64,000 nucleotides of DNA from Candidatus Multivoradales bacterium (GCA_965223155.1 CBDCVR010000013.1:608001-672000), one strand, 5' to 3'. Positions 1 to 64,000 are shown, numbered from the stretch's first letter. Made by a program: numbers and translations. Notes: generated by a model from the sequence alone, not told the origin.

Positions 1-223
1 GACCGGTGCCGCTTTCGGCGTATTCGGTGAGCCATCCCGTGTCCAGGCCGGCCAGGAGCTTGCCGTGCACGTGACTGCGGCCCACCGACCGTTGGATGGA
101 GTCGCCCACCAGTACCGCCGCCGGCAGGGCGATCGCCACGTTGAGAAGCCAAACCAGCCCCACCAGGCCCGGGGCCCGCAGCATGCGGCGTAGGCCCTCG
201 GCAATCGCGGATCGGCCGCTCAT
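1..223 (-). CDS. Hypothetical membrane protein, N-terminal part (runs off the window edge)
   Basis: Hand translation from ATG at 223: MSGRSAIAEGLRRMLRAPGLVGLVWLLNVAIALPAAVLVG..., a hydrophobic segment, open to the edge; directly downstream of the M1 peptidase. Confidence 0.65.
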   Translation of the reverse strand, partial: MSGRSAIAEGLRRMLRAPGLVGLVWLLNVAIALPAAVLVGDSIQRSVGRSHVHGKLLAGLDTGWLTEYAESGTG

Positions 224-251
224 CGAGTCCTCGCTCGATTCGGTCCGGCCA

Positions 252-2396
252 TCAAACGAAATACGCCACGGCGTGCAGCACGTCCTGAAGCCAGGCTTGC
301 CAGCGCCCGGCCCACTTGACCGCCGGCCAGCGGCTCTGCTCCCGGCGGTAGCGGGTGTTGTTGGTGTAGTTGACGTCCAGCAGCAGGATCCGATCGGGGT
401 CTACGGTCGCCGAGCGCACCCGGGAAGGCCCCTCCTCGACGAACTCCTGCCAACGATACTTGCCATCCCAGCGGCGCTCGACCGCAGTGCCGTCCTCGAA
501 GTCGATCCGCACCCGCACCGGGAAGCGCCCGTCGCCCAGCCGCCGCACGACCACGCTCGAACGGTAGCGCCGGTCTTCGGCGGCCTCCGCGCCGTCGGTC
601 GAAGCCAGCTCCAGGGCCGCCCCGGAACCGAAGTAGCCCGACGGCTCGATCGGCCAGCTCTCGACCGAATCGACGGCGTAGTCGAAGCTCCGAGCCGAGC
701 GCACCACCTCGTCGAAAAACCAGTCCAGGTCCTCGCCCGCGACCTCGCTGGCGGTGGCGAAGAAGTCCTCGCCCCGGGGATGCCGGAAGCGCCAGCGCGC
801 GTAGAAGGCGGACAACACCTCCCGCAGCCTGGGCCAGCCCAGGTAACGCTCCAGCGTATGGAGCCAGATCGCGGTGCGGCTGTAGCTGATTCCGGAGGCG
901 GTAGCCGGATGGTAGCGCCAGGTAGGCCGGCTCTGCACGTCGGTCACCGCCGCCCGCCGGTAGCGCGCCCAGCCGTTGCCGTAGAGCTCCCGTGAGAGCT
1001 CCACCTCCCGGAAGACAACCGGGAAAAAGCCCCGGCGCTCGGGCACGCCTGGCGGTGAGAAATACCGCCGGCTTGGATGGATCGGGCCGTAGGCCTCGTC
1101 GTAGACCCGGGCGTCCGAGAACGAGTTGAGGCCCTCGTCGAGCCACGCCGCGTCGAACTCGTTGTTGGCCACGACCCCGTACCAAAACTGATGGCCGGCC
1201 TCATGGATGGTCACGCCCTCGGGGCGCCCGCCGCCGAATGGGTTCCAGAGCCGAGTGCCCGCGGTAAAGAGCGTCGGATACTCCATCCCGCCGGCGCCGC
1301 TGCCGTAGGCCGGGTCGATCACCGTCACGAAGTCGTACGGATACGGGCCGTACCAGCCGCCGTACAGGCGCAGGGCGGCGCGGGTGGCGTCGAAGTGCCG
1401 GGCCGCCTGGCGAAGATGCTCGGGCTGCATCAGCAGCCGGATCTCGACCGGCGGCAGCCCGGGCTCCTCGAAACGATCCCGAAACTCCACGTAGTCCGGG
1501 CTCGTCGTCCAGGCGAACCCGTGCACGTCCTCGGCCCGGTACCGGTGGATCTCGGTCCCCGGCTCGGGCCCCGCCCGGCGCTCGACCTCGCGGCCGGTCG
1601 CGCCCACCAACCAGCCCTCGGGAACGGTGAGGGACACGTCGTAGACGCCGAAGTCCGAGTAGAACTCGGTGGCCGAATGGAACTGCCGGCCGCTCCAGCC
1701 GCCGGCCTCGAAGACGGCCAGCTTCGGGAACCAGTGGGCCAGAAGAAAGAAGTTCCCGCGAAATCCCGTGCGGGCGAACGTCCTCGGGATCTTGGCTCGG
1801 AACTGGAGCTCGACCTCGATCGAGTCGCCGGGCGCGACCGGTGCCGGCAACTCCACGCCCGCCAGCGTCCTGTCCGCCGGATTGCCATCGTCCGGAGCCA
1901 CGAACCGGAGGCCAGGCATGAGATCGACCGACGACTCGGATTCTCCCAGAGCCGAATCGTCGCTCCCTCCTCCGCCGCCGGAACCGGCGTCCGCTCCTTC
2001 GGCGCCCCTGGCGACAGCCACCAGGGTCATCGATTCGATCTCGAGATAGGCCCAGTCCTCGTCGGCGACGGTCCCATCGTGCTCGCTCCTGCCGCGGTGC
2101 CGATCCTCTCGAAGCCAGGTGCTCTCGCTGTTGCGCCATCCGTTCCAGTAGAGGTGGAAGCGCAGCTCCGAGGTCGGTTGCTCCTGGATGTTGCGCCAGC
2201 GCACCCGCTGCCGCCCGCGCAGGATCTTCTCGGCCGCGTCCAGACGGACGTCGATCGTGTAGTTGGCGTTCCTGGGCGAGAGTGCCTCGCTGGACGCCGC
2301 CACCGGAGCGCCGCCGAGCCCCGCTAGGACGCAGGCGGCGGCCACCGTCCAGAGCGCCCAAGCTGCCGCCTGGCTACGCGGGATCAGGGCTGACAA
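252..2396 (-). CDS. M1 family zinc metallopeptidase, exported
   Basis: GGMEYP exopeptidase motif; HEAGH-x18-E zinc motif (TIHEAGHQFWYGVVANNEFDAAWLDEG); N-terminal signal-like segment; start codon uncertain. Confidence 0.9.
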   Translation of the reverse strand: MSALIPRSQAAAWALWTVAAACVLAGLGGAPVAASSEALSPRNANYTIDVRLDAAEKILRGRQRVRWRNIQEQPTSELRFHLYWNGWRNSESTWLREDRHRGRSEHDGTVADEDWAYLEIESMTLVAVARGAEGADAGSGGGGGSDDSALGESESSVDLMPGLRFVAPDDGNPADRTLAGVELPAPVAPGDSIEVELQFRAKIPRTFARTGFRGNFFLLAHWFPKLAVFEAGGWSGRQFHSATEFYSDFGVYDVSLTVPEGWLVGATGREVERRAGPEPGTEIHRYRAEDVHGFAWTTSPDYVEFRDRFEEPGLPPVEIRLLMQPEHLRQAARHFDATRAALRLYGGWYGPYPYDFVTVIDPAYGSGAGGMEYPTLFTAGTRLWNPFGGGRPEGVTIHEAGHQFWYGVVANNEFDAAWLDEGLNSFSDARVYDEAYGPIHPSRRYFSPPGVPERRGFFPVVFREVELSRELYGNGWARYRRAAVTDVQSRPTWRYHPATASGISYSRTAIWLHTLERYLGWPRLREVLSAFYARWRFRHPRGEDFFATASEVAGEDLDWFFDEVVRSARSFDYAVDSVESWPIEPSGYFGSGAALELASTDGAEAAEDRRYRSSVVVRRLGDGRFPVRVRIDFEDGTAVERRWDGKYRWQEFVEEGPSRVRSATVDPDRILLLDVNYTNNTRYRREQSRWPAVKWAGRWQAWLQDVLHAVAYFV

Positions 2397-2609
2397 GCGG
2401 CAACGTCCATGGCGGTCTCGGGCAGGCTCAGAACGCGACCGGCGCGCTCCGATCCCAGGCTTCCTGGCGGAGCCGTAAGTTTATCCGACCCCTGCCTGCT
2501 TCCTGGCCGCCTTCCGGTCACCTCTGGCCGACGGTTGCCCGACCCTGGCCGACTCCCTCGCCGGTCGCCCGTTCCACGCCGGCCGCATGGGCGCCGGCAG
2601 CCCGAGTGC

Positions 2610-2618
2610 TGGTACGGT
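2610..2618 (+). promoter_or_regulatory. Putative extended -10 (TGGTACGGT), 6 nt before the aldo/keto reductase ATG
   Basis: TGn+TAnnnT, spacer CGCTCC, no Shine-Dalgarno. Confidence 0.5.
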
Positions 2619-2624
2619 CGCTCC

Positions 2625-3617
2625 ATGGACTACCGCAACCTGGGACCGACCGGCCTCAAGGTCTCGCCTCTCTGCCTGGGCACGATGATGTTGGGTGCCT
2701 GGGGGAACCCGGACCACGACGCTTGCGTGCGCATGATCCATCAGGCTTTGGATGCCGGCATCAACTTCATCGACACCGCCAACATGTATTCGGAGGGCGA
2801 GACCGAGACCCTCGTCGGCAAGGCCCTGAACGGGCGCAGACACGAGGCGGTGTTGGCCACCAAGGTGTACTTCCCCATGGGACCCGGTCCCAACCAGCGC
2901 GGCCTGTCGCGCAAGGCCATTCAGGAACAGGTCGAGGCCAGTCTCCGGCGGCTGGACACCGACGTCATCGACCTCTACCAGATCCACCGGCCCGACCCGA
3001 CCGTGCCGTGGGAAGAAACCCTGTCGACGCTCAACGACCTGGTCCGCCAGGGCAAGGTGCGCTACCTGGGCTGCTCCACCAACCACTACCCGGTCGGAGA
3101 CATTCCGTTACTGAGTGCCTGGGAGATCGTCGATACGTTCCGGATCTGCGAGCGCAACGGCTGGGAGCCCTTCGTCAGTCTGCAACCCCCGTACTCGATG
3201 CTACGCCGGACGATGGAGCGCGAGCACTTCCCCATGAGCCGGCGGCTTGGGCTGGCCAACATCGTCTGGAGTCCGCTCGAAGGCGGCTGGCTGACCGGCA
3301 AGTACCAACCCGGCCACGAGCCGCCCGAGGACAGTCCCCGGTTCGAGCGCTGGATCAAGGACCTCGACGATCCGAAGTTCGGTCCGCGGCGAGCCGCGAT
3401 CCAGAAGCTCGGCGAGCTGGCCGAGGCCAAGGGGCTGGCGCTGGCCGACTACGCCCTGGCCTGGAACCTGGGTGAGCCGGCGGTCACCTCGGTGATCATC
3501 GGTCCGCGCACCCCGGAACAACTCGAGGCCAGCCTGGCCGCCACCGACCAGCGGCTCGAAGCCGACGAACGGCTCCAGGTGGACGCCATCGTGCCCCCTG
3601 GCGAGTCGGTCCTCTAG
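2625..3617 (+). CDS. Aldo/keto reductase
   Basis: MDYRNLGPTGLKVSPLCLGTM, DTANMY, LATK, SLRRLDTDVIDLYQIH, WSPLEGGWLTGKY; start set to ATG 2625. Confidence 0.93.
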   Translation: MDYRNLGPTGLKVSPLCLGTMMLGAWGNPDHDACVRMIHQALDAGINFIDTANMYSEGETETLVGKALNGRRHEAVLATKVYFPMGPGPNQRGLSRKAIQEQVEASLRRLDTDVIDLYQIHRPDPTVPWEETLSTLNDLVRQGKVRYLGCSTNHYPVGDIPLLSAWEIVDTFRICERNGWEPFVSLQPPYSMLRRTMEREHFPMSRRLGLANIVWSPLEGGWLTGKYQPGHEPPEDSPRFERWIKDLDDPKFGPRRAAIQKLGELAEAKGLALADYALAWNLGEPAVTSVIIGPRTPEQLEASLAATDQRLEADERLQVDAIVPPGESVL

Positions 3618-3727
3618 CAACCGACCACAACATCTAGCACTCACCCTCACCGGCAGCCACGAGGTCTTGTGGTTGCGAGGACCTGTTTGGTACGCTCCGA
3701 ACGGCGGTTTCGGCCGCCAATTTTCGT

Positions 3728-6700
3728 ATGTTCAAGCTAAGTCGGCTCGAGCTTTCGGGCTTCAAATCCTTCGTGGATCCCGCCGTCCTCGACTTCTCGG
3801 GCGGGATCAACGCCATCGTCGGCCCCAACGGTTGCGGCAAGAGCAACGTCTGCGACGCGGTCTGCTGGGTGCTGGGCGAGCGCAGCGCCAAGAATCTGCG
3901 CGGCGAGACCATGGAGGACGTCATCTTCAGCGGTTCGGCTTCGCGCAAGCGGCTGGGGTTGGCGGACGTCCAACTCAGCCTGACCACCGAGAGCTCGTAC
4001 GAGCACGCCGAAGACGGCCGCATCACCATCGGCCGGCGGGTGCACCGGGACGGCGAAAGCCAGTACCTCTTGAACGGCAAGACCGTGCGCCTCAAGGACA
4101 TCCGGGATCTGCTCATGGACACCGGCCTGGGGATCCGGGCCTATTCGGTGATCGAGCAAGGCAAGATCGGAATGATCCTGTCGGGCAAGCCGGTCGAGCG
4201 CCGGCGTCTGCTCGAAGAAGCGGCCGGTATCACCCGCTACAAGGAGCGGCGGCGCATCGCCGAGATCAAGCTCGAGGACGCCCGCGACAATCTCTTCAGA
4301 TTGGACGACATTCTGGCCGAGGTCGAGCGCAGCCTGCGCTCGCTCAAGCGCCAGGCGGGCGCGGCACGGAGGTTCCACGAGCGGCGCGAGGCCTACCGTG
4401 AGCTTTGGCAGGAAGTCCTTCTGGGCCGCTGGAGCCGGCTCTCCGGCAGCCTGGCGGAGCTCGAGACCGGGCTGCGGTCGGCGACCGACCGCGAGGCCGA
4501 GAGCACCGCTTCGGTCCAGAAGCTCGAGGCCGAGCTCCTCGCCGGCCGCGAGGAGTTGGATCGATTGACCAAGGAGCTGGCCGAGCAACACCGCCTGGAA
4601 GCCGAGCAGGCCGCGCGCATCGAGGGCCGGCAGGAGTTTCTGGTCGGGTCCAGATCGCGCCAGACCGAGATCGACGAACGGGTCAAAGCCGGCGACCGAG
4701 CGGCGCTCGCGCGGGCGGGCAAGATCGAGACCCTGGAAGGCGCCCGCGCCTCCCTCGAGACCAAGTTGGCCGAGCTGGGAGGCGAGCACGACACCGCCGC
4801 CAGCGAGGTTTCCGAGGACGAGGTCAAGCTGGACGAGGTCATGCGCGCGGCCGGCGAGGCCGAGAGCCGGCTCGAGGCCCTCCGGGGACGCCTGCTCCAG
4901 TCGATCGGGGACGTCAACGGCCTCCGCAACCAGCTCCACCGAGAACAGGTCGAGCTCGAGAAGGGCGAGCTGCGCGAGCGCCATCTGGCCGAAGAGCTCG
5001 CCGCCAAGATCCAAGCCGTCACCGAGACGACGGCCGAGTTGGAAACCGCCGAGGCCCGCCACCGCGAGCTGGCCGCCGCCGTCGCCGAAGCCGAGGACTC
5101 CCTGGCCGAGCTCGGCGCCGACGTCGAGCGCCGCCGAGCCGCCCTCGCCGAGCTGGAGTCCCGGCGAAGCGAAGCGCTCGACGAGCTGCGCGCTCTCGAG
5201 ACCGATCGGGACGTGCTGGAAGAGCTGGAGAGGGTCCAGGCCGCCCGCCGGCGCGGTCTCACCGAGGTCTTCGAGCGGGCCGACCTGGGCCATCCCAGCT
5301 TCCTGGCCGATCGCCTCGCCGTCCCCGAAGGCTGGGAGCGGTCGCTGGACCTCTACTTGGGCGCCCTGGCCGACGCCATCGTAGTCGGCGACACCGCCAC
5401 CGCGGCCGTCGCGGTCAACGCTCTGGCTGATAGCGACATGACCGCCGGCCTCATCTCCACCGACGGCGAACGCCCGCGGCCGGTCGAGATCGACGACGCC
5501 AGCGTCGGGGCCAGCCTGGCCGAGGCTCTGGAAGTCGAGCCCGCGCTCGCCGCCTTCCTGCCCCCGGCTTTCCTGGTCGAGTCACCCGACGACGCCAGGC
5601 GTCTTGCCGCCGCCCATCCCGGAGTCTCGTTCATTACCCGCGATCGCTTCTGGGCCGAGGCCGGGGTCCTCCACATCCAGGGCCGCAACGCCCGCCCGGG
5701 CACCCTCACCCGAGAGCACGACCTCAACGAGATCCGCGACCGCATCCAGGAGCTGACCTTCCGCCGGGACGATCTGGACGCCGACATTGCCCAGCAGCGG
5801 GGCCGCTTGACCGAGGCCGAGGCAACGCACGGCAGCCAAGCCGACAAGCTGGCCGAGACCCGGCGCGAGCTGGCCGTGGCCGAGGCCCGCCGCGACGATC
5901 TCTCGGGGCTCGGCCAGCGCTTGACGGTCGAGCACGACACCCTCGGCACCGAGAGCACCGAGATTGGCACCGAGCTGGGCCTCCTCCGGGACCGGTCTCG
6001 CCGCCTGGAACGAGATCTGGAGCGGGCCCAGGAGCTGCACAGCACCCTGGAGGGAGACTTCGACCGGGCGCAACAGGACTACGATCGCTCCCGAACGGAG
6101 CGCGAATCGACCAAGACTTCGGGCGCCAGCCGCCGCGGCCGGCTCGAGCTCATCAGTCACCGCGTCGAATCCGTGCGGAGCGATCTGGACCGCATCGGCC
6201 GGGACCTGGAGGAAGCGCGGCACGCCGACCGCACCTGGACCGACGACAAGACCCGGCTCGAAACGCGCAAGTCCGATCTGGCAACCGCGATGACCACCGC
6301 CGAAGAGGAGCTCAAGGAGGCCTTGGAGCGGCGGGAGCAGGCCCAAGACGCGGCCATCCGGCAGCAGGAGACGATCGACGCGCACCGTTCCTCCCTGGAC
6401 GAGTTCGCCGGCCGGCTGGAAGCCGGCCGCACCCACCGGGACGAATTGCGCGAAGAGATCGCGGCCCTACGGGTGCGCGAAGCGGCGGCCAACCAGGAAG
6501 CTACCCATCTGCGCGAGCAGTACCGCGAGGACTTCGAGGACGAGCTCCCCGCGGCCGCGCCGGAAGCGCCCGAGGACCTGGAGCGGCTCGAGATGGACGC
6601 GACCCGCGTCAAGGAGAAGCTGGACCGTACCGGTCCGGTCAACCTGCTGGCGGCCGACGAGTACGCCGAGCAGGAGGAGCGCCACGGGTTCCTATCGACC

Positions 6701-7252
6701 CAGCGTGCCGACGTGGCCGGGTCGATCGAGCGCCTGAAGGAGACGATCCGCGGGATCAACGCGACCTCCAGCCAGCGCTTCCTGGACACCTTTCTCCAGG
6801 TCAACGACTTCTTCGGCAAGGCCTTTCAGGACCTCTTCCGCGGCGGCCAGGCCGAGATGCGCTTGATGGACGAAGACGAGCCGCTGGAATGCGGCATCGA
6901 GATCGTCGCCCGCCCGCCGGGCAAGCGGCTCCAGAACATCATGCTCATGTCCGGGGGGGAGAAGGCCCTGACCGCGATCGCTTTGCTCTTCGCTCTGTTT
7001 CGAGCCAAGCCCTCGCCGTTCTGCATCCTGGACGAGGTCGACGCGCCGCTCGATGACCTCAACACCCTGCGCTTCGTCGACATGCTCAGGCGCATGTCCC
7101 AGGAGACCCAGTTCATCGTCATCACCCACAATAAGCTGACCATGGAAGCCGCCACCCGTCTCTACGGTGTGACCATGCAAGAGCGCGGCGTCTCCCGCAT
7201 GGTCTCGGTCGAGCTGGACGACATCCATCCCGACTCGGCCCTCGGCGCCTAG
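3728..7252 (+). CDS. smc: Chromosome segregation protein SMC
   Basis: GFKSF, Walker A GPNGCGKSN, long coiled coils, MSGGEKAL signature, LDEVDAPLD Walker B/D-loop; 1174 aa. Confidence 0.97.
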   Translation: MFKLSRLELSGFKSFVDPAVLDFSGGINAIVGPNGCGKSNVCDAVCWVLGERSAKNLRGETMEDVIFSGSASRKRLGLADVQLSLTTESSYEHAEDGRITIGRRVHRDGESQYLLNGKTVRLKDIRDLLMDTGLGIRAYSVIEQGKIGMILSGKPVERRRLLEEAAGITRYKERRRIAEIKLEDARDNLFRLDDILAEVERSLRSLKRQAGAARRFHERREAYRELWQEVLLGRWSRLSGSLAELETGLRSATDREAESTASVQKLEAELLAGREELDRLTKELAEQHRLEAEQAARIEGRQEFLVGSRSRQTEIDERVKAGDRAALARAGKIETLEGARASLETKLAELGGEHDTAASEVSEDEVKLDEVMRAAGEAESRLEALRGRLLQSIGDVNGLRNQLHREQVELEKGELRERHLAEELAAKIQAVTETTAELETAEARHRELAAAVAEAEDSLAELGADVERRRAALAELESRRSEALDELRALETDRDVLEELERVQAARRRGLTEVFERADLGHPSFLADRLAVPEGWERSLDLYLGALADAIVVGDTATAAVAVNALADSDMTAGLISTDGERPRPVEIDDASVGASLAEALEVEPALAAFLPPAFLVESPDDARRLAAAHPGVSFITRDRFWAEAGVLHIQGRNARPGTLTREHDLNEIRDRIQELTFRRDDLDADIAQQRGRLTEAEATHGSQADKLAETRRELAVAEARRDDLSGLGQRLTVEHDTLGTESTEIGTELGLLRDRSRRLERDLERAQELHSTLEGDFDRAQQDYDRSRTERESTKTSGASRRGRLELISHRVESVRSDLDRIGRDLEEARHADRTWTDDKTRLETRKSDLATAMTTAEEELKEALERREQAQDAAIRQQETIDAHRSSLDEFAGRLEAGRTHRDELREEIAALRVREAAANQEATHLREQYREDFEDELPAAAPEAPEDLERLEMDATRVKEKLDRTGPVNLLAADEYAEQEERHGFLSTQRADVAGSIERLKETIRGINATSSQRFLDTFLQVNDFFGKAFQDLFRGGQAEMRLMDEDEPLECGIEIVARPPGKRLQNIMLMSGGEKALTAIALLFALFRAKPSPFCILDEVDAPLDDLNTLRFVDMLRRMSQETQFIVITHNKLTMEAATRLYGVTMQERGVSRMVSVELDDIHPDSALGA

Positions 7253-7263
7253 ACCGGCAGCGC

Positions 7264-7293
7264 TTGACTCGGCCCGCGGGCGGGTCCGATAAT
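7264..7293 (+). promoter_or_regulatory. Putative sigma70 promoter (-35 TTGACT, -10 GATAAT)
   Basis: TTGACT 7264-7269, 18-nt spacer, GATAAT 7288-7293, upstream of the S1-domain gene. Confidence 0.55.
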
Positions 7294-7350
7294 CGCCCTC
7301 CCGGCTCTACACGCTCCGCTTTCCGGCCCCGAATCCGCGAATCCGCTCCC

Positions 7351-8328
7351 ATGGCAGAACCAACCGATCCGTCCCCAGCCGACGACTCCGTCCTGCCGGA
7401 CGGGCAGACGGCCCCGGGCGCGGAGGCCGAGGCGCAGGCTAGCACCGACCCGCTGGCGGCCGCCTTGAGCGATCAGCAGCCGGTCCAGGGACGAGTCATT
7501 GGCTGGAACCACGGCGGCTTTCACGTTGTGGTCGACGGCCGCACGGGCTTCTGCCCGCGCTCGGAGATGGACGTTGGCAAGGAGCAAGCCCCGGAGAGCC
7601 TCGTCGATCAGGAGTTCGACTTCCGCATTCTCAGGATCGAGGACGGCGGCAAGCGGGTGGTCCTGTCCCGGCGCGCCCAGGTGCGTGCCGAGGAGCGCGG
7701 CGCGGTCGAGCAGCTCGCCAGCCGCATGGAGGCCGGCGCCGACGTCACCGGTCACGTGGCCTCGATCACCGACTTCGGCGCGTTCATCGAGCTCGGCGGC
7801 GTCCAAGGTTTGCTTCACGTCTCCGAGATCAGCCGCAGCCGGGTTCAGCATCCATCGGACGTCCTGGAAGAAGGCCAGGAGGTCAAGGTCCGGATTCTCA
7901 AGATCGAGAAGGGCGGCCGGCGCATCTCGCTTTCCATGAAAGCGCTGGAGCCCGATCCCTGGGAGGGGATCGAGGATCGCTTCCCCCAGGGAACCGTGGT
8001 TCAGGGCAAGGTCGAAAAGGCCGCCGATTTCGGAGCCCTGATCGAGATGGCGCCGGGACTGACCGGTCTCCTGCCGGTGTCGGTCATGGGCCTGCCGTCC
8101 AACACCTCCCCGCCCAGAATCTACATGCCGGGCAAGGAGGTAACCGTGCAGGTCATTTCCGTAGACCGGAGACGCAGGAGAATTTCGCTCGGTCTGGAGG
8201 GCTCCGGCACCGAGGCCACCAATGCCGACGTCAAGTCCTACCGCGAACGCCAATCCACTGAAGACTCGTCCTTCAACGCCCTGGCTGCGGCCTTCGCCAA
8301 GGCCGGCGGTGACGGCGCCGCCGAATAG
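7351..8328 (+). CDS. S1 RNA-binding domain protein (short, three-S1-domain RpsA-like)
   Basis: Three S1 repeats (GFCPRSEM, DFGAFIELGGVQGLLHVSEI, DFGALIEMAPGLTGLLPVS); start set to ATG 7351. Confidence 0.88.
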   Translation: MAEPTDPSPADDSVLPDGQTAPGAEAEAQASTDPLAAALSDQQPVQGRVIGWNHGGFHVVVDGRTGFCPRSEMDVGKEQAPESLVDQEFDFRILRIEDGGKRVVLSRRAQVRAEERGAVEQLASRMEAGADVTGHVASITDFGAFIELGGVQGLLHVSEISRSRVQHPSDVLEEGQEVKVRILKIEKGGRRISLSMKALEPDPWEGIEDRFPQGTVVQGKVEKAADFGALIEMAPGLTGLLPVSVMGLPSNTSPPRIYMPGKEVTVQVISVDRRRRRISLGLEGSGTEATNADVKSYRERQSTEDSSFNALAAAFAKAGGDGAAE

Positions 8329-8509
8329 CCCTCGCGGTTCAGGATCGGCGCCGGGCCGGCACCGTTTTCCGGCTAGCGGCCGCGGCTGCTGGAGACCGAA
8401 TCCGTCGGGGCTTCGGCAGCGGTCCTCTTCCTCAAGCTAGACTAGGCGACACCACTGAACCGGTGCTGGTCCGGCCACCCATCGCGGTAGCCGGCAGAAA
8501 GGAGTTCCC

Positions 8510-9256
8510 ATGTCCGACACGTCTCCACCGTCCGCTAAGCAGGGAATCAGTACGCTCGGCTGGATCGCGATCGGCTGCGTCGGAGTTCTCATCCTGGCCG
8601 GGATCTTGACTTTCGCCTGTACCGCGATCGTGGCCAAGAAGAGCAAGGACTTCCTCGACGAGGTGGCCGACAATCCCACGATGGCCGGCGCCGAGGCCCT
8701 GATCCGAATGAATCCCGAGCTGGAATTCGTAGACAAGGACGAAGCGGCGCAGACCATCACCTTCCGCAACCGCGAGACCGGCGAGACGGTGGAGCTGGAC
8801 GTCGAAGACATCCTGGAGGGCAAGTTCGAGATGCGGCTGGACTCCGGCGAGACCGTGAGCGTGGATCTGGCGACCGAATCCGAGGGCGGTGCCACCGTGA
8901 CCGTGGGCGACGAAGGAAAGCTCCGGATTGGCGGTGGCGACTCGTCGGACCTGCCCGATTGGGTGCCGGCGTACCCAGGGGTCGACGTACAGGTGCCGAT
9001 GACCATGAGCGGCGACGATGGCGTCACCGGGACCGCCACCTTCGAGACTGGCGACACCGTGGACGAGGTCGCCAAGTTCTACGAGGACCGGCTGATCGAT
9101 GCCGGTTTCGCCATCGATCGCAGTTCCTACGAAGGGGGAGGCAACCGCACCGTGATGCTGACCGGCGAGACCGACGACGGCCGCGGCATCATTCTCTCGA
9201 TCTCGGGCGACGGCAGCGCGACCCGCGCCTCGATGAACTTCTCGGAAGAGCCCTAG
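8510..9256 (+). CDS. Hypothetical membrane-anchored protein
   Basis: SD AAAGGAG before the ATG; one N-terminal TM helix (WIAIGCVGVLILAGILTF); acidic soluble domain with DLPDWVPAYPG. Confidence 0.75.
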   Translation: MSDTSPPSAKQGISTLGWIAIGCVGVLILAGILTFACTAIVAKKSKDFLDEVADNPTMAGAEALIRMNPELEFVDKDEAAQTITFRNRETGETVELDVEDILEGKFEMRLDSGETVSVDLATESEGGATVTVGDEGKLRIGGGDSSDLPDWVPAYPGVDVQVPMTMSGDDGVTGTATFETGDTVDEVAKFYEDRLIDAGFAIDRSSYEGGGNRTVMLTGETDDGRGIILSISGDGSATRASMNFSEEP

Positions 9257-9285
9257 CCCGACATCTGGCCGAGATTCCAGGCATC

Positions 9286-9315
9286 GCGAAGCTGCGGGCA
9301 GCCCCGCCGCTTCGC
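9286..9315. terminator. GC-rich hairpin between convergent genes (possible terminator)
   Basis: GCGAAGC-T-GCGGG-CAGC-CCCGC-C-GCTTCGC inverted repeat; no U tract. Confidence 0.4.
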
Positions 9316-9412
9316 TCGGTCGGGTTCGAGATCCCGCGGCGCCCTAGGCTCCACCTCTAGGTGCCCGCCACCGCTCTCGCCTCGTTGCCGGTAGGACGCT
9401 GACGCCGTCGGC

Positions 9413-11962
9413 TCAGTGCTCCACCGGGCGGGCGCGGTCGCTCTCGCCCCTGCCCATGTGGGACCCGCCGTCGGCGACGGGACCGAGCCCGGGGATCGCC
9501 AGAGCCAGGACCTCGTCCAGACGCTCGACGGGATGAATGGTCAGCGTCCGCCGCACCTCGGCCGGAACGTCCTCCAGATCCGGCACATTGGCCTTGGGCA
9601 GAAGAACCTCGCGCAAACCGGCGCGCACGGCGCCCAGAACCTTCTCCTTGACGCCACCGATCGGCAGCACCCGGCCCGAGAGCGTAATCTCGCCGGTCAT
9701 CGCCAGGTCGTGCCGCGCGGGCCTGCCAGTCAGAGCCGAGGTCAGGGCGGTCGCCATGGTGACGCCGGCGGACGGCCCATCCTTGGGCACCGCTCCCGCC
9801 GGGACGTGGATGTGCACGTCCCGCCCGCTCGAGGGCTCGGCTTCGAGCTCCCAGCCCAGCTCTCCGGCCCGCGATCGCGCATAGCTCCAGGCGGCATGCG
9901 CCGACTCCTTCATGACATCGCCCAGCTGGCCGGTCAGGACCAGGTTTCCCTTCCCCGGCATGGTGGTCACCTCGACGAACAGAATGTCGCCGCCGACCGG
10001 GGTGTAGAACATCCCGGTGGCCACCCCGACCTGGTCCACGGAGGCCGCCGTCTCGGGGTGAATCTTGGGGCGGCCCAGTAGCTCGCGGACCCGCTCCCGG
10101 TCCACCTCGACTCGCTCGTCGTCCCCGGCCGCGATGCGCCGGGCGACCTTGCGGCAGAGGCGGCCGATCTCGCGCTCGAGCTGGCGCACACCAGCCTCGC
10201 GGGTGTAGTGGGTCACGACCTCGGAGAGAGCCTCGTCCGCGAGCTGGATCTCGGAGGCCTCCAGGGCCTGCTGCCGGCGCTGCCGCGGCACCAGGTAGCG
10301 CTTGGCGATCTCCAGCTTCTCGTTTTCGGTATAGCCCGAAAACTCGACCAGCTCCATCCGATCCAAGAGCGGTCCCGGAATGTTCTGCAGATAGTTGGCC
10401 GTGGCGATGAAGAGCACCTCGGACAGATCGAAGGGAACGCCCAGGTAGTGGTCCACGAAGCTGTCGTTCTGGGCCGGGTCCAGAACCTCGAGCAGAGCCG
10501 CGGCCGGATCGCCCTGGTACGAAGCGCCCAGCTTGTCCACCTCGTCCAGAAGGAAGACGGGATTCCGGGTCCCGGCCTGCTTCATGCCCTTCAGGATCCG
10601 GCCCGGCATGGCGCCGACGTAGGTGCGCCGGTGACCGCGGATGTCGGCCTCGTCCCGGGCGCCGCCGAGCGAGATGCGAACGTATTCGCGGCCCATGGCG
10701 CGCGCGATCGAACGGGCGATCGAGGTCTTCCCGACTCCGGGCGGCCCGGCGAAGAGCAGGATCGGCGCCTGCTTGGGCTCCTCGTGCGCCGCACCGTGCC
10801 GGATCTCGGCATCGGCATCGACGTCGGCGGAGTCGCCGGAGTCGGCCGCCGAGACCTCCTCGACTTCAGGATCGCCTTCCAGCTCGCTTTCGAAATTGGC
10901 CTTGCGAACACTCCCTGTCTTGGCCGGCGTCTCCCGCCGCCGCAACTGATGCACCGCCAGGTACTCCAGGACCCGGTCCTTGACGTCCTGGAGACCGTAG
11001 TGGTCCCGATCCAAGACCGACGAGGCTCGGGGCAGATCCAGATGCTCCTCGCTGCGTTCGTTCCAGGGCAGCTCGGCAACCACCTCGAGGTAGTTGCGCA
11101 GCACCTGGTACTCCATCGACTCGCGGTTCATGCGGCCCAGACGCTTGAGCTCGCGATCCACCTCCTTGCGGGCCGCCTCGGGAAGCTCCAAAGCGTCGAG
11201 CGTCTCGCGCAGCTCGTCCACCTCCTCGGCGTCGTCACCCTCGCCCAGCTCGCGCCGGATCGCCTTGAGCTGTTCCCGCAACACCATCTCGCGCTGGCGA
11301 TCGCCCAGCTCCTGCTGAACCTGGTTCTTGATCGACTCTTGCGCGTCCAAGACGCCGATCTGGCGCTGGACGTGCACCAGGACGCGGCGCAGCCTCTCCT
11401 CCACCGACAGGGTCTCGAGCAGAGCTTGTCGATCGGCTGGCTCGATCTCGAGATAGCTGGCCACCAGATCGGCCAAGCGTCCGCCCTCGTCGGTGGCGTC
11501 CAGAATCTGCGCCACCATCTCCTCGGGCAGACCGGCCTTGCGGCCCAGCTCGGCGGCCCGGTCGCGGAGCTCCCGGTAGAGCGCCAGGTAAGCAGCGTCG
11601 GCAGCGTCCGACGGCTCCATCTCCTCGGCCGGCCGCACCACCGCTTCCAGATACCCGTCCCGCTGGCTGATGCGGAAGGCGATGCCGCGCTGATCCCCCT
11701 CGAGGAGAAGCTGCACCATGTTGCGGCCTTGCTGCAGATGGCCCACCCGGGCGATGGTACCGATGGTGTAGAGCGACTCGGAGCTCACCTCCGAAGCGTC
11801 GTCGCGCTGGGCGACGGCGAAGACCAGCTTGGACTCGGCGGCGACCGCGGCTTCGATCGCCTTCAAGGTGCCCGGGCGGCCGGCCCGGATGGGCGCGGTG
11901 ACTCCGGGAAACATCACGGTCGCCCGCAGGGGCAGGACCGGCAGGGTCAACGTATCCGACAT
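9413..11962 (-). CDS. lon: ATP-dependent protease La (Lon)
   Basis: LON N-domain LPVLPLR, Walker [22 protein letters not shown], catalytic [15 protein letters not shown]. Confidence 0.97.
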
Positions 11963-12146
11963 GATGGACCTTTCTCGATCTTTCTTGATCTTGTTCCTGG
12001 CATCCCCGACCTGGCGCTTCTTGCCGCCTCCGCGGGGCTAGGTGCGCCTGAAGAAGGAGCGCCCGCGCGGCGCGGTGCCGCGTACCCCACTACAAGCTGC
12101 CGCTGACGGGAAAAATTCCCAGACCGGAGCCAGCCGGAGCCAGCGC

Positions 12147-12152
12147 TAGAAT
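12147..12152 (+). promoter_or_regulatory. Putative -10 TAGAAT, 6 nt before ATG 12159 (leaderless)
   Basis: TAGAAT-GCGCCG-ATG; no SD. Confidence 0.55.
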
Positions 12153-12158
12153 GCGCCG

Positions 12159-12935
12159 ATGCGCTACGCCAGCCACGCGTCCGGAGGCGGCTTCGGCCTG
12201 ACCGGGCCGGTGCCGACCGACGTCTGGGTCCTGCTGGGAATTCTTCTCGCCACGCTCTCCTGCCGCTTCTTCAGCGCCCTTGCCTGGCTCCCCCGGCTGC
12301 TGGAGCTGGCCTCCACGGCCTGGAGCTCGAGCCAGATCTGGAGGATCGCCACGTACCCGTTCGCCGCCACCGGCTCCGCCGGCCTCTGGTTCGTCCTCGA
12401 GCTCCTGATCCTGTTTCTCTTCGGCCGCACTCTTGTCTACCAGCTGGGCCGCAAGCGGTTCTGGCGCTTTCTGGTGATCACGTCGATTCTGGCCGGCGTG
12501 GCGGCGGTGGCCGTGGACGCCGCCGGCCATCTGCTCGCGGGACCGTCCGCGTTTCCGTTGGCCTTCGTTCTCATGCAGGGGCAGCGCATGGTCCTGGCGC
12601 TACTGGTCGCGGCCTTCGCGCTCCTAAACCGCAACGCGACCATCCTGCTCTTTTTCGTCCTCCCGGTTCAGGCCAAGTGGTTCCTGCTTCTGGAGGCCCT
12701 GTTCGCGTTCCTGGGTTTCTTGACCACCCACGACCTACCCGGACTCGTCGGATTGTGCGCGGGCATCGCGGCGGCCTGGCTGCTCCTTACCCCGGGCGCC
12801 TCGGTGGCGAGCGCGGCGCGCGAGCTCTGGCTGCGGACCCAGGAACGCTGGTTCCGCTTCCGCCTGAATCGCCTCAGGAAGAAGCGCGGCTTCGAGGTGC
12901 TCCAGGGCGGCCGCGACGACGACCGCATTCACTAG
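12159..12935 (+). CDS. Rhomboid-like intramembrane protein, probably catalytically inactive
   Basis: QIWRIATYPF WR motif, about 6 TM helices, ILLFFVLPVQAKW; no GxSG or catalytic His seen. Confidence 0.65.
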   Translation: MRYASHASGGGFGLTGPVPTDVWVLLGILLATLSCRFFSALAWLPRLLELASTAWSSSQIWRIATYPFAATGSAGLWFVLELLILFLFGRTLVYQLGRKRFWRFLVITSILAGVAAVAVDAAGHLLAGPSAFPLAFVLMQGQRMVLALLVAAFALLNRNATILLFFVLPVQAKWFLLLEALFAFLGFLTTHDLPGLVGLCAGIAAAWLLLTPGASVASAARELWLRTQERWFRFRLNRLRKKRGFEVLQGGRDDDRIH

Positions 12936-12942
12936 TGCACGG

Positions 12943-13701
12943 CTAGGACACGGCCGGCGGGCCCCCGAGCAAAGCCGCCGCCTCCCGGTCCAGAAGCCAC
13001 TCCGAAGCCGGCGCCTCGGCGGCAACGCGGGTCGCAGGTAGCACCGGATCCTGGGACACGAGCGCGCCGAACACCGCTTCCGCCTTGCGCCCGCCCCGGA
13101 CCAGAACGACCACCCGCCGGGCACGCCGGATGAGCTCGTAGGAGAAAGTGACGCGCTCGCCGACGCCGGCGGGACTCGACCCGGCCTCCACCAGGGCGCC
13201 GGTTTCCCGCCGGTCGGCCGCGACGGGCGGCGCCGGCGGAAAGAGCGAGGCCACGTGACCATCCTCGCCCAAGCCGAGCAGAAGTAGATCGAAAGAGCAC
13301 TCGGACGTCTCGGCCTGCTCGCGGATCTCGTCCTCGTAGCGCCGGGCACACTCCGGTGCCGAGCGATCCGTCATGGGGACAAAGATCCGCTCCGGAGCCA
13401 CGCCGAGCGGACCCAGGACCACGGTCCTGACCATGCCCACGTTGCTCTCCGGGCTGCTCTCGGCCACCAACCGCTCGTCGCTCCAGAAGTAGCGGCAGCG
13501 CCGCCAGGCGCTCAGCTCCTCGGGATCCGTGGCGAGCCGTTCGGCGATGCGCCGGTACACGTCAACCGGCGTCGAGCCTCCGGCCAGGGCCAGCAGCGGC
13601 TCGGACCGGTCCGCCGCCGCCCGCGCGACCAATTCCAGCAGTCTTCCCGCGGCTGCGTCCACGAACGCGATTCCGGAGCCGAAGACACGAACCGAGGCCA
13701 C
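12943..13701 (-). CDS. pgl: 6-phosphogluconolactonase
   Basis: ALAGGSTP, FWSDERLV, SN, FDLLLLGLGEDGHVASLFP, RVT, GRKA. Confidence 0.92.
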   Translation of the reverse strand: MASVRVFGSGIAFVDAAAGRLLELVARAAADRSEPLLALAGGSTPVDVYRRIAERLATDPEELSAWRRCRYFWSDERLVAESSPESNVGMVRTVVLGPLGVAPERIFVPMTDRSAPECARRYEDEIREQAETSECSFDLLLLGLGEDGHVASLFPPAPPVAADRRETGALVEAGSSPAGVGERVTFSYELIRRARRVVVLVRGGRKAEAVFGALVSQDPVLPATRVAAEAPASEWLLDREAAALLGGPPAVS

Positions 13702-13722
13702 AGCTGCGAGCCCGGCGTCCGA

Positions 13723-15378
13723 TCAGCGATTCAGTAGCTGGCGGAGGAGAAAGAGCGCCCGGCGCACGTCGCCATCGGGCTGCACCCGCACCAGGCGCCG
13801 TCCGGCGGCGACCAGCGCGGCGGCGTCGCCGTCGGCCTGGGCGGCCACGATCTTGCCCAGGGATTCCTCCCGGCCCGGAACCAGAAGATCGGCCATCGGC
13901 GCCGGCTGGATCTGCAAGAACACGCCCTGGCTCCCGCCGCCCTTGTGAAGCTGCCCGCTCGAGTGCAGGTAGCGCGGGCCGTAGCAGGCGGTCGTGGGCC
14001 GCCCCGACAGCTCGTGGACCCGGCGCTGGAGCTCGGCAAGCTCCCGGTCCATCTCCACCGACGGCGGGGCGTAGGTGAGGATGGCGAAATAGTCGCCTTC
14101 TCCGGCCGATCCCAGCCAATCGGTTAGAGCGACGGACAGGCGATCCCGGTCGCCGGTCGAGATCGATTCAGGTAGCGGCTCGGATTCCTGGTCGGCGGGG
14201 TCCGGACCGTCCAAGACCCGCTGGGTCGCCTGCTTGGCGGCCTCGACGTCGGGCTGATCGAAGGGATTGACCTCCAGCACGGTCGCGGCCATCGCCACCG
14301 CAAGCTGCCAGCGAAAGAACTCGCCGCCAAGATCGTAGGGATCGCGCAGACGGACGGAGATCGTCGGGTGCCCTCGCTCCTCCAGCTCCTGGAGCCAGCC
14401 GGCCAGGGCCTCCGGGGGGTCGCCGAGAGTCAGACTGACGAAGATCCGGTCGTCGCCGTAGGCATCGGCTGCGGCCCTGGGTTCCCCGACGATCGGCACG
14501 AGGCCCTTGCCCTCCTTGCCCAGGCTCTCGGCCACGAGCTGGTCCAGCCACAGGGGAAACGCAGTCAGGGGCGGCGTTGCCAGCAGGGTCAGCTTGTCCC
14601 GGCCCGCCAGCGCCAGCTCGCCCAAAGCGGCACCTAGCTCCAACCCCGGGCTGGTCAGGTTGCGGAGGCACTCGTCCTCCATGGCGTGCGCCCTGCGCAG
14701 GATCTGTTCGATATCCAGGCCGCTCAGCGCGGCCGGCAGCAAGCCGAACACCGAGAGGGCGCTGAAACGCCCGCCCACGGTCTCGTTGCCGCGGTAGACG
14801 CCGCGGAACTCGTGCTCAACGGCAAAGTCCTCGAGCGGCGATCCGGCGTCGGTGATCGCCAGAAAGCTCTCCCCCGGCCGGCTCGACCAACGGCCGAAAC
14901 AATGCAGCAGCACGTCGGCCAGCGCCCGCGTCTCGAGTGTGCTCCCGGACTTGCTCGACACCACGCACTGCCAGCCGTCGCGGCGAACCTGGTCCACTAG
15001 CGGCCGGACCGAGTCGGGATGGGTCGTGTCCAGAACCGTCAACCGCCGCTCCGCCGGTGGTCGAAAGCAATGCTCCAGAACCAGGGGTGCCAAGGACGAG
15101 CCGCCCATGCCTACCAGAATCGTGTGCTCCACGCCCCGCGACCGAGCCTCTGCGGCGGCCTCGTGAAAGCCATCCAGCTCGAGCCAAATGTCCTGGGGCA
15201 GATCCAGCCAACCCAGCCGCGAGCTCACGGCCTCGGCGTCGGCATAAGGCCACAGGCTCGGATCCTTGGCGCGCAAGCAGCCGCGAACGTCGGCCGCCTC
15301 CCAAGCGGCCAAGCGTTCCTTCACCGCTTCGCCGAAAGAGCCCAGGCGAAGCCACTGCTCCGGAACCGTCGCGCGCAT
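13723..15378 (-). CDS. pgi: Glucose-6-phosphate isomerase (type usually found fused to transaldolase)
   Basis: LGWL, GMGGSSL, SSKSGSTLET, VGGRFSALS, QLVAESLGK, NPFDQPDVEAAK, GPRYLHSSGQLHKGG. Confidence 0.88.
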   Translation of the reverse strand: MRATVPEQWLRLGSFGEAVKERLAAWEAADVRGCLRAKDPSLWPYADAEAVSSRLGWLDLPQDIWLELDGFHEAAAEARSRGVEHTILVGMGGSSLAPLVLEHCFRPPAERRLTVLDTTHPDSVRPLVDQVRRDGWQCVVSSKSGSTLETRALADVLLHCFGRWSSRPGESFLAITDAGSPLEDFAVEHEFRGVYRGNETVGGRFSALSVFGLLPAALSGLDIEQILRRAHAMEDECLRNLTSPGLELGAALGELALAGRDKLTLLATPPLTAFPLWLDQLVAESLGKEGKGLVPIVGEPRAAADAYGDDRIFVSLTLGDPPEALAGWLQELEERGHPTISVRLRDPYDLGGEFFRWQLAVAMAATVLEVNPFDQPDVEAAKQATQRVLDGPDPADQESEPLPESISTGDRDRLSVALTDWLGSAGEGDYFAILTYAPPSVEMDRELAELQRRVHELSGRPTTACYGPRYLHSSGQLHKGGGSQGVFLQIQPAPMADLLVPGREESLGKIVAAQADGDAAALVAAGRRLVRVQPDGDVRRALFLLRQLLNR

Positions 15379-16496
15379 CAGACCGTTACGCTAGCGCTGG
15401 AAGCTGCCAAGGCGGTTCTCTTGGCCTCGAGCGCGGCCAGCAGACGATCGAACGGCACCGCGAACTTGGCCAGCCCATCCCGTTGCAGCTCTTCGGTGAC
15501 CGCCCGCAGATCGATTCCCAGCTTCGTCAGCCGGTCGAGTTGGCCGCGAGCCTCGGCAATCCCTTCGGTAAGGGTCGCCGCCGCCTCGCCATGGTCGCGA
15601 AAGGCGGCCAAGGTCTTGGGCGGAATGGTGTTCACGGTCTCGGCGCCGATCAGCTCTTCCACGTACAGTACGTCTCGGTAGGCCTCGTTCTTGGTCGACG
15701 TGCTGGCCCAGAGCACCCGCTGCGGCCGGGCGCCGCGGGCCGCGAACGACTCGAAATCCGCTCCGTGGAAAATCTCCAGGAAGCGCTGGTAGGCCATCTT
15801 CGAGTTGGCAATGCCTATTGCGCCGAGAAGCTCGGCGGCGGCGGTATCGGTCGCGGCGGCTAGCTGTTTGTCGATCGCCGTGTCGACCCGGCTGACGAAA
15901 AACGAGGCTACCGAGGCCACCCGTGACGGCTCCTCGGCCCCGGCGAGCCCCCGCAGGTAGGCCTGGGCCACCGCCTCGTAGTGCTCGAGCGAGAACATCA
16001 GCGTCACGTTGACGTTGATGCCGCCTCCGATCAGAGCCTCGATCGCGTCGATGCCGGCGGACGTGGCCGGCACCTTGATCATCAGGTTGGGTCGGTCGAC
16101 CTCGGCCCACAGACGGCGCGCCTCCTCGAGAGTGCCTCCGGTGTCGGCGGCCAGGTGTGGCGAAACCTCGAGGCTGACGTAGCCGTCGGCGCCGCCCGTG
16201 TCCCGGAAGACCCCGGCCAGCAGGTCGGCGGCCATGCGAATGTCGTCGATCGCCAGCCGCTCGTACAGGCGGACGCCATCGATGTCGGGCTCGCCGGCGA
16301 GAATCTCGCGCATCGCTCCGTCATACAGATCGCTCTGGCCGATCGCCTGCTCGAAGATGGCCGGATTGCTGGTCAGACCGGAAACGCCGTCCTCGGCGAT
16401 GAGGGCAGCAAGCTCACCGTTCTGCAACAGGTCCCGCCGGATGTAGTCCAGCCAGATCGCCTGCCCGCAGCGGACCAGCTCCTGCAATCGATTCAT
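15378..16496 (-). CDS. tal: Transaldolase
   Basis: GQAIWLDYIRR, TSNPAIF, VSLEVSP, NLMIKVPAT (Schiff-base Lys), NVTLMFS, SFFVSRVD, LWASTSTK; start set to ATG 16496. Confidence 0.95.
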   Translation of the reverse strand: MNRLQELVRCGQAIWLDYIRRDLLQNGELAALIAEDGVSGLTSNPAIFEQAIGQSDLYDGAMREILAGEPDIDGVRLYERLAIDDIRMAADLLAGVFRDTGGADGYVSLEVSPHLAADTGGTLEEARRLWAEVDRPNLMIKVPATSAGIDAIEALIGGGINVNVTLMFSLEHYEAVAQAYLRGLAGAEEPSRVASVASFFVSRVDTAIDKQLAAATDTAAAELLGAIGIANSKMAYQRFLEIFHGADFESFAARGARPQRVLWASTSTKNEAYRDVLYVEELIGAETVNTIPPKTLAAFRDHGEAAATLTEGIAEARGQLDRLTKLGIDLRAVTEELQRDGLAKFAVPFDRLLAALEAKRTALAASSASVTV

Positions 16497-16646
16497 GTGA
16501 TCTCCCGGTGTCGATGACGTTGGCCGCGCGGCTCGGCGTTTCCGACAGCCATCCAGACAGCTATCCAAGCAGGCGCCTGCCGCGCCGTCGCGCTACCGCA
16601 GCGATGGTACCACCGCCGCCGGCCCCCCAGATCGGTGGCCCGGCCG

Positions 16647-19132
16647 CTAGAGCCGCACGCGCCGGAGCCGGAGCGCGTTGCCGATCACCGAAACCGAGCT
16701 CAGGCTCATGGCCGCACTCGCCAGCATTGGCGACAGCAACCAACCCAGTACCGGATAGAGCGCGCCGGCAGCCACCGGAACGCTCAAGGTGTTGTAGGCA
16801 AACGCCAGGAACAAGTTCTGACGAACGTTGGTGAGGGTGGCCCGGCTCAACCGAACCGCCCGGGTCAATCCGTCGAGATCGCCGCCAGCAGAGTCACGCC
16901 CGCACTTTCCATCGCCACGTCGGTGCCGGTCCCCATGGCGATGCCGACGTCCGCCCGAGCCAGAGCGGGCGCGTCGTTGACTCCATCCCCGGCCATCGCG
17001 ACCACCCTTCCAGCCGCCTGCAACGTCTCCACGATCTCGAGCTTCTCCTCCGGAAGCCGCTCGGCCTCCACCCGCTCGATGCCCAGCCGCTCGGCCACCG
17101 CGGCCGCGGTCGCGGCGCCGTCACCGGTGACCATGACCGGTTCCAGGCCGAGCTCCCGGAGGGCGGCGAGACTTCCGGCGGCGCTTGCCTTGATCGGATC
17201 TCCGATGCCCAGAATCCCGGCCAGCTCGTCGTCCACGGCCACGAAGACCACGGTCAGGCCTTGGCCCCTCCAGGCGGCGACGCCGCCTACCGGCGCCGGA
17301 TCCACGCCCAGCTCGCGGCACCAGCGCTCGCTGCCCACGGCCACGCGCCGGCCGTTCACTCGCCCCTGGACGCCCCGCCCGGTCTCGGAGGCGAAGTCTT
17401 CGGCGACGAGGACGCCGGCGGCGCCTTCCCGCTCGGTTGCGGCGCGGACGATGGCCTGCCCGAGGGGATGCTCGCTCGCCCGCTCCACCGCCGCGGCCCA
17501 TCGCACCACCTCGTCCTGCGTCCAGCCCCCATGGGCCTCGACGCCCTCGACTTCCGGGCGGCCCTCGGTCAAGGTGCCGGTCTTGTCCAGTACAACCGTA
17601 TCGGCCTTGCCCAGGACCTCCAGGGCCTCGGCGTTCCGGATGAGGACGCCACTTTGAGCGCCTCTGCCGGTTCCGACCATGATCGACATCGGAGTCGCCA
17701 AGCCCAGTGCGCAGGGACAGGCGATGATGAGGACCGCGACCGCATTGACCAGCGCGGTCGTGAAGCTGGGCTCGGGACCCCAGAGCAGCCAGACCCCGAA
17801 GGTCACCGCCGCGACGGCCAGAACCGCGGGCACGAAGTAGCCCGCCACCCGGTCGGCCAGCCGCTGAATCGGCGCCCGCGAGCGTTGCGCCTCGGCCACC
17901 AGCGCGACGATTCGGGCCAGCAGGGTGTCGCCGCCGACGTGGCGGGCGGTCATCTGGAACGAACCGGCGCCGTTGACCGTGCCTCCGATCAAGGAGTCGC
18001 CCTGGGTCCGCCGTACCGGCACCGGCTCGCCGGTCACCATCGACTCGTCGACGTGGCTCTCGCCCGACAGCACGACGCCATCCACCGGTACCCGGTCGCC
18101 GGGCCGCACCAGCAGGCGGTCCCCCACGGCGACCTCGGCCAGCGGCACCTCGACGGCGGAACCGTCACTCCCGACCCGGCGAGCCACGGGAGGCGCCAGC
18201 TGCAAAAGCTCGCGCAGAGCGGCGGAGGTCTTGCCCCGCGCCTTCAACTCCAGCACCTGCCCCAGCAGAACCAGGGTCACGATCACCGCCGCCGCCTCGA
18301 AGTAGACCGGCAGCCCGCCCTCGTGTCCCCGCATCGAGGCCGGAAACAGGCCGGGAGCGGCGAGTGCCGCCAAGCTGTAGAGAAACGCCGCCCCGGTGCC
18401 CAGCGCGATCAGGGTAAACATGTTGAGCCGCCCCGTCCGGACCGACTGCCAGCCGCGCTCGAAGAAGGGCCAGCCCCCCCAGAGCACCACCGGCGCCGCC
18501 AGCACGAGCTGCGCCAGCGCGAACCAACGCCCCGGGAAGAGGCTTCGGACCGCAAGCCCGGGAACCATCTCGGACATCGCGAGCAGTAGCAGCGGCAGGC
18601 TGAGCGCGGCCGAGATCCAGAACCGGCGGCGCATGCTCACCAGCTCGGGACCCTCCGCGGGCGCCGCCTCGACCCGGCGCGCCTCCAGGGCCATGCCGCA
18701 GATCGGGCAGGCGCCGGGGCGCTCGGACACCACCTCGGGATGCATCGGACAGAAGAACTCGGCCGCGGGCACGTCGATCGCCGGCACCACCGGCTCCAGA
18801 GCCATGCCGCACTCGGGACACGCGCTCGGGCCCAGCGACTCGACCTCGGGATGCATCGGACAGGTGTGGAGGACGCCGGCGAGCTCGGCATCGGGCCTCC
18901 CGCGATCGTCGCCCGCCTTGGCGGGATCCGCCGCATCCAGATACCGGCCCGGCTCGAGCTCGAACTTCTGCAGGCAGGATTTGCAACAGAAACCGTACCG
19001 CTCGCCTTCGTGAACGGTCGCGTGCCGGGCGGCATCGAGGTCAACGGTCATGCCGCAAACCGGGTCGCGTGTCTGGCCGGCCCCGCGGCTGCCGCAGCAT
19101 CCGTGCTCCTCCGCTTGCTTCGTGACACTCAT
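16647..19132 (-). pseudogene. copA: Cu(I)/Ag(I) P1B-type ATPase (CopA-like), frameshifted near 16885; a true pseudogene or a sequencing error
   Basis: YHS domain, two CPMHP..CPxCGM heavy-metal-binding motifs, TGE, CPC, DKTGT, GDGVND; the C-terminal TMs with AYN and AMSLSS lie in another frame (16647-16868). Confidence 0.88.
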
Positions 19133-19437
19133 CGGTAGGGCTTCCTTGGACCTCTCTCTTGTTCGAGCGCCACCGGGGCGTAGGCCAGCGCGCTCGGACC
19201 TGCCTTCGTTCAACCGTCTCCTCCTCGCAACAGATCCGGCGCCGGCGTCATTCCCGGGCGCGCCGGCTTGACGACCCGAGCCTATCTGGAACTTCCGGTC
19301 CGGATCCTCCGATCTGGATCTTTCGGTCCGGATCGTCCGGTCCGCATCGTCCAGCCGACATCCTCAGAGACCGGAGACCAATGCGGCTCCGCCGAGCGTA
19401 TAGACTTCGACCGCGCTTCAAGCGCTATGGAGGCATC

Positions 19438-21390
19438 ATGAATCTCGACCCAAAGTTCCCCCGGCGGTTCTCCGCCAAGTTCCGACCCTCGATCGCGCTG
19501 GCCGCGGCCGCGCTGGCGCTCGCCGGCGCCGTGGCGGCGGCCGAGACACCAGCCCCCGACGCCCTCGAGACGGTCGTCGTTCCCGCTACCGACCTGGGCG
19601 CGGACACCCTCGCCGCGCGCCGATCCCGGCAGGTCCAGTCGGCGGCGCACCTCGCGGTGCGCCACGACTTCCAATTCAGCGACCGCCGCGCCGAGAGCGG
19701 CATCGACTTCCGCAACCACGCGGTGCTGAACGCGGCCAAGCGCCACATGATGGTCCACTACGATCACGGCAATGGCATCGCGGTCGCCGACGTGGACGGC
19801 GACGAGCGCCTGGACGTCTATTTCGTCAATCAGGTCGGCGGCAACCAGCTCTGGCGCAATCTGGGCGAGGGTCGTTTCGAGAACGTCACCGAGGGGGCGG
19901 GAGTGGCGGTCGCCGACCGCATCTCGGTGAGCGCTTCGTTCGCCGACGTTGACAACGACGGCGACGCCGACCTCTACGTAACGACCGTGCGGCAGGGCAA
20001 CCTGCTCTTCTTGAACGACGGCCGGGGCGTCTTCACCGACGCCACCGAGGGTTCAGGAGTCGGATATGTGGGGCACTCGTCAGCGGCCACGTTCCTGGAC
20101 TTCGACCTCGACGGTGATCTCGATCTGCTGCTCGCCAACGTCGGCCAGTACACCATCGACACGGTCCTTCCAGATGGTTCCTTCCAGGGCATCGACGACG
20201 CCTTCGGCGGCCACCTCGACCGGACCCGGCACGAACGCAGCCTGCTCTTTCGCGGCGATGGAACCGGCCACTTCGAGGACGCCACCGATGCCACCGGACT
20301 GATCGACTTCGGCTGGACCGGGGACGCCACCTTCACCGACGTCAACGGCGACCGATTCCCGGATCTCTACCTTCTCAACATGCAGGGCGACGATCACTTC
20401 TACCAGAACCAGGGGGGAACGCGTTTCGAGGAGGTCACCTCCGACTTTTTCCCCAAGACCCCTTGGGGAACGATGGGGATCAAGTTCTTTGACTACAACA
20501 ACGACGGCCGTCAGGATCTTTACCTCACCGACATGCACTCGGACATGGTCGAGGTGGTCGAGCCCGAGCGCGAGAAGCTGAAGGCGGTCATGACCTGGAC
20601 CGACGAGCATCTGCAAGGAGGCGACGACAACCTCTTCGGAAACGGCTTCTACGAGCGCCAGGCCGACGGCTCCTTTGAAGAGATCTCGGATCTCGTCGGC
20701 GCCGAGAACTTCTGGCCCTGGGGTCTGAGCGTCGGCGACCTCAACGCCGACGGCTTCGAAGACGCCTTCGTCACCTCATCGATGAACTACCCCTTCCGGT
20801 ACGGCATCAACTCGCTGCTCTTGAACGACGCCGGCCGACGCTTCGTGGACGCCGAGTTCCTCCTGGGGGTCGAGCCCCGCGCCGACCAGCGCATTCGCCG
20901 CGAGTGGTTTCGGGCGGATTGCGGAGGCGACGACGACGAACACCCCGCCTGCCAGGAAAGCTCGGGGCCGATCTCGGTCCTGGGCAACCTCGGTACCCGC
21001 TCCTCGGCTCTGTTCGACTTGGACGGTGACGGCGACTTGGACATCGTCACCAACGAGTTCCACTCGGAGCCCCAGGTCCTGATCAGCGACCTCGCCCAGA
21101 AGCACGAGGTGCACTTCGTCGAGATCGAGCTGGTCGGCAGCGCCTCGAACCGCGACGGGTTGGGGGCCTCGGTCACGGTCATCGCTGGCGATGAGACCTG
21201 GACCCGCTACGCGGACGGCAAGTCCGGCTACCTCTCCCAGAGCCGGATGCCCCTCTATTTCGGACTCGGAGGCCACGACGGCATCGATTCGATCCGAGTC
21301 GATTGGCCCTCGGGCCGCTCGCAGATCCTGACCCAGGACCTCGCCATCGACCGCCGCATCCAGGTCGTCGAGCCGACGGGTTCCGGCTAG
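19438..21390 (+). CDS. CRTAC1 / ASPIC-UnbV family protein with FG-GAP-like repeats, exported
   Basis: Repeated DxDxDGxxD motifs, C-terminal SNRDGLGA...GYLSQS...YFGLG...VDWPSG; SD GGAGG; signal-like N-terminus. Confidence 0.88.
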   Translation: MNLDPKFPRRFSAKFRPSIALAAAALALAGAVAAAETPAPDALETVVVPATDLGADTLAARRSRQVQSAAHLAVRHDFQFSDRRAESGIDFRNHAVLNAAKRHMMVHYDHGNGIAVADVDGDERLDVYFVNQVGGNQLWRNLGEGRFENVTEGAGVAVADRISVSASFADVDNDGDADLYVTTVRQGNLLFLNDGRGVFTDATEGSGVGYVGHSSAATFLDFDLDGDLDLLLANVGQYTIDTVLPDGSFQGIDDAFGGHLDRTRHERSLLFRGDGTGHFEDATDATGLIDFGWTGDATFTDVNGDRFPDLYLLNMQGDDHFYQNQGGTRFEEVTSDFFPKTPWGTMGIKFFDYNNDGRQDLYLTDMHSDMVEVVEPEREKLKAVMTWTDEHLQGGDDNLFGNGFYERQADGSFEEISDLVGAENFWPWGLSVGDLNADGFEDAFVTSSMNYPFRYGINSLLLNDAGRRFVDAEFLLGVEPRADQRIRREWFRADCGGDDDEHPACQESSGPISVLGNLGTRSSALFDLDGDGDLDIVTNEFHSEPQVLISDLAQKHEVHFVEIELVGSASNRDGLGASVTVIAGDETWTRYADGKSGYLSQSRMPLYFGLGGHDGIDSIRVDWPSGRSQILTQDLAIDRRIQVVEPTGSG

Positions 21391-21419
21391 GAAGCGTCCA
21401 GCGCGGATCGGCCGGCGGA

Positions 21420-21926
21420 TCAGGCGTCCGAGCGGGCCCTCGCGCGGGCCGCGGGCACCTGCCGGACGACCTCCGCGAGAAACGCCTCGGGCGGATTCGG
21501 ACTCACCACCCACGTCCGGTCGGGAAACCTCAGCACAACCGCATCGGTGCGGTTCGTCATCCAGGCCCGGTACCGGCCCAGCTCCCGGTTCCAGAACAGA
21601 CCGCTGAACGAGAACAAACCGCCGTTGCCCAAGAGCCTCAAGGACTTCGCCACGGCCTCTGGCGCCCACTCCGCCGACTCGAGCTCGGACAGGTCGAGCT
21701 CCGTCGTCCAGAGCAAGCGCTCCACGAGCACGTGCCGTTCCCGGAGGCGGTACCCGCGGACGGTGAAGAGGGCGCAGACACCGACCACGGCCAGAGGCAG
21801 GAGACCCAGCAGACGGACTTCGCCGGGCAGTCGCGTAGAGAGTCCCACCGCTACCGCGAGCGAAAGTCCGGTCACGAGCACGGAGACCGCGATCAGGGAT
21901 CGGCTCGAGTGGGCCGCGTAGCGCAC
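21420..21926 (-). CDS. Membrane protein with bacterial PH domain
   Basis: Two TM helices then RLLGNGGLFSFSGLFWN...VVSPNPPEAF; -10 TAGAAT 6 nt upstream of the GTG. Confidence 0.7.
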   Translation of the reverse strand: MRYAAHSSRSLIAVSVLVTGLSLAVAVGLSTRLPGEVRLLGLLPLAVVGVCALFTVRGYRLRERHVLVERLLWTTELDLSELESAEWAPEAVAKSLRLLGNGGLFSFSGLFWNRELGRYRAWMTNRTDAVVLRFPDRTWVVSPNPPEAFLAEVVRQVPAARARARSDA

Positions 21927-22086
21927 GCCCCGATTCTATCCGCCCAAGCTCCGCACCCGGTCCCTAGAGGCTTGCCGCTCGGGCCAAGTCGTGCTGCAGC
22001 AGGCCGCAGCCTGTCGCAGCATGTGCAGGCTACAATCGAGCGCGCACGATTCCTACGTTTCCACTCGAACGACGAAAGGCGGCCCG

Positions 22087-22467
22087 ATGAACACCGATCT
22101 GGGGCTTCTGTTTCTCCGCGTCACCACCGGCTTCCTGATACTGACCCACGGCTGGGGCAAGGTTGCCAAGCTAGTCTCCGGAGACTTCTCGTTTCCGGAT
22201 CCCCTGGGCATCGGCGGCGCCCCGAGTCTGTTCTTGGCCGCGGCCGCCGAGTTCGGCTGCGCTCTCCTGGTGATCGCCGGAGTGAAGGTCCGATGGGCGG
22301 CGATTCCCCTGGTCATCACGATGCTGGTGGCAGCCTTCGGCCACCACGCCGCCGATCCGTGGGCCAAGAAGGAGTTCCCCCTGCTCTACGCCGTCGTCTT
22401 CGCGGCCCTGATCCTGACCGGCCCCGGGCGGCACACCCTGCCCGCTCTCTTGAAGAAAAGCGAGTAG
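22087..22467 (+). CDS. DoxX family membrane protein
   Basis: GLLFLRV...HGWGK, FPDPLGIG, AEF, MLVA, KEFPLLY, GPG. Confidence 0.9.
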   Translation: MNTDLGLLFLRVTTGFLILTHGWGKVAKLVSGDFSFPDPLGIGGAPSLFLAAAAEFGCALLVIAGVKVRWAAIPLVITMLVAAFGHHAADPWAKKEFPLLYAVVFAALILTGPGRHTLPALLKKSE

Positions 22468-22483
22468 CCGGCCGCCGGCGCGG

Positions 22484-24079
22484 CTACTCCTGGCTCCCGG
22501 AGGACCGGGAAGACCGGTCCGCCAGCTTGGCTTCGACCTCGGCGGCCGTTACCTCATCTCCCGACATCCGAGCCGCCCGCATCAGTCCCACCAGCGCCGC
22601 CGTCCGTCCCGGAGTGCGCTCGAGTTGGCGCTCGAAGGCAACACGCGCCTCGGCCGCCTCGCCTCCCTCGAGAAGCAGCTCGCCGAAAAGCTCCCAGGCC
22701 GGCTTGGGCAGAGTCGGGGGCCCAAAGGCGAAGGGCAGATCGTCCTCGAGCTCCGCCGCTTTCCGCAGCATCTCCAGGGCCCTCGAGCGCTCCCCGGCGG
22801 CAGCAGCCGCGAGAGCTCCCGCTATCCCCCGGGCCACCTTCCAGCCGCCTTCACGCGCCCACTGGCGGGTAGGCTGGTAGGCATCGACCTTGCCGACCGC
22901 CTCGGCCAACGCCTCCGCGTCGTTCCGGCTCCTCGCCATCAGGGCCTCGGTCAACGCGGTGGCACCCGCGCCGGCCGAAGACGCGGAAGCGTCCTCGGGT
23001 AGGCTCCAGCGCTCCAGAGCCGCGACGTCTCCGGCATCCACGGCGTAGCGAGCCCGCATCATGCGGAAGTGCCAAATCTCGCCGTCGTCCGGACGATCGC
23101 GAACCCGCTCCTGGCAGGCGTCGAGGACCTCGGCGGCTCGCTCTGGCTGGCCGTGCTGCAGGTAGCCGTACAGCAACCAGTACGGGTAGTGCGAGCATAG
23201 CCGCGGCCTCTTCCCCAGCTCGGCGAGGCGGGCGTTCTGGACGTCCCGCGCAGCGATGTTGGCGTCGATCACTTCCTGCCAGTACCCCAGGGCCACGAAG
23301 ATGTGCGAGGTCATGTGCTGGGCGTGGGCCGCGGCCGGCGCGATCCGAGCGTAGACCCGAGCCATCGGCAAGCCCAGCGGGGCATGCACGGGATCGTCGT
23401 ACGAATGGATCAGGTAGTGCGCCGCACCGGGGTGCTCCCGGTTGCGCTCCCAAACCTCATCGGCCACCGCCGCCGCTCGCATGTAGGTCGCGAAGTCGCG
23501 ACCGCCATGGGCGGCACCCAGGATCGAGAGGGCGTAGAAGGCGCGCGCCTCCAGGTCCTCGGGATTGCTCTCCACGAGCCGGCGCATCGCCTCCCGGTAG
23601 CGGACGTCCCGTTCTTCCTTGGGCAGGGAGTCGGTCTCCGGGGCAGTGCCGAAGAGCGTCTCCGCCGCGGCAAGATAGCCTCGCTCTCGCTCGGTCGCCG
23701 CCCGAGCCGCGCGGGCTTCGGCGGTGGCGTCCAGGCTCTCCAACACGGTCCGCGCCGCGGCTCGATCCTGCTGGGACCAGAGCGGGTGGTTGTGGGTCAT
23801 GGCTTCGCCCCAGTACGCCAGAACGAAGTCCGGATCGATCGCGCGCGCCGCCCGGAATCGCCGGGCGGCATCCTCGTACTCGAAATTATGGAGATAGAGG
23901 ACGCCCTCCACGAACTCGTCCTGGGCCTCCTCGGCGCCCGAGTTCGGAAAGGAGATCTTGCCCAAGAGCTGGGCCTCGATGGGCGCCACCGCCGGGATCA
24001 GAAGGCCCACCGCGACAAGCAGAACCGCCGCGATCCGGCGAGCGCGGGACAACGGCCGGGAACCAGCAACAACTGTCAC
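22484..24079 (-). CDS. Exported TPR-like helical protein with His-rich motifs
   Basis: Signal-like N-terminus; AQDEFVEGVLYLHNFEY, DPDFVLAYWGEAM, HPGAAHYLIH, HAQHMTSHIF; GTG overlaps the RidA stop. Confidence 0.75.
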   Translation of the reverse strand: MTVVAGSRPLSRARRIAAVLLVAVGLLIPAVAPIEAQLLGKISFPNSGAEEAQDEFVEGVLYLHNFEYEDAARRFRAARAIDPDFVLAYWGEAMTHNHPLWSQQDRAAARTVLESLDATAEARAARAATERERGYLAAAETLFGTAPETDSLPKEERDVRYREAMRRLVESNPEDLEARAFYALSILGAAHGGRDFATYMRAAAVADEVWERNREHPGAAHYLIHSYDDPVHAPLGLPMARVYARIAPAAAHAQHMTSHIFVALGYWQEVIDANIAARDVQNARLAELGKRPRLCSHYPYWLLYGYLQHGQPERAAEVLDACQERVRDRPDDGEIWHFRMMRARYAVDAGDVAALERWSLPEDASASSAGAGATALTEALMARSRNDAEALAEAVGKVDAYQPTRQWAREGGWKVARGIAGALAAAAAGERSRALEMLRKAAELEDDLPFAFGPPTLPKPAWELFGELLLEGGEAAEARVAFERQLERTPGRTAALVGLMRAARMSGDEVTAAEVEAKLADRSSRSSGSQE

Positions 24080-24615
24080 TCTGAGCTCCTCTCGGTTGCA
24101 CCCGCGCCCTCGGTGGCTGTCTCGACGGCGGGGGCGGGCCCGGCAGCGATGCATTCCAGCTCGACCCGAGCTCCCAGGGCCAGCCCGGAGACTCCCATGG
24201 CGCTTCGGGCCGGCAGGTTGCTCTCAAAATAGGAACTGTAGACGGTATTGAATGTGGGCCATTCACCGATGTCGGCGAGCATCGCCGTGCACTTGACCAG
24301 GTCTTCCGGGGTCAAGCCCTGGCGGGCCAGGGCGGCGGTCATGTTGGCGAAGATCTGGCGAGTTTCGGCCTCGATGCCTCCCGGCGCCAGAGCCAGGCCG
24401 GCAGTCCCGGACGCGCCGGAGTCCCAGACCACGCCGATCTGTCCGGACAGGAAGACCAGCTCGCCGACCCGGACCGACTCCGAAAACGGCAGCCCGTCGC
24501 GGCCGGGGATGGGTTGGTAGACGACGTCGCCTCCGACCGCCACCGGTGCCGGCCAGGCGCCGGCGCCCAGGATGATGGCCGTCAGGATTGTCCGCAGGGT
24601 TGCTCTCTTCATCAT
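24076..24615 (-). CDS. RidA/YjgF family protein with N-terminal signal peptide
   Basis: PFSESVRVGELVFLSGQIG, FNTVYSSYF, PARSA, VELECIA; GAGGA before tandem ATGs. Confidence 0.88.
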   Translation of the reverse strand: MMKRATLRTILTAIILGAGAWPAPVAVGGDVVYQPIPGRDGLPFSESVRVGELVFLSGQIGVVWDSGASGTAGLALAPGGIEAETRQIFANMTAALARQGLTPEDLVKCTAMLADIGEWPTFNTVYSSYFESNLPARSAMGVSGLALGARVELECIAAGPAPAVETATEGAGATERSSE

Positions 24616-24620
24616 TCCTC

Positions 24621-25172
24621 CTAATCCGAACCGTCGGCGTGCCGCCGGCGGATGCGCTCCAGTTGCGCCAGGTGAATCAAGTCGTGACCGGCATAGAGGC
24701 GCAGCATCTCGGTGAGGGACTCGCGCCCGCGCTCGTCGTGGCGTCCGCTTCGAGCCAGCTCGTCGGCATCCAGGCTCTCGAGCAGCGCCAGGTTCCGCTC
24801 TCGCTGGAAGCGAAAACGCCGCAAGTACTCGTCCGCGTGCCCTTCCCGGTACCGCAATCGCTGGGCCCAGCGGTCCTGGTCGAAGCCGTTGAGCACCGGA
24901 TCCCGCTCGGCGAGGACGACCCGCATCCGGTATGCCCAGACCAGCTCCCCGTCCGCCAGGTGGCCGAGCACCTCGAGCATCGACCACTTGCCTTCGGCTT
25001 CGGGCCGGCGCAGGGTTTCGTCGCTCGACCCGCCCACGATCTCTTCGAGAGCCCGGCTGGTGGCGGCCAGAATCTCGAGCGGATCTCGGCCGCCGACCAA
25101 GTCGTTGACGGCGGTGACGTACGCCTCCGCGCCTTCTACGGCACCAACCTGGCGATTCGAGAACACCGACAT
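24621..25172 (-). CDS. DinB family protein
   Basis: GKWSMLEVLGHLAD, GFDQDRW, AGHDLIHLAQL (His triad). Confidence 0.88.
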   Translation of the reverse strand: MSVFSNRQVGAVEGAEAYVTAVNDLVGGRDPLEILAATSRALEEIVGGSSDETLRRPEAEGKWSMLEVLGHLADGELVWAYRMRVVLAERDPVLNGFDQDRWAQRLRYREGHADEYLRRFRFQRERNLALLESLDADELARSGRHDERGRESLTEMLRLYAGHDLIHLAQLERIRRRHADGSD

Positions 25173-25244
25173 GTCATTTCTCGCAAACGGGGTCGGGCCT
25201 TGGCATCTTAGCCGATCCTCTCGGACTCATCGCGGCACTCGCTA

Positions 25245-25643
25245 TCAACGTTCGCTCCGGATCCAGCTCGCGACCAGCAACAAGGCGACACCGATGGCCA
25301 AGACCTGGATGCCGAAAGGGCTCAGGCCCGACGGTCCGCCGAAGCTCCCGGTTTCCAGGACGAAAGCTCCAAGAAGGAGGAGGGGCGCAGCGAGCACCAG
25401 GATCGAGCCGACCAGGGACAGCCAGCGCAAGTGGCCCTCGAAGCGAGCCAGGCCGAGCGCACCGTTCACCAGGGCCGCCGCCAGCAGATAGATATGCCGC
25501 GAACGAAACAGCATGCGCAGCCCCCGCTCGAGCTCGTCCATCGCCGGATCGTGCCGGCGCATGTACCAGCCAGTGGCGGCAACGGCAAAGAAGGCCACCC
25601 AGCCCACGAGAGCGTGAGCTTGCGCCCTCCTCGGCAGCCTCAT
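25245..25643 (-). CDS. Hypothetical four-TM membrane protein
   Basis: ATGA overlap with the upstream gene; HALVG, TGWYM, RSRHIYLL and hydrophobic helices. Confidence 0.65.
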   Translation of the reverse strand: MRLPRRAQAHALVGWVAFFAVAATGWYMRRHDPAMDELERGLRMLFRSRHIYLLAAALVNGALGLARFEGHLRWLSLVGSILVLAAPLLLLGAFVLETGSFGGPSGLSPFGIQVLAIGVALLLVASWIRSER

Positions 25644-26488
25644 GGCTCCACGACCCAAGCCTCCGGCGGTGCGTCCGACCGGACCGCTGCCCAGTAGGCC
25701 AAGGAAAATCCGGCCCTGGGCGGCAAGGGGCCCGCATCCGCGCCCAGCGGCCGGTAGCCGACCGCTCGGGCCGCAGAGTCTCCAAAGAGGCAGTTGAAAA
25801 CGGTCGGGACGTGCTCGCTCCCCCGGTGCGGAGCCAGGGCCGCCGCCACGGCTTCTCGCTCGTCGGGTGCGAGCTCGGGCAGGTCTGGTGGGGCACCGTG
25901 GGGCGAAGCGAACCGCAGGGCCCGACCTTCCTGGACCATCCGCTCCTCCAGCGTCCTTGGGAACCCATGCCGGACCAGATGCGCGGTCCGGTAGCAGGCC
26001 CGCAGAACCTCGAGCCGGGTCACGTCGGATTCGACCGGCTCCGCGGTCCAAAGCAAAACCGCGCCCCAGCCCCGCGCCAACTCGCCCCGGGGCGCGAACA
26101 GGTGCTCGAACTCCATTTGGTGGCGCTGGGTCCAGCCACCGCCGAGGTCGTCGGCCAGAACGAAGCCGAACCCGAACCCGTCGAGAGCGGCGCCGAGACG
26201 AGCCGCCGCCTGGGCGTGTGCTTCGCGGCCGAGTTCTTCGAAGGACCGGCCCAGAAGCTCGTCCAGCCTGGCCGGGACATGCTCCTTGCCCATGGGATTG
26301 AATCGACTGAGCGGCAGGGCCAGATCGCCGCGATCGTCGGTCAGGATCCTCAGGTACTCCTGGAAGCGTGCTCGCGGCTCGTCAAGGTCGTAGAGCCGGC
26401 GCTGCGCCTCGAGCAGCGACACCCACACCGAGGCCGCGACCGGGCCTCCAGAGCGCGCCGCCTCCTTCAAGGGGCTCTCCAAGAGCAT
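25640..26488 (-). CDS. Hypothetical protein
   Basis: Coherent ORF from ATG 26488 with -10 TATCAT 6 nt upstream; NPMGKEHV, DDLGGGWT, QEG, LFGD motifs. Confidence 0.7.
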   Translation of the reverse strand: MLLESPLKEAARSGGPVAASVWVSLLEAQRRLYDLDEPRARFQEYLRILTDDRGDLALPLSRFNPMGKEHVPARLDELLGRSFEELGREAHAQAAARLGAALDGFGFGFVLADDLGGGWTQRHQMEFEHLFAPRGELARGWGAVLLWTAEPVESDVTRLEVLRACYRTAHLVRHGFPRTLEERMVQEGRALRFASPHGAPPDLPELAPDEREAVAAALAPHRGSEHVPTVFNCLFGDSAARAVGYRPLGADAGPLPPRAGFSLAYWAAVRSDAPPEAWVVEP

Positions 26489-26510
26489 CGCGGAATGATA
26501 CCTTTCCGCC
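26489..26510. promoter_or_regulatory. Bidirectional promoter with overlapping -10 hexamers
   Basis: Minus-strand TATCAT 26495-26500 and plus-strand TGA-TACCTT (hexamer 26499-26504); each hexamer is 6 nt from its start codon. Confidence 0.6.
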
Positions 26511-27755
26511 GTGGTCAAGCTCGCGGTCGACCCGGATCGGGTCTTGGCGGAACTGGACGAGCTGGCCCGAATCGGAGGCGACGGGCGGGCGGTCCACCGT
26601 CCGGCGCTGTCGCCGGGCGACGTCGCCGCCCGGCTCTGGCTGGAAGAGCGCATGGCCGCAGCCGGCCTCGAGACCCGGATCGACGGCGTCGGCAACGTCT
26701 TCGGCCGCACCCCCGGAGCCCGACGGCGCCTGCTCCTGGGCTCGCATACCGACACCGTGCCCGGCGGCGGACGGCTGGATGGCGCGCTCGGCGTCCTCTA
26801 CGGCCTCGAGATCGCCCGTGCCTTCATGGCCGCCGGCGGCGGGGATCCGGGCCTCGAAGTGATCGACTTCTCCGACGAAGAAGGGACTTTTCGTCCCCTG
26901 CTGGGCAGCCGCTCCTATGCCGACTCGCTGGATGAGGGCTCCGGCGTCCGGAGCGCCGACGGACGGTCGCTACAGGAGGCGCTCGACGCCACCCCCTGGT
27001 GCGGGCGTCCGCCGGAACGCCTGGATCCACAAGCCCATCTGGGATACCTCGAGGCCCATATCGAACAAGGCCCCACGCTCGAAGCGTCCGGCTGCGACGT
27101 CGGAGTAGTGGACGCCATCTGCGGCCTCGCCCGGCTGCGCGTCGTCTTTTCGGGCCGCGCGGACCATGCCGGCACGACCCCGCCCGAGCTGCGCCGCGAT
27201 GCCGGCAGCGCCGCTCTGACGCTGGCCGCCGAGGTTCCGGACCTGGGCGCCACCCACGATGCGGCCCTTTGGAACGTGGGCGGTGTGGACCTCGAGCCGG
27301 GCATGTACAACGTCGTCCCGGCTCGAGCCGTGGTCCTGATCGAGTATCGCGGGCACCGGCCCGACTGCCTCGAGAGCGTCGCCGCGGCCACTGGCCGCCG
27401 GGCACACGAACTGGCCGAAGCGAGCGGCCTCACGGTCGAGGTCGAGCGAGGCGCGATCGCCGCGCCGGCCCGGCTGGACGAGGACTTCGGCCGCGCGCTC
27501 GAGAGCGCCGCGCGTCAGACGGACGCGAGCGCGCGCCGGATGGTCAGCGGCGCCGGTCACGACGCCATGGCGATCGCTCCCCACCTGCCCGCCGGCCTGC
27601 TGTTCGTTCCGTCCGTTGGCGGACGCAGCCACGACCCCGACGAGGACACCCGTCCGGAGGACATCGTGCGCGGACTCAAGGTCCTGACCCGGGCGGTCGA
27701 GATCATTCTCGCTGACTCGAGGGCGGGCTCGGGGGCTAACTCGACGGCGGGCTGA
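26511..27755 (+). CDS. M20 family Zn-dependent amidohydrolase (allantoate / N-carbamoyl-amino-acid hydrolase type)
   Basis: GSHTDTVPGGGRLDGALG, DEEG, EAHIEQGP, HAGTTP, SGAGHDA, SH. Confidence 0.9.
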   Translation: MVKLAVDPDRVLAELDELARIGGDGRAVHRPALSPGDVAARLWLEERMAAAGLETRIDGVGNVFGRTPGARRRLLLGSHTDTVPGGGRLDGALGVLYGLEIARAFMAAGGGDPGLEVIDFSDEEGTFRPLLGSRSYADSLDEGSGVRSADGRSLQEALDATPWCGRPPERLDPQAHLGYLEAHIEQGPTLEASGCDVGVVDAICGLARLRVVFSGRADHAGTTPPELRRDAGSAALTLAAEVPDLGATHDAALWNVGGVDLEPGMYNVVPARAVVLIEYRGHRPDCLESVAAATGRRAHELAEASGLTVEVERGAIAAPARLDEDFGRALESAARQTDASARRMVSGAGHDAMAIAPHLPAGLLFVPSVGGRSHDPDEDTRPEDIVRGLKVLTRAVEIILADSRAGSGANSTAG

Positions 27756-28209
27756 GCCAGTCGGGGGCCACCCGCACGGCGACCACCGAGGCTTCGGCCA
27801 ACATCCGCTCGCCGACCGCCACCGAAGCTTCCACCCGGCTCTTGCGATCCGAAACCTCGACCACCCGCGCTCGCAGCTCGAGCGTGCGGCCGATCGGGGC
27901 CGGCCGGTGGTAGCGCACGTCCAGCCGGCCGGTGACGAACCAGATCCGCGGCGCCGAGCCCGGTTCGCGGCCTTCCCGCCGGTAGGCGTCGGCAACCGCC
28001 GTGCAGATGGCGTGGCAGTCCAGAACCGTCGCCAGGACGCCGCCGTTGACGACGTGGCGTGGCCCGGCGGCGTGGATCGGAGCCGGCCTGAAGCGCGCGA
28101 CCGCCTCCTCCCCGGCCCAGCGACTCTTGAGCCGCAGGCCGTCCGGGTTGTCCGGACCGCATCCGAAACAGAAGTTCGAGCCGATGAGATCCTGGAAAGC
28201 GTCCGTCAT
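27736..28209 (-). CDS. PaaI/hot-dog fold thioesterase
   Basis: CFGCGPDNPDGL, VNGGVLATVLDCH, VTGRLDVRYHRPAP; -10 TACCAT 7 nt before ATG 28209. Confidence 0.85.
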   Translation of the reverse strand: MTDAFQDLIGSNFCFGCGPDNPDGLRLKSRWAGEEAVARFRPAPIHAAGPRHVVNGGVLATVLDCHAICTAVADAYRREGREPGSAPRIWFVTGRLDVRYHRPAPIGRTLELRARVVEVSDRKSRVEASVAVGERMLAEASVVAVRVAPDWLSPPSS

Positions 28210-28260
28210 GAACGGCATGGTACCGGGGTCCGCTTGCACCCGGGCGCTCGATCGAGGACG

Positions 28261-29187
28261 ATGTCCGAAGCGATGACCTACCGCTGCTTCCGCCACTCGT
28301 TGTTGGCCGGGACCGGTCCCGGCGACGCGGGCGGTGAATTCTCGCGCCCGGCCGCTCCGCCCTCGCGGGCCTTGGCGACCCTTTGGGCCCTGGCAGCGGC
28401 GTTGGCGGCCCTGGCGCCGGCCCCGCTAGCTGCCGGGACCCTGGGACCCTTTGCCGACTTCGCGGCGGCGGAGGCGTTCCTGAAGGAGGCCGAAGTGGTA
28501 TCCATGGAGCCGTTGGGAGAGGGCGTCACGCAGTCCTCCAAAGCGGTCCTCTCGAACGGCGCGACCACCGCCGCCGCCGTGTGGAAGACCATCGACGAGT
28601 TCCGTCCGGTGATGCGCTTCGACGACGGCGGCCCGCCCGAGCTCGGCTTCCGAGACACCTACAAGAGCGAGATCGCGGCCTACGAGCTGGACCGGCTCCT
28701 GGAGCTGGGCCGGGTGCCGCCAACGGTTCCGCGAACGATCCGGAAGCGGCAGGGCTCGCTCCAGCTCTGGCTTACCGGCTGTATCTCGGAAGCCGAGCGG
28801 CGCCGCGCGGGCAAGAAGCCGACCGACGCGCTCCGGTGGTTCCGGGAGGTCGCCCGAAGCCGCGCCTTTCTCCAACTCGTCGGCGACGCCGATCATCAGA
28901 ACCAAAGCAACCTTCTGGTCGATCCCGAGTTCCGCATCTACGTGATCGACAGCTCGCGGGCCTTCCGCACGCACAAAGACGTCCTGGACAGCGACTCGCT
29001 GACCCGCTTCTCCCGGCAACAGCTCGACGCGCTCCGGGCCCTGGACGAATCGACCCTCGAGACCCGGCTCGGGCAATGGCTGTCCAAGGGACAGCGCGCC
29101 TCCCTGCTGAAGCGGCGGGACCGGATTCTGGAGCGCGCCGCCGAGCTGGTCGCCGAACGCGGCCCCGAGGCCGTCCTTCTTCCCTGA
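28261..29187 (+). CDS. Putative exported atypical kinase-like protein (Fam20/PI3K-like fold)
   Basis: AVWK, SEIAAYELDRLLELGRVPPTVPR, GSLQLW, GDADHQNQSN, VIDSSRAF; signal-like hydrophobic segment; start uncertain. Confidence 0.65.
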   Translation: MSEAMTYRCFRHSLLAGTGPGDAGGEFSRPAAPPSRALATLWALAAALAALAPAPLAAGTLGPFADFAAAEAFLKEAEVVSMEPLGEGVTQSSKAVLSNGATTAAAVWKTIDEFRPVMRFDDGGPPELGFRDTYKSEIAAYELDRLLELGRVPPTVPRTIRKRQGSLQLWLTGCISEAERRRAGKKPTDALRWFREVARSRAFLQLVGDADHQNQSNLLVDPEFRIYVIDSSRAFRTHKDVLDSDSLTRFSRQQLDALRALDESTLETRLGQWLSKGQRASLLKRRDRILERAAELVAERGPEAVLLP

Positions 29188-29266
29188 CGCTCTCCCCTGA
29201 CGCCATCGCGAGGGGCCACGGCGGGCCGGCCGCGACCTCCTACGAGGTCGCGATAGCATCCCGAAC

Positions 29267-29866
29267 ATGCCGAAATTCGAATCCCACCCGAACGCCGCCA
29301 GCGGGACCCATGGCTTCGCCGCGGCTCTCCTGCTCGCCCTGGCCTCGCTCCTGCTTCCCACTTCTCTGCCGGCCCGCGCCGAGCTCGCTCAGCAGGCTCA
29401 ACCCAGCGAACTCGATCCCAGCGCCAGCACGCCCCTCGGAGCGCTCGTGGTCCTGGTCGTCCGGCATGCGGAAAAGGCCGGCACCGACGCCGACCCGGCT
29501 CTGACCGCCTCCGGGCGCGAGCGCGCCGAGCGCCTGAGCCGCTTGACCTCCGCGTCCGGCGTCAACGCCGTCTACTGCACCCAGTTTCTGCGAACCCGGC
29601 AGACGGTCGAGCCGATCGCCTCCGCGCAGGACCTAGAACCGATCGAGGTCGATGCCCACGACACGCCCGGTCTCGTCCGGAAGCTGTTGGCACACCCGCC
29701 CGGAGACGTGGTGGTCGTCGCCGGCCACAGCAACACTGTCCCCGACATCGTCGCCGGCCTCGGCGCGCCACATCCTGGCCCGATTGACGAATCCGACTAC
29801 GACAATCTCTTCATCGTCACGGTCTTCGAGAACGGCAACGCCGGCACCCTCCGCCTTCAGTACTAG
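29267..29866 (+). CDS. Histidine phosphatase (phosphoglycerate mutase/SixA-like) with signal peptide
   Basis: VRHAEK, LTASGRERA, RTRQT, GHSNT; N-terminal hydrophobic segment ending ARA; -10 TAGCAT 7 nt before the ATG. Confidence 0.88.
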   Translation: MPKFESHPNAASGTHGFAAALLLALASLLLPTSLPARAELAQQAQPSELDPSASTPLGALVVLVVRHAEKAGTDADPALTASGRERAERLSRLTSASGVNAVYCTQFLRTRQTVEPIASAQDLEPIEVDAHDTPGLVRKLLAHPPGDVVVVAGHSNTVPDIVAGLGAPHPGPIDESDYDNLFIVTVFENGNAGTLRLQY

Positions 29867-29969
29867 TGTCGGGGCCACGATCTGGCTAGGTCTCGGACCT
29901 GAGCTAGACGACCGCGGTATGGGTGTTGCACCGGCAACCGGCACGGGCAATGAGCCCGCGAGCGATCCC

Positions 29970-32057
29970 ATGCAGCTCTTCTTGCCAACCAACGCCTCCA
30001 CCCCCCCTCGCCGGCGCGCGACCGGGCTGGGGGGGCTCGCGCCGTTGCTTCTCGCCGCCGGCGTCCTCTCGGCTCCGGCCGGAGCCATCCGAGCGCCCGG
30101 ACCGGGCGCTCCGGAGCAGGTTCCGCGCCTTCTCGTCGAAGCCGCGGAGGGGCGGAATCGAGCCCGTCTCGAGCGCGCGCTCGAATCCGGCGAGCTCGGC
30201 GCCGGGACGATCCCGATTCAGGCAACCCTCGACGCCACGCCCGCGGCCGGCGGGCTTTCGATCCAAGTCTCAGTGCGGCCCGACGCCCCGGCGGGCCCCT
30301 CGGCGGTCTGGCTCCTCAGTGCCGCGGCGGCGTCACCGGACGCCAGGCCCGCCCTCGTCCACCGCACCGTGACCTGGAGCCCATCGGTCTCCCTGGCGGG
30401 AGCCCCACAGACGCCGACCGGGGGGTTCCGGACCTCGCTTGTTCTGCCGCTGATGGACGATCTTCAGGAGGCAGCGGTCGCCCTGGAGCACCTGGACTCG
30501 GGGCGCTGGGGCGCCGCCTGGATCTCGGAAGCCGCCACGGAAGGCCAGGGTGACGAGCTCAGCGCCGATCTGGAGATACTCGGCCCGGCCGAGAGACCGG
30601 AGCCGGTAGACCCGGAGACTCCTCTCGCCGGCCGGGCTCCCGCAGCCGGAAGCTCGCACCCGGGCGACCCGTCTTCGAACCAGCTCGCGGTGGTCACCAT
30701 CCTGCCCCCTCGAGACTCGCCCGCCGTCGGCCGCCAGCGCATCCGGACGGTGGCATCGCTCGACGGCATCCGCAAGGTTCTCTTCTTTCTGGACGGCCGG
30801 CTGGTGGCGACCGACTCCCGGTCGCCGTTCGCCGCCACGCTCGACTTCGGCCCCGAGGCGGCCGCTCATCTGGTCGAGGTCCGGGCACTCGGCTTCGACG
30901 ATCTGCTGCTCGGAACCAGTAGCCTGCGGGTCAACCCCGGGATCGAGGCCTTCGCCGTCTCCCTCGCCGTTGCCGAGGTCGAGAGCGGGCTCGAAGTCGC
31001 GGCCCGCGTGACGGTCCCGCCCTGGAGCGAGCTCGCCTCGGTCGAGTTCTTCGCCGGCTCCAACACTCTCGGGCCGCAAAGGGAGCCGCCCTTCTCGGCC
31101 CTCCTTCCGGAAGGCTTGGACCCGTCCACGGTGATCCGGGTGCTTGCCCGGTTTGCCGACGGCACCGACCGGGAGGACGCGGGACTGCTTCGGGACCTGC
31201 TCCGCGACGACACCTTCAGCGAACGGGTCGAGGTCAACCTGGTGGAAGTCTACGCGACGGTTACCGACCGGGACGGCCGGCCGGTCCCGGACCTCGAGGC
31301 GTCGGCCTTCCGCCTTCGACTCGGCAAGCGCCCGGTCCAGATCGAGCGCTTCGGAGCCGCTGGGGACCTGCCACTGTCACTCGGCCTCATCGTGGACAGC
31401 TCCGAGAGCATGGATTCCCTGATGACGGCAACCCGGCAGGCCGCCGCCCAGTTCCTGGCCTCGTCGCTAGGCTCGGAGGACCGCGCCTTCCTGGTCGATT
31501 TCGACAGCCGGCCGAGACTTGCCCGGAGCATGACCGGTGAGCTGGCTACCCTGCTCGAGGGCCTGGGCCGCCTCCAGGTCGGCGGCAACACCGCCATCTA
31601 CGACGCGGTCGCGTTCTCGCTCGCCCAGTTCGATTCGGGCGCCGGACGCCGCGCCCTGGTGCTCTTGACCGACGGACGTGACTACGGCAGCCGGATCGAT
31701 AGCAGCCGGTGCCTGGCCGAGGCGCGCAAGCTGGGGGTACCCGTCTACGTCATCGTTCTGGCCAACCAGCACGCGTATCTCCCGGGCGCCGGACTCCCCG
31801 GCCGCAAGACTCCGAAAGCGCCGCCCGCGGACGCCTTCCTCGAGGCCTTCGCCGAGAAGAGCGGCGGCCGCCTGATCTCGGTTACCGATGTCGCCGCCCT
31901 GGCGGCCGTCTACCAGGACATCGGCGCCGAGCTCCGCAGCCAGTACTTCTTGGGCTTCACAACTCCCGAGCGCCTGAACCAAGACGCGATCGAGTCGCTA
32001 CGCCTCGAGGTCGCGGGCCGCGGCTTCGAAGTGCGCAGCTCGGTGCTGGGCCGCTAG
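29970..32057 (+). CDS. VWA domain protein (Acidobacterial type) with Ig-like region, exported
   Basis: VEVNLVEVYATVTDRDG, MIDAS VDSSESM, TAIYDA, LLTDGRD, SQYFLGF; start uncertain. Confidence 0.85.
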   Translation: MQLFLPTNASTPPRRRATGLGGLAPLLLAAGVLSAPAGAIRAPGPGAPEQVPRLLVEAAEGRNRARLERALESGELGAGTIPIQATLDATPAAGGLSIQVSVRPDAPAGPSAVWLLSAAAASPDARPALVHRTVTWSPSVSLAGAPQTPTGGFRTSLVLPLMDDLQEAAVALEHLDSGRWGAAWISEAATEGQGDELSADLEILGPAERPEPVDPETPLAGRAPAAGSSHPGDPSSNQLAVVTILPPRDSPAVGRQRIRTVASLDGIRKVLFFLDGRLVATDSRSPFAATLDFGPEAAAHLVEVRALGFDDLLLGTSSLRVNPGIEAFAVSLAVAEVESGLEVAARVTVPPWSELASVEFFAGSNTLGPQREPPFSALLPEGLDPSTVIRVLARFADGTDREDAGLLRDLLRDDTFSERVEVNLVEVYATVTDRDGRPVPDLEASAFRLRLGKRPVQIERFGAAGDLPLSLGLIVDSSESMDSLMTATRQAAAQFLASSLGSEDRAFLVDFDSRPRLARSMTGELATLLEGLGRLQVGGNTAIYDAVAFSLAQFDSGAGRRALVLLTDGRDYGSRIDSSRCLAEARKLGVPVYVIVLANQHAYLPGAGLPGRKTPKAPPADAFLEAFAEKSGGRLISVTDVAALAAVYQDIGAELRSQYFLGFTTPERLNQDAIESLRLEVAGRGFEVRSSVLGR

Positions 32058-32077
32058 CAGTCTGTACCGGCTTCGTT

Positions 32078-32683
32078 CTACTTCGTCGAAGGTCGGGGCC
32101 GTTCCCCCTCGTCCGGCTCGGCCTCGAGCTCGACCCCGAGCCCGTCGGCGATCCGGTTGACGAAGGCGAAGTAGGCCACGATCGAGCAGATGTCGTGAAT
32201 CGCGCGCTCGTCCCAGCCGGCCGCCCTGAGCCGGGACACGTCCCCGGCGCCAACGGTCCACGGCTCGCGCGTGAGCACGAGCGCGTAGTCCAGCATCGCG
32301 GCCTCGGCCTCGGTCACCGGGGCCCCGATCGCATCGGTCGGATCGGGCGGATCGGGCGGATCGGGCGGATCGGGCGAGAGAGCCTCGATCAGCCGGTCCT
32401 GATCTCGTTCCGAGACCTTCTTCGCCGTCAGCAGCCTACGGAGACCCGCCCCGTGATGGTGCAGTCAGTAGTGGCAGGCGTTCGCGGCCGAGACCGCCAC
32501 CGCCAGCATCTCGCGCTGAATCCGGGTCAGCGGCCCGGGGCCGTACATGAGCTGCCGGTACAAGTCGTAGTGCTGCCGCATGACTCGGCCGTTCACGGAG
32601 TGGATGCGTAGGATGTTGTCGGTGTCCGGGACGCGCTCCTCGGCGGGCAGTCGATCCAGATCGCGATAGTCGATATAGGCCAT
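32078..32683 (-). CDS. AhpD/carboxymuconolactone-decarboxylase-like peroxidase-related protein, probable selenoprotein (UGA at codon 73)
   Basis: QREMLAVAVSAANACHY-UGA-LHHHG continues in frame to YFAFVNRIADGLGV; CxxU motif; SECIS-like hairpin. Confidence 0.85.
32341..32376 (+). repeat. 9-bp tandem repeat (GATCGGGCG)x4 encoding a Pro-Asp-Pro tract
   Basis: Four exact copies plus a degenerate copy CATCGGTCG immediately to the left. Confidence 0.95.
32438..32454 (-). promoter_or_regulatory. Putative bacterial SECIS hairpin
   Basis: ACGGGG-CGGGU-CUCCGU stem-loop starting at the 11th nt after the in-frame UGA, with G in the apical loop. Confidence 0.6.
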
Positions 32684-32695
32684 AGGGGTCGAATC

Positions 32696-34147
32696 CTACG
32701 ACGATCGGCCGGCGGGAGCGTGGGCGCCACGCAGCTCGGTGACCGCCGCTCGGATGTCCTCCAAACACAGCTCCATCCGGTCAAGGTGGGTGCGAAAGTT
32801 GAGCACGCAGATCCGCAGGACAAAGCGGCCGTCCACCAGGGTCTCGGTCAAGAAGACACGCTTGCGCTCGTTGATCCTCCGCAACAGCTCGCGGTTGAGC
32901 TCGTTCTCCTCCTCCAGGCTGGCGCCGGCCGAACGCAGTCGAAAGCTCACCAGCGAGAGCTCGGGCTCTCCCAGGGTCTCGACGCCCTCGACGGCTTCGA
33001 GCTCATGGTACGCCCACTCGGCCAGATCCAGCTTTTCGTCCAGAACCGCCCGAAAGCAGTCGAAGCCGTAGAGCTTGAGCGGCAGCCAGACCCGGAGACC
33101 CCGGAAGTCTCGCGACAGCTCGGGCGAGATCTCACAGAAATCCACCAGCCGTTCGTCGTCCTGGAGCGGTGGCATGTAGTCGGCCTGGACCGTGTGGGCG
33201 CGCCGGAGCGCCGCCTGCTCGCGTACCAGCAGGCACCCCGTGCCGTAGGGCAGGAACAGCCCCTTGTGCGGATCCAGGGTCACCGAGTCGGCGCGCGCGA
33301 GTCCGGTCATACGCTTCCGGCCGCGTTCGGTCAGGGCGAAAAAGCCGCCGTAGGCCGCGTCCACGTGGAACCAGAGCCCTTCGCGGGCGGCGACGTCGGC
33401 CAGCGCCTCGAGATCGTCGATCGCCCCGGTGTTGGTGGTGCCGGCGCTGCCCACGAGGAGGAACGGCGCTCGGCCCGCGCGCCGATCCTCGACCAGGGTC
33501 CGTTCGAGAGCGTCGATCCGCATCCGCTGGCGGCCGTCCACCGGAATCGAGCGCACGGCCTCGGCCGGAAACCCGGCCAGAGCCGCCGCCCGCGTGACCG
33601 AGTGATGGACCTGGCTCGAGACGTAGAGGGATCCGGCCAGGAAATTCTCCGGCAGCCGCTCCCGCCTGGCGGTGAAAACGGCGCTGAAATTGGCGACCGA
33701 GCCGCCCGACGACAGGAAGCCCCCGGATCCCGGCGGCAGGCCGAGAAGCTCGCAGAACCAGCGAATGACGTTGATCTCGAGCTGCGCCAGTCCGGGTGCC
33801 GCGGTCCACACCGTGACGTACCGGTTGATCCCGTTGGCCACCAGGTCGGCGACCGCCGACTCGAACAGCCCACCCCCGGGGATGTACGCCAGGAACCCAG
33901 GTCCGGCGTTGTTGAAGCTGGTGGGCAGCGCGCGCTCGAAGACGAGATCCATGAGCTCGGCAAACGGGGCGCCACTTGCCGGAGGCCCTTCTTCCAGCGA
34001 GCGCGCCAGCTCGTGCGCGCCGGAGATCTCGAATGCCGGCGCCTCGGGCAAAGCCTCGAGGTGGCGAACGAGCCTCTCGGTCGCCTCCGCCACCATGGTC
34101 CGCATCGCCGCCGCCGACGGCTCCATGCGGTGCCGTTTCGGGTCCAT
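32696..34147 (-). CDS. PLP-dependent group II amino-acid decarboxylase (aromatic-L-amino-acid decarboxylase-like)
   Basis: SGGSVANF, HHSV, SAGTTNTGAID, HVDAAYGG, DPHK PLP lysine, ELSRDFRGL. Confidence 0.9.
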   Translation of the reverse strand: MDPKRHRMEPSAAAMRTMVAEATERLVRHLEALPEAPAFEISGAHELARSLEEGPPASGAPFAELMDLVFERALPTSFNNAGPGFLAYIPGGGLFESAVADLVANGINRYVTVWTAAPGLAQLEINVIRWFCELLGLPPGSGGFLSSGGSVANFSAVFTARRERLPENFLAGSLYVSSQVHHSVTRAAALAGFPAEAVRSIPVDGRQRMRIDALERTLVEDRRAGRAPFLLVGSAGTTNTGAIDDLEALADVAAREGLWFHVDAAYGGFFALTERGRKRMTGLARADSVTLDPHKGLFLPYGTGCLLVREQAALRRAHTVQADYMPPLQDDERLVDFCEISPELSRDFRGLRVWLPLKLYGFDCFRAVLDEKLDLAEWAYHELEAVEGVETLGEPELSLVSFRLRSAGASLEEENELNRELLRRINERKRVFLTETLVDGRFVLRICVLNFRTHLDRMELCLEDIRAAVTELRGAHAPAGRSS

Positions 34148-34224
34148 CGAACGATGCTACTCCGTTCAATTGGCCGTGGCGACTCCGGCGGCCCCGATTG
34201 CTCCGACGGCCCCGGCGGCTCCGT

Positions 34225-35382
34225 CTAGGCGAACGCCGCCCGGAAGCGTTCACCCACCTGGCGCAGCCGCTCCACCGGCTCATTCGAAAAGACGAGACGC
34301 AGGTAGCCCGCGCTGCGCTCGGACCCCCAACCGGTCATCGGCGTGGCCGCGACCTTGCCCCGCTCCAGCAAGCGGTCCGAGGCCTCGCGGCCGGACAGGC
34401 CGAAGCTCGTGGCGTCCAGGAGCAGAGACCAGCCGCCCTCCGGCCGAATCGCCGCGTAGGGCGCGAGCTGGTCCAGCAGCACGTCCCGCCGGCGTTCCAG
34501 CTCGGCCGTCGCTGCGCGGATCCCAGGCCGCTCCGAGCTCAAGGCCACGGCTGCGCCCGCGAGAGCGATGCCGACGTTGGCGACGACGTTCGAGATCGAC
34601 ACCAGGCCGACGTCGTCGATGATCCCTGCCGGCGCCACGATCCAGCCCACCCGCCAGCCGATCATCCGGTACTCCTTGGACACCGAGCCGATGGTGATGG
34701 TGCGCTCGGCCATTCCCTGGCAAGAGGCAGGATGGATAGGCGCCAACCCGTCGAAGAGCAAACGCTCCATGGCGCTGTCGTAGAGCAACCAGGCGCCGGC
34801 GGCACGGCAGGCCCCGGCGACCGCCTCCCAGTCCTCTCGGTCCAGGACCGCCCCCGACGGCATCGCCGGGCTCATCATCAGGAAGGCCCGGGTGCGTCCT
34901 GACACGGCACCGTCGAGGCTCTCGCGGTCCAGGCGCCAGCGGCCGCCGCGCACCTCGCAGCGAACGAATCGCGGCACCCCTCCCGCCAGTCGCACCCGAT
35001 TGACCAGGCCGATGTAGATCGGGTCGGGCAGCACCACCTCGTCTCCGGGCTCCAGAATCGCCAGCAGCACGTCCAGAATACCGTTCAGGCCGCCGGCCGC
35101 GAGAATCGTCGATCGACGCCAGTCGTAGGCCACCCCGGAGCTCTCCGAGACGATTCGGCAGGCCTGGCGCCGCAGCTCGTCGGTTCCGAGAAACGGCAGA
35201 TAGCTGTTGGCGTCGTCCCGGCCGACGGCCTCGCGCGTGGCTTCCACGACCCCGGCCGGCAAGGGCAGATCGGTATCCAGGTTCTCCAGACGAAGCACCT
35301 CCGGATCGGCGGCCCCGTCGGCCAAGGCGCCGAGCCGGTCGACTCCGATGCCGGCCATCCCGGCCAGGCGGGAAACCGGCAT
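34225..35382 (-). CDS. PLP-dependent aminotransferase class I/II
   Basis: PGDEVVLPDP, YDSAME, GSVSKEYRMIGWRVGW, YLRLVF. Confidence 0.88.
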   Translation of the reverse strand: MPVSRLAGMAGIGVDRLGALADGAADPEVLRLENLDTDLPLPAGVVEATREAVGRDDANSYLPFLGTDELRRQACRIVSESSGVAYDWRRSTILAAGGLNGILDVLLAILEPGDEVVLPDPIYIGLVNRVRLAGGVPRFVRCEVRGGRWRLDRESLDGAVSGRTRAFLMMSPAMPSGAVLDREDWEAVAGACRAAGAWLLYDSAMERLLFDGLAPIHPASCQGMAERTITIGSVSKEYRMIGWRVGWIVAPAGIIDDVGLVSISNVVANVGIALAGAAVALSSERPGIRAATAELERRRDVLLDQLAPYAAIRPEGGWSLLLDATSFGLSGREASDRLLERGKVAATPMTGWGSERSAGYLRLVFSNEPVERLRQVGERFRAAFA

Positions 35383-35525
35383 CGTCAGCGGCTCCGGGCC
35401 GTTCGGCGACAGGGTCCGGGCGCGGGTCGGGAGAGCAAGCGACCATCTTCCATAGTGGCCAACATGCTATCGCCAGCGGTTGGCCGGCTATCCACCGAAC
35501 CAGACGCTCGGATACTCTCCGGACA

Positions 35526-36548
35526 ATGCTGGATCGAACGCCACCAGGCCGCCGTCTGCTCGGACGTTCAGCGGCGGCCGTGGCCCTGTGCCTGCCACTG
35601 TGCGTACCCTTGTGCTTGCCCTTGTACTGGGCGCCCCCCGGACTGGCCCTCGAGCCGCCAGTGCCGGCGGCGCCGGAGGCCATCTCGCTGCTTGGCCGGC
35701 CGCTTGCCCGGCCCGAGCTTCCCGAGGAGTTTCGCGCCCGGCAAGAGACGCTCCTCGCCGAGGCCCAGGATCGGCTCGCCGCGCGGCCGGACGATCTGGA
35801 CGCGCTCATCTGGGTCGGTCGCCGTACCGCCTACCTGGGCCGGTACCGCGAGGCGATCGAGACCTACACTCGCGGGCTCGCGGCGCATCCGGACGAACCC
35901 CGGCTCCTGCGCCATCGCGGGCACCGGTGGATTACCGTGCGCGAGCTGGACCGCGCCATCGAAGATCTGGCACGAGCCGGCGACCGGATCGAGAACGGCG
36001 AGGACCGCGTCGAAGAGGATGGGCTCCCGAACGAGCGCGGCATTCCGACCAGCACCCTGCACACGAACGTCTGGTACCACCTGGGCTTGGCGCACTATCT
36101 CAAGGGCGAGTTCGAGCCCGCGCTCGAGGCCTACCGCAAGTGCCTGGCCGCCGCCGGCAACCCCGACATGCGGGTCGCCGCCTCGTACTGGCTCTACCTG
36201 ACCTTGGCCCGGCTGGACCGCGGCCAGGAAGCGCAGGCGATCTTGCAACCGATCTCCACCGAGCTCGACGTCATCGAGAATGCCGACTACTACCACCTCC
36301 TCCTGAGCTACAAGAACCAGGTCGACGCCCACGAGCTCTACGCCCAGGCGCTGGCCGAGCCTCAGTCGGTCTCGGCGGCGACCGTCGGCTACGGCATCGG
36401 TGCCTACCACCTGGTCCATGGGCGCCCGGCTCGCGCCCGGCCGCTGCTCGACCAAGCGGCGGCGAGCGCCTCGTGGGCGGCCTTCGGCACCCTTGCCGCC
36501 GAGGCCGAGCTGGCCCGCCTTCGGGAGGAAGCCCCGCCCCGTCCATGA
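35526..36548 (+). CDS. Exported tetratricopeptide repeat protein
   Basis: Signal-like N-terminus; TPRs (YLGRYREAIETYTRGL, WYHLGLAHYLKGEFEPA); -10 TACTCT 7 nt before the ATG. Confidence 0.8.
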   Translation: MLDRTPPGRRLLGRSAAAVALCLPLCVPLCLPLYWAPPGLALEPPVPAAPEAISLLGRPLARPELPEEFRARQETLLAEAQDRLAARPDDLDALIWVGRRTAYLGRYREAIETYTRGLAAHPDEPRLLRHRGHRWITVRELDRAIEDLARAGDRIENGEDRVEEDGLPNERGIPTSTLHTNVWYHLGLAHYLKGEFEPALEAYRKCLAAAGNPDMRVAASYWLYLTLARLDRGQEAQAILQPISTELDVIENADYYHLLLSYKNQVDAHELYAQALAEPQSVSAATVGYGIGAYHLVHGRPARARPLLDQAAASASWAAFGTLAAEAELARLREEAPPRP

Positions 36549-37318
36549 GCTCAGGCGTCGTCAGCCTGCTGACCGACTTCGGCACCACCGACTACTACGT
36601 CGGCGCGCTTAAGGGCACCCTGCTCCGGCTGGCGCCGGACAGCCGCATCGTGGACGTCTCGCACGAGGTGGATCCCGGCGACGTCGAAGAGGGCGCGTTC
36701 CTGCTGGGCGCCTCCCATCGCCACTTCCCACGGGGAACGGTCCATCTCGCGGTGGTCGATCCCGGCGTCGGCGGGCACCGACGCATCCTGGCGTGCTCGA
36801 CCGGCACCGATTTCTTCGTCGCGCCCGACAATGGGCTTCTGTCCTATGTCCTGGACGGCGCGGAGGTTCGCTCGGTCGAGGCCCAGGAGCTCTTCCTGGA
36901 CGCTCCCGGCGAGACCTTCCACGGGCGCGATCGCTTCGCGCCGGTAGCGGCGTACTTGGCCCGGGGCGAGTCCTTCACGAAGTTGGGTCCAGTGGCCGAG
37001 AATCCGCTCCGTCTAGCCATCGGGCCGCCCCAGCGGGACGGGAACGGTCTTTCCGGTACCGTCGTCCACGTCGATCGCTTCGGCAACTTGATCAGCGATA
37101 TCCCCAGCCGCTGGCTCACCGACGACCGGCGCTTTGTGTGCCGGATCGGCGCTCTCGAGGTCACCCGCATGGTCAGCCACTACGCCGCGCTCGAACCCGA
37201 CGAGGTCGCCTTGCTCCCCGGATCCCTGGGAACTCTCGAGGTTTCGATGAATCGCAGGAGCCTAGCCGACAGCCTGACGCTCGGCCGGCGCGAGCCCATT
37301 CGCATCGACTTTCGCTAG
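36545..37318 (+). CDS. SAM hydroxide adenosyltransferase (DUF62, chlorinase/fluorinase family)
   Basis: LLTDFG, DVSHEV, VVDPGVG, APDNG, TFHGRDRFAP, VDRFGN; ATGA overlap with the TPR gene. Confidence 0.9.
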   Translation: MSSGVVSLLTDFGTTDYYVGALKGTLLRLAPDSRIVDVSHEVDPGDVEEGAFLLGASHRHFPRGTVHLAVVDPGVGGHRRILACSTGTDFFVAPDNGLLSYVLDGAEVRSVEAQELFLDAPGETFHGRDRFAPVAAYLARGESFTKLGPVAENPLRLAIGPPQRDGNGLSGTVVHVDRFGNLISDIPSRWLTDDRRFVCRIGALEVTRMVSHYAALEPDEVALLPGSLGTLEVSMNRRSLADSLTLGRREPIRIDFR

Positions 37319-37364
37319 AATGACCGGGAACGACCGGTTCGACAATCGGCGCAAGGAGGTCGCA

Positions 37365-37553
37365 ATGACCCAATGGGAGTACAAGATCATCAATATCCGT
37401 AGCGAGAACTATCGCTTGGATCCCAACGCCGCGACGCAGTTGAACGAGCTGGGAGCGGAAGGCTGGGAGCTCATCTCGATCACGTCGGTCAACTTCAAGA
37501 GCGGTGCGACCGACAACATCGCGATGGTCTTCAAGCGCCCGGTCGGCGGCTAG
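37365..37553 (+). CDS. DUF4177 family small protein
   Basis: WEYKII...LNELGAEGWELI...FKRP; strong SD AAGGAGG. Confidence 0.88.
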   Translation: MTQWEYKIINIRSENYRLDPNAATQLNELGAEGWELISITSVNFKSGATDNIAMVFKRPVGG

Positions 37554-37590
37554 CCCGACGCTCTCACCGGCGCGACGGGAGAGCCGAAGG

Positions 37591-38052
37591 CTAGCTCTCG
37601 AAGTCGTCCGCGGATTCGGATCGCGGCCCGTGTGCGGGGTCTGGTCCGCTCTCTCGAGCCGATCCGGCCTGTAACGCGACTCGCCGCTCCCACCAGTTCC
37701 GGTGCTCGTCCAGACGTCGCCGCACCGTCCCCAGCGGCGTCTCCACGCTCCGGAGCCGGCGCCGAGCCACGATCACCAGCACCCAGGACGCCAGCAGAAA
37801 GACGCCCAGCACCGACACCGCCGCCCCCCAGCGCGGCAGCCACAGAGCCGCCACCTCGACCAGCACATAGGCCAGAGCGCCAATCGCCCAGAACAGCACG
37901 AAGAGAGCCACGGCCAGCAGCAGCAGGGCGCGGACCAGCACTCGGCTCGAGCCCTGGAGCTCCGAGTTGAGGGCGCCCAGCTCGGCCCGCAGCAGCTCGA
38001 CGCCCGCCTGGCCTAGAGGGGCCAGCGCCGAGGTCCAGCGCAGCGGTTTCAT
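37591..38052 (-). CDS. Two-TM holin-like (DUF1469/YqjE-type) membrane protein
   Basis: LLRAEL...EL amphipathic N-terminus followed by two TM helices; ATGA overlap with the VWA gene. Confidence 0.7.
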   Translation of the reverse strand: MKPLRWTSALAPLGQAGVELLRAELGALNSELQGSSRVLVRALLLLAVALFVLFWAIGALAYVLVEVAALWLPRWGAAVSVLGVFLLASWVLVIVARRRLRSVETPLGTVRRRLDEHRNWWERRVALQAGSARESGPDPAHGPRSESADDFES

Positions 38053-39803
38053 CGGCCACCGGTGGCGCCGGTCCGGGCGGTGCTACCGGCCCGAATCGAC
38101 TGGGATACCACCGACTGAGTGGCTCCGACCTCGTCCCGCACGGCCACGGCCAGCCGGTTCTCTCCCGCCCGCATCTGGAGCTCCACCTGGTAGATGTACG
38201 CCTTTTCCAACGCGGTCTCGATCTCGGCGTTGGGAATCCGGATGTCGAGCGGAACCTCCTGCACGCCCGAGGTCCTGCCTTCCCCATCCATGGCCGCGAA
38301 ATAGACCTTGACCCGGCCGTGGAAAAACTCGTCCCGAGGCACCAGCGACAGCTTGCCCAGGGGCACGAAAACGGCGATCGGCATCAAGAAGTGGCCGCCG
38401 TCTCCGGGACTGCCCTGGCCGACCTTGACGGCGATCGACAGCGGATTGCGCTCGAAGCCGTACATCAAGGTCGAAGCGGTCATGTCCGCGACTCGATCCG
38501 ACCGGGACTTGTCCCGGTAGCCGTGGCGGTAGCGCAGGCGGACCCCCTTGCGCTTCTCTTTGAGGCGAACCTCGATGCGGTGATACCGCCCGTCGCCGGC
38601 GTGGGAAGGCTGGTAGCCGAGTGAATAGTAGGTCCCGAAGTCCCGGGCCACCCGGGTCAGGCCCTTGCGCGGATCGTTGGTGTTGTAGATCGCCTGGCCA
38701 CCGGTGCGGTCGGCCATGAAGATCAAAGGTGCCTGCAAGTTGTGGAAGTAAACGCTGTCGATGAGCGTACCGAGGCCCGGCGTCTGGACGCCCTGCTGGT
38801 CGGCCGAAACCGTGCTCGCGACTCGCAGGCCCGCCGCGTCGATCGTGTAGAAGCTGATCCGGTTGGTATTGGCCTGAGCCGCCAGCTCTTCGAAGGTGCG
38901 CTGGGCGTTGAAGTCATGGGCCCGCATCAGAACCGAAGAGTCGTTGAACTTCTGCTGCATGGCGTAGAAGAGATCCTCGCCCTGCATCATCTCGATGCCG
39001 TCGCTGACGTAGAGAATCGCCTTGCGGCCCTCGATGCCTCCCAGCGACGCCACCATCTCCTTGAGCGCCGTGACCGAGAAGCTCATGTCGTTGTACATCG
39101 ACTCGGCGTACTGCGTCACCCGCCACCGCACCTCGTCGATCGACTCGGCCTCGTCGATGTCGCGCAGGAGGTCGCGCCGGTCGGAGTCTTTGTGGACCGC
39201 GTGCCCGGTCAGGTTCTCAAGCTCGAAGAGCGACCGGGCGATGATCGCCGGATCGTTGGTGAACGGGTGCCGGATCTTCAAGGACCGGTCGTAGGAAACC
39301 AGCATGACCTGGTCGACCGCCTCGGTGTTTTCCCGCAAGAAGTCGCGAATGCTCCGGAAGACCCGGTTGCGGTTGAACGGCCGGATGTTGAAGTTGTCCA
39401 CGTACACCACCAGGTACAGCTTCTGTTCCTCGGGAATGAGCTCCATCGGCGGCGCGGTACCGGGCACCAGAGGCTCGGGCGCGTCAACCTCGGGCGTGAC
39501 CGGAACCTGGGGCGCGCCGCCCTCGGTCACGTAGAAGTTGGTGATCGCGACCGGGCGCCGGTCTTCCAGGATCTCGAAGTCGTCCTTGGTCAGACCGGTA
39601 ATCGGCTCGCCTTTCTTGTCGGTCACGTAGACCTCGACGTTGACGACGTTGACGTCCACCGTCTCGAAGAAAAACTCGTCGGACTCTTGCTGGGCGTCCT
39701 CACCCTCCTGGGCGACCAGCACGGCGGCGCCCGACCCGAAGGCCAGAAGCAGCCCCAGGGCGAGCATCGGAATCACGGAAGCGCGAAATTGGACCATCAT
39801 CAC
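38049..39803 (-). CDS. VWA domain protein (Acidobacterial type), exported
   Basis: VDVNVVNVEVYVTDKKG, GRKAILYVSDG, ADRTGG, YYSLGY; signal peptide; degenerate MIDAS. Confidence 0.88.
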   Translation of the reverse strand: MMMVQFRASVIPMLALGLLLAFGSGAAVLVAQEGEDAQQESDEFFFETVDVNVVNVEVYVTDKKGEPITGLTKDDFEILEDRRPVAITNFYVTEGGAPQVPVTPEVDAPEPLVPGTAPPMELIPEEQKLYLVVYVDNFNIRPFNRNRVFRSIRDFLRENTEAVDQVMLVSYDRSLKIRHPFTNDPAIIARSLFELENLTGHAVHKDSDRRDLLRDIDEAESIDEVRWRVTQYAESMYNDMSFSVTALKEMVASLGGIEGRKAILYVSDGIEMMQGEDLFYAMQQKFNDSSVLMRAHDFNAQRTFEELAAQANTNRISFYTIDAAGLRVASTVSADQQGVQTPGLGTLIDSVYFHNLQAPLIFMADRTGGQAIYNTNDPRKGLTRVARDFGTYYSLGYQPSHAGDGRYHRIEVRLKEKRKGVRLRYRHGYRDKSRSDRVADMTASTLMYGFERNPLSIAVKVGQGSPGDGGHFLMPIAVFVPLGKLSLVPRDEFFHGRVKVYFAAMDGEGRTSGVQEVPLDIRIPNAEIETALEKAYIYQVELQMRAGENRLAVAVRDEVGATQSVVSQSIRAGSTARTGATGGR

Positions 39804-39850
39804 AGGAACCTGCTCTCGAAAAGGGGTTCGAAGGAACCGATCGGTGGATC

Positions 39851-41614
39851 TCAGGGATCGATGTCGAACCCGGCCGACAGAATTCTACCACTGGCCGGAT
39901 CGTGGACCGCGACGACGCCGGCGTGGGATCGGCGGCGCAGCTCGAGCTCGGTCTCGTAGGTACCGATCTGGCCGGCCTCGGGCTCGGAGGAGAGCTGGAG
40001 ATCCAGCGGAATCACCGGAATCGGCGCCTGATCCCCGTGGTCGTCCTGGACCGCAAGCCGGAGCTCCAGCCGGGCGACGTAGCCGTCGGCGGCCGGCAAG
40101 AACGTGACCTCGTCCAAGGGCACGAGAATCTTGAGGGGCACCGCGATCCTGCGCCGGCTCTTGGTCACCGGGTCGCCGACCTCGATCGCCAGGGTGCTGG
40201 CGGCCGCGGCGTTGCCAAAGAGCAGCGTGCTCTCGACCGCCATCGACACCTCGGACGATCTGGATGAATCCAGGTAGCTGCGGCGGGAGCGAACTCGGAA
40301 GGACGGGTCGCGCAGCACCACCCGGACCTGGTGCCGCGAGTCGTCCTCGGCCTTGGCCGGGCTGAACCCCAGCCAGTAGTACGAGTCGACGTCCCCAGCG
40401 ACGCGCTCGAGTGCCTGGACCCGGCCCTGGTTCAGGATCGCGCGCCCACCGGTCTGGCGGGCCAGGTACGTCAGCGTGGCATGAGCCTGGCCCTCGACCT
40501 CGAAACCGAAGTCCGCCCGCGAGTTGACGTCATCCGGCAGCCGCGCCACCGACGCCTGGCCCGCGAACTCCCGGTCCAGACCGGGCACGTCCACCGGATA
40601 GATCGTGTACCCCAAGAGATTCGCGGTCTCGGTGAGGCGGTTGTAGAGGTTCCTGCCATACGGCCCGCTGCGCTCGAACAGAACCGTGCTGAGCCCTCCC
40701 AGGAGATAGTCCGCGGGGACAAAAGGCCAGCCCCCGGACAGGAGCAGCAGCACCTTCCGCCCCGGAGGCTTCGCGAAGCTCCGAAGCGTGGCCGCGGCCG
40801 CCGCGATCGAACGATTCAACTGGCCGGTCAGCTCGCCGATGTAGGCCCGTTCGTCCGGTCGCAGGTTGCGGTGGAACTCGGAGAATCCCAGCTCCTCCTC
40901 GCGTCCGACTTGCCGGGCGAGGCCGTCGAAAAGGGTGAAATTGGCCCGCTCTCGCTCGACCCGGCGGCGCAGGCCGTGGGCCGGCCGGCCCATGGCGTCC
41001 TGGAAGGCACGCTCCAGCACCGGCTCGAGGTCCGTCCACGAGGTCAGCATGTCGAGGTCCTTGCCGTCGTAGGCAACGACCGCCATGCGGTCCTCGGGCC
41101 GCAAGAACCCGAGGTTGGCGGCCAGCGCCTCCAAGACGCGGTTCCGGTCCGGTTTCAAGCTGAAGAAATCGTCCACGAAGACCAGATAGCTGACTCCGAC
41201 CGGCTCCCCCGGAGCCAGGGACGGCACCGCCGGCGGCGCGGCGGCGGATTCGAGCGCTCCAGGCTCGGCAGCGGGCCTCGCAGCCGGACGAACGATTCCG
41301 TTCCGAATCTCGCTGAAGTAGTCGATACTGACCGCCTCGCCGTCCACCAGAAGCTCGAAGTCGCCCGGTCCGAGGCCACGAATCGGCGTGCCGTCCTTGT
41401 CGGTGACTTGGACTTCGATGTTGATCACGCGGACGTCCAACACCTCGCTGAAGATGCCGGGCATGGCCGAAGGCTGTTCCTGCGCCGCCAGCGCGCCCGC
41501 GCTGACGCCCCCGAGCATCCCGAGAATCCCGACCGCTGCCACCGCCAACCGTGCCGCCCATCCCCGTCCAGAGCCCGCCGTTCGTTGTGCGCGCACCGTC
41601 GTCCTCCTCGTCAT
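39851..41614 (-). CDS. VWA domain protein (Acidobacterial type), exported
   Basis: LDVRVINIEVQVTDKDG, GRKVLLLLSGG, ARQTGG, YYWLGF; paralog of the downstream gene; start set to ATG 41614. Confidence 0.87.
   Translation of the reverse strand: MTRRTTVRAQRTAGSGRGWAARLAVAAVGILGMLGGVSAGALAAQEQPSAMPGIFSEVLDVRVINIEVQVTDKDGTPIRGLGPGDFELLVDGEAVSIDYFSEIRNGIVRPAARPAAEPGALESAAAPPAVPSLAPGEPVGVSYLVFVDDFFSLKPDRNRVLEALAANLGFLRPEDRMAVVAYDGKDLDMLTSWTDLEPVLERAFQDAMGRPAHGLRRRVERERANFTLFDGLARQVGREEELGFSEFHRNLRPDERAYIGELTGQLNRSIAAAAATLRSFAKPPGRKVLLLLSGGWPFVPADYLLGGLSTVLFERSGPYGRNLYNRLTETANLLGYTIYPVDVPGLDREFAGQASVARLPDDVNSRADFGFEVEGQAHATLTYLARQTGGRAILNQGRVQALERVAGDVDSYYWLGFSPAKAEDDSRHQVRVVLRDPSFRVRSRRSYLDSSRSSEVSMAVESTLLFGNAAAASTLAIEVGDPVTKSRRRIAVPLKILVPLDEVTFLPAADGYVARLELRLAVQDDHGDQAPIPVIPLDLQLSSEPEAGQIGTYETELELRRRSHAGVVAVHDPASGRILSAGFDIDP
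39880..39890 (-). promoter_or_regulatory. Putative extended -10 TGGTAGAAT for the 38049-39803 gene
   Basis: Plus-strand ATTCTACCA inside the 3' end of the upstream VWA gene. Confidence 0.45.
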
Positions 41615-41663
41615 GAACTCGTTAGGTTCTGTCTCATCGTTCCGCGGGTACGAAACCAGCAAT

Positions 41664-42662
41664 TCACGTGCCGTCGCGCAGGCGGCGGGCGACGTCGGCC
41701 ACGACGCGGTCGGCGTGGACGCGGGAGTTCTCGATGAAGAGCTTGCCGATGTCGCGTCCGACCTGGATGGTGCCCGCCAGGTACAGGCCTTCGACGTTGG
41801 ACTCACAGGTTTCCGGATCACAGGTCGGCACCAGGGTCGCCGGATCGAAAGTCACGCCGCAGCCGGCGGCAAGCTGGGTGTCGGGCTCGTAGCCCACCAG
41901 GACGTAGGCGGCGTCAACGGCGACGGAGGTCTCTCCGTCGGGCCCCGCCAGATCGACCAGGCGGCGGGAGCCCTCGCTCCGGAAGGCGCGCACCGTGGTT
42001 TCCAAGTGGGCGGCGATCGAACCCTCGGCGATCCGGTTCTCGAGATCCGGCTTGAGCCAGTACTTGACCGTGTCCTTGACCCGGTCCCGCCGGTGGACCA
42101 GGGTCACCCGGGCATGGTTGCGCCAGAGCTCGAGCGCCGCCTCGATCGCCGAGTTGCCGCCACCCACGAGCAAGACCTGGTCCTCGAAATGCCCGTACGG
42201 CTCCAGGTAGCGGCTTCTGACCCAGGAGGCATCCTCGCCGGGAACGCCCAGCCGCCGGGGCCGGTGAAAGTAGCCCTGGGCCAGAGCCACCGTCCGGGCC
42301 CGGCGAACGACGTCTCCGCCCCGGGCGCGGCTGTCGATGCGGAACCCACCCTCGGCCGTGGCGAGGCCGACGACTTCCTCGCGCAGTGCCAGGGGAATCT
42401 CGAAACGGGCGGCCACGGCCCGGTAGTACGCCAGCGCCTCCCGCCGGCTGGGCTTGTCCCCCGGGGTGGACATCGGCACGCCGGCGATCTCGATCAAGTC
42501 GCGCGTGGTGAAGAAACTCATGTACGTCGGAAAGCCCACGAGCGCGGCGGCCAACGGCCCGCGGTCGATCAACAGCACGTCCAGGCCGGCCTGGCGCGCG
42601 CGAGCACCGATGGCGATGCCGGTCGGACCGGCCCCGACCACCGCCAGATCCAGAACGCTCAC
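41664..42662 (-). CDS. ypdA: YpdA-family flavoprotein (putative bacillithiol disulfide reductase)
   Basis: GAGPTG, FPTYMSFFTT, KPSRREALAYY, GGGNSA, VKYWLKPDLENRI, LFIENSRVH; GTG start overlapping the thiD stop. Confidence 0.85.
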   Translation of the reverse strand: MSVLDLAVVGAGPTGIAIGARARQAGLDVLLIDRGPLAAALVGFPTYMSFFTTRDLIEIAGVPMSTPGDKPSRREALAYYRAVAARFEIPLALREEVVGLATAEGGFRIDSRARGGDVVRRARTVALAQGYFHRPRRLGVPGEDASWVRSRYLEPYGHFEDQVLLVGGGNSAIEAALELWRNHARVTLVHRRDRVKDTVKYWLKPDLENRIAEGSIAAHLETTVRAFRSEGSRRLVDLAGPDGETSVAVDAAYVLVGYEPDTQLAAGCGVTFDPATLVPTCDPETCESNVEGLYLAGTIQVGRDIGKLFIENSRVHADRVVADVARRLRDGT

Positions 42663-43519
42663 GCCACCGGCTCCTGGAACCAAAGATGATTCACCGGCCC
42701 CTGTCCGCGGCCCAGCGGATAGGCCGCGGCCAGTGCCTCCTGAAGATAGGCGATCGCCCCACGCACCGCCTCCGGCAGGGAGTCTCCCCGGCCCAAGCGA
42801 GCGGCGATCGCCGAGGACAGCGTACAACCCGTGCCGTGGGTCGACGAGCCCTCGACTCGAGGATGGCGGATCACTTCGGTCCGTCCCCGATCCACCAGCA
42901 CGTCCAGAACCGTGGCCCCGGGAGCGTGCCCGCCCTTGAGCAGCACGCTGGGCCCGGCCGCCGCGATCCGGGCGGCCAGCTCACGGCGCTCGTCCTCGCC
43001 GGTCGCGGACAGCTCGGCCTGCGGCACTTCGAGAGCCAGGACGCCGGCCAGCACCAGCGCCTCGGGGAGGTTGGGCGTGACCAAAGTCGCCAGCGGCATC
43101 AGGCGCTCGACCAACGCTTGCACGGCCTCCTCGGCCAGGAGCCGATCGCCGCTCTTGGCCACCATCACCGGGTCCAGCACGACCGGCGGGCGCTTGGCCG
43201 GATCCAGCTGGCCGAGCCAGGCGGTCAGACGCTCGGCCACCGCGCCGATCACGGCGGCCGAGGCCAGCATCCCGATCTTGACGGCGTCTACGCCCAGATC
43301 CGAGAAGACCGCGTCGATCTGGGCGGCCACGATCTCGGCCTCGATCTCCCGCACCGCCACGACGGCCACCGTGTTCTGAGCGGTCACGGCGGTCAGGACC
43401 GACATACCGAAGGCGCCGTGAGCGGCGAAGGTCTTGAGATCGGCTTGAATTCCGGCGCCTCCTCCGGAGTCCGAGCCGGCGATGGTCAGCAAGCGGGGAG
43501 GAGCCGGGCTCGGGCTCAC
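42659..43519 (-). CDS. thiD: Hydroxymethylpyrimidine/phosphomethylpyrimidine kinase
   Basis: TIAGSDSGGGAGIQADLKT, VKIGML, DPVMVAKSG, TPNLPEA, KGGH, HGTGCTLS. Confidence 0.96.
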   Translation of the reverse strand: MSPSPAPPRLLTIAGSDSGGGAGIQADLKTFAAHGAFGMSVLTAVTAQNTVAVVAVREIEAEIVAAQIDAVFSDLGVDAVKIGMLASAAVIGAVAERLTAWLGQLDPAKRPPVVLDPVMVAKSGDRLLAEEAVQALVERLMPLATLVTPNLPEALVLAGVLALEVPQAELSATGEDERRELAARIAAAGPSVLLKGGHAPGATVLDVLVDRGRTEVIRHPRVEGSSTHGTGCTLSSAIAARLGRGDSLPEAVRGAIAYLQEALAAAYPLGRGQGPVNHLWFQEPVA

Positions 43520-44325
43520 GAGGCTTCCGCGGCCGCGCGCCGAGAACGCAGGGCCCAGAGTCCAGCCACCATCAAGAGCAGCAACACGCTGATCACCTGA
43601 GCGCCGGTGAAATCGCCGAAGATCCGGTCGTCCTTGGCCCGCCAGAACTCGATCACGAACCGTTCGACGGCTAGAAGCCCCAATACCACCAGCGCCGCGG
43701 TGCCCGGGCGGGCTCCCCGCTTGACCAGCCACACGCCGACCGCGCAGGCCACCAGAGCCAGGCCGGTTTCGTAGAGCTGGGTCGGATGGACGGCGACCAG
43801 CTGGTTGGCCGGCACGTCCGCCGGCAATGTGGCTCCGTACTCGCGACGCATGAAGCCGGCCGTCGTCGGCGCGGGCAGTCCGTGAGGAAACTTCACCCCC
43901 CAGGGCATCGAGGTCGGCATGCCGAAGTCGTCACCGACAAGGAAGCATCCAACCCTCCCAACGGCGTGCCCGAGCGCGACCGCGGGCGCGGCGACGTCCA
44001 CAACCGGCCAGATCGGCAGTTTCCGCCGGTGCAGTGTCCAGACGACCGCGAGCGCGCCACCGATCAGTCCTCCGTACCAAACCAGACCGGACCGGGAGAC
44101 CAGCAGCGAGGCATCGCCGTAGAGAATCGCGTAGTACGCCTTGGCGCCGACGATGCCGCCGATGCCAGCCGCCAGCAACAAGGCGCTCGCATCCTCTTCG
44201 TCGCCGATCCCCTGGTACCTCATGCCCCAGCGCAGCAACGCCCAGGCGCCCAGGAAGGCGAAGACCAGCATCACCCCGAAGGGGCTGATCGACAGCGGCC
44301 CGATGCTGAAAAGCTCCCGAATCAT
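43516..44325 (-). CDS. lgt: Prolipoprotein diacylglyceryl transferase
   Basis: GLVWYGGLIGG, GRVGCFLVGDDFG, HPTQLYE, RFVIEFWR. Confidence 0.9.
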   Translation of the reverse strand: MIRELFSIGPLSISPFGVMLVFAFLGAWALLRWGMRYQGIGDEEDASALLLAAGIGGIVGAKAYYAILYGDASLLVSRSGLVWYGGLIGGALAVVWTLHRRKLPIWPVVDVAAPAVALGHAVGRVGCFLVGDDFGMPTSMPWGVKFPHGLPAPTTAGFMRREYGATLPADVPANQLVAVHPTQLYETGLALVACAVGVWLVKRGARPGTAALVVLGLLAVERFVIEFWRAKDDRIFGDFTGAQVISVLLLLMVAGLWALRSRRAAAEAS

Positions 44326-44487
44326 GGCGCGGCCCGCGCTCCTTTCGTGATCGGCGGGCGCCGCATGCTAGCACCGAAACCGCGCTAACTCCCGGCCTGC
44401 TCCCTGGCAACTCCTGCGGCCGCCGGACGGCGCCGAGCCGAGCCCCGGCCGGACGCTAGGCGCGAGAGGTCCGCGACCGGCGGGCCC

Positions 44488-45186
44488 TCAGACCGCCAGC
44501 GACTCGATCTGGTCGAGCAGAAAGGCCTCGAAGCGCTTGCGGTCGGCCGGAGGCATCTCGGCGAACCGGACTCCGACCCCGTCGCTGCCCTCGACGCTCT
44601 TGACCGCCTTGCGCACCACGACGCCACGGGCTGAGACCGGATCTTCCTGGCCGGGCACCTCGATGCGCAGCTCCAGCTCCGTGCCCGGCGGCAGCTCGTC
44701 CTTGGTCCGGACGAAAAGCCCGCTGGATGAAGCGTTGAGGGCTTGCGCCACCCGCAACAGGTTGCCCGCCTCCAGCTCCACCGTCATGCGCACCATCACC
44801 CGCACCGCCGGCCGCGGCGCCTGGCGCAGGAAGCGCATCAGGTCGGCGGCAAGCTCGGTATCGGTACGATCCAGACTGACCACGGGCACGCCCGCGTACT
44901 CCAGCGGCTCCACCGAGGGCCGGTCGCCCAGACTGCTGAGAACCACCGTCATCGGCAGCTCTCCGGGCTCCAGCCGATCCCGCAACTCGCTCCAGAAGGT
45001 CAGCGCGTCCGAGTCCTCTAGCGGATGCACCAGGACCAGAAGCTCTGGCCGCAGCGCGGACAGAAACTCGAGTGCCTGGGCCGCGCTCTCGACATGCTGC
45101 AACTCGGCCCCGGCGGACTCCTCGACGATCGGAATCACCGACTCGAGCAGCTCCGACTTGGAGACGATGAGAACGTGCTGTTTCAC
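44488..45186 (-). CDS. Pseudo-receiver + PilZ domain protein
   Basis: CheY-like N-terminus lacking the acidic pair and phospho-Asp; PilZ motifs RQAPR and NASSSG, GVGVRF. Confidence 0.8.
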   Translation of the reverse strand: MKQHVLIVSKSELLESVIPIVEESAGAELQHVESAAQALEFLSALRPELLVLVHPLEDSDALTFWSELRDRLEPGELPMTVVLSSLGDRPSVEPLEYAGVPVVSLDRTDTELAADLMRFLRQAPRPAVRVMVRMTVELEAGNLLRVAQALNASSSGLFVRTKDELPPGTELELRIEVPGQEDPVSARGVVVRKAVKSVEGSDGVGVRFAEMPPADRKRFEAFLLDQIESLAV

Positions 45187-45458
45187 GACTTCGAGGAGGA
45201 ACCCGCGCTACCGGCTAGCCCTGGAGCACCGCGGCCGAAACCGGCCGCCAACCCCATTCGCGCACGGATCCTATGCCGTCGGAGCACTCGCGTGCAAAGA
45301 CCTTCATCACAGAGGGCCAAGTCCGAGGATCGATTCCATTTCCTGGCTCGAGCCCAGCCTCCCTTCCCGCCGATGCCGGACAAAGCCGTGACAAGGCGCC
45401 ACGACACCCGTGCAGGCACCGATCTCACTCACGGATGGCCCCGGAGCGGCGAACCTAC

Positions 45459-46313
45459 CTACCGGTCGTTGAGGCTCCAGTCGTAGTCTAGATACCGAAC
45501 CGAGGGCCCGGCCCGGCGCAGCGTGTCGGCCAGGTCGGCCGGAAGCTCGGCCAGCACCCAATCCAATACCTTACCCCGGGCGAAAAACGCCACCACCGTG
45601 CTGCCGCCGGTGAAGTCGCCCGCGTACCACTTGAAGATCGAGGACAGCCAAAGCTCGTTGCGCTGCTGATCGTAGCGCAATCCCTTGCCGGAATCACTCA
45701 GGAAGGCCCGAGTCTGCTCTTCCAGCTGGCGCTCCAGGTCAGCGGCCCGGTACGGCTCGAAGCGCAGATCCGGACAGCTGTGGGACGCGCACACGACGGC
45801 GAAATGGACCCGTGCATCGCCCTCGTCACGAGCCCGCGTCTCGATCTCGTCCAGGGTCAGCTCGGTACCGGCGATCGGAAACGTCAGCTCGTCGAAGAAG
45901 CCCTCGACGTCCCGAACGGACTCGATCTCCGGATAGCGGTCCAAGACGAAACGCGCCACGACGGCGTTGTAGGCGTTGCTGTAGAAGGCGATGCGCCCGG
46001 CCCGGCCGGCCTCCTCCGGCCGCGCGTCCCGCAAGCTCGCCAGATAGAGATCCAAGTCCTCGGAATCGGCGGCCAGAGCCGCGTAGTCGAGGCCGCCGTC
46101 GGCGAAGCCGATCTCCAGGGCACGGCTCCAGGGCTCGGCGCTAGGAAGGAGCACGCCATCCCTCCCGGCGGCGGTGTCCGCCCGCGCGCAGCCGGCGCCC
46201 AGCGCCCAAACCCAGCTCGCCGCGACCACCAGGGCAAGGCTCCAAGCCCGGCGCGCAAAGCAAGCCGGGGGCGGCGCGATCCGGGGTCGTCGTACCGAGG
46301 TTTCGTGGGCCAT
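45459..46313 (-). CDS. DUF547 domain protein, exported
   Basis: AFYSNAYNA, LTLDEIE, RVHFAVVCASHSCP, LSSIFKWYAGDF, YDWSLN. Confidence 0.9.
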   Translation of the reverse strand: MAHETSVRRPRIAPPPACFARRAWSLALVVAASWVWALGAGCARADTAAGRDGVLLPSAEPWSRALEIGFADGGLDYAALAADSEDLDLYLASLRDARPEEAGRAGRIAFYSNAYNAVVARFVLDRYPEIESVRDVEGFFDELTFPIAGTELTLDEIETRARDEGDARVHFAVVCASHSCPDLRFEPYRAADLERQLEEQTRAFLSDSGKGLRYDQQRNELWLSSIFKWYAGDFTGGSTVVAFFARGKVLDWVLAELPADLADTLRRAGPSVRYLDYDWSLNDR

Positions 46314-46482
46314 GGGTCTCCCTTCGTTGGTGACGGGTATATGCCGCTACGGTCCTCCTGGAGGACCGGTTTCGAGCTAGGTACGCAGCGGGCATCGATC
46401 GGGATTTCCGGCTTTGGCGGAGCCTTTCCAGGCCCTCCCGCGGCCGCTCGCGCTCCAAGGCAACTGGTACTATGCCATCCCC

Positions 46483-47529
46483 ATGCTCACCGATACGACG
46501 CGCCGGCGTTACGAGGAGTTCGCGAAGCTCATTCGCGGCCGCTCCATGGCCGGCAAGTGGATGATCGTCACCCACGACAATCCCGACCCGGACTCGATCG
46601 CCTCGGCCGCGGGCCTGGCCAAGCTGCTCAGGCGGGGCTTCCGGCGCCAGGTGACGATTGCCTACGGTGGCATCATCGGACGCGCCGAGAATCAGGAGAT
46701 GGTCAAGGTCTTGGACGTCCGTCTGAGCCACATCCGCCACCTCAACAAGGACAGGTACCGGCATTTCGCCCTGGTCGATACCCAGCCGGGGACCGGCAAC
46801 AACCAGCTCGACGGCATCCGGCCGGACGTGGTCTTCGACCATCACCCGGTCCGCAAGGCGACCCTCGAGGTTCCATTCTTCGACATCCGCACGGAATACG
46901 GCGCCAGCGCCACGATCATCGCCGAGTACCTGGCGGCCGCCGGCTGGGACCTCACCAAGCGCGAAGCCACCGCCTTCGTCTACGCCGTGCGCTCGGAGAC
47001 CCAGGACTTCGGGCGAGAGTTCTCCCCGGCCGACAAACAGCTCTACGACGAGCTCCAACCCCTCGCCGATCCGCGCGCCCTGGCCAAGATCCAGGCGCCG
47101 CGGCTCCCGATCTCGTACTTCCGTACCCTGCACGAAGCCCTCGAGAACCTGCAATCGGCCGGCTCCCTGGTCGTGAGCCACCTGCGGGAGATCGACAATC
47201 CCGACATCGTCCCCGAAATCGCCGATCTGCTGCTGCGGATGCACGGCAAGACGTGGTCGTTTTGCACCGGCGTTCAGGGCGAACGTGTTCACGTCTCCCT
47301 CCGGACGACCAACGCCCGGGCCGATGCCGGACGCCTGATGCGCCGGCTGCTCGGCAGGCGGGGCAAAGGCGGCGGGCACGGCATGATGGCGGGCGGCTGG
47401 ATCGAATGGCCGGGAACGCGCAGCGGTACCCCGGAGGGCCTGCAGGACTATCTCGCCACCCGTCTGGCGCAAATCCTCAAGAAGAAGCCTGGGCGCCTCA
47501 GTCCGCTCAAGCTCAGCAACGGGGCTTGA
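46483..47529 (+). CDS. DHH family phosphoesterase
   Basis: THDNPDPD, VDTQP, FDHH, GASATI, GGGH; start set to ATG 46483. Confidence 0.88.
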   Translation: MLTDTTRRRYEEFAKLIRGRSMAGKWMIVTHDNPDPDSIASAAGLAKLLRRGFRRQVTIAYGGIIGRAENQEMVKVLDVRLSHIRHLNKDRYRHFALVDTQPGTGNNQLDGIRPDVVFDHHPVRKATLEVPFFDIRTEYGASATIIAEYLAAAGWDLTKREATAFVYAVRSETQDFGREFSPADKQLYDELQPLADPRALAKIQAPRLPISYFRTLHEALENLQSAGSLVVSHLREIDNPDIVPEIADLLLRMHGKTWSFCTGVQGERVHVSLRTTNARADAGRLMRRLLGRRGKGGGHGMMAGGWIEWPGTRSGTPEGLQDYLATRLAQILKKKPGRLSPLKLSNGA

Positions 47530-47583
47530 CCCTGGCGGCCAGATCGCTTCCAGCTGGCCTCTCCACCGAGCCCCATTCGGTTG

Positions 47584-49191
47584 CTATTCCCATTCGATGG
47601 TGCCCGGCGGCTTGCTGGTCACGTCGTAGACCACTCGGTTTACCCCGGGTACCTCGTTGACGATGCGGTTCGCTACCCGCCCCAGGAGCTCGTGCGGCAG
47701 GTGGCTCCAATCCGCCGTCATGAAATCCTCGGTCCCGACCGACCGAAGAGCGACGACGTTCTCGTAGGTCCGGTTATCCCCCATGACGCCCACGCTCTTG
47801 ACCGGCAGCAGCACCGCGAAAGCCTGACTGACCTGGTCGTAGAGCTCCGCGGCTCGGAGCTCATCCAGGAAAATGGCGTCCGCCCGCTGCAGGGTGGCGA
47901 CGCGCTCGCGCGTCACTTCGCCCAGCACCCGTACCGCCAAGCCCGGACCCGGAAAGGGGTGGCGGCCGATCAGCTCGTCCGGGAGACCCAGTTCCCGCCC
48001 GAGCTGCCGCACCTCGTCCTTGAACAGGGTCCGCAACGGCTCGACCAGCTCGAAGCCTAGCCGCTCGGGGAGACCGCCGACGTTATGGTGGGTCTTGATC
48101 ACGGACGAAGGTCCTTTGACGGCTTCGGACTCGATGACGTCGGGATAGAGCGTGCCCTGCGCCAGGAAGGCGACCTCCTCGAGCTTGGCCGCTTCCGCTT
48201 CGAAGACCTCGATGAAGACGCGGCCGACGATCCTGCGCTTCTCCTCCGGATCGGAGACTCCGGCGAGGGCGTCCAGGAAACGATCGGCGGCGTCCACGAC
48301 CACCACGTCGATCCCCAGGCCGCCCACCAGACTTTTCTCGACCTGGTCGCGCTCGCCCAGGCGCAGCAACCCGGTATCGACGAACACCGCGGTCAGGCGA
48401 TCCTCCACGGCCCGGCGTAGGAGGGCCGCCACGACCGACGAATCCACCCCGCCCGAGATGCCGCAGAGCACCCGCCCGTCCCCGACCCGCTCGCGCGCCT
48501 CCTGGATGGCCTCCTCCCCGTACGAAGACATGCGCCAGTCGCCGCCTGCTCCGCAGATGCCATACGCGAAGTTCCGCAGCATCTCGGTGCCCGCCGGAGT
48601 GTGGGAGACCTCGGGATGAAACTGAACCCCATAGATGCGCCGCTCCGAGTCTTCGAAGCCGACGATGGGTGCGTTCTGGGTGGCCGCGATGGCCTCGAAC
48701 CCGTCCGGCAGGCGAACCACCCGGTCGGCGTGGCTCATCCACACCACCTGCCGGTCGGCGATCCCTTCGAACAGGGCGCTTGCCCCGCCGACCTCGACCT
48801 CGGCGCGGCCGTACTCCCTGCGGCCGGCGGCTTCCACCCCGCCGCCGAGCTGGGCCGCGATCAACTGAAGCCCGTAACAGATCCCCAGAACCGGCACGCC
48901 CAGATCGAAGAGGGCCGGATCCATGGCGTGGGCATCGGTGTCGTAGACCGACTGCGGGCCTCCCGACAGGATGATCCCAATGGGCTCCAGCTCCCGGGCC
49001 TCGTCCGCCGAGGATCCGCAGCCGTGAACTTCCGAGTAGACGCCGATCTCCCGCAGGCGACGGGCGATGAGCTGCGTGTACTGGCTACCGAAGTCCAGCA
49101 CCAGGATTGTCTGATGCCCCCCCTGTCGCCCCGGCCGCCCGCCGGCTTCGTCGATGCCAGCGGTATCGACCGCTCCTAGCGTTCCGCTCAT
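47584..49191 (-). CDS. guaA: GMP synthase (glutamine-hydrolysing)
   Basis: [50 protein letters not shown]. Confidence 0.98.
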
Positions 49192-50216
49192 AGCTCGTGC
49201 TCAGCCTTTCGCTCCCGGGCCATCAACTCGCGCAACGCCTCCGGCGGCGTCACCCCGTCGTACAGAACCCGCCGCATCTGCTCGATGATCGGCATCTCGA
49301 TCCCCAGCTTCTCCGCCAACCGGGTCAGCGAGACCGAGTTCCGGATGCCTTCGGCCACCATGATCGACTCGGCCTCGATCTCGGCCAGGGTCTTGCCCGC
49401 CGCCAGGTCCATTCCGGTCTGGCGATTCCGCGACAGCCCGCCGGTACAGGTCAGGACCAGATCGCCCAGGCCCGCCAGTCCGCGCGGCGTCTCCGGCTGG
49501 CCGCCGCAGGCCATGCTGAGCCGAGTGATCTCGTGCAGGCCGCGGGTGATGAGAGCCGCCAGCGTGTTGTGGCCGAGGCCCAGGCCGCTGACCACCCCCG
49601 CCGCCACCGCGATCGGGTTCTTGGCCGCGCCACAGAGCTCGACGCCGACGACGTCGGTGGACGAGTAAATCCGGAAGCTGGGAGTTGCCAGCCGCTCCCG
49701 CAGCCGCCGCGCCAGCTCGGCGTCGCTCGACGCCACTACCGCCGCGCTCGGCACATCGCGGGCCAGCTCGGCCGCGAAGGTCGGTCCGGACAGCACGGCG
49801 AAGCCGAACGACGGGATCGTCCCTCCCGCCTCCTCTGCCGCCACCTCGCTCATCCGGGCGGTAGTCTCGGTCTCGACGCCCTTGGCCGCCGAGATCACGA
49901 CGAGGGGTCGGGAGGGCTCACGTAGGGCAATCAGCGACCGCAACGCCTGGCGGAACCCGTGCGAGGGGATCGCCACGATCGCGGTCTCGACCTCGGCCAG
50001 CTCGGAGAGATCGGTCGTGGGGCGAAGACGATCCGGCAGGGCGACCCCGGGCAGGTAGCGCCGGTTTTCGCGCTCCCGAACGAGGAACTCCACGGCCTCG
50101 GCGTCCCGCCCCCACAACAGCACGTCGCCCTCGCGCTCGGCCGCCGCCGCGAAGTGCGCGGCCAGGGCGGTGCCCCAGGAACCGGCGCCCAGCACCGCCA
50201 GGCCGGCCGAGCTCAC
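49188..50216 (-). CDS. gpsA: NAD(P)H-dependent glycerol-3-phosphate dehydrogenase
   Basis: [38 protein letters not shown]. Confidence 0.96.
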
Positions 50217-50827
50217 GCCGCCCCACCCCTTCCGAGCCGAGCTTCCCGTCCCGCCAGCAAGCGAGCCAGATTCGAGCGATGGCGGACAACGACCAGGAGC
50301 GCGATCGCCACCGCCGCCGTCAGGCCGGCTTGGTCGGGTTCGTAGCCCCGCCAGCGGTCACTCAAGATCCAGAAGACCGGCACGCTCAAAACCGCCGCGA
50401 TCGAGCCCATCGAGACGTACCGGGTCGCAAGCACGACCACAAGGAAGACTCCCACCGCGCCCAGGACCGCCAGCGGGTGCAAAGCACCGAGAGCGCCTAC
50501 CGCGGTTGCCACGCCCTTGCCTCCCTGAAAGGTCAGAAACGGCGAGGTGACGTGGCCGAGGACCGCCGCCACCGCTACGCCGGCCACGATTGCCTCATCC
50601 AGAGGGATCCAGCGCGCCAGCCACACCGGCACGTAGCCTTTGGCAACGTCCAGCGCGAGACCGGCCAGGGCCAATGCCGGGCCGGCAGTGCGCAGGGCGT
50701 TGGTCGCTCCCGGGTTCCCGCTTCCCACCAGCCGCAGGTCGCGCCCCGTGCGAGAGCGAACGATCCAGAAGCTGAACGGAATCGCGCCAAGCAGATACGC
50801 CGCGCCTATCGCCAGATAAGGAGTCAT
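50213..50827 (-). CDS. plsY: Glycerol-3-phosphate acyltransferase PlsY
   Basis: GSGNPGATNALR, DVAKG, GH..F.GGKGVAT, RHRSNLARL; start ATG 50827. Confidence 0.94.
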   Translation of the reverse strand: MTPYLAIGAAYLLGAIPFSFWIVRSRTGRDLRLVGSGNPGATNALRTAGPALALAGLALDVAKGYVPVWLARWIPLDEAIVAGVAVAAVLGHVTSPFLTFQGGKGVATAVGALGALHPLAVLGAVGVFLVVVLATRYVSMGSIAAVLSVPVFWILSDRWRGYEPDQAGLTAAVAIALLVVVRHRSNLARLLAGREARLGRGGAA

Positions 50828-50943
50828 GTGGAGCCGGATCGAGCCTGGATCGCCTGGACGGCAGAGCGCGCCCCGTTCGAGCCGCGCCACGTTGACGATA
50901 GCAGAGTGCCGTACGCGGGCGGAGACGCCATCGAGGCCCGATG

Positions 50944-52200
50944 CTACCCCTCCGCGCCTGCGGCCAGCGTCCGGCGCAGCAGATCCAGGGCTCGAATCGC
51001 GGTCAGCGTGCGGACGCGCTCGCGGTCTCCGGGAAGCCACATCTTGCGGTGGCGAGTCTGGCCCTCGCCGGGCCCGGCCAGGGCCAGGTGTACGGTTCCC
51101 ACGGGTTTAGGCTCCGTACCCCCTCCCGGGCCGGCGATGCCGGTGACGGCAAGCCCGAAGTCGGCCCCGAGCCGATCGCGGGCGCCTCGAGCCATGGCCA
51201 GGGCCACCTCCTCGCTCACCGCCCCGTGCTCGCCCAGGAGCGCTTCCGAAACGCCCAGCATGCGCTCTTTCAACTCGTTCGAATAGGTCACGGCCGCACC
51301 TAGAAAGTAGGCGCTGCTCCCGGCGACGGCGGTGAGCCTGCGCGCGATGCCGCCCCCGGTGCAGGACTCGGCGGTGACCAGTGTCCGGCCGGCGGCAAGC
51401 AGGAGGCGAGCCACCTCCTCTTCGAGCGTGACCGCCTCGTCCCGGGCGTAGACATAGCCGCCGACCGCCTCGTCCAGAGCTTCGAGGCGCGGACCGAACC
51501 AGGCATCCAGCGTGCCCGCCTCCCCGATCCGAGTCAGACGCACGGTGATGAGACCCGGTGACGGCAGGATCGAAAGTCCTTCCTTGCCGAAGCTCTCGTA
51601 GTAGCCGGCCAGACGGTCCTCGATCTCGGACTCGGGAACCGAAGCCAGCTTCAAACTCCGGCGCTCGAGGCGAACATCACCCGCCCGCTCCGCCAGCCAG
51701 GGCTCGAGCGAGCTTTCGATCAGGCCTTCGAGCTCGTGCGGAACGCCGGGAAACAAGAACACGGCCTTGGCGGCATCGGCCTCGACCCTAAGTCCCGGAG
51801 CGGTTCCCCTGGGATTGGTCAGAACCGTCGCGCCTTCGATGACGTCGCCCTGCTTTTCGTTCGACGCCGGCATGTCGAGACCGAACTTGGCGAAGCGACG
51901 GCACAGATCCTCCACGATCTCCGGGTCCCGAATCAGCGGGCGTCCCAGGACGCGGGCCACCACTTCCCGGGTCAGGTCGTCCTGCGTCGGGCCAAGCCCG
52001 CCGGTCAGAATTAAGAGGTCCTCGTCGGCCAGGGCGCGCCTGATCTCACGGGCCAACTCGTCTTCGACATCGCCGACCAGGACCTTGCGCTGCACCGCCA
52101 CGCCGTAGCGTCCGAGCGCGCCGGCCAGGCGCAAGGAGTTGGTGTCGGCCCGATCCGCTCCCAAGAGCTCGGAGCCCACCGCAAGAATCACCGCACGCAT
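50944..52200 (-). CDS. cinA: CinA competence/damage-inducible protein (MoCF domain + NMN deamidase)
   Basis: AVGSELL, DTN, GGLGPTQDD, GTAPG, AESCTGG, GAVS, TGIAGPGG; -10 TATCAT 7 nt before ATG 52200. Confidence 0.93.
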   Translation of the reverse strand: MRAVILAVGSELLGADRADTNSLRLAGALGRYGVAVQRKVLVGDVEDELAREIRRALADEDLLILTGGLGPTQDDLTREVVARVLGRPLIRDPEIVEDLCRRFAKFGLDMPASNEKQGDVIEGATVLTNPRGTAPGLRVEADAAKAVFLFPGVPHELEGLIESSLEPWLAERAGDVRLERRSLKLASVPESEIEDRLAGYYESFGKEGLSILPSPGLITVRLTRIGEAGTLDAWFGPRLEALDEAVGGYVYARDEAVTLEEEVARLLLAAGRTLVTAESCTGGGIARRLTAVAGSSAYFLGAAVTYSNELKERMLGVSEALLGEHGAVSEEVALAMARGARDRLGADFGLAVTGIAGPGGGTEPKPVGTVHLALAGPGEGQTRHRKMWLPGDRERVRTLTAIRALDLLRRTLAAGAEG

Positions 52201-52318
52201 CCTCGCGATGATACCGCCCTGGCTCGGATCCGGGCGGCGCCCGCAGCCACCCGGCAAGGCGTTCGCGCGCTCCGCGTTGACTCCATCCCGGCACCCGCAT
52301 AGGATCCCTCGGAGCGCC

Positions 52319-53509
52319 ATGAACAGCCCTGGAAACTTCCTTCGTTCGGCCGCTCTCCTGGTGCTTTTTTGCGGCACTGGCGCGACCCTCGCTGCCACCG
52401 CCGAAGGTCCGGACGGCGAGGGCCGCGGCACGAGCGGCCGGATATCGGCGGCGGTGGCGGCACCGGTGGACGTCGTCCAGCCCGCGGTTTCCGAGCGCGG
52501 CCTGCTGCTCCTGGCCAAGCCGGGCTGGGCTCGCCTCCGACAAGGACGGCGCAGCCGGCCGGTGGCCGTTGGGGCCGGCGACCACCTCACCCAGCTCGTC
52601 GAGCTCGGCCACGGCTGGGCCGCCGCGGGAGTCACCCGGGATGAAGCCGGGAGCTCGGTGTTCGCGGTTCGGGGCGCCGGCAAGTCGATCGAGCGCCTGC
52701 CCACGCTTGGCCGCTCCGCGGCCGTGCAGCTCCGGCCCGTCCTGCTCGAAGCCGCCGGCGAGCTGGTTGGAGCCGCCTGGCTCGAAGGCCCGACGCCGCG
52801 ATCCATGGCGGTCCGCTACCGGCCTTGGAACGGCCTCGACTGGGGCCCAACCGAAACCGTCGCAGGACCTGGCCCGGGCAGCCAGACGGCTCTTGCCGGC
52901 GTCGCGCCTGCTTCAAGAGGCCCGCTCCTGGTCTGGAGCCGGTTCGACGGGCAGGACGACGAAATCTTCTGGTCGCGCCGTAGCCAATCCAACCAGTCGG
53001 TGAGCCAGTCGGGTTGGAGCCGGCCCGCCCGGGTCGCGCCTGACAACGCGACACCGGACGTAACGCCGGCCTTGACCCGGGTGGGTTCCCGGGTCGTTCT
53101 GGCCTGGAGCCGGTTCCAAGAAGGACGGTTCCAGGTCGTGACCAGCGCCCTCGACGGCGACAGCTGGCAAAGCGCCCGCGCCGTGAGCCGCTCGGGCGGC
53201 CTCTTCCCGACCCTGGTCACCCAGGGCGCCAGCGCGCGGCTCCTCTACCGCAGCCCGGTCCCGCGCGGCTGGGGCCTGGTCGAATGGCGCGAACGAGACA
53301 ACCAGCTTGCCCCGGCGCGCCGGGGCCTGGTCCTGGCCCGGAACGCTAGCAACCGGGAGGGCACTCCCGCCGTGGTCGCCTCGCGACGCGGCCGCACGTC
53401 TCTGGTCTGGGCGGCCACCCGAGCCGGCAAGAATCCTGCGGCCGGTTCGAAGCGCGCCGGACGCGTTCGGCTTTCCCGGCGAACGGTCGCCTGGAGACCG
53501 GCGGAGTGA
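52319..53509 (+). CDS. Hypothetical exported protein (beta-propeller-like repeats)
   Basis: Signal peptide; recurring LVWSRF...W / LAWSRF...W motifs; GTGA overlap with the next gene. Confidence 0.65.
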   Translation: MNSPGNFLRSAALLVLFCGTGATLAATAEGPDGEGRGTSGRISAAVAAPVDVVQPAVSERGLLLLAKPGWARLRQGRRSRPVAVGAGDHLTQLVELGHGWAAAGVTRDEAGSSVFAVRGAGKSIERLPTLGRSAAVQLRPVLLEAAGELVGAAWLEGPTPRSMAVRYRPWNGLDWGPTETVAGPGPGSQTALAGVAPASRGPLLVWSRFDGQDDEIFWSRRSQSNQSVSQSGWSRPARVAPDNATPDVTPALTRVGSRVVLAWSRFQEGRFQVVTSALDGDSWQSARAVSRSGGLFPTLVTQGASARLLYRSPVPRGWGLVEWRERDNQLAPARRGLVLARNASNREGTPAVVASRRGRTSLVWAATRAGKNPAAGSKRAGRVRLSRRTVAWRPAE

Positions 53510-54708
53510 TCGGAGCCGGCCCAGCGCGACTCGGCCTGCCACGGCGGGCGGGTCTCTGGGCGGCGGGCGCCGCCGCCTGCTTCGTCCTGGCCGCCCCGGC
53601 GGCGGCCATCGACGTCCTGGCGATGGGCGACTCGATGACCGCCGGTATCGGGGACCCCAGCGGCCGCGGCTACCCGCAGAAGCTTCAGCGCAAGCTCAAC
53701 CAGCGGGGAGAGTCCTCCACGGTCCGCAAGTTCGGCATTCCAGGCGAGACCACGCTCGAGGCCGTTAGCCGGGTCGATTCCGTCCTCGCGACCGGCGGCG
53801 ACGTTCTTCTCTTCATGGAAGGCACCAACGACATCAACCTCATCGACCAGGGCCTCTTGTCCTTCGAGACCGTCTTCGACAGCATCAGCACGGTAGTCTC
53901 GAAGGCCAAACAAGCCGGTGTCGAGCCGGTTCTAGCCACCACCGTTCCCCGCAGCACCAAGGCGCAGCGCGATCGCCAGAACATCCTGACCCGCTTCCTG
54001 GCCGGAGAGATTCGCGAGCTGGCCCACAAGCGCAGCGTCCGGCTGGCTGACCCGTTCGAGATCTTCGATCCGGCTCTGCACCCCAACTTCGTTAGCGAGT
54101 ACTACGACATCGATCCCAGCGATCCGGTCGGGCACCTCGACGAGGTCGGCTACGACAAGCTGGCCGATCACTTCGCCGACGTCCTGACCGAGACCGATCT
54201 CTTGCCCCCGGTGCTCGGCAACTTCGATCCGGGCCCGATCGTGACCGAGATCTCTCCAAACGAGACGATCCGGATTCCGGTCTACGAGCCCGAGGGCTCT
54301 TCGGGCATCGCTTTCGCCGAGACCCAGCTCAAGATCAACGGCCGCGTTGTTGCCGACGGCGATTCCAGCTCCGGCGGCCAGCGCCGCATCGAGCTCGAAC
54401 ACCAGGGACAGAAAGCACTGGGCTGCCAGGCCGTGCTGCTGGTCGTGACCGAGGACCGCGCCGACCCTCCCAACCGTTCTGAGCGCATCCTCGCCAACTA
54501 CCGCATCCAGGGCCGCCGCATCATCGACGGCGACGTCGATTTCGACTGCCGAGTTGACGGCTTCGACCTGATCTCGTTCGCCCTGCGTTTCGGTGCCAAG
54601 TCCAACAGCGAGCGCTACAACATCCTGTTCGACTTCAACCGCGACGGCATCGTGGACGGCGAGGACCTCTCGGTCCTGGCTTCGAACTTCGGGAAGTCCA
54701 GCATCTAG
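53506..54708 (+). CDS. Exported SGNH/GDSL hydrolase with C-terminal dockerin-like domain
   Basis: GDSMT, GIPGETT, EGTND, DPVGHL; duplicated Ca-loop repeats GDVDFDCRVDGFDL and FDFNRDGIVDGEDL. Confidence 0.85.
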   Translation: MIGAGPARLGLPRRAGLWAAGAAACFVLAAPAAAIDVLAMGDSMTAGIGDPSGRGYPQKLQRKLNQRGESSTVRKFGIPGETTLEAVSRVDSVLATGGDVLLFMEGTNDINLIDQGLLSFETVFDSISTVVSKAKQAGVEPVLATTVPRSTKAQRDRQNILTRFLAGEIRELAHKRSVRLADPFEIFDPALHPNFVSEYYDIDPSDPVGHLDEVGYDKLADHFADVLTETDLLPPVLGNFDPGPIVTEISPNETIRIPVYEPEGSSGIAFAETQLKINGRVVADGDSSSGGQRRIELEHQGQKALGCQAVLLVVTEDRADPPNRSERILANYRIQGRRIIDGDVDFDCRVDGFDLISFALRFGAKSNSERYNILFDFNRDGIVDGEDLSVLASNFGKSSI

Positions 54709-54853
54709 GCGAACCCCGCGGTCGCGCCGAGCGCTCGGTCAAGAACTCGGCCTGACTGACGCCCGGGCAGACGCTCCGAGACGTTGCCAGCCAGGTCCGA
54801 TCCGGCCCGAGTCTCTCGCCGGCGCTGGCGGCCGGGTTGCTGGCACGCTCCGG

Positions 54854-56143
<1,290 letters not shown>

Positions 56144-56172
56144 GATCCGCTCCTCCCCACCGCGGCCCCTCC

Positions 56173-56886
56173 CTAGAGCTGTTCCAGCCGCTGACGGGCC
56201 TCGGACGCGTACCCGGATTCCTGGTGCTCGTCCACGATCTGCTGATAGACACCCCGTGCTTCGTCGGACTTACCCGCCATCTCCAGCGATCGGGCCAGCT
56301 CGTACAGGGTCACGTCCGTGGGCAGGCTCGTCTGCGGGTCGGCCAGCTCGGAGCGCAGCTCCTCGGCGACCGCCTCACCTTCTCCCTGAACCCGCCGAAG
56401 CTCCAGGAGGTTGACCCTAGCCCGCTGGCCGACCAGGGTGTCGGGGGCCTCCTCGGCCACCTGACGCCAGTATTCGGCGGCGGCTTGGATCTCCCCCGCT
56501 TCGGCGCTCAGATCCCCGAGGTGTGCCGCCGCGACCGCGGCCAGCCCACCGCCATGCCCGTCCAGAACCTCCTCGAAAGCGGCGATGGCGCGCTCGCGCC
56601 GGCTCGCCGCGTCGGCGAAGGAAGGCGCCGCGTCGTTGTCCGGATCGGGGTTCTCGACGTCGATCGGAGCGGCGACGACGGTCAGGGCCCGGGCCAGAAG
56701 CTCGTTCCCCTTCTTGGCCTTGCCGCTCCGCCAGGCCTGCAACCCGGCGAAGACCACGACCGCCACGATCAGGGCGACGGCGGCCAGGGCCAGGGTCCTG
56801 GCGTGTTCTTCGACGTAGGAAACGAGGCTGCGGGCGGTTTCCGCGACCTCGTCGCGTTTCATGGATTTTCGTGACAGTCGGCTCAT
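56173..56886 (-). CDS. YfgM-like membrane-anchored TPR protein
   Basis: Basic N-terminus RKSMKRDE, one TM, helical TPR-like soluble domain. Confidence 0.75.
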   Translation of the reverse strand: MSRLSRKSMKRDEVAETARSLVSYVEEHARTLALAAVALIVAVVVFAGLQAWRSGKAKKGNELLARALTVVAAPIDVENPDPDNDAAPSFADAASRRERAIAAFEEVLDGHGGGLAAVAAAHLGDLSAEAGEIQAAAEYWRQVAEEAPDTLVGQRARVNLLELRRVQGEGEAVAEELRSELADPQTSLPTDVTLYELARSLEMAGKSDEARGVYQQIVDEHQESGYASEARQRLEQL

Positions 56887-56923
56887 GGTGTCTTGGTATG
56901 AGTTGGCGTTGGAGGGCGATCCT

Positions 56924-57000
56924 TGGTGCGGCTGGGAGGACTCGAACCCCCGACCTAGAGCTTAGGAAGCTCCCGCTCTATCCAGCTGAGCTACAGCCGC
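56924..57000 (-). tRNA. tRNA-Arg (anticodon CCT)
   Basis: GCGGCTGTAGCTCAGCTGGATAGAGC-GGGAGC-TT-CCT-AA-GCTCT-AGGTC-GGGGGTTCGAGTCCTCC-CAGCCGCACCA; 77 nt with encoded CCA; TATAAT upstream. Confidence 0.96.
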
Positions 57001-57031
57001 TCGCACAAGGGCCGGATTATATGGGACCCGA

Positions 57032-57544
57032 TCAGTACGTGATGAGGGATTCCACCGAATGCCCGGCGAGCAGCTCGCGGCCGTTCAGGAAGCTGAGCTC
57101 GATGATGAAGCCCAGCCCGACCACCTCCCCGCCCTGGGCCTCGACGAGATCGGCGGTGGCCCGAGCGGTACCGCCCGTGGCAAGCAGATCGTCCACGATC
57201 AGGACCCGGTCGCCTTCGCGCACCGCGTCCCGGTGCATCTCCACCCGGTCCGACCCGTACTCCAGGTCGTAGGACTTGCCCACCGTCTCCGCCGGCAGCT
57301 TGCCGGGCTTGCGCACCGGGATGAAGCCGGCGTTCAGGTTGTAGGCCACGATGGGACCGAACATGAAGCCGCGGGACTCGATGCCCACGACCTGGTCGAC
57401 GTGGTTCTCGAACAGCCACACGAACCGATCGACGGTCATGCGCAGCGCCAGCGGATCCTTGAGCAGAGTCGAGATGTCGTAAAAGAGGATGCCTTCCTTG
57501 GGGAAGCCGGGCACCTCGCGGATGTATTTCTTGAGATCTTCCAT
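57032..57544 (-). CDS. apt: Adenine phosphoribosyltransferase
   Basis: [36 protein letters not shown]. Confidence 0.97.
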
Positions 57545-57579
57545 AACGTTGGGAACTCCTGATGCGTCGAGCCGCGGTC

Positions 57580-58227
57580 CTACTCTCCGGCGGCCGGATC
57601 GGACAGCTCGCTACCGGCGCCGGCATCGGGCTCGGAGCGCGCGGCGGCGCGGGCCTTGCGGCCGACGAACCAGAATCCGGCCGCGAGAAGGATAACAAAG
57701 GCCACGGTCAGCCAGCCCAAGTGCTTCTCGATAAAGAGCTTGGCCGAGTCGCCCAGCCACATGACAAGGGCCGAGACCGCCATGAAACGCAGCGTCCGGG
57801 ACAGGATCGACGCCAGCAAGAAAATCTTGAAGTTGATCCCGAAGGCGCCGCCGCCAATGGTGAATACTTTGTACGGAATGGGCGTCAGCCCGGCGACGCC
57901 GGTCGCCCAGGCGTTGTACCGATCGTAGTAGGAGGCCACCTTGGCCACCAGTTCGGGCCGGAACATCCGGCGCAACAGAGGCCGCCCGCCGACCCAGCCC
58001 AGGCCGTACCCCGCCGCTCCGCCCAGCACCGAAGCCACGGAACAGACCAAGCCGAACCACAGCGCCCGGTCCGGCTGGGCGACGCAGAGGGCGATGAGCA
58101 GCGGATCGGGCGGAATCGGAAACACGCTGCTTTCCACCAGGGCAACGCCGAAAAGCGACCAAGAAGCGTACGGCGTTGCCGCCAGACCCTCGACCCAGTG
58201 AAAGAGCCAGCGCACGAAATCCAGCAC
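57580..58227 (-). CDS. YqaA/DedA family membrane protein
   Basis: [33 protein letters not shown]; GTG start at 58227 after AGAGGA. Confidence 0.88.
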
Positions 58228-58229
58228 GT

Positions 58230-58886
58230 TCAGTCCTCTCTCCAACCGTGCCGGCCCACGAGCGGAACGAAGGCCACCGCGCCCGCCTCCCGGCTGCGGT
58301 AGCCACCCCCCTTGAGCTTGCGGCAGACCACCAGCCTCTGCTCGGCGCGGTCGCCCATGGGCAGCACCAGGAGGCCACCGTCCACGAGCTGATCGATGAG
58401 CGGCCCGGGCACCTCCGGCGCGCCCGCGGTCACCAGGATGCGATCGTAGGGCGCCGCCTCGCTCCAGCCCAACGAGCCATCCAGACTATGAATCTTGACG
58501 TTCTGAACCCCCAAGTCGCGCAGGCGGGCGATCGCCTGCCGGGCCAGCGACGGCACCCGTTCCAGGCTGTAGACCCAGCGCGCCAGGCGCGCCAGGATCG
58601 CCGTCTGGTAGCCCGAGCCGGTACCGATCTCGAGCACCGAGTGCTCGGGCCGGACGTCCAGGAGCTCGGTCATGCGCGCGACCACGTAGGGCTGGGAGAT
58701 GGTCTGCGCCGCCTCGGTGGGCAGGGCGAAATCAGCGTAAGCCTGGTTGCGAAGGTGCTCCCGGACGAACCGGTGCCGCGGAACCGCCGCCAGCGCCTCG
58801 AGCACCTTGGGATCGCTGGCCGCTCCGGCCGCCTCGAGCTGGCGCACCATGTTGCGCCGCTGATACTCGAACTCGCCGCCGATCAC
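58230..58886 (-). CDS. pcm: Protein-L-isoaspartate O-methyltransferase
   Basis: VPRHRF, QTISQP, LEIGTGSGYQ, APYDRILVTA, FVPLVG; GTGA overlap with surE. Confidence 0.95.
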   Translation of the reverse strand: MIGGEFEYQRRNMVRQLEAAGAASDPKVLEALAAVPRHRFVREHLRNQAYADFALPTEAAQTISQPYVVARMTELLDVRPEHSVLEIGTGSGYQTAILARLARWVYSLERVPSLARQAIARLRDLGVQNVKIHSLDGSLGWSEAAPYDRILVTAGAPEVPGPLIDQLVDGGLLVLPMGDRAEQRLVVCRKLKGGGYRSREAGAVAFVPLVGRHGWRED

Positions 58887-59647
58887 GACATGGCCTCGGC
58901 GATCTCGACCAGCTCGGGCTCCAGCCACTCCATCCGCCCCAGCCCCCGATAGTCGGTCAGATCCAGATGGAGGGGCGTGATCGAGATGAAGCCGTCCGAG
59001 ACCGCCTCGTGATCGGTCCCGGCGTCCCGTTGCCATTCGGGCGTGCCCGTGATCCAGAAATACCGCTTGCCGCGCGGATCCAGCTTCTCGACCACGGCCG
59101 GCTGATACACGCGGCGGCCGAGGCGAGTCAGCCGCACGCCGCGCATCGACCCCGCCGGCACGTTGACGTTGAGCAGCAGATCCTCGGGCAGTTCGTGCAC
59201 GAGCAGCTTCGCCACCAGCTTGCGGGCGAAATCCGCGGCTCCCTCGAAGGTAAAACCCTCGCCTACCTCCTGGCTGAAGGCCACCGACGGGATGCCCAGC
59301 AGGGTGCCCTCGAAGGTCGCCGACACGGTGCCCGAATAGGTCACATCGTCGCCGATGTTGAAGCCGAAGTTGATTCCGGACACCACCAAGTCCGGAGGTT
59401 CGTCCCGCATGAGCCACAACACACCCAGGTTGACGCAGTCGGTGGGCGTGCCGTCCACCGAAAAGACCCCCTCCTCGAGCCGCTGGAGGCGAAGCGGCCG
59501 GGTCAGCGTCAGGGCGTGCCCGGTGGCGCTCTGCTCGCGGTCGGGAGCCACCACGGTAACGTCCGCGATCTCGGCCAGGGACTTTCGGAGGAGATGCAGC
59601 CCCTCCGAGAAGACGCCGTCGTCGTTGGTGATCAGAATACGTTTCAC
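58883..59647 (-). CDS. surE: 5'/3'-nucleotidase SurE
   Basis: ILITNDDG, VVAPDREQS, GTPTDCV, SGIN, YSGTV, ISITPL. Confidence 0.96.
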   Translation of the reverse strand: MKRILITNDDGVFSEGLHLLRKSLAEIADVTVVAPDREQSATGHALTLTRPLRLQRLEEGVFSVDGTPTDCVNLGVLWLMRDEPPDLVVSGINFGFNIGDDVTYSGTVSATFEGTLLGIPSVAFSQEVGEGFTFEGAADFARKLVAKLLVHELPEDLLLNVNVPAGSMRGVRLTRLGRRVYQPAVVEKLDPRGKRYFWITGTPEWQRDAGTDHEAVSDGFISITPLHLDLTDYRGLGRMEWLEPELVEIAEAMS

Positions 59648-60522
59648 GAGCTTGGCAAGTAGGGTCCGACGATCGGATCGAGCGCCTGGCGAGTGGCTCC
59701 GGGGATGCGGTCGGGATCGGTGATGAGCGCGTGGCGCAGGCTTCCCTTGTAGGGGCTGTCCCGGTCTTCCTCGATTCGGCGTACCGAGAGGCGTACGACT
59801 TCCTGGGCGGTCGCAACGTTCCGGGCCAGCACTTCCAGGACGGCCGTCCCGCTGACGTCGTCCTCCTCCTCCCGCCAGCAGTCGTAATCGGTGACCATCG
59901 CCAGGGTGGCATAGCTCATCTCGGCCTCGCGGGCGAGCTTGGCCTCCTGCAGATTGGTCATGCCGATGATGTCGAACCCCCGGCGCCGGTACTCCTGCGA
60001 CTCGGCCAGGGTGGAGAAGGCCGGACCCTCCATATTGACGTAGACGCCGCCCTCGTGAACCGTCGCGCCGGACTCTCGCGCTCCATCCCCGAGCCAGCGG
60101 GAAAGCTCGGCGCACACCGGATGGGCAAAGCCCACGTGAGCGACCAGGCCCTCGCCGAAGAAGGTATCGGCGCGATGTCGAGTTCGGTCGTAGAACTGAT
60201 CGGGAATGACGATATGCGTCGGCTCGTACCGGCGGCGCAGCGATCCCACGGCCGACACCGACACGATCCACTCGACCCCGAGAACCTTCATGCCGTAGAG
60301 GTTTGCCCGGAAGTTGAGCTCGGACGGCAGCAGCCGGTGGCCGCGTCCGTGCCGCGCCAAGAAGACGACCTCCTTGCCCTCGAGGCGTCCGATCACGAAC
60401 GGATCGGACGGAGCCCCAAATGGGGTCTCGACCTCCCGTTCTTCGAGCACTTCCATGCCCGCCATCCGGTACAGGCCACTACCGCCGATCACACCGATCC
60501 TGATCCTGGAAGCTCCGGTCAA
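59644..60522 (-). CDS. mtnP: S-methyl-5'-thioadenosine phosphorylase
   Basis: IGGSGLY, TPFGAPSD, RHGRGH, SAVGSL, MEGPAFST, IGMT, VTDYDCW. Confidence 0.93.
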   Translation of the reverse strand: MTGASRIRIGVIGGSGLYRMAGMEVLEEREVETPFGAPSDPFVIGRLEGKEVVFLARHGRGHRLLPSELNFRANLYGMKVLGVEWIVSVSAVGSLRRRYEPTHIVIPDQFYDRTRHRADTFFGEGLVAHVGFAHPVCAELSRWLGDGARESGATVHEGGVYVNMEGPAFSTLAESQEYRRRGFDIIGMTNLQEAKLAREAEMSYATLAMVTDYDCWREEEDDVSGTAVLEVLARNVATAQEVVRLSVRRIEEDRDSPYKGSLRHALITDPDRIPGATRQALDPIVGPYLPSS

Positions 60523-60555
60523 ACTCGCTCCTTGCGCAAGGCGCCCGGGCCGTCG

Positions 60556-61533
60556 CTAGGCCAGGGCCCGAAATCCGTGCTGCGCGATCTTCTCACCAAC
60601 CGTCAGCGCCGTCGACAGGGCTTGCCGGCCCTGTGCTCCATCGACGAAAAACACGTCCTCGCCGCTGCAAGCGGCGAGAAAGGCCGCAAGCTCGCAGCGG
60701 AGCGGCTCGTCTCGCTGGATCGCCAGGTCCACCTTCTCGAGGTCTCGAACCTCGGCGTCCTGCCGTAGCCGGTAGCCCTTGATTTCCTGCGCCTGATAGT
60801 CGAGGGACAGGTAGGCCCCGGGCACGATCAGGCGCAGCTTCCGGACCTTCTGGTCGGATACCCGGGAGGCGGTCACGTTGGCGACGAAGCCGGAGGCGAA
60901 CTCGAGCCGCACATTAGCGATATCGAACCGATCCGTGAGCACGTTGACGCCCACCGCCGACACTTTTTCGAGCCGGCTCCGATCCAGGCTGTGGAGAATC
61001 TGCAGGTCGTGGATCATGAGATCCAGAACCACGTCGATGTCGAGGCTCCGCGGCGAGAACGAGCCCAGGCGGTGGACTTCGGCAAAGCCCGGCGGCAGCC
61101 CCATCCCGAGCAACGCCTGTACCGCCGGGTTGTAGAACTCCACATGACCGACCGCCAGGACGCGATCCCCGGCGGCGGCAAGCATGCGATCGGCTTCTTC
61201 CAGATCCCGGGCGATCGGCTTCTCCACCAGCGCGTGAACACCGCGCTCCAGAAGCTCGCAGCCGATCTCACAGTGGGTGGACGTCGGGGTCGCAACCACG
61301 GCGGCTTGGATCTCACCGGCAAGCTCGTCCCGGTTCTCGAAAGCGCGGGTGCCGAACTCGGCCGCCACCGCTTGCGCCCGCTCGCGGTCGAGGTCGTGGA
61401 CGCCGATCAGATCGACCCCGGTCAGGTCGGCACTGGCCAGTCCCGCCAGGATCCGTACGTGGTGGCGTCCCAGCGCTCCGGTGCCGAAGACGCCGACGCG
61501 GAGGGGCCCCCTGCTGGCCTCCAGCCCAGTCAT
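60556..61533 (-). CDS. Gfo/Idh/MocA oxidoreductase (GnnA-like by context)
   Basis: GTGALGRHH, LVEKPIA, GHVEFYNP, DLMIHD, TASRVS; directly after lpxA. Confidence 0.85.
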   Translation of the reverse strand: MTGLEASRGPLRVGVFGTGALGRHHVRILAGLASADLTGVDLIGVHDLDRERAQAVAAEFGTRAFENRDELAGEIQAAVVATPTSTHCEIGCELLERGVHALVEKPIARDLEEADRMLAAAGDRVLAVGHVEFYNPAVQALLGMGLPPGFAEVHRLGSFSPRSLDIDVVLDLMIHDLQILHSLDRSRLEKVSAVGVNVLTDRFDIANVRLEFASGFVANVTASRVSDQKVRKLRLIVPGAYLSLDYQAQEIKGYRLRQDAEVRDLEKVDLAIQRDEPLRCELAAFLAACSGEDVFFVDGAQGRQALSTALTVGEKIAQHGFRALA

Positions 61534-61538
61534 CCGGG

Positions 61539-62363
61539 CTAGCCGGCGCCGCTGCCGCGGGCGCTCCGGGTGCCGGGCAGGGCCTTGACCACGCCGCGCT
61601 CCGAGGAGCGTACGAAGTCCACCAGCACGGCTACGTCGGCGTCGCTGCCGAGCTCGTCCTGGATGCGTTCCAGGGCCTGGGTGGTGTTGAGGCCGGAGCG
61701 CAACAGGATCCGCGCCGCCGCGCCGATCGCCTTGACCCGGTCCTCGTCGAACCCCTTGCGGGTCAGACCGATGGAATTGACGCCGAAACACGCCGGCTTG
61801 ACCCCCACGGTCTTCATGAAGGGCAGCGCGTCCTTGGTGACCACCGAGTAGCCGCCGATGTAGGCGTGCCGGCCGACCCGGCAAAACTGGTGAATCGAGC
61901 TAAAAGCGCCGATCGTAGCGTCGTCCTCGACGTCGACGTGTCCGGCCAAGGTCGCCGCGTTGGTCATCACGATCCGGTTGCCGACCTGGCAGTCGTGGGC
62001 GACATGGGTGTAGGCCATGAAGAGATTGTCGTCGCCGATGCGCGTGTCGCCTCCGCCCAGAGCCGTGCCCCGGTTGATGGTGCAAAACTCGCGGAAGGTG
62101 TTGCCCGAGCCCACCGTCAGCGTCGTGCGCTCACCCTGGAACTTGAGATCCTGGGGATCGGTGCCGACGCAGGCGTTCGCGTACACCAGGTTGCTCTTGC
62201 CCAGGACCATCGGGCCGGCGAGCTGCGCGGCCGATCCGATCCGGCAGCCGTCCCCGACCGCCACCTCGGCGCCGATCACGGCGTAGGGTCCGACCTCGAC
62301 GTCGGTGCCCAGCTCGGCTCGGTCATCGACCACCGCGGTGGGATGAATCACGACTCCGGCCAT
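61539..62363 (-). CDS. lpxA: Acyl-ACP--UDP-N-acetylglucosamine O-acyltransferase
   Basis: IHPTAVV hexapeptide repeats, PQDLKF, TINRGT, HVAHDC, LAGHV, HQFCRVG. Confidence 0.96.
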   Translation of the reverse strand: MAGVVIHPTAVVDDRAELGTDVEVGPYAVIGAEVAVGDGCRIGSAAQLAGPMVLGKSNLVYANACVGTDPQDLKFQGERTTLTVGSGNTFREFCTINRGTALGGGDTRIGDDNLFMAYTHVAHDCQVGNRIVMTNAATLAGHVDVEDDATIGAFSSIHQFCRVGRHAYIGGYSVVTKDALPFMKTVGVKPACFGVNSIGLTRKGFDEDRVKAIGAAARILLRSGLNTTQALERIQDELGSDADVAVLVDFVRSSERGVVKALPGTRSARGSGAG

Positions 62364-62367
62364 GGCT

Positions 62368-62811
62368 CTATCGCTTCACCATCGCTGAAGTCAGCAGGGC
62401 CTCGGCAACCACCTCGCCGTCCACCGACGCCTTCCCCTCGATCTTGGCGAACATCCGTCGCGCCTTCTGCACCTCGACGTCGAAGACCAGCTGATCCCCC
62501 GGCACGACCGGCCGTCGGAAGCGCACGTTGTCCGCGCCCGCCAGGTAGATCAGCGAATCCTCGCGGTCACCGCGGTCGTGCAGCATCAGAATCCCGGCCG
62601 CTTGGGCCATGGCCTCCAGAATCAGCACCCCGGGCATCACCGGACGCTCGGGGAAGTGTCCGCCGAAGAACGGCTCGTTGACCGTGACGTTCTTGATCGC
62701 CTGGGCGCTCTTGCCTGGATCCAGCCGCGTCACCCGGTCCAGCAAGAGGAACGGGTACCGGTGCGGCAGCACCGACTTGATCCACTCGACGTCGTAGCTC
62801 TCCGAGCTCAG
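62368..62811 (-). CDS. fabZ: 3-hydroxyacyl-ACP dehydratase FabZ
   Basis: [39 protein letters not shown]; N-terminus extended to a putative CTG at 62811. Confidence 0.95.
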
Positions 62812-62815
62812 AGCC

Positions 62816-63388
62816 TCAGCTCCCCTGAGATTCCTCGGACGCCGACGAGGAGTCGAATCGGGCCAACACGAGGTCGGTGATATCGATGGCCTCGTTGGCG
62901 AAGACCAGGCCGCTCTCGTACTTGTTGAAGATCATGGTGTAGCCCATCTCGCTGCCGACGGCCTGGATGATGGGCATGACCTCGCGCTGGATCTCCTCGA
63001 GCATGTCGTTCTGCTTGGCGGCGAACTCGCGGTTGGCATCATCCCCGAACCGCTGCATGGCGACGAGTCTCTCCTCCAAGTCCTTCTGAAGCTCGGCCAG
63101 CCGTTCGGCCGAGAGGGAAAGCTGGCCCTCGGTGATCTGCTTGCGCAGCGCGGCGGCCTCGTCGCTCATCTGCTTGCCCTCGGCCTGCTTGGTCTCCTGC
63201 CAGGTGCGCAGGTCCTCGATCGCCGCCTTGCCGGTGGCGGACTCTTCCAACAGACGACCGACGTCAATCACGCCGACCTTGAGGCCCGAGCCGTCCTGAG
63301 CGGCGGCCGGTACTGGTGCGACCGCGAGGACGGCCAGAATTCCGGCAAGCGCCGCGAGGCCTCGGATGTGTACGAATTGTGTCTTCAT
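62816..63388 (-). CDS. skp: OmpH/Skp periplasmic chaperone
   Basis: Signal peptide, KVGVID, coiled coil, GYTMIF, DITD; follows bamA. Confidence 0.92.
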
Positions 63389-63402
63389 TTTCCTGTCGAC
63401 TC

Positions 63403-64000
63403 CTAGAAAGTGGTTCCTACGCTGAACTGGAAGCTCTCGAAGCGGTCGTCGAGGAACTCGTCCGGGTTGTAGGCATAGATAAAACGAAGAGGTGCCCCGA
63501 AGATCGGCACCATGACCCGTAGCTCGAGCCCGAGGCTGGAGCGCATGTGGCTCAGGTCGATCGACTGGTTCTCGGCGAACACGTTGCCGGCATCGAAGAA
63601 GGCCAGCAGGCGAAACGGGCCGCCCAGAACGAAATGATACTCCAAGTTCATCTGGAAGAAGCTGTCGCCACCAAGCGCGAATCCCAGCTCGTCCCGTACC
63701 GTCTGATCGTCTTCGTCGCGAACCCAGATGCCCCGGGAACGAAAGCCCCGTACGCTGTTCTCGCCGCCCATGAAAAAGCGGTCCAGGAAGAAAAGCTCCT
63801 TGCCGCCGAACGGGGTGATGTATCCGGCCTCGACGTTGAGGCCGGCGACGGTCTTCAACCGGTTCTTGGTCACCGGACGGTAGATCGAGAAGGCCGCCCG
63901 GGGGCGGATGAAGTTGGTATTGCCGCCCAGAGCGCCGCCGGCGTACTCGACGCCCATCGAATAGCGAATGCCACGAGTGGGCTCGAAGCGGCTGTCACGC
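63403..64000 (-). CDS. bamA: Outer-membrane assembly factor BamA, C-terminal part (5' truncated by the window)
   Basis: FFMGGENSVRGF (VRGF motif), FFDAGNVF, PLRFIYA, terminal FSVGTTF. Confidence 0.93.
   Translation of the reverse strand, partial: RDSRFEPTRGIRYSMGVEYAGGALGGNTNFIRPRAAFSIYRPVTKNRLKTVAGLNVEAGYITPFGGKELFFLDRFFMGGENSVRGFRSRGIWVRDEDDQTVRDELGFALGGDSFFQMNLEYHFVLGGPFRLLAFFDAGNVFAENQSIDLSHMRSSLGLELRVMVPIFGAPLRFIYAYNPDEFLDDRFESFQFSVGTTF

What the first reader, a model, noticed from the sequence alone, without database searches (positions are those of the whole stretch)
32078..32683. Hidden selenoprotein: AhpD-like gene reads through UGA in a CxxU motif, with a SECIS-like hairpin
Seen: the two short ORFs (32465-32683 and 32078-32317) are in the same frame. 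Reading through TGA 32465-32467 gives ...VSAANACHY-U-LHHHGAGLRRLL... with no other stop, for a 201-aa protein. The UGA sits where the second Cys of the AhpD/CMD CxxC(xxH) motif is expected. A stem-loop ACGGGG-CGGGU-CUCCGU starts at the 11th nt after the UGA, with a possible lower stem GCACC/GGCUGC. Known: bacterial SECIS elements lie just 3' of the UGA, and Sec-containing AhpD-like proteins exist. Inference: this organism decodes Sec, and standard pipelines would annotate two fragments.
Basis: partly seen in the sequence, partly recalled or inferred. Interest (0 to 1): 0.75.

Follow-up and report, generated by a model that had tools for sequence, protein, structure and literature searches.

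The report
AhpD-like selenoprotein gene with SECIS hairpin
The two short reading frames are one gene for a small redox enzyme that carries selenocysteine at an in-frame UGA, a real but already well-described kind of bacterial selenoprotein that gene finders routinely cut in two.

Summary
On the minus strand, 32683..32078 is one frame with a single internal stop, TGA at 32467..32465. Read-through gives a 201-aa protein.

It scores above the curated cut-off of NCBIfam TIGR01926, peroxidase-related enzyme of the AhpD/CMD fold. The UGA sits at the second Cys of CxxCxxxH.

Comparison settles it. In the 80 best relatives fetched from 80 species genomes, 80 of 80 have TGA at this codon. A 6-bp hairpin, ACGGRG-CGGGN-CUCCGU, starts at the 11th nt after the UGA. 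It is 90.1% paired, against 29-50% in slid registers, with double changes in 4 of 6 pairs and strong synonymous-codon constraint.

TGA remains an ordinary stop: 20 of 48 window ORFs and 43 of 80 relatives' own genes end in it.

No sel gene or tRNA-Sec lies in the 64 kb, so the machinery is untested.

"AhpD-like protein, TIGR01926/COG2128, CxxU" has been a published selenoprotein family since 2005 (PMC1088965, PMC13188914).

The parts
32078..32683 (-). Complete AhpD-like (TIGR01926, peroxidase-related) selenoprotein gene. ATG at 32683..32681, stop TAG at 32080..32078, 201 codons including one UGA.
   Evidence: The N-terminus MAYIDY matches homologues. The AF2 model is one compact all-helical domain with pLDDT 88.9 and pTM 0.84.
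32465..32467 (-). In-frame UGA, codon 73, inferred selenocysteine (CxxU).
   Evidence: The same codon is TGA in 80 of 80 relatives. It is Cys in 13 of 106 database homologues and in the PDB relatives.
32474..32476 (-). TGC, Cys70, the first residue of the CxxU motif and the inferred resolving Cys.
   Evidence: C70 is nearly invariant in alignment A2.
32453..32455 (-). CAC, His77 of CxxUxxxH. It overlaps the first two nucleotides of the hairpin's 5' arm.
   Evidence: H77 is invariant in A2. It aligns to position 137 of the TIGR00777 ahpD profile (residues 53-83 against profile 113-143).
32510..32512 (-). Glu58 codon, invariant, 12 residues before Cys70. Aligns to position 118 of the ahpD profile.
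   Evidence: E58 invariant. (offset of 60 to the TIGR00777 profile).
32438..32454 (-). SECIS upper hairpin. 5' arm ACGGGG (32454..32449), loop CGGGU (32448..32444), 3' arm CUCCGU (32443..32438). The spacer after the UGA is 10 nt.
   Evidence: 90.1% of cells paired in 81 sequences, 4 of 6 pairs with double changes, 0 of 500 shuffles reaching any measure. Synonymous constraint.
32431..32462 (-). Span of the possible lower stem (GCACC 32462..32458 with GGCUGC 36..31). It forms in the window and brings the structure to -11.7 kcal/mol, but it is not conserved in register.
   Evidence: energy. (43.2% of cells paired in helix 1).
32333..32376 (-). In-frame 9-nt tandem repeat, 4.9 copies, encoding PDPPDPPDPPDP. 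It is a 12-residue insertion in a loop between helices.
   Evidence: Absent from the 29 other full-length homologues in A2. The U-to-motif spacing is 97 here against a modal 77 or 85. pLDDT is 53-69 there.

Best explanation
This is one gene for a 201-residue AhpD-like thiol/selenol oxidoreductase of the 'peroxidase-related enzyme' subfamily TIGR01926/COG2128. Codon 73 is UGA and is decoded as selenocysteine.

Decoding (inferred from the known bacterial pathway). A SECIS hairpin lies inside the coding sequence and starts 11 nt after the UGA. It has a 6-bp stem and a CGGGU loop. It recruits SelB-GTP-Sec-tRNA(Sec) to the ribosome, so the UGA is read through instead of terminating. The same nucleotides also encode H-G-A-G-L-R. 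This double duty explains why their synonymous positions are frozen.

Catalysis (inferred from alignment to AhpD). Sec73 is the nucleophile. It sits in the first turn of helix 71-87 and is activated through His77 and Glu58. It attacks a peroxide or an oxidised partner. It then forms a selenenylsulfide with Cys70, which a thiol reductant resolves.

Shown here: the single frame, family membership, the TGA at the Cys column in all 80 relatives, and hairpin conservation with covariation. Inferred: actual Sec insertion in this organism, the substrate and the reductant.
For: - Single frame, one TGA, coding-type GC3 on both sides.
- TIGR01926 at 108.9 bits against a cut-off of 81.8; PF02627 at 44.2 against 23.
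- PDB relatives 3c1l (1.4e-23), 2oyo, 2pfx, 6k40 and 2prr align CxxC onto CxxU. The AF2 model has pLDDT 88.9 and its best Foldseek hits are the same entries, with TM 0.67-0.73.
- The genome scan was seeded on a C-terminal motif and ranked with a Cys-bearing query, so it was not biased towards TGA. 80 of 80 kept loci have TGA at the aligned codon. Their record titles name Acidobacteriota, Gemmatimonadota, Chloroflexota, Planctomycetota and other phyla.
- TGA is still a stop: 20 of 48 window ORFs and 43 of 80 relatives' own genes end in it.
- Hairpin: 90.1% of cells paired against 29-50% when slid, 4 of 6 pairs with double changes, 0 of 500 shuffles reaching any of five measures. All six pairs form in 58 of 81 sequences. 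A hairpin of at least 4 bp is the MFE of the 17-mer in 76 of 81.
- Synonymous constraint (site counts, background): Arg+9 is CGT in 62 of 81, against 11% CGT among Arg codons elsewhere in the same genes. Gly+5 is GGA or GGG in 63 of 81, against 43%. Leu+8 is CTC in 66 of 81, against 33%. Ala+6 is GCG in 60 of 81, against 38%. The third base of Gly+7, the last loop nucleotide, varies freely (T 35, G 15, C 15, A 10).
- The published bSECIS constraints are a 3-9 nt loop, a 4-16 bp stem, G in the first two loop positions, 16-37 nt spacing and MFE <= -7.5 (PMC13188914). The window has a 5-nt loop, a 6-bp stem, G at loop position 2, 16 nt spacing and -11.7 kcal/mol with the lower stem.
- The family is published as a CxxU selenoprotein.
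Against: - No selA, selB, selD or tRNA-Sec lies in the 64 kb, so this organism's ability to decode Sec is not shown.
- The window RNA alone does not prefer the hairpin. For 71 nt the z-score is -0.37. The hairpin pairs have about 8% ensemble probability, and the upper hairpin alone is -6.6 kcal/mol, weaker than the model's -7.5.
- The lower stem is not conserved.
- RNAalifold recovers only the 4 inner pairs, with a weak consensus energy of -2.23.
- Much of the nucleotide conservation is also demanded by the conserved peptide HHGAGLR.
- No Rfam family matches the region.
- 23 of 81 sequences break at least one of the six pairs.
Confidence: 0.9

Rival explanations
1. Pseudogene or sequencing error. 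A Cys codon TGC mutated or was misread to TGA, leaving two dead fragments of a Cys-type AhpD-like gene.
For: TGC to TGA is a single change. No sel genes lie in the window. The hairpin is not the MFE of the window RNA.
Against: 80 of 80 relatives from different species have TGA at exactly this codon. The downstream 128 codons stay open with GC3 of 0.87 and align to homologues up to residue 187-201. The hairpin with its frozen synonymous sites is intact in the window.
Confidence: 0.02
2. Relic selenoprotein gene. The lineage inherited a true Sec gene, but this organism has lost the Sec machinery, so the gene now terminates at codon 73.
For: The machinery is not visible in the 64 kb. Loss of the Sec trait is described as frequent in bacteria (PMC1794560, title and abstract in the listing).
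Against: The gene shows no decay. There is no frameshift or second stop, the SECIS consensus is intact, and the catalytic E58, C70 and H77 are kept. The only oddity is an in-frame repeat expansion.
Confidence: 0.04
3. UGA is read as another residue without selenium. Either TGA is generally reassigned (code 4 or 25), or Cys or Ser is inserted by a tRNA(Sec)-like opal suppressor (selC* tRNA-Cys with SelB*, or acidobacterial allo-tRNAs).
For: 21 of 106 database relatives are stored with W at this site. selC* tRNA-Cys(UCA) and acidobacterial allo-tRNA suppressors are described (PMC5389517, passages).
Against: TGA ends 20 of 48 window ORFs and 43 of 80 relatives' own genes, so there is no general reassignment. 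The column is Cys in homologues, never Trp or Gly in DNA-verified cases: 0 of 80 loci have TGG. The passages read place selC* in Firmicutes, Thermodesulfobacteria, Nitrospirae and Proteobacteria, not in Acidobacteria, and always together with a full Sec system.
Confidence: 0.03
4. Two separate small genes, 72 aa and 79 aa, that happen to share a frame.
For: Table-11 ORF calling lists them as two ORFs.
Against: The 49 codons between the TGA and GTG 32317 encode the most conserved block of the family, HHGAGLR, with H77 invariant. TIGR01926 and the PDB alignments span both parts. The model is one domain.
Confidence: 0.01

Closest known systems
AhpD-like selenoprotein family (COG2128 / TIGR01926, CxxU). 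First reported from the Sargasso Sea metagenome in 2005, called 'AhpD-like 1' in the GOS analysis of 2008, and listed in a 2026 review.
   Same: Same model (TIGR01926 above cut-off), same CxxU motif, Sec/Cys homologue pairs, and a SECIS hairpin directly 3' of the UGA with G in a small apical loop. Passages read: PMC1088965 (27 sequences, CXXU), PMC2398784 (299 selenoproteins and 902 Cys homologues), PMC13188914 (table row 'AhpD-like protein, TIGR01926, CxxU').
   Different: Nothing essential. This copy has a 12-residue (PDP)4 repeat insertion. Its closest relatives and three TIGR03436 'acidobact_VWFA' neighbours point to Acidobacteriota, rather than the marine plankton or Clostridia and Deltaproteobacteria named in the early papers.
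Cys-type 'uncharacterized peroxidase-related proteins' with solved structures: 3c1l (Mlr4105), 2oyo, 2pfx, 2prr and 6k40 (D. radiodurans AhpD).
   Same: Same fold and length: phmmer 1.4e-23 to 1.8e-14 and Foldseek TM 0.67-0.73. The same N-x-C-x-x-C-x-x-x-H block aligns.
   Different: They carry Cys where the window has UGA, and they have no recoding signal.
Mycobacterium tuberculosis AhpD (TIGR00777; PDB 1knc).
   Same: The catalytic constellation aligns with an offset of 60. E58, C70, U73 and H77 correspond to profile positions 118, 130, 133 and 137. That these are AhpD's Glu118, Cys130, Cys133 and His137, and that Cys133 is the nucleophile, is recalled from the AhpD literature and was not read here.
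   Different: It is not a member: 19.5 bits against a cut-off of 191.95. The structural match is weak, at Foldseek E 0.063 and TM 0.49. No ahpC neighbour is present.
NF041238 AhpD_rel_CFYUT, alkylhydroperoxidase-related (seleno)protein ('hypothetical protein 1' of the Sargasso Sea).
   Same: Also a CxxU AhpD-related selenoprotein.
   Different: A different and longer family (357-position profile). The window protein scores 44.3 bits against a cut-off of 175 and matches only the motif region.

Membership tests
AhpD-like selenoprotein (TIGR01926 / COG2128, CxxU) | Protein scores above the curated cut-off of TIGR01926 | tested here: met
   108.9 bits against 81.8, with two stretches covering both sides of the UGA.
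AhpD-like selenoprotein (TIGR01926 / COG2128, CxxU) | In-frame UGA at the second Cys of the CxxC redox motif, with Cys-containing homologues at that column (Sec/Cys pair) | tested here: met
   C70-H-Y-U73. 13 of 106 homologues have C. PDB relatives have CxxC. 80 of 80 genomic relatives have TGA.
AhpD-like selenoprotein (TIGR01926 / COG2128, CxxU) | Bacterial SECIS directly downstream: loop of 3-9 nt, stem of 4-16 bp, G in the first two loop positions, 16-37 nt from UGA to loop, MFE <= -7.5 (PMC13188914, Fig. 2 legend) | tested here: met
   Loop CGGGU (5 nt, G at position 2), 6-bp stem, 16 nt spacing. Energy is -11.7 kcal/mol with the lower stem but only -6.6 for the upper hairpin alone. Conserved with covariation.
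AhpD-like selenoprotein (TIGR01926 / COG2128, CxxU) | The host genome encodes selA, selB, selC (tRNA-Sec) and selD | not testable with these tools
   None lies in the 64-kb window. The rest of the genome is not available.
AhpD-like selenoprotein (TIGR01926 / COG2128, CxxU) | Selenium is actually incorporated at the UGA | not testable with these tools
   Needs 75Se labelling or mass spectrometry.
Pfam CMD (PF02627) | Score above the gathering threshold | tested here: met
   44.2 bits against 23, residues 40-83.
Canonical AhpD (TIGR00777) | Score above the curated cut-off | tested here: not met
   19.5 bits against 191.95. Only the motif region aligns.
NF041238 AhpD_rel_CFYUT (seleno)protein | Score above the curated cut-off | tested here: not met
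   44.3 bits against 175.

The most novel reading that the evidence does not exclude
The UGA may not be read as selenocysteine in this lineage. Instead a SECIS/SelB-type route could deliver Cys or Ser from a tRNA(Sec)-like opal suppressor, such as a selC*-type tRNA-Cys(UCA) or an acidobacterial allo-tRNA. The conserved hairpin would then direct selenium-independent recoding in a soil or sediment phylum. Nothing in the window excludes this, because no sel or tRNA gene of either kind is visible.
Probability: 0.03. Interest if true: 0.6.

Novelty: new member of a known kind. Interest (0 to 1): 0.15.

Why it matters
For annotation, the locus should be one 201-aa selenoprotein gene, not two hypothetical fragments or a pseudogene. 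The protein collection shows how common the error is. 62 of 106 homologues are stored as post-UGA fragments: 52 start at residue 74 or 75 and 10 start at 76-95. A further 21 carry Trp at the site.

The gene also implies that the source organism, probably an Acidobacteriota member, uses selenocysteine. That is a testable prediction for the rest of its genome.

For biology it adds nothing new in kind. The family, its CxxU motif and its SECIS have been in print since 2005. The function of the TIGR01926 subfamily itself remains uncharacterised.

Tried and rejected
- Unconstrained folding of the window RNA gave no signal: z -0.37 for 71 nt. For 45 nt the MFE is a different structure at -12.3, against -11.7 for the proposed one. 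Thermodynamics alone cannot support or reject the SECIS here, so I relied on comparison.
RNAalifold kept only the 4 inner pairs of the upper stem.
- Rfam gave nothing relevant. There was no match at gathering scores in the window apart from one tRNA. At E <= 10 on 32380..32520 there were only two chance miRNA hits.
- tRNA-Sec: ARAGORN found none in the window. A local ARAGORN run found none among 13 tRNAs in the 80 loci.
- sel genes: NCBIfam on 48 crudely called window ORFs gave no SelA, SelB or SelD.
- Other selenoprotein genes in the window: a scan for in-frame TGA with coding-like composition on both sides returned 4 sites. They were this gene, one ordinary same-frame gene junction (13723..13725) and two antisense artefacts (47527..47529 +, 5582..5584 -). 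An earlier, stricter scan missed even this gene and was discarded.
- Conserved neighbourhood: the window's decarboxylase, aminotransferase, VWA, TPR, amidase and ORF 27907 proteins were compared by tblastn with the 80 loci. There was one hit in one locus, 7.7 kb away, so there is no conserved operon to lean on for function.
- Not done: searches of viral contigs and metagenome contigs (closed), a 'shorter' protein search for N-terminal 72-aa fragments, and DNA of the Cys-type homologues. The last would have given a direct control for the hairpin's synonymous constraint.

Full report
**1. What is in the sequence**

On the minus strand an ATG at 32683..32681 opens a frame that runs to TAG at 32080..32078. 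The only interruption is one TGA at 32467..32465. Table-11 ORF calling splits it into a 72-aa and a 79-aa ORF in the same frame.

Reading the TGA through gives 201 residues with ...VSAANAC70-H-Y-U73-LHHH77GAGLRRLL.... Codon-position GC content is that of a coding frame on both sides. GC3 is 0.89 before the TGA and 0.87 after it. It is 0.76 in the 147 nt that no start codon covers.

**2. What the protein is**

Pfam gives CMD (PF02627, 2e-11, 44.2 bits against a cut-off of 23). NCBIfam gives TIGR01926 'peroxidase-related enzyme' at 108.9 bits against a cut-off of 81.8. It matches in two stretches, one on either side of the UGA.

Two related models are not reached:
- Canonical AhpD (TIGR00777): 19.5 bits against 191.95.
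- The other AhpD-related selenoprotein model NF041238: 44.3 bits against 175.

Six solved structures match by sequence, led by 3c1l (1.4e-23), 2oyo, 2pfx, 6k40 and 2prr. In the two alignments printed (3c1l, 2oyo) the CxxC lies over the window's CxxU.

An AlphaFold2 model of the read-through protein, built with alignment A2, is one compact all-helical domain. Mean pLDDT is 88.9 and pTM is 0.84. Confidence is low only in residues of about 101-120 and in the C-terminal tail. The CxxU sits at the start of helix 71-87. Foldseek returns the same PDB entries with TM 0.67-0.73. M. tuberculosis AhpD matches only weakly (E 0.063, TM 0.49).

In a 30-sequence alignment E58, S65, N68 and H77 are invariant and C70 is nearly invariant. 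The TIGR00777 match aligns residues 53-83 to profile positions 113-143. This puts E58, C70, U73 and H77 on positions 118, 130, 133 and 137. From my own recall of the AhpD literature, not read here, these are the Glu-Cys-Cys-His catalytic set of M. tuberculosis AhpD, and the second Cys is the nucleophile.

**3. Is the TGA a recoded codon or a defect?**

*Protein database (106 homologues; sorted).*
- 13 span the motif with Cys at column 73.
- 21 span it with Trp.
- 2 span it with Ser.
- 52 are fragments of 110-150 aa that begin at query residue 74 or 75, the codon right after the UGA.
- 10 begin at residues 76-95.
- 8 are misaligned or otherwise unusable.

The fragments are what a gene caller leaves when it stops at an in-frame TGA. 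The Trp forms are what it leaves when it reads the TGA through as Trp.

*DNA.* One scan of 185,579 species genomes was seeded on the C-terminal motif [ASG]Y[FY][AN][FY][VI]NR[IML][AV] and ranked by tblastn with the Cys-bearing query. It confirmed 579 relatives and kept the best 80, at 44-65% identity. By their record titles these come from Acidobacteriota, Gemmatimonadota, Chloroflexota, Planctomycetota and several other phyla.

In 80 of 80 the codon aligned to U73 is TGA, within N-x-C-x-x-U-x-x-x-H. The ranking penalises a stop against Cys, so this result is not an artefact of selection. The other 499 confirmed relatives were not returned and stay unexamined.

TGA is not reassigned in general. 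It ends 20 of 48 crudely called window ORFs; 28 end in TAG and none in TAA. It ends 43 of the 80 relatives' own AhpD-like genes.

**4. The hairpin**

The 81 sequences align without gaps from 9 nt before the TGA to 45 nt after it.

- It is paired in 90.1% of cells.
- 4 of its 6 pairs show changes on both sides, such as G-C to C-G or A-U.
- None of 500 column shuffles reaches the observed value on any of five measures.
- Sliding the 3' arm by 1-3 columns drops pairing to 29-50%.
- All six pairs form in 58 of 81 sequences.
- A hairpin of at least 4 bp is the MFE of the 17-mer in 76 of 81.

*Synonymous sites.* The stem lies over the conserved peptide H-G-A-G-L-R, so amino-acid conservation alone would keep much of it. 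The synonymous positions separate the two causes. Site counts are and the background, from the rest of the same 81 genes, is.

| Codon | Observed | Background |
|---|---|---|
| Arg +9 | CGT in 62 of 81 | CGT is 11% of Arg codons |
| Gly +5 | GGA or GGG in 63 of 81 | 43% of Gly codons |
| Leu +8 | CTC in 66 of 81 | 33% of Leu codons |
| Ala +6 | GCG in 60 of 81 | 38% of Ala codons |

The third base of Arg +9 pairs with A23. The third base of Gly +5 pairs with the U of Leu +8, and A or G both pair. The third base of Gly +7, the last loop nucleotide, is free (T 35, G 15, C 15, A 10). The three loop G's are at least 90% conserved.

*Fit to the published model.* The constraints are a 3-9 nt loop, a 4-16 bp stem, G in the first two loop positions, 16-37 nt between UGA and loop, and MFE <= -7.5 kcal/mol (PMC13188914, Fig. 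2 legend, read as a passage). The window has a 5-nt loop CGGGU, 6 bp, G at loop position 2 and 16 nt of spacing. Its energy is -11.7 kcal/mol when the lower stem is included, and -6.6 for the upper hairpin alone.

*Against.*
- The window RNA does not prefer this fold on its own.
- The lower stem GCACC/GGCUGC is not conserved (43.2% paired).
- RNAalifold keeps only four pairs.
- No Rfam family matches.

**5. Machinery and context**

The window holds no tRNA-Sec. ARAGORN finds two tRNAs, one of them doubtful, and Rfam finds one tRNA. No SelA, SelB or SelD appears among the 48 ORFs scanned with NCBIfam. No other gene has a convincing in-frame TGA. So the Sec-decoding ability of this organism is inferred, not shown.

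Three TIGR03436 'acidobact_VWFA' proteins and the nearest relatives point to Acidobacteriota. A 2006 survey credited that phylum with 4 selenoproteins in 3 families (PMC1794560, table passage).

The gene starts 12 nt after a PLP-dependent decarboxylase (32699..34147), which itself follows an aminotransferase (34228..35382). This neighbourhood is not shared by the relatives: one distant hit in 80 loci. It therefore says nothing about function.

**6. Mechanism**

The best-supported account is standard bacterial Sec recoding. SelB bound to Sec-tRNA(Sec) recognises the hairpin 11 nt after the UGA and delivers Sec to the A site. This produces a 201-aa AhpD-fold oxidoreductase.

Sec73 is then the attacking nucleophile, assisted by His77 and Glu58. 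Cys70 resolves the intermediate through a selenenylsulfide. The oxidant and the reductant are unknown for the whole TIGR01926 subfamily.

Rivals and my weights are in the Rival explanations section: nonsense mutation or sequencing error, relic gene after loss of the machinery, non-Sec read-through, and two separate genes. Together I give them about 0.1.

**7. Comparison with what is known**

- 'AhpD-like protein', COG2128, redox motif CXXU, was reported as a new selenoprotein family with 27 sequences in the Sargasso Sea metagenome, with a predicted SECIS drawn for it (PMC1088965; passages read).
- 'AhpD-like 1' had 299 selenoproteins and 902 Cys homologues in the GOS data (PMC2398784; passage).
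- A 2026 review tabulates 'AhpD-like protein, TIGR01926, CxxU' (PMC13188914; passage).
- A 2026 database paper uses the AhpD-like family as its browsing example. It also states that selenoprotein genes are routinely truncated or missed in annotation (PMC13326102; passages).

The window's gene meets every sequence-level criterion of that family. It is one more member.

**8. Verdict**

This is a new member of a known kind.

The value is in annotation: merge the two ORFs, mark U73, and expect sel genes elsewhere in the genome. The only peculiarity of this copy is an in-frame 9-nt tandem repeat, 32333..32376 with 4.9 copies. It inserts PDPPDPPDPPDP into a poorly modelled loop.

Noticed in passing
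window 32333-32376 (minus-strand gene): A 9-nt tandem repeat with 4.9 copies and 97% matches. It is in frame and encodes PDPPDPPDPPDP inside the AhpD-like gene. It lengthens the loop between helices by 12 residues compared with the closest relatives. Only L005 has a short PDPPDP there, and only L039 has a longer spacer.
   Followed up: partly
whole window (48 crude ORFs): Stop-codon usage is 28 TAG, 20 TGA and 0 TAA. From recall, TAG is unusually frequent for a 68.6% G+C genome. The ORF set was chosen only by length and GC3, so the count is rough.
   Followed up: no
window 29652-32054 (+), 38052-39803 (-), 39854-41821 (-): Three paralogous large proteins each carry the TIGR03436 'acidobact_VWFA' domain (132.9, 213.4 and 138.3 bits). 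One ends 21 nt from the stop of the selenoprotein gene, convergently.
   Followed up: no
window 51615-51713 (-): ARAGORN calls a 99-nt 'tRNA-Ile (gat)' inside the long CinA-like ORF 50947-52806. Rfam at gathering score does not confirm it. It is probably a false positive, or the ORF start is too far upstream, since the CinA match begins at residue 203.
   Followed up: no
protein collection, P0002-P0107: 21 homologues are stored with Trp at the Sec position, and 62 are stored as fragments beginning at or shortly after it. This is systematic mis-annotation of the family. P0007 and P0010 have Ser at the Sec column. P0008 has Ser in place of the first Cys (SxxC).
   Followed up: partly
window 41822-42830 and 58246-59643: Two stretches of 1.0 and 1.4 kb hold no ORF that passes the length and GC3 filter. 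They were not examined further.
   Followed up: no
L001-L080, columns 23-39 of alignment A3: The SECIS hairpin sequence ACGGRGCGGGNCUCCGU is almost identical across relatives whose record titles name at least six phyla, while the proteins are only 44-65% identical. Either the combined peptide and RNA constraint is very strong, or the gene has moved horizontally. No tree was built.
   Followed up: no
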